Shown: in pieces, positions 1 to 32,000 of the stretch
How positions within the stretch are numbered: position 1 is the first letter of the stretch
Layout of the letters: every line of letters begins with the position of its first letter
DNA from: Pirellula staleyi DSM 6068
GTDB taxonomy: Bacteria > Planctomycetota > Planctomycetia > Pirellulales > Pirellulaceae
Direction: 5' to 3'
Assembly: GCA_000025185.1 (NCBI GenBank)
Contig: CP001848.1
Span: forward strand, 4,440,001-4,472,000
DNA length: 32,000 nucleotides
Position numbers and translations under genes: made by a program
Notes under the pieces: model-generated
The model's input: only the letters and a program-made list of their open reading frames with translations
The model's database searches: none
Told to the model about the DNA's origin: nothing

Positions 1-1
1 G

Positions 2-3000
2 GCTGGGCTGCTGCTCCCGGTCGATCTGCTCGCGCGCATTGTCGACGGCGATCCCAACCTGCCGGGCCTCACCCCCAAGGATTACCACCTGCGCTCTGGC
101 GAACGGCTCAATGAAGCGGCCAGCCGGGCCTGGAATGAATGCCTGGCCGCCTGGAAGTCGTTTCGCAAGAAGTTCGCCTCTCTTCCAGCCTCGGATACCG
201 GCACCACGCTCACCCGCGATGAATGGCTGTTGCCGCTGTTTCAGGAACTCGGCTACGGGCGTCTGCAACCCAAGCGAGCCATCGTCATCGATGGCAAGGA
301 ATACCCGATCAGCCACGGTTGGGAAGATCACGTCCCTATCCACCTGCTGTCAGCTCGCTATTCCATCGACCGCCGCACGCCGGGGGCCGCCGGGGCGGCC
401 ACCCGTGCCCCGTACAGCCTGCTTCAGGAGCTGCTCAACAGCAGCGGCCAGCATCGCTGGGGATTTGTCACCAACGGTCTCAAGCTCTACCTGCTGCACG
501 ACAACGCCGCCCTCGCGCGGGCCGCGAATGTCGAATTCGACCTCGAAGCGATGATGGACGGCGAACTCTACGCCGACTTCATGCTGCTGTTCCTGCTCTG
601 CCATCAATCCCGCGTCGAGATTCAGCCCACGCCGATTGCCAAAGTCACCCTGGATCGGAAGACCGGCAAGGCCAAGAAGGCGAAAGCCACGAGTCAGAAG
701 AAGCTGGTCACCGATGACGATGCCGAAGCCGGTGAAGGCGACGACTCCGTCGACGCGGAAGCAGAAAAGACCCGGCTTGGTCCGGAGAACTGCTGGCTGG
801 AGCGCTGGGCCAATCAGGCTGATCAGCAAGGGACCCGCGCCCGCGACAAACTACGAGATGGCGTCGAAGCGGCGATCAAGTCCCTCGGAGCCGGTTTCCT
901 GACCACCAAGGGGAATCAGGCACTTCGCGAGCGGATGCGGACGGGCGAACTGTCGACCCAGGACTATTACCGCCAGCTTCTCCGCGTCGTCTATCGGCTG
1001 CTGATGCTGCTCGTCGCCGAGGAAAAGAAGACCGAGAACGGGGCCAACCTCTTTCATCCCCCCGGCACTCCGCCCGAGGTCACCGACCGTTACGCCCGCT
1101 TCTACTCGGTCAGCCGCATTCGCACGCTGGCCTACGAGCGGCGCGGCACCGCTCACACTGATCTGTATGAATCGCTCAAGGTCCTGTTCCTCAAGCTGCG
1201 CGAGGGGTACGCCCCGCTGGGCATTCCCGGCATGGGTTCGTTTCTCTTCTCGGACGACTCCACGCCCGATCTGGACGACGCCTTCCTCGCCAATCAGGAC
1301 TTGCTCGATGCCTTCCGGAATCTCTGTTACACGGAAGACACATCCGGGCGCGGCGGCAGCATTCGCCGTCCGGTCGACTTCGGCAGCCTCGGCAGCGATG
1401 AACTCGGCAGCGTGTACGAATCGCTGCTCGAACTGCATCCCAAGATCGACACCGATGAGGGGCCGTTCACGCTCGGCACGGCGTCCGGTAACGAACGCAA
1501 AACGACCGGTAGCTACTACACCCCGACCTCGCTCATCAACTGCCTGCTCGACTCGGCCCTCGATCCGGTCGTTCACGCCGCCATCGATGTTCCTGATCGT
1601 GCCGAGGCCGAACGCAAGCTGCTCAATCTGAAAGTCTGCGATCCGGCGTGCGGCAGCGGACACTTTCTGATCGCAGCCGCTGAGCGAATGGCGATGCACC
1701 TGGCTAGGCTGCGGACCGGCGATGACGAGCCGAACACGCTCGATGTCCAGCACGCCAAACGCGACATCATCGGCCGCTGCATCTACGGCGTCGACATCAA
1801 CCCGATGGCCGTTGAGCTGTGTAAGGTCGCCCTCTGGATGGAAGCGATGGAGCCGGGGAAGCCGTTCTCGTACCTCGAACATCACATCCAGTGCGGCAAC
1901 AGCCTGCTCGGAACCACACCCGCGCTGCTCGCCAAGGGAATCCCCGACGATGCGTTCACGGCGATTGAAGGAGATGTGAAGTCCCGCGTCAGCGAACTGA
2001 AGAAGCAGAACAAGAAAGAGCGGCTGGATCGCATCAATCGGCAAACGGAGATGTTCGAGCCGCCGTTGAAACTCGGCAACCTCTCGTCAGAGTTCGTGCG
2101 GCTAAACATCCTGGAAGACGACTCGATCAGCGACATCCGCTCGATGGAAGAGCGGTACACGGCCCTCGTTCGCGGAGCGGACTACCAGAACGCCCGGTTG
2201 CTGGCCGATACGTGGTGCGCGGCGTTCGTCTGGAAGAAGGATGACTCCGATCTCGGCAAGCTCTGCCCCACCGAGCGCGACTTCCGCAAGGTCGAATCAC
2301 ACGCCGCCGCTGGTCTGTTGCCTCACGTCCGCACCGAAGTCGAACGCCTGCGAAACCAATACCAGTTCTTTCACTGGCATCTGGCGTTCCCAGACGTGTT
2401 CCGTTTGCCGAGCCAGGACGAGCAGCCAGGCAACGAACATACAGGCTGGAACGGGGGCTTCAATGTTGTCCTCGGAAATCCGCCGTGGGAGCGAATCAAC
2501 ATCAATCAAAAGGAGTGGTTCGCCAGTCGATCGCGAGAGATTAGTGGTGCTTCTAACGCCGCATCTAGGCGAGCGGCAATCTTGCGGCTTTCATCGACTG
2601 ACCCTGTCCTTCAGCAGCATTGGAAGGACGCGATTCGCGAAGCCGCCGGAAATACTCATCTATTGCGAGACAGTGGGGGGTTCCCGTTGTGCGGACGCGG
2701 TGATGTAAATACTTATGCCGTGTTCTGTGAACTTAATCGAGCGATTATTGATTCGTACGGAACTGTTGGCTGCATTGTGCCGCCAGGAATTGCGATGGAC
2801 GCGACCACCCAAGACTTTTTCCAAGACCTTGTTCGCAATCAGTCTCTAATCGCAGTGTTCCATTTTGAGAACGAAGCCAAAGTATTTCCAGGTGTTCACC
2901 ATGCTTTTCGGTTTTGCCTGTTCGTCATCGGTGGCAATCGACGGGTAACCATGACTCCAGTATTTGTTGCATATGCCAGATCCGTTGACGATCTCCGTCA

Positions 3001-4849
3001 ACCCGATCGTCTATACGCGATGAGCAAAGCTGAGTTTCAACGGCTGTGTCCAAACACCGGGACATTTCCTGCATTTCGCAGCCGGAGAGATGCAGAGTTA
3101 ACCAAGCTAATACATGCAAAGGTTCCGGTCCTTATCCGCCATGCCGCAGAAGACGGAAACCCTTGGCAATGCGAGTTGCGACGCATGATACACATGTCCG
3201 ATGACGCCGAATGTTTTTCAAATAAAGATGCAATGACTCGTGAAGGCGCAGTTTTATCAGGAAATATATTCGTCGTCGGCAACGAACGCTACCTTCCGCT
3301 TTACGAAGCAAAGATGTGCCACATTTTTGATCACCGTTATGGTACGTACGCGGGCCAAACTGAGGCACAAGCCCAACAGGGATCTCTTCCAAACCTGTCC
3401 GCAGGGGACCACGCCGATCCTTCATGCTTCCCGATGCCCCGATATTGGGTTCCTGAAAAGGAGGTCGGGAATAGACTCAGAGACCTCTGGAAACATAGGT
3501 GGCTTCTCGGGTGGCGAGACATCACTGGCTCCGAAAAGAGTCGTACTGTTATTGCGACGGTCATCCCTTGCGTAGCAGTTTCGGGGTTCCATCAGATTTA
3601 CCTGCATTATGCTCCGTATCTTGCGGGCTGCGTGTGTGCAAATTTGTCTTCGTTTGTCTTGGACTTTGTATCCCGCCAGAAAGTGGGTGGTACTCACTTG
3701 ACCTACGGGATTCTTGAACAACTACCGATTCTACCACCCGATTCTTACTCAAAGCCATGTCTGTGGTCCGGAAAAGACTCGCGGGTTGAAGCGTTTCCGT
3801 CTCTTGATGGATGGCTGCTGCCTCGCGTCGTTGAACTAACCTACACAGCGTGGGACTTGCAGCCATTCGCGCAGGACTGCGGATACGACGGGCCGCCGTT
3901 CCGCTGGGACGAAGAGCGTCGCTTCCAGCTCCGTGCGGAACTCGACGCCGCCTTTTTCCATCTTTACCTCCCCAGCGATGCCCAAGGCGACTGGCTCCCC
4001 GCCGCCAACGAATCCCCGGACGACCTCGCCCGGCTCAAGGAGAGTTTCCCCCAGCCACGCGACGCCGTCTCCTACATCATGGACACCTTCCCCATCGTCC
4101 GCCGCAAAGACATCGCCAAACACGGCACCTACCGCACGAAGGACACGATCCTCAACGTCTACGACGCCATGCAGACCGCCATCCGCACCGGCATCCCCTA
4201 CCAAACGATTCTCGATCCCCCGCCAGCCGATCCACGCGTCGCGCATCCAGCGCGTGAGGCGGCCGTCGTCCCACTCAGATCGGTGGTAGTCGATCCGGTT
4301 TTTCCGAAGACGGATTTGGAGAAGGTGCTGTGCGCCTGTTTACTCGATTTCGTGACGTCGCAGCCAAGTCTAAAGGAGGACGAATACGTCGATCTGATGA
4401 TCCTCGCGATGCAGCCTGCGAATTGCCGTTTGCTCCTGACAGGCGATGAACGCGACCGCTTCGACCAATTCCTGACGGCGGTCTTGCCCGAGTTGATCGC
4501 CGACAGTGACGGAAAGCCACCGTGGCGTATGCTTCTTTCGACGTTTCGGGCCAATCTGTCGATTCAGAGAGATCGCTTCGCCCCAGGAGCCAACGCCCAG
4601 ATCGTTCGCGGAAAACTGCCGGATGTCAACGGTCAGTTCGTGGCACTGGTCCTGAAGGCAGGAGAGCGCTTGCGAGAACTTCAGGAAGCTGCCACTCCTC
4701 ACGATGGACCATCAACGCCGCCGCCGATAGGAGTCCGCAGTGCGCGAAAAGTTCGGGATGACGCTCCAACTGATCCGGCGTTGGTCAACTTGGTCAATTC
4801 GGTAAAGAACCACCGAATGGCGGCCATGAGTGGAGCTACTTCGGCATGA
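2..4849 (+). CDS. Large Eco57I/type IIG-like N6-adenine DNA methyltransferase with post-catalytic specificity region and C-terminal extension; 5' end outside window
   Basis: The frame is open from nt 2. Residues upstream of the track Met at 230 read ...LTPKDYHLRSGERLNEAASRAWNECLAAWKSFRKKF...TRDEWLLPLFQELGYG and continue the protein. SAM-binding motif I VCDPACGSGHFL lies at 1634-1669 and catalytic NPPW at 2477-2488. A TRD-like block follows (WRDITGSEKSRTVIATVIP), then a conserved-looking C-terminal GTYRTKDTILNVYDAM and about 250 aa more. The TGA stop overlaps the next start (ATGA 4846-4849). Confidence 0.85.
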   Translation, partial: AGLLLPVDLLARIVDGDPNLPGLTPKDYHLRSGERLNEAASRAWNECLAAWKSFRKKFASLPASDTGTTLTRDEWLLPLFQELGYGRLQPKRAIVIDGKEYPISHGWEDHVPIHLLSARYSIDRRTPGAAGAATRAPYSLLQELLNSSGQHRWGFVTNGLKLYLLHDNAALARAANVEFDLEAMMDGELYADFMLLFLLCHQSRVEIQPTPIAKVTLDRKTGKAKKAKATSQKKLVTDDDAEAGEGDDSVDAEAEKTRLGPENCWLERWANQADQQGTRARDKLRDGVEAAIKSLGAGFLTTKGNQALRERMRTGELSTQDYYRQLLRVVYRLLMLLVAEEKKTENGANLFHPPGTPPEVTDRYARFYSVSRIRTLAYERRGTAHTDLYESLKVLFLKLREGYAPLGIPGMGSFLFSDDSTPDLDDAFLANQDLLDAFRNLCYTEDTSGRGGSIRRPVDFGSLGSDELGSVYESLLELHPKIDTDEGPFTLGTASGNERKTTGSYYTPTSLINCLLDSALDPVVHAAIDVPDRAEAERKLLNLKVCDPACGSGHFLIAAAERMAMHLARLRTGDDEPNTLDVQHAKRDIIGRCIYGVDINPMAVELCKVALWMEAMEPGKPFSYLEHHIQCGNSLLGTTPALLAKGIPDDAFTAIEGDVKSRVSELKKQNKKERLDRINRQTEMFEPPLKLGNLSSEFVRLNILEDDSISDIRSMEERYTALVRGADYQNARLLADTWCAAFVWKKDDSDLGKLCPTERDFRKVESHAAAGLLPHVRTEVERLRNQYQFFHWHLAFPDVFRLPSQDEQPGNEHTGWNGGFNVVLGNPPWERININQKEWFASRSREISGASNAASRRAAILRLSSTDPVLQQHWKDAIREAAGNTHLLRDSGGFPLCGRGDVNTYAVFCELNRAIIDSYGTVGCIVPPGIAMDATTQDFFQDLVRNQSLIAVFHFENEAKVFPGVHHAFRFCLFVIGGNRRVTMTPVFVAYARSVDDLRQPDRLYAMSKAEFQRLCPNTGTFPAFRSRRDAELTKLIHAKVPVLIRHAAEDGNPWQCELRRMIHMSDDAECFSNKDAMTREGAVLSGNIFVVGNERYLPLYEAKMCHIFDHRYGTYAGQTEAQAQQGSLPNLSAGDHADPSCFPMPRYWVPEKEVGNRLRDLWKHRWLLGWRDITGSEKSRTVIATVIPCVAVSGFHQIYLHYAPYLAGCVCANLSSFVLDFVSRQKVGGTHLTYGILEQLPILPPDSYSKPCLWSGKDSRVEAFPSLDGWLLPRVVELTYTAWDLQPFAQDCGYDGPPFRWDEERRFQLRAELDAAFFHLYLPSDAQGDWLPAANESPDDLARLKESFPQPRDAVSYIMDTFPIVRRKDIAKHGTYRTKDTILNVYDAMQTAIRTGIPYQTILDPPPADPRVAHPAREAAVVPLRSVVVDPVFPKTDLEKVLCACLLDFVTSQPSLKEDEYVDLMILAMQPANCRLLLTGDERDRFDQFLTAVLPELIADSDGKPPWRMLLSTFRANLSIQRDRFAPGANAQIVRGKLPDVNGQFVALVLKAGERLRELQEAATPHDGPSTPPPIGVRSARKVRDDAPTDPALVNLVNSVKNHRMAAMSGATSA

Positions 4850-6879
4850 CGATCCTCAAGAAGTGCGACCTCGCTTCCAAACGATCCGAGCCTTCGGTCT
4901 GGATCAGCAAACTGGCGTTGTTTGAATCCCTCGATCCCCTGACACCGATCCGGGAACCGATAAAGTTTCACACGGGGCTGAACATCGTCTGGGGCGTCGA
5001 GAACGAAGCCAACGACGAGAAGTTCGAACCAGGCCACGGCGTTGGCAAGACTACCCTCTGTCGGCTGATTCGGTACTGCCTCGGTGAACCAACCTACGGA
5101 CAGTCGCATGCGGCCAAAGAGATTCTGAACACGTTTCCCGATGGCCACGTCGCCGCAGAGGTCTACATTCAGGGCCGGCGCTGGGCAGTATTGCGTCCCT
5201 TCAACAAGACCCGCGCGGACCGCGCACAGGGCGACGCCACAATCACGGAGCTGCTTGCCAATCCACCGCTCAAGGAGTCATTCCGTGAGTATCAGAATCT
5301 GCTGGCGTCAACTTGCCTCTCCGGACTCAGCACTGATGGCGTGCTGACTGGTGGGGCCTCGATCGAATGGCTCCATCTGCTGGCCCTGTGTTCTCGCGAT
5401 CAGGAGGCTCGCTACCAGAGCCTGTGGCAGTGGCGTTCACCGCGAAGCGATTCGGCCCCTCGAAACATTCAAAAAGATGACGCCCATCTGACGCTGCGGT
5501 CCGTCCTCGGCCTGCTGCCCGATGAGGAAACCACGCTCCAGAAGAAGTTAGCAAAGTACGACAGCGAACTCGCCCAGGTCGAGAAGGACATCGCCGAACG
5601 CGTCCGCGAACCTGAGTACTGGACACGGCACTACCGTCAGACTTTGGAACGCGACTTCAAGATCAAGGATGCGACAAACGCTTCTCTCCAACCTAATGAC
5701 TTGTACGGGATTCCCGAACTCGTGAAGGCAGCCATCAGCAAGCGAGATCAAAAACAGATCGAACGCAGTACGAGACTGGACGAACTTGAGCGGCACATTG
5801 CAATGGCCGGTAGCCTTTTGCTCGAACCCGCAGAGCATCAACAATCCGTCGAGGCCGCCGGGAATGTTACCAAAGCTGGTGCAGATACATTCACGGAAAG
5901 CGTTGAGGAGTTGCGACGACTTCGAAAAGAAATCGAAGACATGGGGATCTGGCCCTGCAAGTACGCCCACCCTCTATTGATTGGGAATTGTCAGCACACA
6001 AATCAGAGGCTCGTTAGTCTCGATTCCGAGATTCGCGATGCCTCAGCCCAAGAGCTTCCAAAATCTGCCAGGAAAGACCAGCAGGCCGCGGCGCTTCGTC
6101 AACAATCGGAACGCCAGAAGACTGGCCTGACGAAGCAACGTGAGCAGTTGGACGCTTACATCAAAGAGCGTCGCGCTCTGAACGACAAGCGGATCGCCGC
6201 AGACAAGGACATCCGGGCGTTGCGAGCAGCGCTAACCAGCCTGGAAACATGGGAACAGATTCGCACTGGAATGGTTCCTGACTCGGACCTCGCACAACTT
6301 CAGAAGCGAAAGAAGAGTCTGGAAACCAGGCAGACAACTGCGAAGGGACAGCTGACAGCTCTTCTCGCATCACAGGATCAGTCGCTCACGAAACTACGGA
6401 CTGTCTACGAAGCGCTTGCCCGAAACACGCTTTCAACCGAATTCAACGGGCGTGTTCTGCTCACGAGCGAGGGCCTTGAATTCCGCGTGTTTCGGGGCGA
6501 GAACCTTTCCGGGGAAGCCTTTGAGACTCTTTCGATCTTGCTGGCCGATATCGCGGTGCTACTGATGGGATCGCTCGGCGCTGCGTCTCACCCCGGAATC
6601 CTGATTCACGACAGTCCGCGAGAGGCGGACCTGGGCGGTCATATCTACCGCCGACTTCTTCTCTCCGTGGCTGAAGTGGCTGGTGAACTAGCGGTTGACG
6701 ATACCGTTCCGTTCCAGCAAATCGTCACGACAACGACGCCGCCTCCCCCGACGCTGAAGAAGAAGGCAACAACCTGCCTGAAGCTCGGTGGAGAAGAAGG
6801 GCAGTTGTTTCGCAGGCAGTTGCATGCGATGGCCACGACTCAGCAGTCCTTCGGATTTGACATGGAGAATGGCGAATGA
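4846..6879 (+). CDS. SMC/Rad50-like ABC ATPase with long coiled-coil insert
   Basis: The N-terminus FHTGLNIVWG...PGHGVGKTTLCRLIRYCLG contains a Walker A motif. The middle (aa ~230-520) is charged and heptad-rich. The C-terminus has a signature-like NLSGEAFETLS followed by a Walker-B-like PGILIHDSPREADL (Asp-Ser rather than Asp-Glu). ATGA overlaps occur at both ends (4846-4849 and 6876-6879). Confidence 0.75.
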   Translation: MTILKKCDLASKRSEPSVWISKLALFESLDPLTPIREPIKFHTGLNIVWGVENEANDEKFEPGHGVGKTTLCRLIRYCLGEPTYGQSHAAKEILNTFPDGHVAAEVYIQGRRWAVLRPFNKTRADRAQGDATITELLANPPLKESFREYQNLLASTCLSGLSTDGVLTGGASIEWLHLLALCSRDQEARYQSLWQWRSPRSDSAPRNIQKDDAHLTLRSVLGLLPDEETTLQKKLAKYDSELAQVEKDIAERVREPEYWTRHYRQTLERDFKIKDATNASLQPNDLYGIPELVKAAISKRDQKQIERSTRLDELERHIAMAGSLLLEPAEHQQSVEAAGNVTKAGADTFTESVEELRRLRKEIEDMGIWPCKYAHPLLIGNCQHTNQRLVSLDSEIRDASAQELPKSARKDQQAAALRQQSERQKTGLTKQREQLDAYIKERRALNDKRIAADKDIRALRAALTSLETWEQIRTGMVPDSDLAQLQKRKKSLETRQTTAKGQLTALLASQDQSLTKLRTVYEALARNTLSTEFNGRVLLTSEGLEFRVFRGENLSGEAFETLSILLADIAVLLMGSLGAASHPGILIHDSPREADLGGHIYRRLLLSVAEVAGELAVDDTVPFQQIVTTTTPPPPTLKKKATTCLKLGGEEGQLFRRQLHAMATTQQSFGFDMENGE

Positions 6880-7886
6880 GCAATTCACGTACGGTGACAG
6901 AAAGAAATGCGATTGCGGCCGTTCAGCGTTATGTCGAATCCGATTGGTTCAGCCGTTGGCAAGAGTTCGAGGCGAGAAACGACGATGGTGTCGATGGCAT
7001 AGTCTTCCTACGCAAGAAGAAGTTGGACAAGAAGAGCAATAAGCCTGACAAGGCACCTGGCTATACATCATTGCCGATTCGTGGGGTATTGTTCGTGCAG
7101 GTAAAGGGTGGCGAAGGCTATGCCGGACAATCGCAAAAGCGACCGGACCACATAGAGATCAACCTTGGCGAGGAGTATATCAACAACCATCGCCCTCGAT
7201 GGGATGCGCTACCAGGGCCTGCGATTCTTGTTTACGTTAACACGGCCAATCTCAAGCAGAATCTCGATGCGTGGTGGACAGACCTGAAAGTTGATTCAAC
7301 CTATTCGGATGATAACAAGCAGATCGTGCTTGTCCCCAAATCACAAAGATTTGGACCACACTCCAAGGGGCACATGAGACGGCTTCTTGGACCTGAAACT
7401 CAGTACGATGCACATCTGCATCCTCTCACAGCCGTCCATAAAGACTCGTCATACGTCTCCATTGTCCTTCCCCTGAAAGCGTGTGCTCGGAGCTTCTATC
7501 GAGAGTGGTCAGTTCTACCGGCTTCGGAACGCACACATCCAGGGCTCGGAGAGATTCTCGTGACGCGAAACGGATGGCGACACATCACAAGGAAGGGCCG
7601 AAGACACGAGCGTATCGTTCAGTCATTGCAACTGCTCGGTATTGCCAAGCGGATGATCAAGGAAGTTAAGGACGTCGGTTGGGTTGGTCGAATGGAAGAA
7701 CGCCAGCTAAAAAATGGGACAATTCAGCGGCGCGAGTTGTTAGGCATCCGAGCAAGGGTCAAATTCCCCTTCCGGCAGGAGAGTGTGATCCAAGTGATTC
7801 TCGAACGAAAGCGGATATATGGAAAGAGTCTGATCTCAGAACGAACCACGTTTTACTCAGTCTACGAAGCAAGGCGGGGGAAATAA
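6876..7886 (+). CDS. DUF4365-like PD-(D/E)xK nuclease-fold protein with unassigned basic C-terminal half
   Basis: ERNAIAAVQRYVE...EARNDDGVDGIVFL...GVLFVQVKGGEGY fits the DUF4365 pattern (E..a..v ... D.G[IV]DG ... vQvK). The C-terminal ~170 aa (..VTRNGWRHITRKGRRHE..FYSVYEARRGK) are not recognised. The start overlaps the upstream stop (ATGA). Confidence 0.6.
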   Translation: MSNSRTVTERNAIAAVQRYVESDWFSRWQEFEARNDDGVDGIVFLRKKKLDKKSNKPDKAPGYTSLPIRGVLFVQVKGGEGYAGQSQKRPDHIEINLGEEYINNHRPRWDALPGPAILVYVNTANLKQNLDAWWTDLKVDSTYSDDNKQIVLVPKSQRFGPHSKGHMRRLLGPETQYDAHLHPLTAVHKDSSYVSIVLPLKACARSFYREWSVLPASERTHPGLGEILVTRNGWRHITRKGRRHERIVQSLQLLGIAKRMIKEVKDVGWVGRMEERQLKNGTIQRRELLGIRARVKFPFRQESVIQVILERKRIYGKSLISERTTFYSVYEARRGK

Positions 7887-8043
7887 AAAAGGACACGTAC
7901 CAGTGCGATTCAGCATTCTTACGTCGAAACGCAGGTCTGTTAGGCAAAGGCCGTGTCCAACCGCGAGTTTACGATAGCCTTTCCGTCGAAGCAAGGCTCG
8001 GAAAAAGTTGGCGTGTCACTTCAGAAAAAGAAGCGATTGAGAT

Positions 8044-11000
8044 ATGAAGAAGCGAAAGCGGAAGAAGGAAAAATCTCCGAAGAAGCCGGTCGCTCAGCAG
8101 CCGAGTCTGTCGAGCGACTTCGTTTCCATGAAGGCGATGTACCAGGCATATCAAAAAGCCAAAGTCGACGTCTTCTACGAGCGTTCGCAACCGAGGTCGC
8201 AGGAGTTTTGTGAATACGAACGAAACCTGCACGCCAATCTCACCGCACTGCAGAAAACCCTGACTCGGCCTCGTACCAATTGGTTCAAAAGCAACGACTT
8301 CATTGGTAGTTACGGGTTCATTCCCAAAGGGTTGCAGATTCCTGAGCCCGATGGGGATCAGGACAGCGCCGCGCACTTCAGCGTGTCCAATCCTGACGAT
8401 GCTTGGAATGTGATGATGACGTCCCTTGGAGAAAAGAGGCCCATCGCTGAGTTCCGGCCTGTCGCGCTATTCACCGTCAATATGTATGTCGTGTGTGCAC
8501 TGTGGGTGAATCTTGTCGGTCACATGTTCGATGCCTGCCTCGACAGTTCTGCTCGTGGGACACGGCTGAGGCGTCTCCGGCAGACTGATGAAGAACTCCC
8601 GGAATGCGGCCGCTATCACCTTTCTGCTCCGGGTTCGTTCAAACCCTATTTCAGCTGTTACAAGGAATGGCGTGAGAAGGGGCTACGAGCCATTCGGCAG
8701 GAACTGGCCAAGGATCGCAAAGTCGTCGCCATAACGATGGACCTCAAGGCGTTTTATCACAACGTCGATCCGAAGTTCATCCTGAATGAGAAATTCCTCG
8801 ATGCAATCAGATTCAGTAATGTAAACGGTAGCGGGCTTTATGCTGCTGAGGAACGTATTTTCACTAAACAAATTGTCACTGCGTTCCTGACTTGGGCAAA
8901 GAAACTGCCCCATCTCAAAGCCGATACGCCACCCGGCCTTCCCGTTGGGGTTTCCGCCGCTCGGATCGTCGCGAATGTTCTGCTCGCCGAGTTTGATCGA
9001 CTCGCCCAGCAGAAACTCGATCCGATCTACTATTCGCGGTACGTCGACGACATCTTCCTGGTATTGCGCGACAACGGGAGAATGCGGACTTCTCGGGATG
9101 TCTTGAAGCACCTCTGCCGCAGAATCAAGCCCTTGAACGCCAACGACGACCTGTCCGTACTGACGCTGGCGTTTCCTTACTCCAATGGCTGCAAGCTCTT
9201 GTTTCAGGCAAAGAAGCAGCGTGTGTTCCTGCTTTCAGGAGAAGTGGGGGCCGACCTGCTTGATACAATCGAGAGTCAGATCGACGCAGTTTCCAGCGAA
9301 TGGCGGCTTCTGCCCGACCTCGATGCCTTGGAAAAATCACCTGCGGCCAAGATTCTAACAGCGACCCGCCGCGCCGATGAGAACGCAGATACCCTTCGCA
9401 AGGCTGACCAGTTGTCGCTGAAGCGACTCAGCTTCTCGATCATGCTGCGCCAGTACGACACGCTGGCGCATGATCTTCCTCCGAATGAGTGGAAGCGTGA
9501 ACGAAAGAGGTTCTATCGGTTTGCGGAACGCCACGTTCTGACACCTCTGAGGCTCTTAGATCTGAACGACTATCTACCTCGCCTCCTCGGCTTGGCTGTT
9601 TCCTGCCGGGACTGGACAGTCGCAGGCGGTTTTCTCAAGCGAATTTCGGACGGGATTGAACGACTTCGCAACAACGTGAGTGTAGAGCCGAACGCTGGCG
9701 CAGACAGCCAGTGGGAAGCTTACCTCCGACATCTTCAGACGGCCCTCCGCGAAGCGGTTGTTCGATCCTATCCGCTGAAACAAGACAACCATGCTGCTGA
9801 AAATGCTGCGAAATCTCTCCTCGAAGTGATTGATGCCCTGAATCCGCTGTCATTAAGCAATCCCCAGGATATTTCAGCTTTGTCGTGTGAGCTGTTCTGG
9901 ACCGATCTGGGGCGTATTCCATTCAAAAATGCGTTGCTCGGATATGTTTCGCTTCCACCCTGTACTCTGAAGCCTTTGAAAAGGAAACTTCCTAAGAGTC
10001 AAATGAAACGACTCGGTGTCATCCGGGAATTCCTTCGCGGAGCCGACACGGCCGATATCAAGGTGCAACCGCTTCTGTTTCCAACGCGTCCATTCTCGCC
10101 CCGTGAAATAACAGAATTCGACTGCCGGAGCGCATGGGAACTGGATCGACTCAGGGATTACGTAGTCGCCCTGCGCGGAACCTGGGTAAAGCCGGTCGCC
10201 CACACTTCAAGAGCTGCCAAAACCGCTCCCGCGCCCGAAAGTGGTAGCCCCAAAACTCGCGAAGTGCTGGTTTTCGGTGATGGCAACCGAAAGCATGTTC
10301 CCAGAATTGCAATCACGAGTTTTCTAACCGAAGAATCCAGTTGGGCGAAAGCAGCGGAGGGAACTCCAGAGTTGTCTGCCGAGCGGTACAAGCGTCTCGT
10401 CAGGCTAGCAAATGCCGTCGTAACTTCACCTCATCGAGCGGAGTATGTCGTTTTCCCGGAATTGTCGATACCTCGCAGGTGGCTTCCTGGATTGGCAGGA
10501 CTGTTTATAAAAGCCGGGATATCGCTGATCACGGGCGTTGAGTATCGACGTGTCCCGCCAGAGCCTTCATCACAGGTGGTCAATGAGGCTTACCTCGTGC
10601 TGGCAGACGACCGGCTTGGCTACCGGTCCTGGTGTGTCGTGAGACAGCAAAAAGGCGTTCCTGCACATCACGAGCGAGACGAATTGCGCAGCAAGTTCGG
10701 ACTCACCTTGGCTGCACCTGCCTCGAAAGACGACCCGAAGCCAATCTACCGCCATTTCGGGCATGGTTTCGGGGTCCTGATTTGCAGCGAACTCACCGAT
10801 ATCCGCTTTCGGCAAGAGATGCGCGGCGATGTCGACACGCTGTTTGTGCTCAGCTGGAATCAGGATTTGGAATCGTTTGGGGCACTGGTCGAGGCCGCTG
10901 TTCTGGATGTTCATTGCTACATGGTGCTCGTCAACAATCGGAAGTACGGAGACAGTCGCGTCCGAACGCCATCCAAGAAGAACTGGATGAGGGATCTGGT

Positions 11001-11178
11001 TCGGATCAAGGGCGGGCTGGACGACTATTTTGTGGTCACCGATCTGGAAATCATGTCGCTCCGCAATTTCCAGAGTTACCACGAACCTCCACTTGGTGAT
11101 GACGCCTTGTTTAAGCCGACACCTGAGGGGTTCAAGATCGCCACACGTAGGAAGCAAACACCACGAGGCAATCCGTGA
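8044..11178 (+). CDS. Reverse transcriptase fused to a C-terminal nitrilase (carbon-nitrogen hydrolase) domain; DRT1/UG1-like defence RT
   Basis: RT motif A is VVAITMDLKAFYHNVD, motif B is GLPVGVSAARIVANVLLAEFD, and motif C is YSRYVDDIFLV (YVDD at 9040-9051). An Abi/UG-type N-terminus is present (AMYQAYQKAKVDVFYE...NLHANLTALQKTL). The nitrilase triad candidates are VVFPELSIP (Glu), RQQKGVPAHHE (Lys) and GVLICSELTD (Cys codon 10783-10785). The start is uncertain: ATG 8044 gives a Lys-rich leader MKKRKRKKEKSPKK, and an alternative ATG lies at 8128. Confidence 0.85.
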   Translation: MKKRKRKKEKSPKKPVAQQPSLSSDFVSMKAMYQAYQKAKVDVFYERSQPRSQEFCEYERNLHANLTALQKTLTRPRTNWFKSNDFIGSYGFIPKGLQIPEPDGDQDSAAHFSVSNPDDAWNVMMTSLGEKRPIAEFRPVALFTVNMYVVCALWVNLVGHMFDACLDSSARGTRLRRLRQTDEELPECGRYHLSAPGSFKPYFSCYKEWREKGLRAIRQELAKDRKVVAITMDLKAFYHNVDPKFILNEKFLDAIRFSNVNGSGLYAAEERIFTKQIVTAFLTWAKKLPHLKADTPPGLPVGVSAARIVANVLLAEFDRLAQQKLDPIYYSRYVDDIFLVLRDNGRMRTSRDVLKHLCRRIKPLNANDDLSVLTLAFPYSNGCKLLFQAKKQRVFLLSGEVGADLLDTIESQIDAVSSEWRLLPDLDALEKSPAAKILTATRRADENADTLRKADQLSLKRLSFSIMLRQYDTLAHDLPPNEWKRERKRFYRFAERHVLTPLRLLDLNDYLPRLLGLAVSCRDWTVAGGFLKRISDGIERLRNNVSVEPNAGADSQWEAYLRHLQTALREAVVRSYPLKQDNHAAENAAKSLLEVIDALNPLSLSNPQDISALSCELFWTDLGRIPFKNALLGYVSLPPCTLKPLKRKLPKSQMKRLGVIREFLRGADTADIKVQPLLFPTRPFSPREITEFDCRSAWELDRLRDYVVALRGTWVKPVAHTSRAAKTAPAPESGSPKTREVLVFGDGNRKHVPRIAITSFLTEESSWAKAAEGTPELSAERYKRLVRLANAVVTSPHRAEYVVFPELSIPRRWLPGLAGLFIKAGISLITGVEYRRVPPEPSSQVVNEAYLVLADDRLGYRSWCVVRQQKGVPAHHERDELRSKFGLTLAAPASKDDPKPIYRHFGHGFGVLICSELTDIRFRQEMRGDVDTLFVLSWNQDLESFGALVEAAVLDVHCYMVLVNNRKYGDSRVRTPSKKNWMRDLVRIKGGLDDYFVVTDLEIMSLRNFQSYHEPPLGDDALFKPTPEGFKIATRRKQTPRGNP

Positions 11179-11321
11179 AGGACTGCGTCTGAGCGAGGAT
11201 CGCGTGATAGTGAAGGCAATCTTGAAAAAAAGCGATGCAACCAACCAGACTCAGAAGTATGAGAGTTCTGAAGCTGGAGGAACTACAAACCGCCGGCTGG
11301 GCACCGTAAACTAAGTACTCC

Positions 11322-13304
11322 ATGGACTATTCAAAGACAAATAATACGGCCTCAAAAATGCCTGCTGTCGGACAGCAAGTAGCGCTGAACATGTTTCCGC
11401 TGATCGACCAACGCTTCCCGTTCAAAGTATTTCGACGTCTGGCAGAGGCCAACGAAGGGGCACCGGATGAAGGAATCCGCAAGTATTCACTCCCGCCGAA
11501 CGGTACGGTCCAGGGCACCGACGATCCTTGGCCGCAGTTCTGGGTGTCGTTTGAGGCCAGAGACGGCTTCCTTCCATTTGCGGGTGATGCCAAAACAAAC
11601 CCGCATCTCGCGATGGCATTTCTGTTTCACCTATTGGTTGTCTCAGCCAAAGCATCGGGGCTAGAGCACTTCATTCAGGATGGAATCAAGAAAAAGGTTG
11701 CATTTGTTCTCGACACACATCCCGAGGGAAAAAGTTGCGTTTGGCTTTCACCGTATCAGTGCCGGTCCGCTCGCTCGATTGGTTTCCTGGTCGATTTCTG
11801 GTTCCGCAAGGAAGAGGTACAAGCCCTGAATCGCGAAGTTCTGCGCCTCAGTCATGCGCTTAACGCTCAGTATCGCGAAAACACGGACTTTTACGCGACA
11901 CGATATGCGTCACTTCAGCAGTTCCTTGATCGCATTTATCCTAGCCTGTTTCCGCTACAGTTATCTGAATACCCGCCGATGGATATTCGCAAGACCCTTC
12001 AAAACGTCGACTCCTCACTTCTGAAAACAAAGATGTACTTGGCGGGAGGTTCAAAGCCTTCATCGTCTCAATTCACCGCTGTCAAACTGGACGGACCGAT
12101 TCAGCGTGTGACAGGAGACGTTCGTATTTGCTTTGTGTATCAACCGCAAGACAAACCCCTCTCTCACGACCTCTACAAAGCACTTCGCGGGGACACATAC
12201 AGTCAGTTTCTCGGCATGGAGAGGATGTTTGGGTTCAGCTTGGGAAAGGAGCACGTCTTCGGCATACCAATTCAAGACTACTCTCCTGACGAACTGGCGA
12301 CGGCAACTACGGCTATCAAGGCGCAATCGGGTGGGGCACTGGTCGTTCCGATAGTTCTGATTCCGTGGTTGCGGCATGACACCGAAGACTTTTCTGACCA
12401 ATATTATGTCACAAAGCACGCCTTCTTGAAGGCAGGGCTTCCGTCACAGTTTGTCTCTACCAAGACAATCCGAAATAAGGCGTCGTTCAAGTGGACTGTC
12501 AGCAACATTGGTATGGCCGTCTTTGCCAAACTTGGTGGGAAGCCTTGGAAAGTGGTCTCGGAGAATGATGACTGCTTGATTGTGGGAATCGGCCAGTCCC
12601 ATCGTTGTGGTGAAGACAAGACGATTAGTCGGTACTATTCCTATTGCGTACTTACCGATTCCAGCGGGTTGTATGAAGACGTGCGTGTACTTGGAAAGGA
12701 TACCGATGAGCGCTCTTACCTGACTCGTTTTGCCGACAACTTGTTAGAGATATTTCGTGGGCATTCGCAGCAGTTCAGTCGCTTTGCTATTCACACGCCG
12801 TTCAAGCTCCGCCACGAGGAAATGACGGCAATTCAGGATGCAATAACGCGATTCACTCTCGAAACGCGACGACCGATGACATTCGCCGTTCTGAAGTTCA
12901 ACGCCGATAGCGATTTCATTGGATATTCTGCGACCACTAATGCACGCGTCCCGTTTGAAAGCACACTTGTTCCACTGTCTTTTCAGGATTTCCTCGTCTG
13001 GTTCGAGGGATTGCAATTCCACAAGAGTACCGTGGAACGTCGCTATGGCCGCCCAGTTCACGTTGAGTTTATCTATCCGCATTTCGACCGAAAGAGTCGC
13101 GGTTCCGGCTTGTCGTTGGAACAAAAGAGCGTCTATTTGCAGGACAGCCTCAATCTCTCTGGGGCAAACTGGAGGGGCTTCAATGCAAAGTCTCTTCCCG
13201 TCTCGGTCTTTTACGCGAAGCTCATCGCGCGATACTTCAGCCAGTTTGAACGACTCGGCCTTGAGGAGTGCGAATTGGATAACCTAACACCATGGTTTCT
13301 GTGA
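11322..13304 (+). CDS. Catalytically inactive prokaryotic Argonaute (MID-PIWI preceded by only ~270 aa)
   Basis: The PIWI hallmark NIGMAVFAKLGGKPWKV is present (KLGGKPW at 12528-12548). The first slicer Asp position reads LIVGIGQSH (Gly codon 12591-12593). The RDG-type site reads FAIHTPF. MID-like features include DLYKALRG and YYVTKHAFLKAGLPSQFV. The C-terminus ends ...LTPWFL. Confidence 0.8.
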   Translation: MDYSKTNNTASKMPAVGQQVALNMFPLIDQRFPFKVFRRLAEANEGAPDEGIRKYSLPPNGTVQGTDDPWPQFWVSFEARDGFLPFAGDAKTNPHLAMAFLFHLLVVSAKASGLEHFIQDGIKKKVAFVLDTHPEGKSCVWLSPYQCRSARSIGFLVDFWFRKEEVQALNREVLRLSHALNAQYRENTDFYATRYASLQQFLDRIYPSLFPLQLSEYPPMDIRKTLQNVDSSLLKTKMYLAGGSKPSSSQFTAVKLDGPIQRVTGDVRICFVYQPQDKPLSHDLYKALRGDTYSQFLGMERMFGFSLGKEHVFGIPIQDYSPDELATATTAIKAQSGGALVVPIVLIPWLRHDTEDFSDQYYVTKHAFLKAGLPSQFVSTKTIRNKASFKWTVSNIGMAVFAKLGGKPWKVVSENDDCLIVGIGQSHRCGEDKTISRYYSYCVLTDSSGLYEDVRVLGKDTDERSYLTRFADNLLEIFRGHSQQFSRFAIHTPFKLRHEEMTAIQDAITRFTLETRRPMTFAVLKFNADSDFIGYSATTNARVPFESTLVPLSFQDFLVWFEGLQFHKSTVERRYGRPVHVEFIYPHFDRKSRGSGLSLEQKSVYLQDSLNLSGANWRGFNAKSLPVSVFYAKLIARYFSQFERLGLEECELDNLTPWFL

Positions 13305-14605
13305 TGCCACCCAAATCGAACACAGTCTTTAAGCGAGACGAAATCGTCTTGCTCCTCGGTGCAGGAGCTAGCGTTCCAGCGCAGATTCCGGCATCGCAGG
13401 GGATGATTACGGAAATCGAGAAACTACTGGATTCCTCATGGGCCGACTACAAGAGCCTTTATTTCTTTGTGAAGAGTGCCATTCAGTTCTCAGACGGCAT
13501 TCATGGGCGATTCGACACAGATACTTTCAATGTCGAGAAGCTTGTAGAAACGCTCGATGACTTGAGGCGCGGCGACGAACATCCGCTTTACCCATTCGTC
13601 GGTGCATGGGTGCCCAAGCTATACGAGGTTGCTGGTTCAGACCTGAAAAAAGTCACTGCCTTCCGTGAAGAGATTGTTCGTCGACTCCGCGACGATTGGA
13701 TCCAACTGAAGTATCGAGAACACGCTCAGTATTTCGCTCACCTTGGGCGGTTTCAACGAGAGCTACAGGAACCTCTCCGCTTGTTTACATTGAATTACGA
13801 CTTGTGCGTTGAGACAGCATTGTCGGATGTATCGGACGACTCGTCGATCACATTTGAGCGAGGATTTGACGAGCAAAAAAGGTGGGACTGGCGTCGATTC
13901 GAGTATGAGCGCGGAGTCGGTCCGCCAGATATTTACTTGTATAAACTGCATGGATCGATTGACTGGACTCGCGACGATAATGACAACCTCACTTATCGTG
14001 ATGCAGTGTCTCAGATCAATCCGGAGGACTTGGCGATTATCTCCGGAACGCCAGCGAAGTTGCAGGCGGTCGACCCATTCCTTTTTTTCGCGTACGAACT
14101 TCGCAAATGGACGCTAGAAGAGGCTCGACTGATCGTAACGATCGGCTATGGTTTTGCCGATGACCATATCAATGGGATTCTCCGGCAGTCTCTAAAAGGA
14201 AATCCTGCACGGCAACTGCTTGTCGTTACGTTCATTAAAAACAATGAAAACGCGGAGGAAGTCGCACACAAACGCCAATGCGAGATCGCTCGCAAGATTG
14301 GCATGTTTAAGGACGACGAAGATAATCGCCAGCACCCAAACTATCAGATTATTGTGTGGGGGTGTGGTGCGAAGGAGTTTCTTGAAAAGAAGCTTACTAT
14401 AGAGGGCTTGGGAGGACTGTTCCCGGCAGAAGACACTTTGTTCGATGAAGTCACTATCAACCACCTTTTGAGTGAACCACCGCAGGTTGGGCAACTGGAC
14501 CCTTCTGAAAATGGTCAATCAGGCAATAAAAATATCGATTCTTTAGCATTAGTTGAAACCGCGAAACCTAAGAGAACGAGAGGGCGGGGCCGGTCGAAGA
14601 AATGA
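13292..14605 (+). CDS. SIR2-family (SIR2_2-type) protein, putative NADase effector
   Basis: Motifs are VLLLGAGASVPAQIPASQGM (13358-13372 encodes GAGAS), LFTLNYDLCVE, YKLHGSIDW (His codon 13949-13951) and VTIGYGFADDHINGIL. The gene overlaps the Argonaute stop by 13 nt, or by 1 nt if ATG 13304 is used. It ends in a basic tail KPKRTRGRGRSKK. Confidence 0.8.
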   Translation: MVSVMPPKSNTVFKRDEIVLLLGAGASVPAQIPASQGMITEIEKLLDSSWADYKSLYFFVKSAIQFSDGIHGRFDTDTFNVEKLVETLDDLRRGDEHPLYPFVGAWVPKLYEVAGSDLKKVTAFREEIVRRLRDDWIQLKYREHAQYFAHLGRFQRELQEPLRLFTLNYDLCVETALSDVSDDSSITFERGFDEQKRWDWRRFEYERGVGPPDIYLYKLHGSIDWTRDDNDNLTYRDAVSQINPEDLAIISGTPAKLQAVDPFLFFAYELRKWTLEEARLIVTIGYGFADDHINGILRQSLKGNPARQLLVVTFIKNNENAEEVAHKRQCEIARKIGMFKDDEDNRQHPNYQIIVWGCGAKEFLEKKLTIEGLGGLFPAEDTLFDEVTINHLLSEPPQVGQLDPSENGQSGNKNIDSLALVETAKPKRTRGRGRSKK

Positions 14606-15170
14606 CAGTAGCCTGTTGGAAAACTCGATAACAACGCAGTTATCCCTTAGGATTCCCGAAAAAGTCGCGCGGCTTCAATTTCAGGCGGGATTTTCAACAA
14701 GCTGCTTTGGGATTCTTCAACGAAGTAAATCGACAGATAGCTCGCGCTGAATGTGAAATTGACGCTGGGCATACAATAGCGGCGTTGGCGATAGGCGAAA
14801 GTGTCTTCAGCCACCGTTTCCTAGACGATAATCGCCCCTTATCTTGGCTGCCGACTATCGGGAAGTTCTTTCGCCAACTTCTGCAGGATCACTTCGGTGG
14901 TGAGGGCGGCGAAGATGCGAGCGTCGTTTTCTTTATCTACTAGCGTCGCTCTGTTTATGTGACGTCAAGTTCCTTGTGAAGGAAGTGTCCGTTCGGTCAA
15001 GCGCGTTATGGATATTCACGGTTGAGGCGTCGGGAGGTGGCTTTCTTGGGCGAGAGGAGGTGGGCAAGGTTTGCAGCGGGCGAACTGCGAGCGGCTGAGT
15101 GTGTGGGCGGGAGCGATTGCGGGAAGTGGGCGGCGGGTCTTAGTGTGATCGATTAACGCTGCGGAGAGCG

Positions 15171-15602
15171 TCATTGCGGAGCCAGCGGCTCCGCAGCATC
15201 TTCCGCTTTCCAGATGTCGGGCAGGAACTGCGCGAGTTCATTGGCGGGTGTCTGACCGATCTTGGCCAGAACGCTCGTGAGGTACGCCTGCGGATCGACG
15301 TTGCTGCGCTCAGCGCTGGCGAGGAGCAAACACAGCTTCGCGTGGCTCGCAGCGGCCGCTTCGTTACCAGCAAAGAGCCAGTTTTTGCGGCCGATCGCCA
15401 CGCGCTTCAGCGCCCGCTCGCTGGCGTTGTTGTCGATGTCGAGGAAGCCTCGCGTGGTGTAAGTCGTCAGCGCCGTCCACTGGTTCTGTACTTCGCGCAT
15501 CGTCGCGCTCACCGAGTCGACCATCACGCTCGGCGATCGTTCTCCGCCAGGCATAAATCGCCGACTCGGCCAGCTGTTCGCGGCGACAGAACTCGCGCAC
15601 AC
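15171..15602 (-). pseudogene. IS66-family transposase, C-terminal fragment only
   Basis: ...REVQNQWTALTTYTTRGFLDIDNNASERALKRVAIGRKNWLFAGNEAAAASHAKLCLLLASAERSNVDPQAYLTSVLAKIGQTPANELAQFLPDIW matches the conserved IS66 transposase C-terminus. The DDE core is absent. Confidence 0.75.
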
Positions 15603-15699
15603 TTAACTCGCTAGAAGCAAACCGCTGAAACACCCCACGCCAAAAACCTTCCCTCGCCGAACCCCGCTGCTGCCGCGCCATGCCAAAACTCCTGGTCAC
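15364..15699 (-). pseudogene. IS66-family accessory (TnpA-like HTH) N-terminal fragment
   Basis: Only the first ~55 codons look genuine (MARQQRGSAREGFWRGVFQRFASSELSVREFCRREQLAESAIYAWRRTIAERD). After about nt 15535 the frame runs out-of-frame over the transposase C-terminal fragment, which marks a deletion junction. Confidence 0.55.
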
Positions 15700-15761
15700 A
15701 AAAACCAGCAGCTTGACACCCCACCACCTAAATCAAAACCCGCACTCCACGGAACGGATAC

Positions 15762-18700
15762 TCAGAACTTGCGAAGCCGAATTCGTAATTCGGCCGCCCG
15801 TTCGGGTTGTCCGGCTTTCACCAGCAAATCCACCAGCGGAACCATCTCTATCTTCAGCCAATTTCGATTGCCTGCGGCCGACATACATCGTTCCACGAGT
15901 TCGACCGACTCTTCACCTCGTAGGCCGCCTGCCCAACCCAGATCATTGGACTGCGTCCCTGCTTCCTGCCACTGGACGACTCGCTCCACCGAGCATCGAC
16001 AGAGTTTCGCAAACGCATGTTCCGTCGACTCGCTAACCACGACTCCTGGTTGCCTTTTTTCGTCGCCAAGTTTAGGAGTATTCGTCCCCGAGATGAGATC
16101 CTTCAGCGTGAAGTGCAGATCGCAAAACGCACCCAAATTCCCGCGTCTCAGGATCGTCTCGATCACAGACACGAGTTTGAGAAATAGAGTCGTACGCTCG
16201 TTGGCATTCGGTTCATCTTCAACGACAGAGCAGATCGCATCCAATGGTAATAGCTCACTGCCATCGACGACCTCGGAATCGAACGGCCAACGATCGACGA
16301 CTTCCCCGACTAAATGTAGCCATGCCTCGTAGGCACTCTTGGTCTTGTCCTCGACTTCGTTTAGTGCTTCTCGCGCTCCGATCAACACACCGCGCAGAAA
16401 GTGCTTCAGAGTCGATGGTTCGGGCCAGTTGTCGGCGAGTGATAGATCCAGCAGCTTGCCGATCTCGGCAAAGGATTCACGGCTATCGGGCAGGGTTTGG
16501 ACGATTCGTGCGCGCCCCAGAAGCTGTGCGATCTGCCCCAGCGAGTCGTCGTGCCCACCGAGCTTGACACGTACCAACAAATCGCCGAGCTCCGGTGCCG
16601 AACGCGACTCCGCGATCCACAGAAGATGGTCGACGGCGTAACGCACGACAGCCGCATTCGGTTCCGTTCGGACAATCTCGGCCAGCAACTTCTCCAACTC
16701 AGGATATGTAACGAAGTACCAAGTCTCCAGAGATGCGAGGATGGTGGCTCTGGAAAAGGGCGGCCAATCTGACCATCGGCCACAGACTGCCGCCTCCAGT
16801 CTCGCCTGGAACTCGGAGAACGGTGGCTGATGCGCGCTCGCCAGCACGCTATTCACAAAATTTGCCGCCCGCATAAAGATATCGTTTGAACTCCAGGTCA
16901 ATTGCCCATCCGGGATCCTTTCCGTGTGTGACGCGGGGCAGGGCCCAAGAAGTGACTCGATGGCCACTTCTAGCATCTCACGCCACCAAGGTGTGTATTC
17001 GTTGAGCAGTTTCTCCCAGGCAGAGGGTTGCAGGAGCGACCTTGGCGCTTCGAGTTGGGAGACCATGTAATTTCGCAGCGCATGTACCAGTTCGCTGCAC
17101 CAGCTAAGTGTCGTCGCCAACCACGCCTCTGTTTTCGCTTCTTGCCTTGCAAGCACGTGGACCAGAGCTTCGCTCCGTGCGATCGTTCCGGCATCCACTC
17201 CGCTGCCTGCTGCAACTTTGGCCTCCGCAGCGTTCCGCCGCTCGCCTAGGAGCCGAATCCGTTTGTCATCCTCGGCATGCGGCCAACCCATCTCGTGACG
17301 TGGCTGGGAGGAGATGAGACCATGACCAGTCCTGAACAACGGCTCGGTTCGCAGATCGATGGGTTCGCGGAGTTTCCCTTCAGTTTCTGCAACCTGCACT
17401 AGTCCCAGTTCGTCGGCAGAGAGATTCCCCCAATCGCGAAGGTCCGAAAGCTCGCGAAGTCGAATTCGCGGTGACAGCGAAGAGCTCCGAATTGCGCTTA
17501 CAACTCGTTCCCGATCTGCGGCGGCCAAGGTGGTGGGTAGCTGCCGCCGCAGTAGGCGACGCACATCGCTCAAGGACTCAAGATTCGTCACCCGAGCATC
17601 CGCGAGCAACTGTAAGCGCAGGGCGTCCTGCCAATCGCGTTTCTTCTCCGATGTATTGCCGGCATCGAGCAGCGAAAGCATGGGCAAGATAATGAGCGCA
17701 GCGAAGCGCGTGTCAAGCATCCCGTCGGTGAACGCCTGAAAACCTGTCGCGTCAGGCATAATTGCCAGCTCCGACAGTGCCAGGTCCAGTGCCGCACGAA
17801 CTCGCACCAGGGGCTTTTGGCAATCCCGCTCCGAGAACACACTCAGCTGTGGCTCTTCGTCAAACCTGGGAGAGAAATTCTTGTCAGACTCTTCTCCCAT
17901 TTCTTTTGCGATACTTAGCCGCGTGTCTTCGCCAACGCGCTGCCGGGCCACAATCAGCGCCGCCAGCAGTTCGATCGCAGTCCGTCCCCACGTCTCCAGA
18001 TGCAGAAGCAGGCCGGGGCTCTCAATCACCTTAAGTAGACTCCGCTCGAACGGAATCCTACGAGTGACGAGCGCTCCGGTGACAATTGAACCGCGCTCCG
18101 CGTCATCAATCCCCAAGGTTGCGCGAAAGACTTTGCAGGCCAAGTCTACGGCGCCGTCGGTCAGCAGGTTACCGATCAACTCCAGCAGTCTGCCAAAAGA
18201 ACACGAGTCGGAAGCGCTCGCCACTAAGATCAGCCACTCATCGATTCCCGGGTCGCCATAGGCCCTCGAAGCAACGATGGCATCCAAGAGCAGCCGAAAA
18301 GTCGATCTGGAACATGGGAGTTTCAATCTCCATCGGGCGAGTTCGCGCTTCACAAGTCGCTTTACGACGGCGGGTTCCCCCGCCCCCTCGGCCCGACAAA
18401 CCGTCAGTTCGTACTGTACGGCGGCAGTTTGCAATCGATCTCCCTGAGGCCCAAGAAAGCGTACATCCTGGAGACCCGCTACCTCTACGCTCCAGTGGGG
18501 AACTCGGAGACTCACGGCCAAAGTCAGTGCATCCGCCACGAGTGCATCGGATAATCCGCTCAGTGCTCCTGTGGTCGCCGGGCCTTCAAGCAACACAATG
18601 AGCGCCTCGCGCGCTAGTCCGTCGTTGAGCATCGCAAGCTCCGACAGGTATTCCGTCGTGGAGCCAGCGGTGTCATTTCCCATGACCCACTTGAGACCGG

Positions 18701-20579
18701 CGGCGGCGGCCGAGCGCGCGACATGATCCTCGGTGCACGCGGCGACAATGGTTCGTGAGAGCAAGATCGCATTCGGGGTGGCGATCCGCGCTAGCATGGT
18801 CTGAACGAGCGAATATTCTCGCAGCCAATCGTGACTCCAGGCGACGGCGGCCGCACCTTGCTCGCGGATCACCCCTTCCAGGAGCAACATTTCAATCCCC
18901 TGCGCTGTTTGTTCGTCCGCGCCTTGGCGTGATAGGAAGAGGTTGCCAGCTAAGGACTGATCGCCTAAGAACAACGCTGCCTTGCGCTTCGCTTCCTGGG
19001 ACACATCACTGCTCCCGACGGCCCGTTGTCCCGTGCTGACGCCACGCACGCGCCGTTGCCAAAACATTTCAATGACCTGGAAGGCTGTGACTTCGCCGCT
19101 CTGCGCCAACGGCATGTCTGTGGGTCCGACAATGTCTGCGTACAGTGACAACAGATAAAGATTCCGCAAAGCATCGATCAGCTGTGGATTCTTCGGGACG
19201 GGAAGTTTAACCTCAGAAAATGATTGCTCGACCTGCGAAATCGAAAGGAGTTCAAGGTCGACCTTATGCAGCGGGGCAATCGCCGTTTCCAACCATTCCT
19301 GTATCGCGAGAACTTCGCGTCGCACCGTGACCAGTACGGTTAGGTTCGGAAGGTCCGTCAGCGCGGCGAGGACTCGAATCCACTGCTGACTCAAGCTGGA
19401 CGGAATTTCGTCCAACCCGTCGATCGCGAGCCAAGTCGGGCCTAAGCCGCAAAGTAAGCAACTTAGCTGGAGCAACGAGTCGACTTGCACCTGGCCGAGA
19501 GCACGGGCCTCGACCCGAAGTGTGCGGCTGGCGTGTCGCCACTTGGCCTCTTCGTCAAACGCCAACTGGCTGGCCACGGTCTTTCCGCACCCCATGTTAG
19601 CGACGAAGCACTCGGAGCGGCTGGAATCGTACGTGGGAGCCCGCTCACTCAGCGACCATCGCGTGACGGGATTGCCCGGCAGGTTTCGCCAGACAATCCG
19701 TCCCGCTGGCCGAGTGAACCCGGACGCTGCAGAAAACGTCATCAAATCCCGCAGCACATCACCAACACTGTGCTCGACGGTGGCAGTCCCGATCGTCGCG
19801 ATAAACTCTGGCACAGTGAATTCAGCCTTTTTCTTCCCCACCACCTCTTCCGTCAGCACGCCCGTCACAAATTTCTGGACCGACGCCGCCGTGCCCGTGG
19901 CAAATACACCCGTCGAAAGCAGCTTGATGGATTGATCGAGTTCCTCGAACCGATGCCGGGCAATGCGCAGATTTGAAAGTAGCGTCTTGGCTTCTCCGGT
20001 TGTGCATGCCCGCGGCCATTTTGATTCTGGCGAGAGCGGTATGATCTTCTTCTTTCGCTTCGCCTTTGTTGCCTCCTTCTTTGAGACTTTCTCACCTGTG
20101 TAGTGGCACAATCGCCAAACGGCCTCTTGCAGTGCCGCCTTGCTCGACACCAATCGCTTAGGCAATGTCGCAGGGAGCCGATTCAAATCCACATCGCAAA
20201 CCGCAAGTGGAATCCCCTCCAAGTAGCCGAGAATGTTCGCCGTTTGCTTACCTGGATCGGTGACCCAGACCGGATGTATCCGGTCTGCCGCGGTTCCACC
20301 TGCAATCTCTCGCCGAAGCCGATCGTAAAAGGTCAGGCGATCCTCTTTCGTGATCGTAGTATTCTTACACTCATGGAGGTCCAATACTCCGTCAGAGTAC
20401 TCAAAGAGAATGTCCCATATAGGACCAACAACGCCACCTCGTCCCTCCACGACGAAACGTACCAACTTGGCATGGCCACCCACGATCTTCGCCGCATCCA
20501 AAGCGAGCTGGCTAAGGACACGGTGTTGCACGTAACGCTGCTGATAAACTAGCCCCAAAAGACTATCTTCGCCCGGCAT
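15762..20579 (-). CDS. STAND (NACHT-like) NTPase with N-terminal Cap4/DUF4297-like PD-(D/E)xK nuclease and ~1,100-aa helical C-terminal region (Avs-like)
   Basis: The N-terminus LLGLVYQQRYVQHRVL...VRFVVEGRGG...WDILFEY...LDLHECKNT shows a nuclease pattern (GxxYQ ... E ... D ... ExK). Walker A is FVANMGCGKTVAS (around 19576-19599) and Walker B is TWLAIDGLDEIP (around 19407-19427). The remainder is Leu/Ala-rich and repeat-like. Confidence 0.75.
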   Translation of the reverse strand: MPGEDSLLGLVYQQRYVQHRVLSQLALDAAKIVGGHAKLVRFVVEGRGGVVGPIWDILFEYSDGVLDLHECKNTTITKEDRLTFYDRLRREIAGGTAADRIHPVWVTDPGKQTANILGYLEGIPLAVCDVDLNRLPATLPKRLVSSKAALQEAVWRLCHYTGEKVSKKEATKAKRKKKIIPLSPESKWPRACTTGEAKTLLSNLRIARHRFEELDQSIKLLSTGVFATGTAASVQKFVTGVLTEEVVGKKKAEFTVPEFIATIGTATVEHSVGDVLRDLMTFSAASGFTRPAGRIVWRNLPGNPVTRWSLSERAPTYDSSRSECFVANMGCGKTVASQLAFDEEAKWRHASRTLRVEARALGQVQVDSLLQLSCLLCGLGPTWLAIDGLDEIPSSLSQQWIRVLAALTDLPNLTVLVTVRREVLAIQEWLETAIAPLHKVDLELLSISQVEQSFSEVKLPVPKNPQLIDALRNLYLLSLYADIVGPTDMPLAQSGEVTAFQVIEMFWQRRVRGVSTGQRAVGSSDVSQEAKRKAALFLGDQSLAGNLFLSRQGADEQTAQGIEMLLLEGVIREQGAAAVAWSHDWLREYSLVQTMLARIATPNAILLSRTIVAACTEDHVARSAAAAGLKWVMGNDTAGSTTEYLSELAMLNDGLAREALIVLLEGPATTGALSGLSDALVADALTLAVSLRVPHWSVEVAGLQDVRFLGPQGDRLQTAAVQYELTVCRAEGAGEPAVVKRLVKRELARWRLKLPCSRSTFRLLLDAIVASRAYGDPGIDEWLILVASASDSCSFGRLLELIGNLLTDGAVDLACKVFRATLGIDDAERGSIVTGALVTRRIPFERSLLKVIESPGLLLHLETWGRTAIELLAALIVARQRVGEDTRLSIAKEMGEESDKNFSPRFDEEPQLSVFSERDCQKPLVRVRAALDLALSELAIMPDATGFQAFTDGMLDTRFAALIILPMLSLLDAGNTSEKKRDWQDALRLQLLADARVTNLESLSDVRRLLRRQLPTTLAAADRERVVSAIRSSSLSPRIRLRELSDLRDWGNLSADELGLVQVAETEGKLREPIDLRTEPLFRTGHGLISSQPRHEMGWPHAEDDKRIRLLGERRNAAEAKVAAGSGVDAGTIARSEALVHVLARQEAKTEAWLATTLSWCSELVHALRNYMVSQLEAPRSLLQPSAWEKLLNEYTPWWREMLEVAIESLLGPCPASHTERIPDGQLTWSSNDIFMRAANFVNSVLASAHQPPFSEFQARLEAAVCGRWSDWPPFSRATILASLETWYFVTYPELEKLLAEIVRTEPNAAVVRYAVDHLLWIAESRSAPELGDLLVRVKLGGHDDSLGQIAQLLGRARIVQTLPDSRESFAEIGKLLDLSLADNWPEPSTLKHFLRGVLIGAREALNEVEDKTKSAYEAWLHLVGEVVDRWPFDSEVVDGSELLPLDAICSVVEDEPNANERTTLFLKLVSVIETILRRGNLGAFCDLHFTLKDLISGTNTPKLGDEKRQPGVVVSESTEHAFAKLCRCSVERVVQWQEAGTQSNDLGWAGGLRGEESVELVERCMSAAGNRNWLKIEMVPLVDLLVKAGQPERAAELRIRLRKF

Positions 20580-20595
20580 TCATTTTCTCCTGGAT

Positions 20596-21171
20596 GTGCC
20601 CACAAGATTCATCGGTTCGCAAATGCTAAAAATCTCGACCCCAGAGTACACGCCGCATAGCCACCGGAAAACGACGATTGGTGCGATTAAGGGCATTCGC
20701 TGCACGATGTCTGGTCCATCATGCACAAGTTGCAGAAATGAGTTGATGATGACTGAACTTAATCCGCTCGATGCAGTCGCTTTGCTCCGAGAGATTCGTA
20801 CCCATCTTCCCACGCCCGTGCGTGAAGAAATGCAACTTGATGGATCATTGGTTTTCGTTGGTGGCGATCCAGGCGAAGTCGTCGTGCGAGTACGAGGAAA
20901 CAAGGTGTCAGTGGCCGTCTTCGGTGTCGTCTGGAAGGGCCCGCACACGCCAGTAGTGCGCCCATCCTTAGTTGGCAGCCTGAACTGGAAGCGGCTTCCA
21001 GCTTCCCGGCTAACAATAGGACTTCACATTCTCCTAGAGTCAGCTCGCAAACTTCGCCTTGCAAAGTACCGCAAGTGCAAGCGATGCAGTGAAACCAGGC
21101 CGCCTGAGTGGATGCACGACGACAAGACGTGCCAATCGTGCGTTGAGAGGTTTTTGGGAATTGTTCACTGA
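20596..21171 (+). CDS. Hypothetical protein with C-terminal CxxC...CxxC zinc-ribbon-like motif
   Basis: The C-terminus reads KCKRCSETRPPEWMHDDKTCQSCVERF. The composition is protein-like. The start is uncertain: ATGs at 20707 and 20746 are more compatible with a divergent promoter for the STAND gene. The ORF competes with antisense ORFs. Confidence 0.4.
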   Translation: MPTRFIGSQMLKISTPEYTPHSHRKTTIGAIKGIRCTMSGPSCTSCRNELMMTELNPLDAVALLREIRTHLPTPVREEMQLDGSLVFVGGDPGEVVVRVRGNKVSVAVFGVVWKGPHTPVVRPSLVGSLNWKRLPASRLTIGLHILLESARKLRLAKYRKCKRCSETRPPEWMHDDKTCQSCVERFLGIVH

Positions 21172-21319
21172 ACACGCCCATGCTCAAAGATTCCATCGGC
21201 GATGAAAATGGAAAGCGATACCACGCTGCCTCGCCGCCGAAAGCACCGCCCGCCCACAGCTACCTTCACCGACGGGTAGACTCTAAGTCGGGGACGTTGG
21301 GAAGATTGATCGGCATGAT

Positions 21320-21631
21320 TTACCTGTGATAGCCAGCGATCACAGCGGCCACCACTTCATCGCGACCACCGAGCCAAGCGACCATTTGACAGACGATCCT
21401 GTTGAAGAACTTGATCAGATGACCGAACAGCCATTGAGGTTGGCGAACCTTATTGGAAAGGTTCGCAAGGTAAGCACCAAATTGCGATACTGCATCTGCT
21501 TGAGTCACGGCAAAGCTCCAAAGATTGAAGCTGCCGGAGCTGCGAGCACATAAACACGAGAGCACGCTCAGAGCAGCATAGGCTGTAAGGGTGCCCGCGA
21601 TCATCGTCGGGCTGGTGGGGCCGAGGCCCAA
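21320..21631 (-). CDS. Hypothetical small protein (possibly membrane-associated)
   Basis: This is ORF evidence only. The start in the ORF track is TTG, with an internal ATG near 21604. The hydrophobic N-terminus reads MIAGTLTAYAALSVLSCL. No motif was recognised. Confidence 0.25.
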   Translation of the reverse strand: MGLGPTSPTMIAGTLTAYAALSVLSCLCARSSGSFNLWSFAVTQADAVSQFGAYLANLSNKVRQPQWLFGHLIKFFNRIVCQMVAWLGGRDEVVAAVIAGYHR

Positions 21632-21841
21632 GTTCAGTTGTGAATATTAGCTAGCCGTGATCCGTTAAATCAAGCCGTAGTCAAGAACATAGCGGACAAG
21701 GTTACCCGCCAGCGACCTCAATAGAAGAAACATGTTTGCCACGCCGCTGGTGCCCCACGGCATTACAACCTCATCCCGCCTCTGGTCAGGCAGTGCGTTC
21801 CGATGTGCGTTTTTTCCCAGACAACCGTAGAGGAAGATTCG

Positions 21842-22615
21842 CTACGGCATGGGCGCGGCATTCGGATCAATAGCCAAAAGCAGTTTCTTTGCCGCTCCAA
21901 CCAAGATTGCCGAGGTTACGCTGTTGATGGTGTCCAAGTACCGCCTCGACCGCGCTTTGGTGCCCCTTAGCGATGAAGAAAGCGTGGCGCCATGGACCGT
22001 CCAATTCCGGAAAGCATAGATCAATGATGCCAAATCGAGGGTACTTAAGTTGCCAGCGGTGATGGCCAGCCCCAGTCTCTTTCCAACGCCCCGGTTCTGC
22101 TCATCGGGAGAGGTATACTTGTGGTAGATCACTTCCGCGACCGTAGGAATACCGGCTGTTTGCCAGGGGAAACTTTTGACGTTGACCGCCGTAGTAAGGA
22201 TCGAAATCAATGTCATGTGGGCTGCAGAAATTTCGGATTGGGTGAGTCTGGCAGAGTTAAGCATCATTCGAAATCTATCCAGCTCGCTCCTTGCGGCTTG
22301 GGCTGTCGGATCAAGGAGGGACAAAAGCGATGGGCGAGCGAACAGAGCGTTGAGGGCAATCCACATGTAGGTGAACCGCGTGGTCTCGCAAAGCTCGGTC
22401 GCACCCAACTTGCGGCCGTTCCGCTTTTGGCTAGAAGAGCCAAATCGCAATTCAGACAACAACCAAGCGCGGCGCGACCATTCAAACGCTATTCCGATCC
22501 CGACAACCTTTTCATATTGGACTGTCGTAAGGTTTGCCACTCCGCGAGATGCCTGAATCGCCTTTGCACAACCAGCCAAATTCGCTGTGGCAGACTCTAG
22601 GGATTTGTATACCAT
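21842..22615 (-). CDS. HEPN-domain protein (R-N-x3-H motif)
   Basis: LIYAFRNWTVHGA carries RNWTVH (21992-22009). The protein looks helical. It is the last gene of a co-oriented lower-GC cassette. Confidence 0.6.
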   Translation of the reverse strand: MVYKSLESATANLAGCAKAIQASRGVANLTTVQYEKVVGIGIAFEWSRRAWLLSELRFGSSSQKRNGRKLGATELCETTRFTYMWIALNALFARPSLLSLLDPTAQAARSELDRFRMMLNSARLTQSEISAAHMTLISILTTAVNVKSFPWQTAGIPTVAEVIYHKYTSPDEQNRGVGKRLGLAITAGNLSTLDLASLIYAFRNWTVHGATLSSSLRGTKARSRRYLDTINSVTSAILVGAAKKLLLAIDPNAAPMP

Positions 22616-22681
22616 AGTCGTTCAATGAAACTTTTTTGGTAGGTGTATACTGGGGGAATGACCACCAATAAGTCGGCAAAA

Positions 22682-23614
22682 TCAATTAAAGCAGGTCAAG
22701 CAAATGCGGTCTTCCGCGTCGAGTACATTTCCCTTGCAACCGCGCTTAGGGCACTTTTGTCGCACAACATCGTAGTTTCCTCGGCAAACAAAGCAGTGCA
22801 CAGTTATCGACGTTGGTGTGTTCGGCTGGAGCTGTGCTGTGTCCACAACAATATCCGAATCAGAATTCTCCAACTGGCAGTTGTAGCAACGATAGCGACG
22901 TTGCCGGGCATTAAATCCGAAGAATCGAAGACATTGTGCGGGTTCAAGCTCCTGAGTTGCATAAAGACACTCACGCGCGAGTCTGACTATGCAAGATCCG
23001 CCCCAATATGCGACGGAGCACGGCTCTGCATCAATGGCTTCCGCACGATGTGCAGTCCATTTATTTGGCCCTGTAAACACCTCAGAGATCTCGAGCACAT
23101 CCACGAGGACTTCGGTGGCAGTGAATCGAAGCGTTGGGTCCACGGTGTGCATGATCGTATTGCGACGCTTACGCAAGCGTTCATAAGTGCTCACAAAGGC
23201 GTCTAAAAGGCGAGGCGTGCAAAGTGTATTATGGGCGCGAATCAAGTCTTGAGCGTCGATTGTCTTGAATACGGAATAAGGAGTATCCACTTGGTTGCAT
23301 TTGCTAGGCCAATCACGAGGTGAACCGTCAATCAACAGGAATGGGCTGACTGCAGCGATGCGAGCCTTGATGAGGAACTCAATACCCTGCTGGAGTAGCG
23401 AAACAGCTGTTGACAGCGGTCGCTGTGCTGCTGCCCAATATTGGTCTGGGACTGTGTCTTTGTCGTCCCTATCGAAGTAGTCGGCCTCGTCCAAGTTAAG
23501 GCCAAGATCGATTGCTGTCTGCCATGCGAGATTCAAGTATCCAATCCCAGCAACATGGAAATCATCGCTTGTAGGTATGTCTGTGATCACATTCGGCCGC
23601 AATTCTAAAAACAT
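22682..23614 (-). CDS. HEPN-domain protein with C-terminal multi-Cys zinc-ribbon region
   Basis: LLQQGIEFLIKARIAAVSPFLL ... YERLRKRRNTIMHTV carries RNTIMH (23147-23164). The C-terminus has paired cysteines: CYNCQ...CFVCRGNYDVVRQKCPKRGCKG...CLTC. Confidence 0.6.
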   Translation of the reverse strand: MFLELRPNVITDIPTSDDFHVAGIGYLNLAWQTAIDLGLNLDEADYFDRDDKDTVPDQYWAAAQRPLSTAVSLLQQGIEFLIKARIAAVSPFLLIDGSPRDWPSKCNQVDTPYSVFKTIDAQDLIRAHNTLCTPRLLDAFVSTYERLRKRRNTIMHTVDPTLRFTATEVLVDVLEISEVFTGPNKWTAHRAEAIDAEPCSVAYWGGSCIVRLARECLYATQELEPAQCLRFFGFNARQRRYRCYNCQLENSDSDIVVDTAQLQPNTPTSITVHCFVCRGNYDVVRQKCPKRGCKGNVLDAEDRICLTCFN

Positions 23615-23886
23615 TTTCTAAATAAACAGGATCCATTTTCACCAACAAGATTTACTATCCTGCACAGGTCATTCTTGATGTCAACGAAAATCTGAGAAAA
23701 CAGCGGAACATCAAGTTGAATCTTGGTTTCTCGAATTTCCGTTGTATGTGGGTAACCACTGATTTTCTCAATCCAGAAAGCTAACTCGCACGTATAGGCG
23801 TCAGCACGAACCGTCCGCTCTTCTTGCGCCACTTGACCCCAGTTAACATCCCACACTTCGGGCGGTGCCTCTTTCATTCTTGCCAA
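23605..23886 (-). CDS. Small hypothetical protein, first gene of the HEPN cassette
   Basis: The ORF overlaps the next gene's start by 10 nt. The likely start is ATG 23877 (MKEAPPEVWDVNW...) rather than TTG 23886. The 3' end is very AT-rich; I hand-counted 31% GC for 23601-23700. Confidence 0.4.
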   Translation of the reverse strand: MARMKEAPPEVWDVNWGQVAQEERTVRADAYTCELAFWIEKISGYPHTTEIRETKIQLDVPLFSQIFVDIKNDLCRIVNLVGENGSCLFRKCF

Positions 23887-23903
23887 CGCTTTCTAAACGT
23901 CTA

Positions 23904-24086
23904 TCATCGCTCCACTCCCTTCGTCTTAATCTTCGTTTTCCGGCTCGCACTCACACTCACGTAATACGTCCCATCGCTCCCGATTCGCACGACTGGCTTG
24001 TGCTTGCAGCCGCTCACTGTCACCCGATCACCGGGTCGGCAACGATGCACCTTCCCCCCACCCCCCCGCCGTTTTTCCGTGGCCAT
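23904..24086 (-). CDS. Small hypothetical protein
   Basis: This is ORF evidence only (60 aa, basic, with a Gly run encoded by the C-rich tract 24055-24070). Confidence 0.25.
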   Translation of the reverse strand: MATEKRRGGGGKVHRCRPGDRVTVSGCKHKPVVRIGSDGTYYVSVSASRKTKIKTKGVER

Positions 24087-24095
24087 TCTGGGCTC

Positions 24096-24326
24096 CTATA
24101 GCTTCCGTTCGATTTCCTTCAATAGCCGCCTTCTCATAGCGGCCTCGCGTGTTCTTCGTTTGGCTTCTCGCTGCTCGGATTCCTCAATCAGTTGCAGCAC
24201 CTTTAGCAGTACAGCTCGCTTACCTTGATTCGCGGCCTGGCGATCGATCAGTCGCGGATGCGAATTGTCGAGTCGGGCGAGCTCACGGCCGAGAAACTTC
24301 TTGAGGAGTTCAAAAGGGTCGGTCAT
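24096..24326 (-). CDS. Small hypothetical coiled-coil-like protein
   Basis: This is ORF evidence only, with a charged helical C-terminus (EESEQREAKRRTREAAMRRRLLKEIERKL). Confidence 0.35.
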   Translation of the reverse strand: MTDPFELLKKFLGRELARLDNSHPRLIDRQAANQGKRAVLLKVLQLIEESEQREAKRRTREAAMRRRLLKEIERKL

Positions 24327-24400
24327 GTTCGGCGCTTTCAGAAACAGCAGCTCCCGGCATCTCGGCCAGCTGCATCACAGCCCCTAGCACATCAGGTCGC

Positions 24401-24724
24401 TCACTTCTCCCACCTGGCAGCGTGTTCCACTGGCATGGCGCTGCGTACTGCTCGAGTGATCCGCTTCGTCTCCGCTCGGTCGAAGGCCTGCCACAACGGA
24501 TGCTCGGCATAAACCGGGAATGCCCAGGTCTCAGCGGTCTGGATTCCCTTGGTTTGCTCGCGTGGATTGAAGTGCATCAGCAGGAAAGTGATGGCGCCGA
24601 ACTTCGAACGTGTTAGTAGGTGCCGCAACTGTCGCCGCTTGAACTTGTCTTCGTCGAGTGCGAACGAGGCCTGCGAGCAGACTTTGCAGTCGAATACGAA
24701 CTGTCGTTCATGTGGCACGAGCAC
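24401..24724 (-). CDS. RecU/Hjc-like PD-(D/E)xK nuclease core, probably 5'-disrupted
   Basis: (LPDFEG)VLVPHERQFVFDCKVCSQASFALDEDKFKRRQLRHLLTRSKFGAITFLLMHF parallels the RecU pattern DY.G...FDAKeT....F.L....HQ...L....G..F.li.F. The nuclease Asp (PDFEG) lies upstream of the track start in the same frame. That frame hits a TAG at 24758-24760, and the likely N-terminus continues in another frame. Confidence 0.5.
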   Translation of the reverse strand: MLVPHERQFVFDCKVCSQASFALDEDKFKRRQLRHLLTRSKFGAITFLLMHFNPREQTKGIQTAETWAFPVYAEHPLWQAFDRAETKRITRAVRSAMPVEHAARWEK

Positions 24725-24973
24725 CCCTTCGAAGTCCGGCAGGCTCGAGACTGGCTGCTACTTGCTTTCGATGAAGACGCCTTGAACTCCCGGATGCGCA
24801 TGGCCTTGCCGCTACGATCCATCATCAGCTCCAGTTCTTGGATCTTTTGCTGTTCCTTGCCCCGACTCCGATCATCCACGTCACGCCGCCAGTGGAGACA
24901 AGCTTCCGCGATGCGAAGCTGGTATTCGTAGAGGTCGAACTGGAAGTTCTGCTCGCAGAAGAGAACGAACGCC

Positions 24974-25243
24974 CTAAGCGTTCGCTTCAGAGCTTCCTGC
25001 TTCTGTGCCGGTGTCAGATTCCGAATCGTCTCCAGCGTTGGGAGTGTCGCCCGTCAGAAGATGACTGGCAAGTGCCGTTGCACCGTCCTTTCTTACCTTC
25101 ACCGTTTCTTCGCGTTTCTCCTTCCAACCGAAATGGTTTTGCATGTTGAACTTCCAAGAAATGGCGTTGAAGCCTTTGATCTTGCCGTTCGATCCCTCGT
25201 TACCCATCCGTTCCCAATGGAATTGCCTTTTGCGACGAGCCAC
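24974..25243 (-). CDS. Hypothetical protein fragment (part of a decayed reading frame)
   Basis: The ORF starts at a GTG. The same frame is open upstream to an in-frame TGA, which is preceded by ATG 25438 (MAILSEDTN*SPKVLVRASFDPCPLRNVAHVEAGYSDECFPDCDPQTLRTYIKEFPVDFDTDATE-VARRKRQFHWERMG...). Confidence 0.3.
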   Translation of the reverse strand: MARRKRQFHWERMGNEGSNGKIKGFNAISWKFNMQNHFGWKEKREETVKVRKDGATALASHLLTGDTPNAGDDSESDTGTEAGSSEANA

Positions 25244-25443
25244 CTCAGTCGCATCGGTGTCAAAGTCAACGGGAAATTCTTTAATGTACGTCCGAAGCGT
25301 CTGCGGGTCGCAATCCGGGAAGCACTCATCCGAATAACCAGCTTCTACATGGGCGACATTCCGGAGCGGACATGGATCGAAACTAGCACGAACAAGAACC
25401 TTTGGCGATCAATTCGTGTCCTCCGATAGAATCGCCATGCAAT

Positions 25444-25449
25444 AAGGAG
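25444..25449 (+). promoter_or_regulatory. Shine-Dalgarno AAGGAG for the AlbA_2 gene
   Basis: aataAGGAGcacggaATG, with a 6-nt spacer to ATG 25456. Confidence 0.5.
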
Positions 25450-25455
25450 CACGGA

Positions 25456-26469
25456 ATGGCAACGTCGTTAGCACGTCAGTTCTTTGAGAAAGCAGTGGCC
25501 GGTGGCTCTGCGTTCCTGAAAAACCTGGTGACCGAGCAGCAAGTGGAAACCGAATGGCTCGACTTCAAGGGAGTGAGCCGAATGGATAACACACAGATGA
25601 GCGGCAATTGGAGTAAGTTCATCTGCGGATTCGCCAACAACGAAGGCGGCGTGGTGGTATGGGGCATCGACGCCCGCAAAGACAGCAACGGTGTCGACTG
25701 TGCTTGTGGTCTCTCGTTGTCGGCCGATCCCGCGTTACTTCGTTCCCGGTTGCAAGAGCTTCATCCGCGTGCCACCGATCCGCCTCTAAGGGGCGTTGAA
25801 TCTGTCGCCATCCACGAGACCGGTGACAGTGGGCCAGGCTTTGTCGTGTCATATGTGCCTGAAAGTGACGTGAAGCCTCACCGTGCGGAACTGATGGAGA
25901 ACAAGCCATATTACCTACGGGTTGGCGACTCGTTCCACAACCCGAGTCCATCGCTCTTGCGGAACCTGTTCTTCCCACGGTCGAGCACTAAACTCCGCGT
26001 CTCAGTGCAACCAGACTGGCAGAAAGTCAATGTGCCAATGGCAGCACCACCACCGAAGGACATGGAGGTTATTTATCGATTTCATCTTCACAACGCGGGG
26101 ATAGTGACGGCAAGGGACGTCTTTCTCATTATCGAAACGGAGCCTGAAGGGCTGGCGATTGAGACACCGTTCAAGGTGAATAAGGCCGAAACCGAATTCG
26201 GAACAGGTATTGATTTTCCCCGACCACTGCATCCGTCGAGTAATTCCCACGTTTGTGCGGTTCGTTATCGAGTAGCCGCGAGCAATCGGACGAGTTTGCC
26301 TCTAACCGCGTTCGTGCCTCAACTCACGAACTTCGCTGCGAACTTTACTATCTACGCAGCAGACATGCAGCCTTCCAAACTGCGAGTTGAAGTGGGCGAC
26401 CGGGATTTGGATTTGAAGCGGAAGAAATGGTCCTTTCCGATCCTGGAAGAGAACGGCCAACGAGCGTAA
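25456..26469 (+). CDS. AlbA_2 (Schlafen-type) domain protein with unassigned beta-rich C-terminal half
   Basis: EQQVETEWLDFKG...WSKFICGFANNEGGVVVWGIDARKD fits the AlbA_2 pattern (E..lEfK ... i.AfANt.GG.l.iGv.d). ATG 25456 is preferred over the track's TTG 25402 because of the SD. Confidence 0.7.
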   Translation: MATSLARQFFEKAVAGGSAFLKNLVTEQQVETEWLDFKGVSRMDNTQMSGNWSKFICGFANNEGGVVVWGIDARKDSNGVDCACGLSLSADPALLRSRLQELHPRATDPPLRGVESVAIHETGDSGPGFVVSYVPESDVKPHRAELMENKPYYLRVGDSFHNPSPSLLRNLFFPRSSTKLRVSVQPDWQKVNVPMAAPPPKDMEVIYRFHLHNAGIVTARDVFLIIETEPEGLAIETPFKVNKAETEFGTGIDFPRPLHPSSNSHVCAVRYRVAASNRTSLPLTAFVPQLTNFAANFTIYAADMQPSKLRVEVGDRDLDLKRKKWSFPILEENGQRA

Positions 26470-26526
26470 CAATATAGGCATCGCTTCCCATCGAGCCCGA
26501 CTCGATTGTTCGGATGCTCGACTCGT

Positions 26527-27548
26527 TCACGGACGAAAAGTCTTGGCCCTGGCCGAAGATTGGCCTGACGGCGATACCCGCAAGCAGGTAGCCGTGATGT
26601 CCCGTTCGTCGCAGAATCGGCGACCGAGTTGGTTAACGAGGATTGCGCCGTCGTCGAACAGGGCGTTCTCCGGGTGCTGCCAGGTAACTAACAGGCGGCG
26701 GATAAAAGCGTTGATGACGAACTTGGGCACGTAGGGCATCAACCAGCCCATCAGCTTCGTCGCAAGACCTCCGGTCGGCAGCAGGTTGAGAAAGGATCGA
26801 CGGGAGGGGGGAACAAAACGCAACTCGGGACCGTAGGTCACGTCCATGTTGATCAGGCGCGCCCCTGCCTACGCGGCCAGACGGCGGCCATCGCCGGTTG
26901 ATAAGGGATTGATTCCCTCGATCTCCGAGAACCGATCTCCCTTGAAATCCTTGATCAGCTCCGGCGAGTTGGCGTAGTCTCCTGCCGCGAGGACCACGCC
27001 CCGTCTTGCTTGAAACTCTTGTTCTTTCCCGGATTGAATTGCAACGACACCCACAATCCGGCGATCTTGGCAAACGAGACGCTCCACACCGGCGTTACAC
27101 AGGATCACTCCGCCGAGTTGCTGGAAGCGAGTTTGCAGAGTGGTGATGTAGGCTCGAGCGCCTGGCACGACGTTGTGCATCCTGGGCACTCGATTGGGCG
27201 GCTCTGGACTCGGGCCGTGAAAATTCACTCCCTGGCGGGTGAGCCAATGAAGCGTGTCCGCAGCATGATCCAGAAAGTACTGTCTCAACTCACGATTGTT
27301 TCTCTCTTCGATTTCGCCTGGGGCAAAAAGACCGGCGTCCACTGCGTGATCTTCAGCGGTATCCTGGATGCCCGCACGCGTCTGGAACTCCGTGCGATTT
27401 GCAGTGAACGACCCCGCCGCGATGCCGGTGGTTCCACCCAGAATTCGCTGCTTTTCAAGCAACAGTACTCGCAGGCCATGCTCAGCCGCACTGACGGCCG
27501 TCGCCAACCCGCTGCCGCCCCTCCCACGACAATGACGTCCCAGTTCAT
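26527..27548 (-). pseudogene. FAD-dependent oxidoreductase (FAD_binding_2 / flavoprotein-type), disrupted and 3'-truncated
   Basis: The N-terminus MNWDVIVVGGAAAG is in one frame, and the continuation (G)LATAVSAAEHGLRVLLLEKQRILGGTT is in another, implying a 1-nt frameshift near 27505-27512. An in-frame TAG at 26869-26871 falls inside ...STGDGRRLAA*AGARLINMDVTYGPELRF. The reading frame ends after about 340 aa with no C-terminal domain. Confidence 0.75.
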
Positions 27549-27741
27549 CGGTCCTGATCCATCCTGCAATTGGGTAAGTTGATTTGGTGTTACGCCACAG
27601 TTTGGATCGGCGACGAGTTAGCACCGACTCCCGCTGAGCTAAGGCTGACCGACAATCCGTAGCCCCACACATCTCGAACGGCAACGAGGTAAATTAGTAT
27701 CCGGCTCAGAAGTAAACTAGCCGGAGACCAAGGAGAACGCG

Positions 27742-28128
27742 TTGACGGACCGCACCCGCTGGATAGGCCTCGTCATCTTCATCGCGATCTGCCTTGGTGC
27801 GGCTGCTCTCGGAGCCATCGCAACCACGCCTGAAATTGACGGCTGGTATCGGACGATCGCGAAGCCGTCCTGGAGCCCACCCAACTGGATCTTCGGGCCA
27901 GTCTGGACCACGCTCTTCATTCTGATGGCGATCGCCGCCTGGCTCGTCTGTTGCCCGGCAGGTTTCGCGGCCGCGACGCCTCTGGCGCTGTCCGCTATGC
28001 AGCTCATCCTGACATCGCCTGGGGCCTCCACCGGCCCGGTTGGGCGTTTGCGTTGCAGATTGTCGTGGCGACGAAGGCGGGGCTCTTCCGTCGCTCCTAG
28101 GTGGCTTGGTTGGTTGCTTTTGAAGTAG
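27742..28128 (+). pseudogene. tspO: TspO/MBR family (tryptophan-rich sensory protein), frameshifted
   Basis: The TTG start has an AAGGAG SD at 27730-27735. [39 protein letters not shown] is classic TspO. After about 28005-28015 the expected continuation (..[16 protein letters not shown]..) lies in another frame and ends at TAG 28097-28099. Confidence 0.65.
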
Positions 28129-28217
28129 GGCGGAGACAACGCGCAAGCACTGTTGAACGGTGATGCGGGTAGCGAACTAACCGCGTTCGTATAAGCTAAC
28201 TGCTAAGGCTGCCAGTT

Positions 28218-28250
28218 GTCCGATAAGGGTGGTCCGAATAGTCCGATAAG
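28218..28250. repeat. Short direct repeats GTCCGATAAG / GTCCGAATA / GTCCGATAAG
   Basis: gtccgataag occurs at 28218-27 and 28241-50, with the variant gtccgaata at 28232-40. The repeats sit in a non-coding gap. Confidence 0.3.
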
Positions 28251-28400
28251 CACTCCCTCTCCGCACGTCGGAAGTGACATCTACTATTGAACTAAGTGTC
28301 TACTGCATAAAGAGATACGGGTCCCAAAGAATCGCCTTTGAAATGCGACAAAATGGACTCCTGTCCTCTCCGTTTCGCTTGAATTCCTGATTCGCCTTTG

Positions 28401-28440
28401 ACGCTAAGTTGTTTAAAATGAACAGCTTAGCGTTTTCTTT
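28401..28440 (+). terminator. Weak hairpin plus T-tract, a possible terminator
   Basis: acgctaag (28401-08) pairs with cttagcgt (28426-33) and is followed by tttcttt. The 17-nt loop makes it weak. Confidence 0.25.
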
Positions 28441-28609
28441 GCGCTGCTGGCGACGCTCCCTGGTGCAAATATGGTGCAAACTCGATGCATCAGAAGGCCA
28501 GCATGGGAAAGCGACGAAAAAGTCGCGGCCGGCAGCTGAGGCGTGATGAGAGAGCAGCGGGAAGCCAATTCATGGCTGATCGTGAAGTGGCGACGACAGC
28601 TGCTCGAGA

Positions 28610-30007
28610 TCAGGCAATGATCGGCTGGACCACTTTGCCGTGAACATCGGTCAGTCGAAAATCGCGACCGGCATGGCGGTAGGTGAGTCGCTCGTGGTCG
28701 ATGCCAAGCAGATGCAGCAAAGTGGCGTTGAAGTCGTGCGTGTGAACAGCTCCGTCGACTGGAAGAATTCCATGCTCGTCGGACGTGCCGTGCACCATCC
28801 CTCCTTTGACGCCTCCACCTGCCATCCACGACGAGAAGCAGAGGTTATGGTGCTCTCGTCCGGCATGATCGGCCACGGTGTTGAACGGAGTCCGGCCAAA
28901 CTCGGTGGTCCAGACGACAAGGGTGCGTTCGAGCATGCCACGCTGCTTCAGGTCGGTGAGGAGCCCAGCAATCGGCTGATCGATGGCTTGCGCTAGTCGC
29001 TCGTGATCTTTCATGTTGCCATGCGAATCCCAGTTGTTGCTCGAGCCGACATCGATCAGTTCGAGAAACCGTACGCCGCGCTCGGCCAAGCGACGGGCGA
29101 CGAGACATTGCCAGCCAAAGCCGCTATTGGCGCCGGGTTGTAAGCCGTAGAGCTTGAGGGTCGCTTCGGACTCCTGGGAAAGATCGAATGCTTCAGGAGC
29201 TTCGCGCTGCATGCCGAAAGCGGTCTCAAACGAACGGATACGTGCGTCGAGTGCCTGATCAGCCGCGCGCGATTCCAGATGGCTGCGGTTGAGCTTGCTC
29301 AGCAGATCGAGTTCCATCCGCTGCAATTCGGCGCTCGCCACACGGGGCTGCAAGTTGGGAAGAGGTTCGCTGCCGGGAACGACATGCGTACCCTGATGGC
29401 ATGCGGGCAAAAAATCGCTCCCCCAGGTCTGCGAACCGGCATAAGGGGCGTGTGGGGCGAGGACCATGAACGACGGCAAATTTTGGTTCTCGGTGCCGAG
29501 TCCATAGCTGACCCATGCGCCGGCGCTGGGGCGGGCGAACTGCGCCGAGCCGGTATGCGCGGCGAGAGTCGCCTTGTCGTGACCATCGCTCTCGCAGTGC
29601 ATCGCGTTGAGGATACAGACCTCGTCGATCACGCCTCCGAGATGCGGAAACAGATCGCTGACCCACGTGCCACTTTCGCCATACTGCTTGAAGGCCCACT
29701 GCGGCTTTTTGAGATAGCGTTCGAACTTGCCCGGCTTGTTTAGCCATCGCTGCGCGGTGACCTGTTTGCCATGATCGACGATGAGCTGCGGCCGGTAGTT
29801 GAACGTATCGACGTGCGAGACACCGCCGGTCGAGAACAGGAAAATCACTCGATCGGCTTTCGCCGGGAAATGTCCCGCGCGAGCAGCGAGTGGATCGGGA
29901 GTAGCGCCGCCGAGCTCGCTACAAATTCCTGCTAGTGCCAGTGCGCCAAAGCCACCTGAAGCACGCTGCAGGAATTCGCGTCGCGATAGAAAAGACGTCG
30001 AATTCAT
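28610..30007 (-). CDS. DUF1501 domain-containing protein (sulfatase-like fold) with Tat signal
   Basis: MNSTSFLSRREFLQRASGGFGALALAG contains a twin-arginine motif. DUF1501-typical blocks include VIFLFSTGGVSHVDTF, GSSNNWDSHGN and VVWTTEFGRTP. ATG 30007 is preferred over the track start at 30070. Confidence 0.85.
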   Translation of the reverse strand: MNSTSFLSRREFLQRASGGFGALALAGICSELGGATPDPLAARAGHFPAKADRVIFLFSTGGVSHVDTFNYRPQLIVDHGKQVTAQRWLNKPGKFERYLKKPQWAFKQYGESGTWVSDLFPHLGGVIDEVCILNAMHCESDGHDKATLAAHTGSAQFARPSAGAWVSYGLGTENQNLPSFMVLAPHAPYAGSQTWGSDFLPACHQGTHVVPGSEPLPNLQPRVASAELQRMELDLLSKLNRSHLESRAADQALDARIRSFETAFGMQREAPEAFDLSQESEATLKLYGLQPGANSGFGWQCLVARRLAERGVRFLELIDVGSSNNWDSHGNMKDHERLAQAIDQPIAGLLTDLKQRGMLERTLVVWTTEFGRTPFNTVADHAGREHHNLCFSSWMAGGGVKGGMVHGTSDEHGILPVDGAVHTHDFNATLLHLLGIDHERLTYRHAGRDFRLTDVHGKVVQPIIA

Positions 30008-30012
30008 GGTCT

Positions 30013-32000
30013 CTACTCCAGGTATAAAAACGCGTTGCTGGTGAGCAAAACTCGCGCAAGTGCGCCCCACACAGGAGACTCGTCGCTGTTACCTGCCAGC
30101 TTCTGGCGATAAGCCGCAACAAACTCCTGCGCTGCTGTTAATTCGGCATCCGCTGGCGGGCGACCCTGCGCTGTCTCAAACGCAAACCGGATGCGTGCCG
30201 GGTCTTCTGTTGAGGAAGCGATGATACGGCGCGCAAACAGCGTCGCTTGCTCGTGCACGAACGGGGAGTTCATCAGGAACAGGGCTTGTGGCGGTGTCGT
30301 CGTGGCATGTCGGCTGTCGACACTTTGGTTCGGATCAGCGGCGTCGAAGAGTGCGAGATAGGGATGCCGCCGATTGCGCTGCACCATCAAGTAGACGCTC
30401 CGATGATTCGACGGATAGACTGCAAAAAACGGATTGTGAATACTAAAGCGCCACGATTCGACAGCGGGAAACGGGTGCGGCTGTGGCTCCGATCGATCGA
30501 GGCCGCCACTCACCGCCAGCATCGAATCGCGGATCGATTCGGCATCGAGGCGGCGGCGCGAAAAACGCCATAGCCAGCGATTTCCCGGGTCTTTTTGCAA
30601 GTTTTCAGCGTGGTCGGCGCTCGCGAGTTGATAGGTGCGCGACAGCATGATTTGGCGATGGAGCCACTTCATCGACCAGCCCTGCACCATGAACTCCGAC
30701 GCCAAATAGTCGAGCAACTCAGGATGGCTCGGCTGCTCGCCACGGACTCCAAAATCGCTCGGCGTTGTCACCAGCCCCTGTCCAAAATGCCATTGCCAAA
30801 CGCGATTCACCAGCACCCGTGCGGTGAGCGGATTCGTGGGGCGCGTGAGCCAATCGGCTAGCTCTTTTCGGCCGCTTCCAGCATTCGCAGGAACCGTTTC
30901 CCCACCAAGCACTTCCAGGAATCGGCGCGGCACTTCGTCTCCCAAACGTTCGGGCTCGCCACGCTGCTGAATGCGCACATTCACGGGCGCAGCTTCGCTC
31001 ACGCCGTAAGCCACGTCATAAACGGGCTGCGACGCGAGTGCAGTGCGCCGCTCCGTTAGGGACTTGATCTGCGCGTCGAGCTGCTCGGGGTTCACCGCCG
31101 AACTGGCCACTTTGCGATCTGGTGCCACATCTCCCGGCTTACCAAACGGCGCGACTTGCAATCCAAGATTATCGAGATCACGCGCGGCAGCAGCACCAGC
31201 GACATGCCCAATCCCATCGCAAATGAAACAGTCGATCACTCCATCCCACTGAGCTCCGAGCTTCTTCCCTTCAAATGCCGTGGAGTCGCTCGCTGACGCA
31301 ATGATCCCTGCGTAAGTTTTCTTCGCCGGATCGATTGTCAGGCGCAAGGTGTACCATGTGCCGGGCTCGACGCGCCGAATCACTTCCCAGTCGGAGCCAC
31401 TGCGAATCGCAAACTCGGTGGGAGTCACACTACATTCGATCGCCAGCGATTCCACAACACCGCGCCCTAAGTAGAACCGATAGGCCCCTTTTTGCGTCGC
31501 CTCAGCGACGGTGCGGAAGTCGATCGTAAAATGCATCGAGCGATCGGGTGTCGCGCGAAGTTTTTCAGGGAAAACGTAGCGAATACCGTCGTGCGTTTGA
31601 CCACTCCCGACACGCACGCCTCGCGTTCCGGCACCATGCACATGGGTAAACGGACTTTGTGCCTCCGCGAGGATTTCAATCGGACCTGCGTGAAACCAAG
31701 GGTCCCCCGGAGGTTTGCCGATCGCTTGCGCTTCGAGATCGAGGTCGATTCCCCCCGCGAACCACTTGGGGTCGAGCATTTTGCGATTGAGCTCGAGCGT
31801 ACTGATTTCGCGATCGAGCTGAGCCAGCTGCTCGGCTTTTGTTTGATCGAGCTCGGCTGCCGTGGCGGGTGGAACCAGTGGTAAAAAATCGGCCGGCCGC
31901 TGATGCTCTTCACCTCCAGGAAAGGCCCATTTGGTGCTCTTGAAAATGCCGTAGATCGCGTAGTAATCGGCCGCGGAGATCGGATCGTACTTGTGGTTGT
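30013..32000 (-). CDS. DUF1549/DUF1553 (PSD1-type) protein; 5' end outside window
   Basis: The frame is open to the window edge; translating the reverse complement of 31780-32000 gives NHKYDPISAADYYAIYGIFKSTKWAFPGG... (a DUF1549 hallmark). The DUF1553 hallmark is VNRVWQWHFGQGLVTTPSDFGVRGEQPSHPELLDYLASEF. The gene lies 5 nt upstream of the DUF1501 gene, which is the typical pairing. Confidence 0.85.
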   Translation of the reverse strand, partial: NHKYDPISAADYYAIYGIFKSTKWAFPGGEEHQRPADFLPLVPPATAAELDQTKAEQLAQLDREISTLELNRKMLDPKWFAGGIDLDLEAQAIGKPPGDPWFHAGPIEILAEAQSPFTHVHGAGTRGVRVGSGQTHDGIRYVFPEKLRATPDRSMHFTIDFRTVAEATQKGAYRFYLGRGVVESLAIECSVTPTEFAIRSGSDWEVIRRVEPGTWYTLRLTIDPAKKTYAGIIASASDSTAFEGKKLGAQWDGVIDCFICDGIGHVAGAAAARDLDNLGLQVAPFGKPGDVAPDRKVASSAVNPEQLDAQIKSLTERRTALASQPVYDVAYGVSEAAPVNVRIQQRGEPERLGDEVPRRFLEVLGGETVPANAGSGRKELADWLTRPTNPLTARVLVNRVWQWHFGQGLVTTPSDFGVRGEQPSHPELLDYLASEFMVQGWSMKWLHRQIMLSRTYQLASADHAENLQKDPGNRWLWRFSRRRLDAESIRDSMLAVSGGLDRSEPQPHPFPAVESWRFSIHNPFFAVYPSNHRSVYLMVQRNRRHPYLALFDAADPNQSVDSRHATTTPPQALFLMNSPFVHEQATLFARRIIASSTEDPARIRFAFETAQGRPPADAELTAAQEFVAAYRQKLAGNSDESPVWGALARVLLTSNAFLYLE

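Follow-up and report, generated by a model that had tools for sequence, protein, structure and literature searches.

Tail of a putative ARMADA-type operon in Pirellula staleyi: a methyltransferase with a candidate adaptor domain for an SMC-like ATPase

Three co-directional genes, for a methyltransferase, an ABC/SMC ATPase and a DUF4365 protein, open the 32,000-nt stretch of Pirellula staleyi DSM 6068 DNA that we analysed (the window; contig CP001848.1, positions 4,440,001 to 4,472,000). A first-pass annotation had read them as a candidate restriction-modification (R-M)-like triad outside the known systems. The question is whether these genes form such a unit or are the visible end of a larger system. 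We compared the window with 160 loci, namely 80 genome (GTDB) loci retrieved via the ATPase and 80 metagenome loci retrieved via the SNF2 helicase. We consider it probable, as one joint explanation, that the genes in bases 2-6879 are the final two of an ARMADA-type operon for restriction-like, DISARM-related anti-phage defence, that a C-terminal domain (CTD) of the methyltransferase tethers the ATPase, and that the DUF4365 gene is mobile.

Gene layout and sister loci

In frame 2, an ORF of 1615 codons with no stop upstream of it runs from base 2 until its stop codon at 4847-4849, and it is followed by ORFs of 677 aa (4846-6879) and 336 aa (6876-7886). The two ATGA stop/start overlaps that had been reported are present, between the methyltransferase and ATPase genes at 4846-4849 (GGCATGACG) and between the ATPase and DUF4365 genes at 6876-6879 (CGAATGAGC). 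Overlaps of 4 nt are frequent in operons and alone do not prove an obligate three-gene unit. The obligate co-expression that had been read from these overlaps does not follow from them. In defence islands, such tight overlaps do not mark the bounds of functional systems. Aligned to the sister locus L083, window base 1 falls on base 3102, and the methyltransferase gene of that locus starts at 3061 (41 nt earlier), indicating that about 14 codons lie off-window and that the gene is almost complete.

Table 1. Features of the three-gene region in window coordinates
Feature	Coordinates	Strand	Basis or detail
ArmB/PglX/DrmMI-like N6-adenine DNA methyltransferase	2..4849	+	1615 codons; ~14 N-terminal codons off-window
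Motif I DPACGSGHF, SAM binding	1640..1666	+	inside Pfam N6_Mtase/MmeI_Mtase
Divergent middle of methyltransferase, including the region where target-recognition domains lie	1977..3814	+	blastn vs L083
Motif IV NPPW, catalytic	2477..2488	+	motif position
CTD, ~190 aa, proposed adaptor for the SMC-like ATPase	4157..4717	+	profile HMM and co-variation
LmuB/YydD-like SMC-family ABC ATPase, 677 aa	4846..6879	+	AlphaFold2 and Foldseek
Walker A GHGVGKT	5032..5052	+	invariant motif of ATPase
Q-loop of ATPase	5395..5412	+	invariant motif
Coiled-coil apex of ATPase	5956..5991	+	two invariant Cys, C371 and C382
Signature SGEAFET of ATPase	6508..6528	+	invariant motif
HDSPREAD of ATPase	6607..6630	+	invariant motif
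DUF4365 (DREN/Mrr-like PD-(D/E)xK) nuclease, 336 aa, embedded accessory gene	6876..7886	+	Pfam DUF4365 9e-26
Conserved ~65-nt element directly 3' of DUF4365 gene	7891..7955	+	7-bp inverted repeat GGACACG...CGTGTCC

The methyltransferase matches Pfam Eco57I (7e-19), N6_Mtase and MmeI_Mtase, and both motif I and NPPW were located, which agrees with the earlier description of an Eco57I-like enzyme of >1,600 aa. Its best PADLOC match is DrmMI (190 bits), and its full-length identity to the methyltransferases of YprA-SNF2-MT loci is 38-53%; the sister enzyme in L083 has 1635 aa. In ARMADA II, mutation of the equivalent NPPW asparagine abolished defence (PMC12458937). The first-pass annotation had seen no nuclease motif in this protein, and Pfam, PADLOC and NCBIfam likewise detected no nuclease domain. 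A search for an N-terminal PD-(D/E)xK domain found no nuclease family in aa 1-490; the REase_MTase_IIG, Eco57I and MmeI_Mtase matches span aa ~490-840, with type IIG profiles aligning only at aa ~494-647. In the blastn comparison with L083, window positions 1-1976 are 94% identical and positions 3815-14706 are 87.5% identical, and between them there is one short match of 74%. Related methyltransferase fragments carry MmeI_TRD/TaqI_C in the corresponding part, directly before the CTD. From this comparison, the recognition region appears to have been swapped relative to the otherwise near-identical L083. The methyltransferase would mark and read the target motif, with the recognition region exchanged between near-identical loci.

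The sister loci extend the operon upstream. L083, whose ATPase is 96% identical (87-94% nucleotide identity over 14.7 kb), has the order UvrD-SNF2-MT-ATPase-DUF4365-RT-pAgo-SIR2, and L081, with an ATPase of 76% identity, has YprA-UvrD-SNF2-MT-ATPase-RT-pAgo-SIR2, where the YprA-family helicase (1845 aa) comprises DEAD, Helicase_C, MZB and, at its C-terminus, the Vsr-type nuclease domain DUF559. The SNF2 helicase lies directly upstream of the methyltransferase in L083 (949 aa, SNF2-rel_dom and Helicase_C), L081 and L082. A UvrD-family gene of 696 aa, with no RelE domain among the Pfam matches listed for it, is present in the same three loci, between YprA and SNF2. The YprA gene of L083 would fall outside the compared stretch. 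The order YprA-SNF2-MT-ATPase was found in 41 of the 80 GTDB loci, and at least 41 of them have the YprA-family helicase. The components and the type I gene order of ARMADA, a DISARM-related system, were published in 2025 (PMC12458937; also PMC13463889). The sister loci match both, and on this ground the window probably contains the tail of an ARMADA-type operon. YprA-Vsr, UvrD and SNF2 genes would then lie just upstream in this genome, and the restriction nuclease is likely to be the off-window Vsr domain rather than the DUF4365 protein. The first-pass annotation had named a complete known system upstream as something that would refute its reading; the YprA-Vsr, UvrD and SNF2 genes of the sister loci are ARMADA components and do so. 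As for the placement outside known systems, no BREX, MADS or DISARM class 1 partners were found in the window or L081-L083, and the sister loci contain the DISARM-related ARMADA.

The C-terminal domain and the SMC-like ATPase

The second gene had been described as SMC-like, and structure prediction agrees. Its AlphaFold2 model (pLDDT 87.8) has an ABC head and a long antiparallel coiled coil (aa ~226-528), and Foldseek ranked YydD first (9e-17), followed by LmuB chains (4e-13 to 3e-9) and then Rad50, SMC and JetC. The predicted fold is nearest to YydD and to LmuB of Lamassu. The PADLOC match to LmuB is weak (60 bits), and no Pfam family was matched, including AAA_13 and AAA_21. The canonical Walker-B 'DE' is replaced by an invariant HDSPRE, which makes the catalytic cycle uncertain. 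We found 514 relatives of this ATPase in GTDB species genomes. In 73 of the 80 genome loci, the gene directly upstream belongs to the methyltransferase family; the gap between the two has a median of 9 nt and is <=20 nt in 72 of the 73. The methyltransferase-ATPase pairing is genuine and widely conserved. Of the R-M-like system proposed earlier, the pair and the assignment to R-M-like defence are retained, and the triad as a functional unit is not.

The methyltransferases that precede this ATPase end in the CTD. In about 66 loci, a profile HMM of the CTD matches immediately before the ATPase gene, and it finds no CTD in methyltransferases without an ATPase gene behind them. Among the SNF2-seeded loci in which the ATPase follows the methyltransferase, all 8 alignable ends run well beyond window aa ~1420, either by 100-200 aa or with the alignment continuing to window aa 1553 (L149). 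In SNF2-seeded loci without the ATPase, 19 of 20 methyltransferases end within 25 aa of that position, and the 1396-aa methyltransferase of L088, a locus without the ATPase, also lacks the CTD. Pairwise identities of the ATPase correlate with those of the CTD (Spearman 0.71) rather than with those of the methyltransferase body (0.10), indicating that the CTD co-varies with the ATPase and not with the body. The CTD has no match in Pfam, PADLOC or PDB and no detectable homology to LmuC or kleisins.

The same domain occurs on other proteins encoded before the ATPase, including HsdS (L001), type ISP enzymes (L067, L070) and AAA_21 proteins (L030, L054), and as a small stand-alone ORF (L002, L003). 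In L002, L030 and L054, the CTD and ATPase occur without any methyltransferase, and in the bona fide DISARM loci L004, L005, L010 and L055 they sit between DrmMI and DrmA. The CTD and ATPase are a portable add-on; in ARMADA-I-like loci the ATPase is optional, being present in about a quarter of them. A wider proposition, to which we give slightly less than an even chance, is that the CTD and the LmuB/YydD-like ATPase constitute an undescribed portable accessory module, by which the specificity subunits of four or more restriction-type classes (ARMADA type I, DISARM class 1, type I HsdS and type ISP) acquire an SMC-family DNA sensor or clamp, and which is also found with a stand-alone, LmuC-like CTD ORF.

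We infer, by analogy with LmuC-LmuB and with the SbcD C-terminal domain and SbcC, that the CTD binds the ATPase and so tethers an SMC-like ATPase dimer to the specificity/methyltransferase subunit. Through the tethered ATPase, the restriction complex may gain an ATP-driven arm for DNA clamping or DNA-end sensing, which would help it to engage invading DNA. Two points speak against this explanation. The co-variation of ATPase and CTD could stem from co-transfer, not physical contact. Most ARMADA-I-like loci work without the ATPase, and its contribution may be minor or serve another purpose.

The fold of the ATPase also suggests a different function for the pair. It could be a Lamassu-like abortive module inside ARMADA, in which the LmuB-like ATPase and the CTD as LmuC sequester and then release a downstream effector, with the methyltransferase as a mere tether. 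The effector would be the DUF4365 protein here and HEPN/RES, HNH, RT-nitrilase or other proteins elsewhere. Lamassu effectors are interchangeable nucleases or other toxins, and LmuC is encoded before LmuB (PMC12663957). Of the 61 co-directional genes behind the ATPase, 22 begin within 30 nt of its stop, 7 of them overlapping, and these genes are toxin-like (HEPN/RES, HNH_2, Drt1a, OLD). Nevertheless, we consider this explanation unlikely: in 20 of the 81 scored loci (the 80 genome loci and the window) the ATPase has no co-directional gene behind it, many of the genes found there in other loci are known to be systems in their own right (DRT1 and OLD, for example), the DUF4365 protein has no LmuA-type C-terminal domain and gave no PADLOC match at all, to LmuA or otherwise, and its relatives function in contexts without the ATPase. 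About a third of the loci have a different defence gene within 30 nt behind the ATPase, which leaves room for effector coupling.

The ATPase may instead be a guard. It would use the CTD to sense whether the restriction complex is intact and, once phage anti-restriction proteins block the complex, set off a back-up response, as with PrrC/RloC and type I R-M or PARIS and Ocr. The module does lie on the specificity-bearing subunit of unrelated restriction classes (ARMADA, DISARM, type I, type ISP), and ABC ATPases embedded in R-M-like systems recur (10.1101/2024.01.29.577857). However, the fused effector domain of PrrC/RloC is missing from the ATPase, there is no AAA_13 match, and no conserved downstream partner that could be a constant effector was found across the genome loci examined. 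We regard this guard role as quite improbable.

ARMADA and DISARM give broad-spectrum anti-phage protection and act directly, not via killing of the infected cell. How they recognize and engage foreign DNA is a question on which the CTD-ATPase module may bear, and the module provides a testable handle. If the tethering explanation is true, a docking domain would link restriction-like systems with SMC-based DNA sensing, two large branches of prokaryotic immunity. On the wider proposition above, it would represent a general route by which SMC-like machines are recruited to methylation-based self/non-self discrimination.

The DUF4365 gene

The third gene had been assigned a PD-(D/E)xK fold, and this is borne out by the Pfam match and by superposition of its N-terminal domain on the DREN domain of SPARDA (E = 3e-8, 173 columns, rmsd 4.1). 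The conserved motifs NDDGVDG (nt 6978-6998) and FVQVK (nt 7092-7106) are present, so that the catalytic motif is intact, and its D...QxK arrangement presumably resembles the Mrr motif. The C-terminal half is conserved and has no family assignment.

In terms of distribution, this gene differs from the methyltransferase-ATPase pair. On the one hand, L083-L087, the closest relatives, have the same methyltransferase-ATPase-DUF4365 arrangement. On the other hand, co-occurrence of all three families across genomes, which the first-pass annotation had looked to, does not hold: a DUF4365 homologue was found in none of the 80 genome loci with the ATPase and in none of the 80 SNF2-seeded metagenome loci, and the gene is missing from sister loci with 74-94% identical ATPases. 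In L176 three genes lie between it and the ATPase, in L088 it lies behind an SF1 helicase in a locus without the ATPase, and relatives at 42-45% identity stand alone in other phyla. The element directly 3' of the gene has a modest predicted fold (z = -1.9) and is common to L088 despite different neighbours, indicating that it travels with the gene; homology is lost before the DUF4365 start codon. Judging from this distribution, the DUF4365 gene is separately mobile cargo within the operon's variable 3' end. It would be a single-gene nuclease cassette that landed there and became translationally coupled only in this lineage. That the three genes form an autonomous R-M-like system, with methylation as the mark of self and the nuclease driven by the ATPase, is very improbable. 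The ATGA overlaps, the recurrence in L083-L087 and the intact catalytic motif speak for it; the scattered occurrence of the DUF4365 gene and a full helicase/nuclease set upstream in the sister loci speak against it.

Comparison with known systems

With type IIG enzymes (Eco57I/MmeI), the methyltransferase shares the motif order and the Eco57I, MmeI_Mtase and REase_MTase_IIG profiles. We rejected a type IIG R-M system, as no N-terminal PD-(D/E)xK was detected and the profile matches are confined to the methyltransferase core. BREX and MADS were rejected as well: the NCBIfam PglX and MADS2 matches are <=45 bits against cut-offs of 400-900, and no PglZ, BrxC, BrxL or MAD1-8 partners were found in the window or sister loci. 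The DUF4365 protein resembles SPARDA (DREN-APAZ with a short pAgo) in its DREN match and its D...QxK motif. No APAZ was detected in it, its C-terminal half is a different domain, and SPARDA was set aside. The window also has a pAgo (11322-13304), whose partner is Aga_SIR2, and this pair persists in L081 without DUF4365.

PrrC/RloC and HEC-01 to HEC-04 (Hma systems) likewise have an ABC-family ATPase wired into restriction-modification-type loci. The window ATPase differs in that no anticodon-nuclease, TOPRIM, NERD or PIN effector is fused to it or constantly paired with it, and in that it belongs to another ABC subfamily, with no AAA_13/AAA_21 match. Among Lamassu, YydD and SbcCD, its fold, with a head, a kinked coiled coil and an apex, is nearest to YydD and LmuB; on fold alone it would count as an LmuB. 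The LmuC gene and the SbcD C-terminal domain directly precede their SMC-like partner (PMC12663957), and the CTD is also encoded immediately before the SMC-like gene, sometimes as a separate ORF. Here, however, an LmuA-type effector is missing, the partner encoded upstream is a fused part of methyltransferase/specificity subunits, and the sequence similarity to LmuB is weak. The Cx10C apex differs from the CxxC hook of Rad50.

DISARM class 1 is related through the methyltransferase (DrmMI in PADLOC), through the SNF2 helicases of related loci, which match DpdE (best) and DrmD, and through the DrmD-DrmMI-...-DrmA-DrmB-DrmC loci that share the CTD and ATPase. The sister loci differ in having a fused YprA-Vsr helicase instead of split DrmA/DrmB and the PLD nuclease DrmC. 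The window was not assigned to this class; DrmA, DrmB and DrmC have no match in the window, L081-L083 or SNF2-seeded loci, and they occur only in more distant ATPase-bearing loci (L003, L004, L005, L010, L055).

Two features set the operon apart from published ARMADA. The UvrD-like helicase of the sister loci lies between YprA and SNF2, whereas it is the last gene in type II and absent in type I, and the window methyltransferase has the extra CTD of ~190 aa followed by the SMC-like ATPase. Neither CTD nor ATPase is in the text or domain table of PMC12458937, and the ATPase add-on to ARMADA is apparently undescribed so far. In other respects the likeness is close. The window methyltransferase is PglX-like with NPPW, the sister loci have a BrxHII/RapA-like SNF2 and a YprA with MZB/DUF1998 and a Vsr-type nuclease, the YprA gene comes first as in type I, and the methyltransferase gene is where the diversity is centred, as has been reported of armB.

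Gene layout and operon context

The methyltransferase (MT) frame is open from base 2 of the window to its stop codon at 4847-4849 (1615 codons), and an ATGA is found at both the MT/ATPase and the ATPase/DUF4365 junctions. Alignment to the sister locus L083 placed window base 1 at L083 base 3102, 41 nt into the MT gene, indicating that only about 14 MT codons are missing from the window. The MT matched the Pfam families Eco57I, N6_Mtase, and MmeI_Mtase, and its best PADLOC family was DrmMI. No nuclease domain was found in it by Pfam, PADLOC, or NCBIfam, which bears out the first-pass annotation, where no nuclease motif had been visible. The sequence-level description given there of the ORFs, the ATGA overlaps, the MT motifs, the SMC-like ATPase, and a third protein of the PD-(D/E)xK type was also right. 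A promoter and terminator scan of 4500-8300 showed no difference from shuffled sequence.

Features of the window, with strand and supporting details
Feature	Position (nt)	Strand	Details
MT motif I	1640-1666		DPACGSGHF
MT NPPW motif	2477-2488
MT C-terminal domain (CTD)	4157-4717		profile built
SMC-like ATPase ORF	4846-6879	+	677 aa
DUF4365 ORF	6876-7886	+	336 aa
UG5-type RT-nitrilase	8044-11178	+	PADLOC 940 bits; after DUF4365 gene
pAgo	11322-13304	+	660 aa; PADLOC pAgo_II, 716 bits
Aga_SIR2 protein	13292-14605	+	437 aa; 13-nt overlap with pAgo gene
1605-aa ORF	15762-20579	-	sub-threshold NACHT match (E = 9e-4); no PADLOC family
Schlafen AlbA_2 protein	25402-26469	+
DUF1501 and PSD1 (DUF1553) genes	28610-31779	-

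The window and L083 showed 87-94% nucleotide identity over 14.7 kb, with ATPases 96% and DUF4365 proteins 94% identical. The gene order of L083 is UvrD-SNF2-MT (1635 aa)-ATPase-DUF4365-RT-pAgo-SIR2. Another sister locus, L081, whose ATPase is 76% identical to that of the window, opens with a 1845-aa protein containing DEAD, Helicase_C, MZB (DUF1998), and DUF559, followed by UvrD-SNF2-MT (1619 aa)-ATPase-RT-pAgo-SIR2. ARMADA, a DISARM-related system defined in 2025, consists of a YprA-family helicase with a Vsr nuclease, a BrxHII-like SNF2 helicase, and a PglX-like MT; type I operons open with YprA, and type II has a fourth, UvrD/GajB-like gene (PMC12458937; PMC13463889). It acts directly, without cell killing, and depends on the NPPW motif as well as on the ATPase motifs of the helicases (PMC12458937; PMC13463889). 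Considering the helicase genes known from the sister loci, the 2-6879 side of the window is predicted to be the 3' end of an ARMADA-type operon in a planctomycete defence island. The first-pass annotation did not recognise the three genes as BREX, DISARM, MADS, or type I-IV R-M, and took it that a complete known system in the upstream genes would speak against its proposal. In the close relatives L081 and L083, the upstream neighbours do belong to the ARMADA helicase set. Membership tests led us to reject type IIG R-M, BREX, and MADS as the system identity, and the Hma system of PADLOC was rejected as the SNF2 helicase resembles HmaA weakly and the ATPase matches no HmaC model.

The MT is a mosaic when compared with that of L083: its flanks are 94% and 87% identical, and the middle (1977-3814), including the recognition region, is essentially unrelated. 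This pattern points to an exchange of specificity between near-identical systems and agrees with the role of armB as the variable gene in E. coli islands (PMC13463889).

The SMC-like ATPase and the C-terminal domain of the MT

No Pfam family was found for the ATPase, its PADLOC LmuB matches were weak, and NCBIfam gave no match for either the ATPase or the DUF4365 protein. The AlphaFold2 model of the ATPase from 20 homologues (pLDDT 87.8) showed an ABC head split by an antiparallel coiled coil of about 300 residues with two cysteines, C371 and C382, at its apex. In the Foldseek ranking of this model, B. subtilis YydD came first (9e-17), followed by Lamassu LmuB chains and then Rad50, SMC, and JetC. 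The Walker A, Q-loop, and signature-like motifs are intact, and an invariant HDSPRE occupies the place of the Walker B 'DE'. PDB sequence searches with the ATPase, the DUF4365 protein, the ATPase profile, and the CTD profile returned coiled-coil noise or nothing. An exact-sequence look-up with the window ATPase gave no match.

In a survey of one genome per GTDB species, we found 514 relatives of the ATPase and fetched 80 loci. The hosts belong to Planctomycetota, Verrucomicrobiota, Desulfobacterota, Chloroflexota, Nitrospirota, Proteobacteria, and Bacteroidota, together with one Thorarchaeote, and the closest relatives are planctomycete. An MT-family gene lies directly upstream of the ATPase in 73 of the 80 loci, with a median gap of 9 nt (≤20 nt in 72 of 73). 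YprA-SNF2-MT-ATPase is present in 41 of these loci, and five loci are genuine class 1 DISARM systems in which DrmMI and DrmA flank the ATPase. A second sample of 80 metagenome loci, nearly all YprA-SNF2-MT, was fetched via the SNF2 helicase rather than the ATPase, and just 10 of about 37 informative loci contained the ATPase. The ATPase is optional in YprA-SNF2-MT loci.

The presence of the ATPase is accompanied by a longer MT. Among SNF2-seeded loci with an alignable MT end, all eight MTs with the ATPase next run well beyond window aa ~1420, either by 100-200 residues or, in locus L149, with alignment on to window aa 1553; 19 of 20 MTs without the ATPase end within 25 residues of that position. 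The 1396-aa MT of the ARMADA-like locus L088, 63-83% identical to the window MT up to aa 1411, has neither CTD nor ATPase. In about 66 loci, the CTD profile has a match immediately upstream of the ATPase gene. The CTD is not confined to MTs and terminates other kinds of protein, with the ATPase gene next in each: it ends a 653-aa type I HsdS of Kolteria novifilia Pan216 (L001, NZ_CP036279.1, 512542-534557; HsdR-HsdM-HsdS-ATPase) and type ISP enzymes in two loci (L067, L070), and is a small separate ORF before the ATPase in L002 and L003. Pairwise identity of the ATPase followed that of the CTD (Spearman 0.71 over 70 loci), whereas the value against the MT body was 0.10 over 51 loci; shared ancestry inflates the p-values of these correlations, yet the difference between 0.71 and 0.10 is clear. 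The CTD-ATPase pair behaves as a single portable unit that has been attached to specificity-bearing proteins from several classes of restriction system.

Other arrangements were also observed. In L002 (7394-12505) and L176 (5131-9876), the genes after the CTD and ATPase encode a CBS-domain protein and a short SNF2-type helicase of ~500 aa; in L002, the CTD is a separate 193-aa ORF, an integrase fragment adjoins, and there is no MT. In L030 (8090-12064) and L054 (8067-12064), a 633-642-aa AAA_21 (AbiEii/OLD-like) ABC ATPase ends in the CTD and the SMC-like ATPase is next, forming a two-ATPase module without an MT, with the upstream genes on the other strand. In L027 (8974-9981) and L035 (9003-9998), a gene of about 335 aa without a family match stands between the CTD-bearing MT and the ATPase.

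The CTD had no match in Pfam or PADLOC at E up to 10, LmuC included, and none in the PDB. A single-sequence search of 1.84 billion representative proteins gave 80 matches, mostly short fragments. Ten longer matches were checked and were MT C-terminal fragments or had no Pfam match; five have an MmeI_TRD, TaqI_C, or Eco57I-type domain before the CTD, and two more have Eco57I only.

The DUF4365 gene and the downstream cargo

The region that follows the ATPase serves as a general landing site for defence cargo. The cargo includes Drt1a and UG5 RT-nitrilases, HEPN/RES and HNH_2 proteins, an ImmA/IrrE pair, DUF4062 with a Schlafen-type protein, a kinase-helicase fusion, AAA_13 proteins, and HEPN with OLD, which agrees with the 'embedding' that the embedded-defence paper reports for Hma, BREX, DISARM, and type I systems. 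It is possible that the ATPase controls whichever effector comes next in a Lamassu-like manner, as 22 of 61 co-directional downstream genes begin ≤30 nt from its stop; however, 20 of the 81 loci scored (80 genome loci and the window) have nothing co-directional downstream, and the DUF4365 protein is without an LmuA-type domain and is at work in other contexts. A guard role of the ATPase, as for PrrC and RloC, is conceivable, but no effector supports it.

RT-nitrilases (UG5 or Drt1a) directly follow the ATPase in unrelated phyla too (L081, L033, L029, L051, L074, L076), with gaps of -4 to 54 nt, and in L081 the RT start directly adjoins the stop of the ATPase. Random island neighbours would seem unlikely to recur this often.

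The third protein is a DUF4365 protein (Pfam 9e-26) that keeps a D...QxK motif, and in fold comparison its model (pLDDT 85) hit the SPARDA DREN nuclease domain (3e-8). A SPARDA-type link with the nearby pAgo was rejected in the membership tests. No DUF4365 homologue was found in the 80 ATPase-seeded or the 80 SNF2-seeded loci. The gene is missing from L081 and the sister locus L082 (ATPase 74-76% identical) and from a contig with a 94% identical ATPase; in these, a gene of about 1050 aa, the RT in L081, directly follows the ATPase. L081 has 129 nt in place of window 6846-8106. In L176, DUF4365 lies three genes after the ATPase, and L088-L093, which are ARMADA-like but have no ATPase, carry a 75% identical copy behind an SF1 helicase/DUF559 gene. 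Relatives with 42-45% identity occur on their own; one is in a mobile-element setting and another is next to an OLD nuclease. The window and L088 are homologous from the DUF4365 start codon to about 70 nt past the stop, a stretch that includes a 7-bp inverted repeat. From this varying presence and position and these homology limits, we conclude that the DUF4365 gene is an independently moving single-gene nuclease cassette, embedded in the operon. The distribution contradicts the autonomous R-M-like triad proposed in the first-pass annotation: in the 80 ATPase-seeded loci, an MT-family gene precedes the ATPase in 73 and DUF4365 accompanies it in none.

Next to this cassette, a ~65-nt element 3' of the stop (window 7891-7955; L088 ~11020-11085) carries the inverted repeat GGACACG...CGTGTCC, conserved in the two contexts, and might act as the cassette's terminator or as a site for its recombination (fold z-score -1.9). 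Downstream of the L088 copy, 11157-20019 encodes REase-ARP, DUF5677, DUF6361, a 647-aa protein, a 1102-aa helicase-like protein, and DUF2293, and may be another multi-gene defence system.

In the rest of the window, the pAgo/SIR2 pair, which L081 and L083 also have alongside the RT and which is independent of the DUF4365 gene, looks like a pAgo with a SIR2 effector. The 1605-aa ORF may be an uncharacterised STAND-type defence protein. DUF1501 and PSD1 (DUF1553) genes are typical of planctomycete chromosomes, and those at 28.6-31.8 kb are likely to mark where the defence island ends. No tRNA genes were detected in the 32-kb window.

Proposed role of the CTD and ATPase

We found no description of the CTD-ATPase module in the ARMADA paper and its domain table, the class 1 DISARM paper, the embedded-defence paper, or the other texts searched. 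The add-on is apparently undescribed, and a description elsewhere is possible. In Lamassu, the LmuC gene directly precedes that of its binding partner LmuB, an order that mirrors the SbcD C-terminal domain before SbcC, and LmuB-LmuC senses DNA ends (PMC12663957). From the position of the CTD and the fold of the ATPase, compared with LmuC-LmuB, we infer that the CTD would dock an SMC-like dimer onto the MT. The ATPase could further equip the restriction complex with DNA clamping or DNA-end sensing. The operon resembles Lamassu and SbcCD in that its CTD is directly before the SMC-like gene, as are LmuC and the SbcD C-terminal domain.

Follow-up and report, generated by a model that had tools for sequence, protein, structure and literature searches.

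A UG5-large reverse transcriptase-nitrilase and an inactive pAgo-SIR2 pair meet at an hsdR relic in a defence island of Pirellula staleyi

In the stretch of Pirellula staleyi DSM 6068 DNA that was analysed (32,000 nucleotides, called the window in the following), a reverse transcriptase (RT)-nitrilase gene is directly followed by a pAgo-SIR2 pair. Very probably, these are separate and self-sufficient anti-phage modules that are stacked in one orientation in the P. staleyi defence island, and their junction is a one-off that runs through the tail of an hsdR gene. The parts of this explanation that were observed are the gene identities, the lack of recurrence of the arrangement, the hsdR relic, and the position of the junction. 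Simple stacking had been the null hypothesis of the first-pass annotation, and it is supported by the missing recurrence together with the hsdR-relic junction. The genes and elements concerned are the following (window coordinates):

1..4849, plus strand, N6-adenine methyltransferase-type large protein (Eco57I / DrmMI / type IIG-like; Pfam and PADLOC profiles)
4846..6879, plus strand, SMC/LmuB-like ATPase, whose start overlaps the methyltransferase stop
6876..7886, plus strand, DUF4365 protein, a predicted PD-(D/E)XK-type nuclease, whose start overlaps the ATPase stop
7891..7958, plus strand, conserved stem-loop of 68 nt just 3' of the DUF4365 stop
8044..11178, plus strand, UG5-large RT with C-terminal C-N hydrolase (nitrilase) fusion, 1044 aa (PADLOC, Pfam)
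11179..11321, plus strand, decayed 3' end of a type I restriction hsdR, the RT-pAgo gap of 143 nt (DNA alignment, orthology)
11322..13304, plus strand, long-B-type pAgo, predicted catalytically inactive, 660 aa (PADLOC, Pfam Piwi)
13292..14605, plus strand, Sir2_2-domain effector (bAgaS-like predicted NADase), 437 aa (PADLOC, Pfam SIR2_2)
15171..15699, minus strand, truncated IS66-family transposase remnants (Pfam), the right-hand bound of the pAgo-SIR2 segment
15762-20579, minus strand, convergent STAND/NACHT-like gene, 1605 aa

The RT-nitrilase, pAgo, and SIR2 genes are arranged head to tail on the plus strand with exact ORF coordinates. The methyltransferase frame runs open to the 5' edge of the window, with its first start codon at 230. 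The transposase remnants match only profile positions 229-283 of 284 of the Pfam family DDE_Tnp_IS66, in addition to an IS66_C match.

By its sequence, the RT belongs to UG5-large, a class 3 UG/Abi RT of the DRT11 type, and not to UG1/DRT1 as it had been annotated at first. The correction is based on the full-length match to the PADLOC profile RT_UG5-nitrilase (E = 3e-283, profile positions 19-902 of 907 covered), while the next distinct UG groups score 1e-29 or worse. In addition, the protein matches Pfam RVT_1 and, with residues 758-1031, PADLOC RTasNitrilase (3e-46). The Drt1a (UG1) profiles give weak matches (2e-29 and 3e-10) that are confined to residues 794-1006 of the nitrilase part, so that full-length similarity to Drt1a is absent, and the length of 1044 aa does not agree with the 1200-1300 aa of UG1 proteins (PMC9226505). 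The closest solved relative is DRT1 (9yfd), which is also matched in the nitrilase part only. The catalytic inventory is complete, as the first reading had it: the palm residues D233 (motif A), G302 (motif B), and YVDD 333-336 as well as the nitrilase triad E806/K870/C914 are invariant in 58 homologues. A gene for a small transmembrane partner is not found beside the RT, and neither the 157-nt upstream spacer nor the 143-nt downstream relic has room for one. Such a partner is optional in UG5-large, where 31 of 299 members have it (PMC9226505), and it is not a required feature because DRT11 is active without one (PMC13436386). The earlier statement that the mechanism of RT-nitrilases is not resolved has been overtaken by newer work. 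For DRT1 and for the UG5-type enzymes DRT5S and DRT5L, a 2026 paper describes template-free, protein-primed synthesis of covalent DNA adducts, the product being semirandom, protein-linked DNA (PMC13275509), and UG5-large has been validated under the name DRT11 as a system that acts on its own (PMC13436386).

The pAgo is identified by PADLOC pAgo_II (8e-216) and Pfam Piwi, and its closest solved relatives are AfAgo, EcAgo (from BPAN), and RsAgo, which are all long-B types. Its PIWI strands GIGQSH (422-427) and AIHTPF (489-494), which by the GxDVxH and RDG motifs correspond to those carrying the catalytic Asp in active Argonautes, contain no acidic residue. The protein thus lacks the DEDX tetrad and is predicted to be catalytically dead. 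An alignment to a PIWI segment of human AGO2 extended over the C-terminal part only and served just to note the lack of acidic residues in these two strands. The start of the SIR2 gene overlaps the pAgo stop by 13 nt. Its product matches PADLOC Aga_SIR2 (class II, 2e-124) and Pfam SIR2_2 (1e-12) and has the NAD-site motifs GAGAS 23-27, N168, and H220. A SIR2 homologue is located directly downstream of the pAgo in all 80 of the 80 pAgo-clade genome loci. Motif reading and ORF positions therefore bear out the earlier view of a dead pAgo-SIR2 pair in the same orientation as the RT.

The distance from the RT stop to the pAgo start is exactly 143 nt (11179-11321), as measured before, and the weak 6-bp hairpin reported for this gap is present (TCAGAA at 11251-11256, TTCTGA at 11266-11271). 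However, the gap as a whole does not fold better than shuffled sequences (z = -0.33), has no Rfam match, and on its plus strand shows no terminator-like and no sigma-70-like promoter site in a scan with E. coli-type consensus sequences, which may miss planctomycete promoters. A structured RNA or a terminator was therefore rejected as an explanation of the gap, and the linker contains no dedicated regulatory or RNA element in terms of fold and Rfam match. Instead, it is best identified as the frameshifted 3' relic of an hsdR gene that came in with pAgo-SIR2 and was joined at the RT stop codon. The gap aligns with the 3' end of hsdR at a pAgo-clade locus (L085) with the stop codons in register, placing the old stop at 11312-11314; the relic has acquired frameshifts and a 6-nt deletion. 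The orthologous gap in a close relative (L081) is clearer: tblastn against HsdR gives E = 2e-06, and its peptide, with frameshifts repaired, matches Pfam T1RH-like_C (E = 2.7e-06, 27.4 bits at a cut-off of 26.8). At the nucleotide level the relic scores z = 12.8 in L081 and a weak z = 3.4 in the window, where 12 of 2000 shuffles were as good and a direct HsdR tblastn search of the gap gave nothing significant, so that the window's gap is identified as a relic from the DNA alignment and from orthology with L081. Identity between the two gaps amounts to 76%, interrupted by several indels. Compared with the remaining relic, conservation is higher in the final ~45 nt ahead of the pAgo ATG, a stretch that could represent a functional element, and the ATG itself at 11322 is conserved in L081 and in L086. 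Homology to the pAgo-less RT locus L087 stops at the RT stop codon. In another locus, L168 (RT 85% identical), only the first ~55 nt of the relic are found (z = 8.7), followed by divergence and no pAgo 5' end, which suggests that the cassette was later lost or replaced there. An hsdR relic in the spacer marks a recent recombination junction.

Recurrence of the adjacency was assessed in the best 80 loci for each side, namely species-level genome loci for the pAgo clade and metagenome loci for the RT clade; the closest relatives were drawn from metagenome look-ups. None of the 80 pAgo-clade loci, 75 of which have at least 1 kb and 69 at least 3.2 kb of upstream sequence, gave an RT or nitrilase hit or has an RT-nitrilase within 10 kb of the pAgo. 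Conversely, none of the 80 RT-clade loci (57 with at least 1 kb downstream) contains the pAgo or its SIR2. RT-nitrilases thus do not recur beside this pAgo clade in the loci sampled, an outcome that the first-pass annotation had named as refuting, and close relatives of each gene live without the other. The pAgo at 80% identity is found downstream of BrxL and has no RT-nitrilase, those at 76% and 74% downstream of HsdR, and one at 51% downstream of a XamI/Eco57I restriction-modification pair. RTs without a pAgo are known at 85%, 84%, 79%, 70%, 63%, 55%, and 51% identity. The only other cases of the adjacency are L081-083 (~88% identity), which have the same hsdR-relic junction. The RT-pAgo adjacency is a one-off recombination product, and the RT is mobile on its own; in L142 it is a solitary gene flanked by genes on the opposite strand, and in L175 its surroundings are ordinary. 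The pAgo clade is embedded in type I R-M operons in 27/85 loci, typically as hsdM-hsdS-[pAgo-SIR2]-hsdR, and the pAgo start is less than 100 nt from a same-strand upstream gene in 36/82 loci, often by a few nt or overlapping. Other RTs near pAgo relatives provide no support for a link: the AbiP2 RT inside the hsd operon of L085 is of a different family, and the 470-aa RVT_1 protein 4.4 kb upstream of the pAgo in L045 is unrelated to the RT-nitrilase. A survey of 1,385 pAgo-encoding genomes mentions no RT among the neighbours (PMC6299218). A common right-hand flank was also considered, since it would have framed a simple insertion; the 1605-aa STAND/NACHT-like protein has no BLASTP similarity to the convergent 1812-aa STAND protein of L087.

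Among the genes upstream of the RT, the methyltransferase matches Pfam Eco57I (6e-19) and N6_Mtase (2e-09) as well as PADLOC DrmMI (1e-56) and REase_MTase_IIG (1e-39), and same-strand homologues precede the RT in L081, L087, L170-172, L174, L104, L139, L143, L151, and L152. In L087 and L170-172, homologues of the ATPase (PADLOC LmuB, 4e-17) with 68-69% identity immediately precede the RT or DUF4365-RT, and L174 has an LmuB-like 647-aa protein in this position. The DUF4365 gene (Pfam, 9e-26) is absent from L081 and L087. It had been considered an insertion specific to the window, which does not hold because the Rubinisphaera loci L170-172 carry a 74% identical homologue at the same position. 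The stem-loop following it (outer stem GGACACG/CGTGTCC) is nearly identical in the window and L170-172 within an otherwise unalignable spacer, has modest fold z-scores (-1.9 and -1.3), and is missing where DUF4365 is missing (L081, L087).

For the stacked modules, the enzymatic mechanisms are taken from the literature on homologues. The methyltransferase, the SMC-like ATPase, and the DUF4365 nuclease would form one module, with which the RT travels in several planctomycete lineages. By analogy to DRT1, DRT5L, and DRT11, the RT-nitrilase would synthesise template-free, protein-primed DNA adducts, with the nitrilase domain acting as abortive-infection effector. The BPAS-type pAgo-Sir2_2 pair, like characterised inactive pAgos, would load 5'-phosphate RNA guides from the transcriptome, recognise invader ssDNA, and then deplete NAD+; guidance by 5'P-RNA towards ssDNA is described for inactive pAgos and NAD+ depletion for BPAS (PMC10620215). 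Very probably, a type I hsdR gene formerly lay immediately upstream of this cassette. In a recent ancestor, one recombination event then placed a segment, which starts ~40 codons upstream of the hsdR stop, next to the stop codon of the RT, and the hsdR tail is now decaying as the 143-nt gap. No terminator is recognisable there, so that, as we infer, read-through from the RT gene probably accounts for at least part of the pAgo-SIR2 transcription. Co-transcription, which had been proposed before, is plausible. RT, pAgo, and SIR2 may even be one transcript, and co-expression could allow some interplay in the P. staleyi lineage. Neither module needs the other.

Functional coupling, in which the dead pAgo would use DNA from the RT-nitrilase as guide or target and the three genes would be one system in the P. 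staleyi lineage, had been raised as a possibility in the first-pass annotation. We consider it highly improbable. In its favour, RT and pAgo point in the same direction, the 143 nt that separate them contain no terminator-like site, the arrangement has been retained in one ~88% identical relative, and ssDNA targets trigger inactive pAgos (PMC10620215) while the RT family makes ssDNA (PMC13275509). However, the adjacency recurs neither in the 160 loci sampled nor in close relatives of either gene, the junction is the pseudogene scar of a single event, and L168 appears to have lost the cassette again. In addition, a semirandom, template-free, and enzyme-attached product is poorly suited to supply sequence-specific guides (PMC13275509), the inactive pAgos that have been characterised take RNA and not DNA guides (PMC10620215), and each module works alone in heterologous hosts (PMC13436386, PMC10620215). 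The coupling proposal is therefore unsupported.

Even a regulatory linkage would be missing if pAgo-SIR2 had its own promoter, either within the hsdR relic or at the RT gene's 3' end, a tentative alternative that is less probable than read-through but the one with the best prospects among those considered here. In its favour, the window and L081 agree better in the 45 nt ahead of the pAgo ATG than in other parts of the relic, the cassette sits behind many different upstream genes in relatives so that a portable promoter would be useful, and planctomycete promoters may be missed by a scan for an E. coli sigma-70-like consensus. However, a promoter-like site was not found in the gap, and the 36/82 pAgo starts within 100 nt of an upstream gene leave little promoter room and suggest operon riding. 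It is rather unlikely that the RT-nitrilase is part of a multi-gene system with the upstream methyltransferase, ATPase, and DUF4365 (RM-, DISARM-, or Lamassu-like) and that pAgo-SIR2 is unrelated cargo. The order methyltransferase-ATPase-(DUF4365)-RT is kept at RT identities of 88%, 84%, 70%, and 63%, a related methyltransferase is directly upstream of the RT in 21/83 more distant loci (48 with more than 3 kb upstream), and the RT is inside a split BREX pglX gene in five loci. However, UG5-large alone suffices for defence in Sinorhizobium (PMC13436386), and the RT has other neighbours or stands alone at 85%, 79%, 55%, and 51% identity. Unrelated defence genes are known to land in RM and BREX operons, so that an insertion preference may be all that the adjacency reflects. 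More speculatively, and with little probability, pAgo-SIR2 cassettes could be "operon-tail riders" on the 3' end or interior of first-line defence operons, expressed by read-through as a second-line guard, in the way of PrrC within an hsd locus. The P. staleyi junction would then be one more case, and the pAgo could, for example, fire at a lower threshold when RT-made ssDNA is present or when the upstream system fails. The hosts of such cassettes are type I R-M (27/85 loci), BREX (after BrxL), type II R-M, and here the RT-nitrilase.

Stacking of separate modules, the explanation that we prefer, involves families that have both been described (UG5-large/DRT11 and BPAS). If coupling were true, guides or targets would be supplied by a new route, and the locus would encode a composite immune system of a new kind. 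The gains are more modest: the RT family is corrected from UG1 to UG5-large, and the locus is a worked example of an "intergenic spacer" being a gene fossil that dates and explains a junction. In addition, leads are provided by pAgo-SIR2 within type I R-M operons and by UG5-large RT-nitrilases beside or inside PglX/DrmMI-type methyltransferase genes.

Among known systems, DRT11 (UG5-large, Sinorhizobium meliloti RMO17) has the same design of ~1000 aa with N-terminal YVDD RT, middle extension, and C-terminal E-K-C C-N hydrolase, also lacks a transmembrane partner gene (PMC13436386), and is likewise found in a variable defence island. In contrast, the P. staleyi RT is planctomycete with 35-38% identity to the proteobacterial members, follows a methyltransferase-ATPase-DUF4365 block, and has predicted activity only. 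DRT1 (UG1, Klebsiella pneumoniae; PDB 9yfd) shares the combination of RT and nitrilase and is the closest solved structure; template-free protein-primed DNA adducts are probably common to both as class 3 enzymes (PMC13275509). It differs in that the P. staleyi RT has 1044 aa and scores 2e-29 with Drt1a versus 3e-283 with UG5, and the priming serine of DRT1 is reported not to be conserved in other class 3 RTs (PMC13275509). BPAS (GbBPAS; Song et al. 2023, PMC10620215), in which RNA-guided sensing of ssDNA leads to NAD+ depletion, also consists of an inactive pAgo with a Sir2_2 gene directly behind it in the same orientation. The solved pAgos nearest to the P. staleyi protein are long-B and the Sir2 NAD-site motifs are present, the P. 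staleyi clade being known from sequence. However, the pAgo has only 660 aa with a reduced N-terminal half, compared to 731 aa for EcAgo and ~780 aa for RsAgo.

SPARSA (short pAgo and SIR2-APAZ) also combines a dead pAgo with a SIR2 NADase, but in reversed order with SIR2-APAZ upstream of or fused to the short MID-PIWI pAgo. In contrast, the best profiles in P. staleyi are pAgo_II and class II Aga_SIR2, and its pAgo has an N-terminal region of ~345 aa. The PrrC anticodon nuclease is located inside the EcoprrI hsd locus and is thus a defence gene in an RM operon. Similarly, pAgo-SIR2 is often found inside type I hsd operons, and the window keeps a relic of that context although its hsd genes, unlike those of EcoprrI, are gone except for this 3' remnant.

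The defence stretch of the window consists of six plus-strand ORFs arranged head to tail, with the RT-nitrilase directly upstream of the pAgo and SIR2 genes, followed by further features to the right:

At or before 230 to 4849, plus strand: large Eco57I/DrmMI/type IIG-like N6-adenine methyltransferase, reading frame open at the window edge
4846-6879, plus strand: SMC/LmuB-like ATPase
6876-7886, plus strand: DUF4365 protein
8044-11178, plus strand: RT-nitrilase, 1044 aa
11322-13304, plus strand: pAgo, Piwi-domain protein, 660 aa
13292-14605, plus strand: SIR2_2 protein, 437 aa
15171-15699, minus strand: truncated IS66 transposase remnants, the right-hand bound of the pAgo-SIR2 segment
15762-20579, minus strand: convergent STAND-like gene, 1605 aa, with a weak NACHT/STAND signature
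25402-26469: Schlafen/AlbA_2 protein

The G+C content is 49-56% over 2-15 kb versus about 60% in the flanks, and ordinary planctomycete genes (DUF1501, DUF1553) start near 28.6 kb. The IS66 fragments, the gene for the 1605-aa STAND-like protein, which had no match in the PADLOC search, and the Schlafen/AlbA_2 gene may be further defence-island cargo.

The YVDD motif of the RT (residues 333-336) and the nitrilase triad E806/K870/C914 are invariant across 58 homologues, and the first-pass annotation was right about both. It had also placed the protein in UG1/DRT1, which is ruled out by a Drt1a match confined to the nitrilase part (2e-29). Instead, the protein matches the PADLOC profile RT_UG5-nitrilase over its full length (E = 3e-283) and is UG5-large. 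The pAgo had been called dead, and this holds: the PIWI strands GIGQSH (422-427) and AIHTPF (489-494), which we take, via the GxDVxH and RDG motifs, to be those with the catalytic aspartates in active Argonautes, contain no acidic residue. Among solved structures the pAgo is closest to AfAgo, EcAgo, and RsAgo, all inactive long-B proteins, and the SIR2 protein retains GAGAS, N168, and H220.

The adjacency had raised the possibility that the RT is functionally coupled to the pAgo-SIR2 pair, with defence-island stacking as the null hypothesis and recurrence in related genomes as the suggested check. A profile of 56 pAgo homologues gave the best 80 species-level genome loci (31-42% identity; 75 extend at least 1 kb upstream and 69 at least 3.2 kb), and in none of these did tblastn or profile search find an RT or nitrilase near the pAgo. 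For the RT, searching with a 58-homologue profile gave the best 80 metagenomic loci (27-56% identity; 57 extend at least 1 kb downstream), none of which had the pAgo or its SIR2 near the RT by tblastn, or the pAgo by profile search. Close relatives are a sharper test than these samples, and they break the pair.

Relatives of the pAgo and of the RT, with identity and setting
pAgo, L086, 80%: directly after BREX brxL
pAgo, L084, 76%: directly after type I hsdR
pAgo, L085, 74%: directly after type I hsdR
pAgo, L173, 51%: behind a XamI/Eco57I R-M pair
RT, L168, 85%: without pAgo
RT, L087, 84%: without pAgo
RT, L169, 79%: without pAgo
RT, L170-172 (Rubinisphaera), 70%: without pAgo
RT, L174, 63%: without pAgo
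RT, L142, 55%: without pAgo
RT, L175 (Roseimaritima), 51%: without pAgo

Among the sampled loci and close relatives, the RT-pAgo-SIR2 arrangement is found outside the window only at L081-083, which are one organism in three samples (RT 88%, pAgo 89%, and SIR2 84% identical to the window proteins). Likewise, no reverse transcriptase is reported by a survey that covered the surroundings of pAgo genes in 1,385 genomes (PMC6299218). Recurrence of the adjacency is the defining test of a composite RT-pAgo-SIR2 system, and the first-pass annotation had itself listed a lack of recurrence as refuting; in the loci covered here the proposed system fails this test.

Each module keeps company of its own. 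In the planctomycete RT relatives L081, L087, L170-172, and L174 the upstream block is, as in the window, a methyltransferase and an SMC-like ATPase with or without DUF4365, and a helicase is often found farther upstream. A PglX/DrmMI-type methyltransferase is the commonest RT neighbour, distant loci included (21 + 9 loci in two clusters among 83; for 48 of the 83 more than 3 kb upstream is available); this neighbourhood may reflect function or insertion preference. The RT stands alone in L142 and L175 and keeps different company in L168 (85% identity) and L169 (79%). Because of these variable neighbours and solitary occurrences we regard it as a mobile single-gene module, which agrees with UG5-large (DRT11) needing nothing but its RT and nitrilase domains (PMC13436386).

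A block that encodes a helicase (DpdE/DrmD-like or DEAD), a DrmMI-like methyltransferase, an LmuB-like ATPase, and in some loci DUF4365 recurs upstream of the RT-nitrilase in the window (1-11178), in L170-172, L174, L087, and L081, and in the loci L104, L139, L143, and L152. In five metagenomic loci (L112, 8057-14799; L113, L116, L133, L137) the UG5-large ORF splits a BREX PglX-type methyltransferase into an N-terminal (residues 1 to ~600) and a C-terminal half (620-1173), with 6-9 nt gaps on the adjacent sides and within a BrxC…PglZ-BrxL operon; in L138 (240-3761) the PglX-type methyltransferase is unbroken and immediately precedes the RT. With no more than 37-51% identity between the halves of different loci, the split appears to be an old and stable arrangement. 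Downstream of the RT, L174 (63% identical) encodes a KAP-NTPase/AlbA_2 protein and a complete ZacA-ZacB-ZacC set (13149-21642; PADLOC 1e-84 to 6e-254), whereas in L170 a 45-aa DUF6361 (ZacA-like) stub (13138-13275) follows the RT with nothing more of the set, so that this side has been repeatedly remodelled. Directly 3' of the DUF4365 stop codon, a 68-nt stem-loop (window 7891-7958; outer stem GGACACG/CGTGTCC) is nearly identical in Pirellula and Rubinisphaera (L170 9764-9831, L171, L172), the remaining DUF4365-RT spacer being unalignable. Its fold z-scores are modest (-1.9 and -1.3), and loci without DUF4365 also lack it.

The SIR2 gene lies directly downstream of the pAgo on the same strand in all 80 genome loci. 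At 27 of 85 loci the pair lies within type I R-M operons, typically ordered hsdM-hsdS-[pAgo-SIR2]-hsdR (identities confirmed by Pfam for representative members), with an hsdS-to-pAgo spacing of -24 to +51 nt, often a few nt or overlapping the hsdS stop; examples among L001-L086 are L009, L013, L023, L028, L031, L046, L064, and L078. The nearest upstream gene of the pAgo is on the same strand and less than 100 nt away at 36 of 82 loci. PrrC has a similar position in the EcoprrI locus, between hsdS and hsdR. Speculatively, pAgo-SIR2 cassettes may ride on defence operons of various kinds upstream of them, and may even act as their guards. The type I R-M operon of L085 also carries RhuM and Abi_C genes and a 508-aa AbiP2-type reverse transcriptase (5202-6728; PADLOC 4e-198), which belongs to an RT family other than RT-nitrilase and is one more case of cargo inside hsd operons. 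The earlier 1,385-genome survey listed HsdS among the operon partners, merely as a frequent 'DNA-binding' neighbour (PMC6299218).

The distance of 143 nt between the RT stop codon and the pAgo ATG (11179-11321) and the weak 6-bp hairpin therein (TCAGAA, 11251-11256; TTCTGA, 11266-11271) are as first described. Folding of the gap as a whole is no stronger than in shuffled controls (z = -0.33), and Rfam gives no match. That the gap holds no terminator is supported by a plus-strand scan, which found no terminator-like or promoter-like site, although the E. coli sigma-70-like promoter consensus may miss planctomycete promoters. It is somewhat probable that transcripts of the RT gene run on into pAgo-SIR2 and account for at least part of its expression.

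The window gap and the orthologous gap of L081 (160 nt) align with the final ~130 nt of the L085 hsdR, with stop codons in register. Compared with the C-terminal end of L085 HsdR, the L081 relic is readable as SDSIRANLGVMKKAILKKQGYPPVKQ… and, past a frameshift, …QAELPCACWAS*. The HsdR tblastn match on L081 (E = 2e-06) begins at the RT stop codon, and the frameshift-repaired peptide matches Pfam T1RH-like_C, the C-terminal domain of type I R subunits, with E = 2.7e-06 and 27.4 bits (curated cut-off 26.8 bits). At the nucleotide level, z is 12.8 when the hsdR 3' end is compared with the gap of L081 (0/2000 shuffles as good) and 3.4 for the window gap (12/2000). The window copy, …DRVIVKAILKKSDATNQTQ… in one frame and VLKLEELQTAGWAP* in another, is by its sequence the more decayed. 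Judged by alignment, the two copies are clearly orthologous (76% identity, several frame-breaking indels), and the gap drifts near the neutral rate, because four-fold-degenerate sites of the flanking genes are 56-73% identical between window and L081. We take the gap to be a gene fossil, the decayed 3' end of hsdR, in agreement with the type I R-M company of this pAgo-SIR2 clade. Since window and L081 share the relic and homology between the window and the pAgo-less locus L087 ends at the RT stop codon, the junction was formed once: a segment from inside the hsdR 3' end through pAgo-SIR2 was joined just past the RT stop in a single event. In L168 the relic is recognisable no further than its initial ~55 nt (z = 8.7), beyond which the sequence departs from it, and no pAgo 5' sequence was found there. 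This suggests later loss or replacement of the cassette, suggestive rather than certain because only about 100 nt of contig extend beyond the expected pAgo start.

Functional coupling of RT and Ago is thus not supported: in the loci covered the adjacency does not recur, and the junction is a single-event hsdR scar. The same observations bear out defence-island stacking. The adjacency is a real observation with an ordinary meaning, stacking with a datable recombination scar. What is known of the homologues bears on the same question. The class 3 RT-nitrilases DRT1, DRT5S, and DRT5L synthesize DNA template-free, primed on the protein itself, yielding covalent semirandom adducts, and in DRT1 the DNA synthesis switches on the nitrilase and causes dormant filaments to assemble, the defence being abortive (PMC13275509). 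For DRT11 no ncRNA template was found (PMC13436386). Like its class 3 homologues, the RT-nitrilase here would make template-free, protein-primed DNA adducts independently of pAgo-SIR2. All characterised inactive pAgos use 5'-phosphate RNA guides to recognise ssDNA, and the Sir2_2 partner in BPAS depletes NAD+ (PMC10620215); the pair here would do the same independently of the RT. Semirandom DNA tethered to protein is poorly suited to serve as a sequence-specific guide, and such pAgos take RNA guides in any case. Both modules match existing defence-system profiles over their full length and are, on this evidence, of already known kinds, UG5-large/DRT11 and BPAS, the pair of long-B pAgo and Sir2_2.

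Follow-up and report, generated by a model that had tools for sequence, protein, structure and literature searches.

A long-B Argonaute and a stand-alone SIR2 protein of Pirellula staleyi DSM 6068 as a probable canonical BPAS system

Two neighbouring genes of Pirellula staleyi DSM 6068, Psta_3428 and Psta_3429, very probably constitute a canonical BPAS system (a long-B prokaryotic Argonaute, or pAgo, with a SIR2 protein) in a defence island of this planctomycete. The genes lie in a 32,000-nucleotide stretch of contig CP001848.1 (positions 4,440,001 to 4,472,000), referred to here as the window, and their features are collected in Table 1. The system type is already known, and the pair does not represent a new division of functions between Argonaute and SIR2, as the earlier note had proposed under the headline of a non-canonical partition. 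That headline is wrong, because an N-L1-(PAZ)-L2 lobe joined to MID-PIWI is the definition of a long pAgo and because Ago followed by effector is the stated rule. In BPAN, BPAS, and BPAM operons alike, the effector is a separate protein whose gene as a rule follows that of the pAgo (Song et al. 2023, PMC10620215; Nat Commun 14:6970). Nothing contradicts membership in BPAS, and since both proteins have full-length PADLOC matches (rounded, E 8e-216 and 2e-124), the pair cannot be attributed to chance. The ORF check recovered both reading frames and the gene order, Ago then SIR2, exactly as described earlier.

Table 1. Features of the Argonaute-SIR2 pair (positions within the window)
Feature	Position	Strand	Details
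Long-B prokaryotic Argonaute, WP_012912354.1, Psta_3428	11322..13304	+	660 aa; catalytically inactive; probable sensor of the BPAS pair
N-terminal lobe (N, L1, vestigial PAZ, L2)	11322..12092	+	residues 1-257
'Small' PAZ (PAZ*)	11649..11792	+	residues 110-157; listed for WP_012912354.1 in the Ryazansky table and in its row of the PAZ alignment
MID domain	12093..12545	+	residues 258-408; borders and 'YK-putative' from the Ryazansky table
PIWI domain	12546..13232	+	residues 409-637; without DEDX tetrad
Gene junction CCATGGTTTCTGTGATG	13292..13306	+	two candidate SIR2 starts, 13292 and 13304, each overlapping the Ago frame or stop codon
bAgaS-type stand-alone SIR2_2 NADase effector (predicted), WP_012912355.1, Psta_3429	13292..14605	+	437 aa
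SIR2 C-terminal tail, lineage-specific	14438..14602	+	approximately residues 383-437; low-complexity, basic, ends in KPKRTRGRGRSKK, outside the conserved core

The first of the two genes codes for a long-B pAgo made as a single chain. Its product is an exact match to P. staleyi ADB18092.1 and is matched over its full length by the PADLOC pAgo_II model (E 7.7e-216) and across residues 358-638 by Pfam Piwi (E 2e-12). The same protein is classified as longB in the table of Ryazansky et al. 2018, with a YK motif and with the borders of the 'small' PAZ, MID, and PIWI given in Table 1. The top fold match of an AF2 model of the Ago (pLDDT 90) is the long-B RsAgo, with a whole-chain TM of 0.70. In profile comparisons of the MID-PIWI portion, AfAgo (7e-32), EcAgo (1.5e-25), and RsAgo (3e-17) ranked far above the short pAgos of the SiAgo (8znj) and SPARSA (8in8) complexes, which scored only ~1e-5; published table, PADLOC, and profile ranking thus agree on long-B membership. 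Residues Y361, K365, Q376, and K403 of the MID pocket are invariant among 60 homologues, the YK-type 5'-phosphate pocket is intact, and the chain as a whole has the arrangement N-L1-(PAZ* or none)-L2-MID-PIWI. The PIWI hallmarks that had been read from the sequence (FAKLGGKPWKV, residues 401-411) hold up alongside the Pfam match, as does the loss of the slicer positions at LIVGIGQSH (419-427) and FAIHTPF (488-494). The model strands 418-425 (CLIVGIGQ) and 487-492 (RFAIHT), which are presumed from the Argonaute PIWI fold to be where tetrad residues one and three sit, contain no acidic residue, and G422, G424, and H491 are invariant in the 60 homologues at sites where a catalytic Asp would be expected. 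A field of the Ryazansky table that is taken here as the catalytic-tetrad call reads 'putative' in long-A rows and is blank for WP_012912354.1. The slicer residues have been lost and the Ago is catalytically dead, the absence of the DEDX tetrad being what is expected of a BPAS Argonaute; long-B pAgos have been described as catalytically inactive (Song et al. 2023, PMC10620215).

Modelled alone (residues 1-267; pLDDT 90), the N-terminal lobe has as its first Foldseek match AfAgo-N, an N-L1-L2 protein (TM 0.49/0.54), followed by the APAZ modules of SPARDA, SPARSA, and SPARTA, so that the model is nearer to PAZ-less N-L1-L2/APAZ modules than to PAZ-bearing lobes. The first 17 residues are unconserved and of low model confidence, and the lobe is ~60-75 aa shorter than that of EcAgo. 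The earlier suggestion that it is too short for N-L1-PAZ-L2 and of APAZ size is therefore borne out as far as its compactness and its best matches are concerned, but the protein has been catalogued with a 'small' PAZ at residues 110-157. In the model, this region is a beta-hairpin (strands 116-120, 124-133, 136-147, and 152-163), and alignment of the family profile with the N-terminal 399 aa of EcAgo using hhalign paired it weakly with the EcAgo PAZ hairpin (probability 21%, a hint only). The Treponema medium PAZ fragment of Ryazansky et al. matched Treponema members of the window Ago's family in a short-query BLASTP, and a fuzzy-regex search for this fragment among the loci returned no match. 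A profile of the N-lobe alone found no meaningful match in the PDB (best E ~0.3, all unrelated proteins). The lobe is unusually compact, with at most a ~50-residue remnant of PAZ, and residues 110-157 may be either a true PAZ remnant or a piece of the L1 sheet. Since APAZ and the N-L1-L2 of long pAgos are themselves homologous (PMC10954474), the likeness of the lobe to APAZ is expected from common descent and is no sign of capture.

The downstream gene encodes a SIR2 protein that stands alone, without APAZ, as had been surmised. SIR2_2 is the sole Pfam family above the cut-off (E 1e-12), and the 343-position PADLOC Aga_SIR2 model (E 2.1e-124) wholly covers the conserved core, residues 13-382, whereas the PADLOC SIR2-APAZ model reaches just residues 15-43. 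The C-terminal tail of ~55 aa is too short for APAZ and disordered-like; the PADLOC model stops at residue 382, and alignment occupancy is 6-8% across the last 40 residues. The motifs GAGAS (23-27), NYD (168-170), and HGS (220-222), which the earlier note had described as intact-looking, are invariant or nearly so among 79 family members, with N168, D170, and H220 invariant in all 79 and N168 aligned with the tested catalytic N155 of GbbAgaS. Both the intact NAD-site residues, including the N155 equivalent, and the homology to GbbAgaS without APAZ are as expected of the stand-alone SIR2_2 effector (og_44/bAgaS) of a BPAS system. The nearest solved relatives by sequence are chains of 8w9l, 8yhx, and 8j4u, described in their entries as SIR2-like or SIR2 family proteins. 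The P. staleyi protein is not named in the supplements of Song et al.; its sequence probably places it in the og_44 subclade of that study, whose members co-evolve with their Agos (Song et al. 2023, PMC10620215).

The overlap of the SIR2 gene with the Ago stop, also reported in the earlier note, exists under either candidate start. Counted from the first ATG (13292), which sits within the Pro-Trp codons (CCA TGG) of the invariant C-terminal PWFL of Ago (residues 657-660, after PIWI), the overlap is 13 nt, and the second ATG (13304) overlaps the Ago TGA stop by 1 nt (TGATG). No other arrangement is as frequent in the family as the latter, which accounts for 17 of 79 scored junctions, and across homologous loci the SIR2 start falls between -35 and +21 nt relative to the Ago stop, with a mode of -1. 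Regardless of host, a SIR2 homologue is found directly downstream of Ago on the same strand (80/80 homologous loci, representing species-level genomes from many phyla, including Planctomycetota, Chloroflexota, Bacteroidota, Acidobacteriota, Cyanobacteria, and spirochaetes). Ago and SIR2 are inherited strictly together, and the simple operon with Ago immediately upstream of its effector, as expected for BPAS, is conserved across hosts. A lack of co-conservation, which had been named as a point that could count against the proposal, was not found; the conservation of the pair in every locus confirms a known system, not a new one. Promoter and terminator scans gave counts no higher than in shuffled sequence and no convincing signals bounding the operon, so that its borders rest on gene spacing only. 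The gene upstream of Ago encodes an unrelated RT-nitrilase, which was rejected as a system component because it is present in none of the 80 loci. Unrelated systems lie next to one another in the window, which is a crowded defence island.

Comparison with GbBPAS, a tested system and the only one of the type for which an Ago-SIR2 complex and invader-triggered NAD+ depletion are known, provides the functional context for the pair. GbbAgaS is toxic alone, GbAgo suppresses this toxicity, and the two proteins co-purify; the CloDF13 plasmid triggers NAD+ depletion by GbBPAS, and the N155A substitution abolishes both NAD+ loss and toxicity (Song et al. 2023, PMC10620215). In BLASTP comparisons, the P. 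staleyi SIR2 is collinear with GbbAgaS (HAG96802; 36% identity over 370 aa, E 3e-67) and the Ago is collinear with GbAgo (HAG96803; 29% identity, E 2e-52), the latter comparison covering GbAgo residues 2-393 only. Shared features include the two-gene layout with Ago upstream, the stand-alone SIR2_2 effector with a matching catalytic Asn, and the protein sizes over the compared parts (SIR2 core; Ago N-lobe and MID), and the PIWI is dead in P. staleyi. However, sequence identity is low for both proteins, the P. staleyi SIR2 has in addition a basic tail (~55 aa) that is not conserved, the Ago begins with an N-terminal extension (~18 aa), also unconserved, and the host of GbBPAS is a gammaproteobacterium, not a planctomycete. 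The earlier note had set its proposal against the placement of the Ago in a characterised long-B/SIR2 clade with a PAZ, and this is the placement found: the published table enters this very protein as long-B with a 'small' PAZ, and the pair is collinear with a tested system. Manakova et al. 2024 (NAR 52:2530) describe single-chain long-B pAgos in which PAZ is reduced or lost and whose genes are followed by Sir2-like genes, use EbAgo in a figure on PAZ presence, reduction, or loss, and note a conserved downstream ThsA-like Sir2 gene. EbAgo (WP_076783222.1, Epilithonimonas bovis) is itself one of the homologous loci (L066); it has 636 aa, is 34% identical to the window Ago, is followed 12 nt downstream by a 350-aa SIR2 gene, and does not differ in kind from the P. 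staleyi pair.

Other Argonaute systems share some of these features. EcBPAN (EcAgo and bAgaN; cryo-EM 23wq, NAR 2026 gkag865) and RsAgo likewise combine a long-B Ago, dead PIWI, YK-type MID, reduced PAZ, and a downstream effector gene, but their effector is a PD-(D/E)XK nuclease instead of SIR2, and EcAgo has a defined 63-aa hairpin PAZ. Unlike GbAgo and GbbAgaS, EcbAgaN could not be co-purified with EcAgo (Song et al. 2023, PMC10620215). The split long-B fAfAgo (AfAgo-N and AfAgo) provides the best MID-PIWI sequence match (AfAgo) and the best N-lobe fold match (AfAgo-N) and has a PAZ-less N-L1-L2; however, the A. fulgidus N-lobe is a separate upstream polypeptide and its downstream partner, Af1317, is not a SIR2, whereas the P. 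staleyi N-lobe and MID-PIWI are encoded in one ORF. In Thoeris (ThsA/ThsB), SIR2 and a SLOG sensor domain form one protein, which is paired with the TIR protein ThsB. A Pfam search of the P. staleyi SIR2 protein gave no SLOG or TIR match, no TIR match was reported for the neighbouring ORFs scanned, and the protein resembles ThsA in its SIR2 fold only, so that assignment to Thoeris was rejected.

In SPARSA, the SIR2-APAZ gene lies upstream of Ago according to the earlier note, the Ago consists of MID-PIWI only (~450-500 aa), and APAZ, the equivalent of N-L1-L2, is fused to a SIR2 of the SIR2_1 subfamily. The P. staleyi pair departs from SPARSA in each of these respects. The functional logic would be shared, with nucleic acid sensed by a dead Argonaute that in turn switches on a SIR2 NADase, and the P. 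staleyi N-lobe is structurally similar to APAZ. A new architecture could be envisaged in which a short pAgo captured APAZ from a SIR2-APAZ protein and left a bare SIR2 behind, and both the matches of the isolated N-lobe to AfAgo-N and APAZ modules ahead of PAZ-bearing Argonautes and the absence of APAZ from the SIR2 protein would suit such a re-partitioned system. This origin is nevertheless highly improbable. The Ago has 660 aa, with a well-folded ~250-aa N-lobe in the same chain, and is catalogued as long-B; the whole chain superposes on RsAgo, the MID-PIWI profile is closest to long-B proteins, with short pAgos far behind, and a published MID-PIWI phylogeny already places its family within the long-B clade. 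In addition, the SIR2 belongs to the SIR2_2/ThsA-like type, the PADLOC SIR2-APAZ-pAgo model covers MID-PIWI only (residues 369-646) and leaves the N-lobe unmatched, and common descent already predicts the APAZ likeness.

That the two genes are mere neighbours, with Ago acting alone (e.g., in RsAgo-like guide-directed plasmid silencing) and SIR2 belonging to another defence system or being a housekeeping sirtuin, is scarcely credible. When placed in a heterologous host, long-B RsAgo does interfere with plasmids (see the summary in Song et al. 2023, PMC10620215), and unrelated systems adjoin the pair in the island, but this explanation is refuted by the co-conservation of Ago and SIR2 at tight spacing across many phyla, in loci that uniformly lack the RT-nitrilase, and it sits poorly with og_44/Ago co-evolution and the co-purification of GbAgo with GbbAgaS. 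It is very unlikely, too, that the SIR2 is an effector with a different activity, such as an ADP-ribosyltransferase, deacylase, or nuclease. SIR2 domains were treated as putative nucleases by Ryazansky et al. 2018, and older papers assumed a nuclease role; against this, GbbAgaS lowers cellular NAD+ in an N155-dependent manner, the equivalent Asn, the Asp, and the His never vary in the family of the P. staleyi SIR2, and the nearest solved relatives are described in their entries as SIR2-like or SIR2 family proteins.

As a BPAS system, and by analogy with GbBPAS, the P. staleyi Ago would bind the SIR2 protein and hold it silent while taking up short 5'-phosphorylated RNA guides. Pairing of a guide with invader DNA (plasmid or phage) would then lead the complex to release or activate the SIR2 NADase, and the resulting depletion of NAD+ would kill or arrest the infected cell before the invader spreads, i.e., abortive infection. 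Guide type, trigger, and the logic of inhibition and activation are extrapolated here, because identity to the tested GbBPAS is only 29-36%. A literature search for 'Pirellula staleyi' and 'Argonaute' returned a 2011 CRISPR-Cas review as its sole match and no experimental work on the pair. Since no report of a solved BPAS complex was found in the literature searched, BPAS could be activated by another route than SPARSA and BPAN. The lineage-specific basic tail of the P. staleyi SIR2 could bring in a further, local peculiarity.

BPAS as a type received its name and its functional characterisation in 2023, the exact Ago has been in the pAgo catalogue since 2018, and PAZ-poor single-chain long-B proteins with a downstream Sir2-like gene were described in 2024. 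Psta_3428 and Psta_3429 thereby receive a clean annotation, and the pair adds one more datapoint to the very wide spread of BPAS, strictly linked in 80 species-level genomes. It is possible, though somewhat doubtful, that the Ago of the BPAS family has no true PAZ, with residues 110-157 forming part of the L1 sheet, and that BPAS is the unsplit equivalent of the APAZ/short-pAgo heterodimer, with SIR2 docked non-covalently where short systems have a fused effector. If true, this PAZ-less reading would concern the whole BPAS family and not only the P. staleyi pair.

The Ago and SIR2 genes of P. staleyi form a system that is already known and catalogued, namely a BPAS, defined by Song et al. 2023 (PMC10620215) as a long-B pAgo with a SIR2_2 protein (bAgaS). 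The PADLOC profile pAgo_II (PDLC02381) matches Ago residues 18-660 over profile positions 2-617 of 617 (E 7.7e-216), and Aga_SIR2 (PDLC02408) matches SIR2 residues 13-382 over positions 3-340 of 343 (E 2.1e-124). Reference sequences of GbBPAS, the tested pair GbAgo and GbbAgaS, were taken from the supplement of Song et al. 2023, and GbAgo was compared over its first 393 aa. The alignment with GbAgo residues 2-393 is collinear (29% identity, E 2e-52) and without a large indel, so the N-lobe (the part of the Ago ahead of MID) has the same architecture in both; SIR2 shares 36% identity with GbbAgaS across 370 aa (E 3e-67). By exact-sequence look-up, the Ago is identical to WP_012912354.1/ADB18092.1 and the SIR2 protein to WP_012912355.1/Psta_3429. 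Ryazansky et al. 2018 list WP_012912354.1 as a long-B pAgo of 660 aa with a YK motif and with domain borders PAZ 110-157 ('small'), MID 258-408 and PIWI 409-637, and an empty field in its row is taken as the catalytic-tetrad call. According to Song et al. 2023 (PMC10620215), operons of the BPAS type place the Ago gene ahead of the effector gene. The pair shows every defining feature of BPAS that could be tested. In contrast, the short Ago and the SIR2_1-APAZ fusion that define SPARSA were not found, and the layout is neither that of Thoeris nor that of the split long-B pAgo fAfAgo. The earlier note had proposed a "non-canonical partition", with an APAZ-like module fused to the Ago instead of to SIR2; with the BPAS features in place and the Ago catalogued as long-B with a 'small' PAZ, this reading falls on the note's own terms, while the note's descriptive points are right. 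The literature searched yielded no account of a solved structure for a BPAS complex.

The observation behind that proposal, an N-lobe of the size and shape of an N-L1-L2 or APAZ module, is reasonable but not new. Modelled on its own (pLDDT 90), the N-lobe has its best structural match in AfAgo-N, a PAZ-less N-L1-L2 protein (TM 0.49/0.54), followed by the APAZ modules of SPARDA, SPARSA and SPARTA, with PAZ-bearing Argonaute N-lobes ranking below. In profile alignment, the family is ~60-75 residues shorter ahead of L2 than EcAgo, the Ago of BPAN, whose published borders (N 1-92, L1 92-155, PAZ 155-218, L2 218-308, MID from 308) include a PAZ that is a hairpin of about 60 residues. The sequence alignment of Ryazansky et al. 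2018 treats Ago residues 110-157 as a 'small' PAZ, as it does the corresponding regions of the Treponema medium protein and EbAgo, both of which belong to the P. staleyi Ago's family. Single-chain long-B pAgos span all degrees of PAZ reduction, complete loss included, according to Manakova et al. 2024 (PMC10954474), who noted a conserved ThsA-like Sir2 gene downstream and use EbAgo (WP_076783222.1) to illustrate this range; the EbAgo locus has its SIR2 gene 12 nt downstream. The compact, PAZ-poor N-lobe of a single-chain long-B pAgo has thus been described before.

The remainder of the Ago is a MID-PIWI lobe that retains guide binding residues and has lost the slicer. The whole-chain AlphaFold2 model (pLDDT 90, pTM 0.89) has RsAgo ternary complexes as its top PDB matches (TM 0.70, whole chain), and the family profile matches AfAgo (7e-32), EcAgo (1.5e-25) and RsAgo (3e-17) far better than it does the short pAgos found in the SiAgo and SPARSA complexes (about 1e-5). 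Pfam Piwi covers residues 358-638 (E 2e-12), and the PIWI hallmark FAKLGGKPWKV was confirmed at residues 401-411. Residues Y361, K365, Q376 and K403, which form an intact YK-type 5'-phosphate pocket, are invariant in the family, as is the C-terminal PWFL. The motifs LIVGIGQSH (residues 419-427) and FAIHTPF (residues 488-494) fall at modelled strands 418-425 and 487-492, which we take to be the sites of the first and third tetrad residues. Neither strand contains an acidic residue, and G422, G424 and H491 are invariant in the family, bearing out the loss of the slicer positions; the PIWI domain is catalytically dead. The SIR2 protein (Pfam SIR2_2, E 1e-12) has a conserved core at residues 13-382 and carries GAGAS (23-27), NYD (168-170) and HGS (220-222), with N168, D170 and H220 invariant in 79/79 sequences and GAGAS nearly so; judged from these motifs, its NAD site is intact. 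N168 aligns with GbbAgaS N155; when that residue is mutated, GbbAgaS no longer depletes NAD+ and is no longer toxic (Song et al. 2023, PMC10620215). The PADLOC SIR2-APAZ model matches residues 15-43 only, so the protein lacks an APAZ, as the earlier note had expected from its size. The tail is lineage-specific, of low complexity with a basic stretch at the end (KPKRTRGRGRSKK), and missing from most family members.

The two genes overlap with either start codon, by 13 nt from the first, annotated ATG (13292) or by one base from the second (13304), which shares that base with the Ago TGA stop (TGATG). The annotated start may be incidental, since its ATG lies within CCA TGG, the invariant Pro-Trp codons of the Ago; TGATG is the most frequent junction in the family (17/79 junctions scored). 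The protein collection has no entry for the 433-aa form starting at 13304; it is thus the longer protein that is annotated publicly. Ago homologues numbered 147 at E <= 1e-10, nearly all full-length ones being 620-668 aa. When species-representative genomes were scanned, 80 loci spread over many phyla were recovered. In 80/80 a SIR2 homologue starts on the Ago's strand, between -35 and +21 nt from the Ago stop, whereas the UG5 RT-nitrilase, which in P. staleyi precedes the Ago by 143 nt in the same orientation, is present in 0/80. Ago and SIR2 therefore make up a two-gene module that is complete in itself, and the RT-nitrilase is a separate neighbour and independent defence gene.

Features of the Ago/SIR2 locus and its surroundings
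Feature	Coordinates	Strand	Remarks
Methylase/LmuB-like/DUF4365 trio	230-7886	+	three genes, stops overlapping starts
RT-nitrilase fusion	8044-11178	+	1044 aa; PADLOC RT_UG5-nitrilase (DRT) E 3e-283; Pfam RVT_1 E 4e-7
Ago ORF	11322..13304	+	660 aa, translation
SIR2 ORF	13292..14605	+	437 aa, translation
SIR2 tail, residues ~383-437	14438-14602	+	~55 aa; alignment occupancy 6-8%
IS66-family transposase C-terminal remnant	15171-15699	-	143 aa; Pfam DDE_Tnp_IS66 3e-15 and IS66_C
1605-aa ORF	15762-20579	-	faint NACHT match, E 9e-4, below Pfam cut-off
Schlafen AlbA_2 protein	25402-26469	+	355 aa; Pfam 9e-10
DUF1501 and DUF1553/PSD1 pair, far window end	28610-31779	-	Pfam 6e-134 and 6e-94

The pair lies in a low-GC defence island: GC is 0.49-0.56 at 7-15 kb (7001-15000, the RT-nitrilase/BPAS stretch) versus up to 0.63 at the window ends, consistent with horizontal acquisition of defence genes. 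Besides the pair, the island holds the trio, the RT-nitrilase, the IS66 remnant, the 1605-aa ORF and the Schlafen/AlbA_2 gene. The IS66 remnant, directly downstream of SIR2 where GC rises from 0.49 to 0.61, is a probable boundary of the acquired island. The trio, which resembles a Lamassu-like module with a methylase coupled to it, consists of a 1539-aa type IIG/DrmMI-like N6 methylase (PADLOC DrmMI 1e-56; Pfam Eco57I), a 677-aa LmuB-like SMC ATPase (PADLOC LmuB 4e-17; without a Pfam match) and a 336-aa DUF4365 protein (Pfam 9e-26), DUF4365 being a RecB-like nuclease domain of the Mrr subfamily (Ryazansky et al. 2018). The 1605-aa ORF has no PADLOC match; it may encode a large defence ATPase similar to STAND/NLR proteins. 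The DUF1501 and DUF1553 families are very common in planctomycetes, in keeping with the window's origin from P. staleyi. The Schlafen/AlbA_2 gene is 11 kb from the pair and unlinked to it; the AlbA_2 DNA-binding domain is fused to several long-B pAgos and occurs in pAgo-associated proteins (Ryazansky et al. 2018).

Domain content, an intact guide pocket, a dead slicer, an intact NAD site and strict gene linkage are properties of the P. staleyi pair itself. By analogy with GbBPAS, the Ago would bind the otherwise toxic SIR2 and keep it silent while taking up short 5'-phosphorylated RNA guides; pairing of the guide with invader DNA would switch on the NADase, and the resulting collapse of NAD+ would abort the infection.
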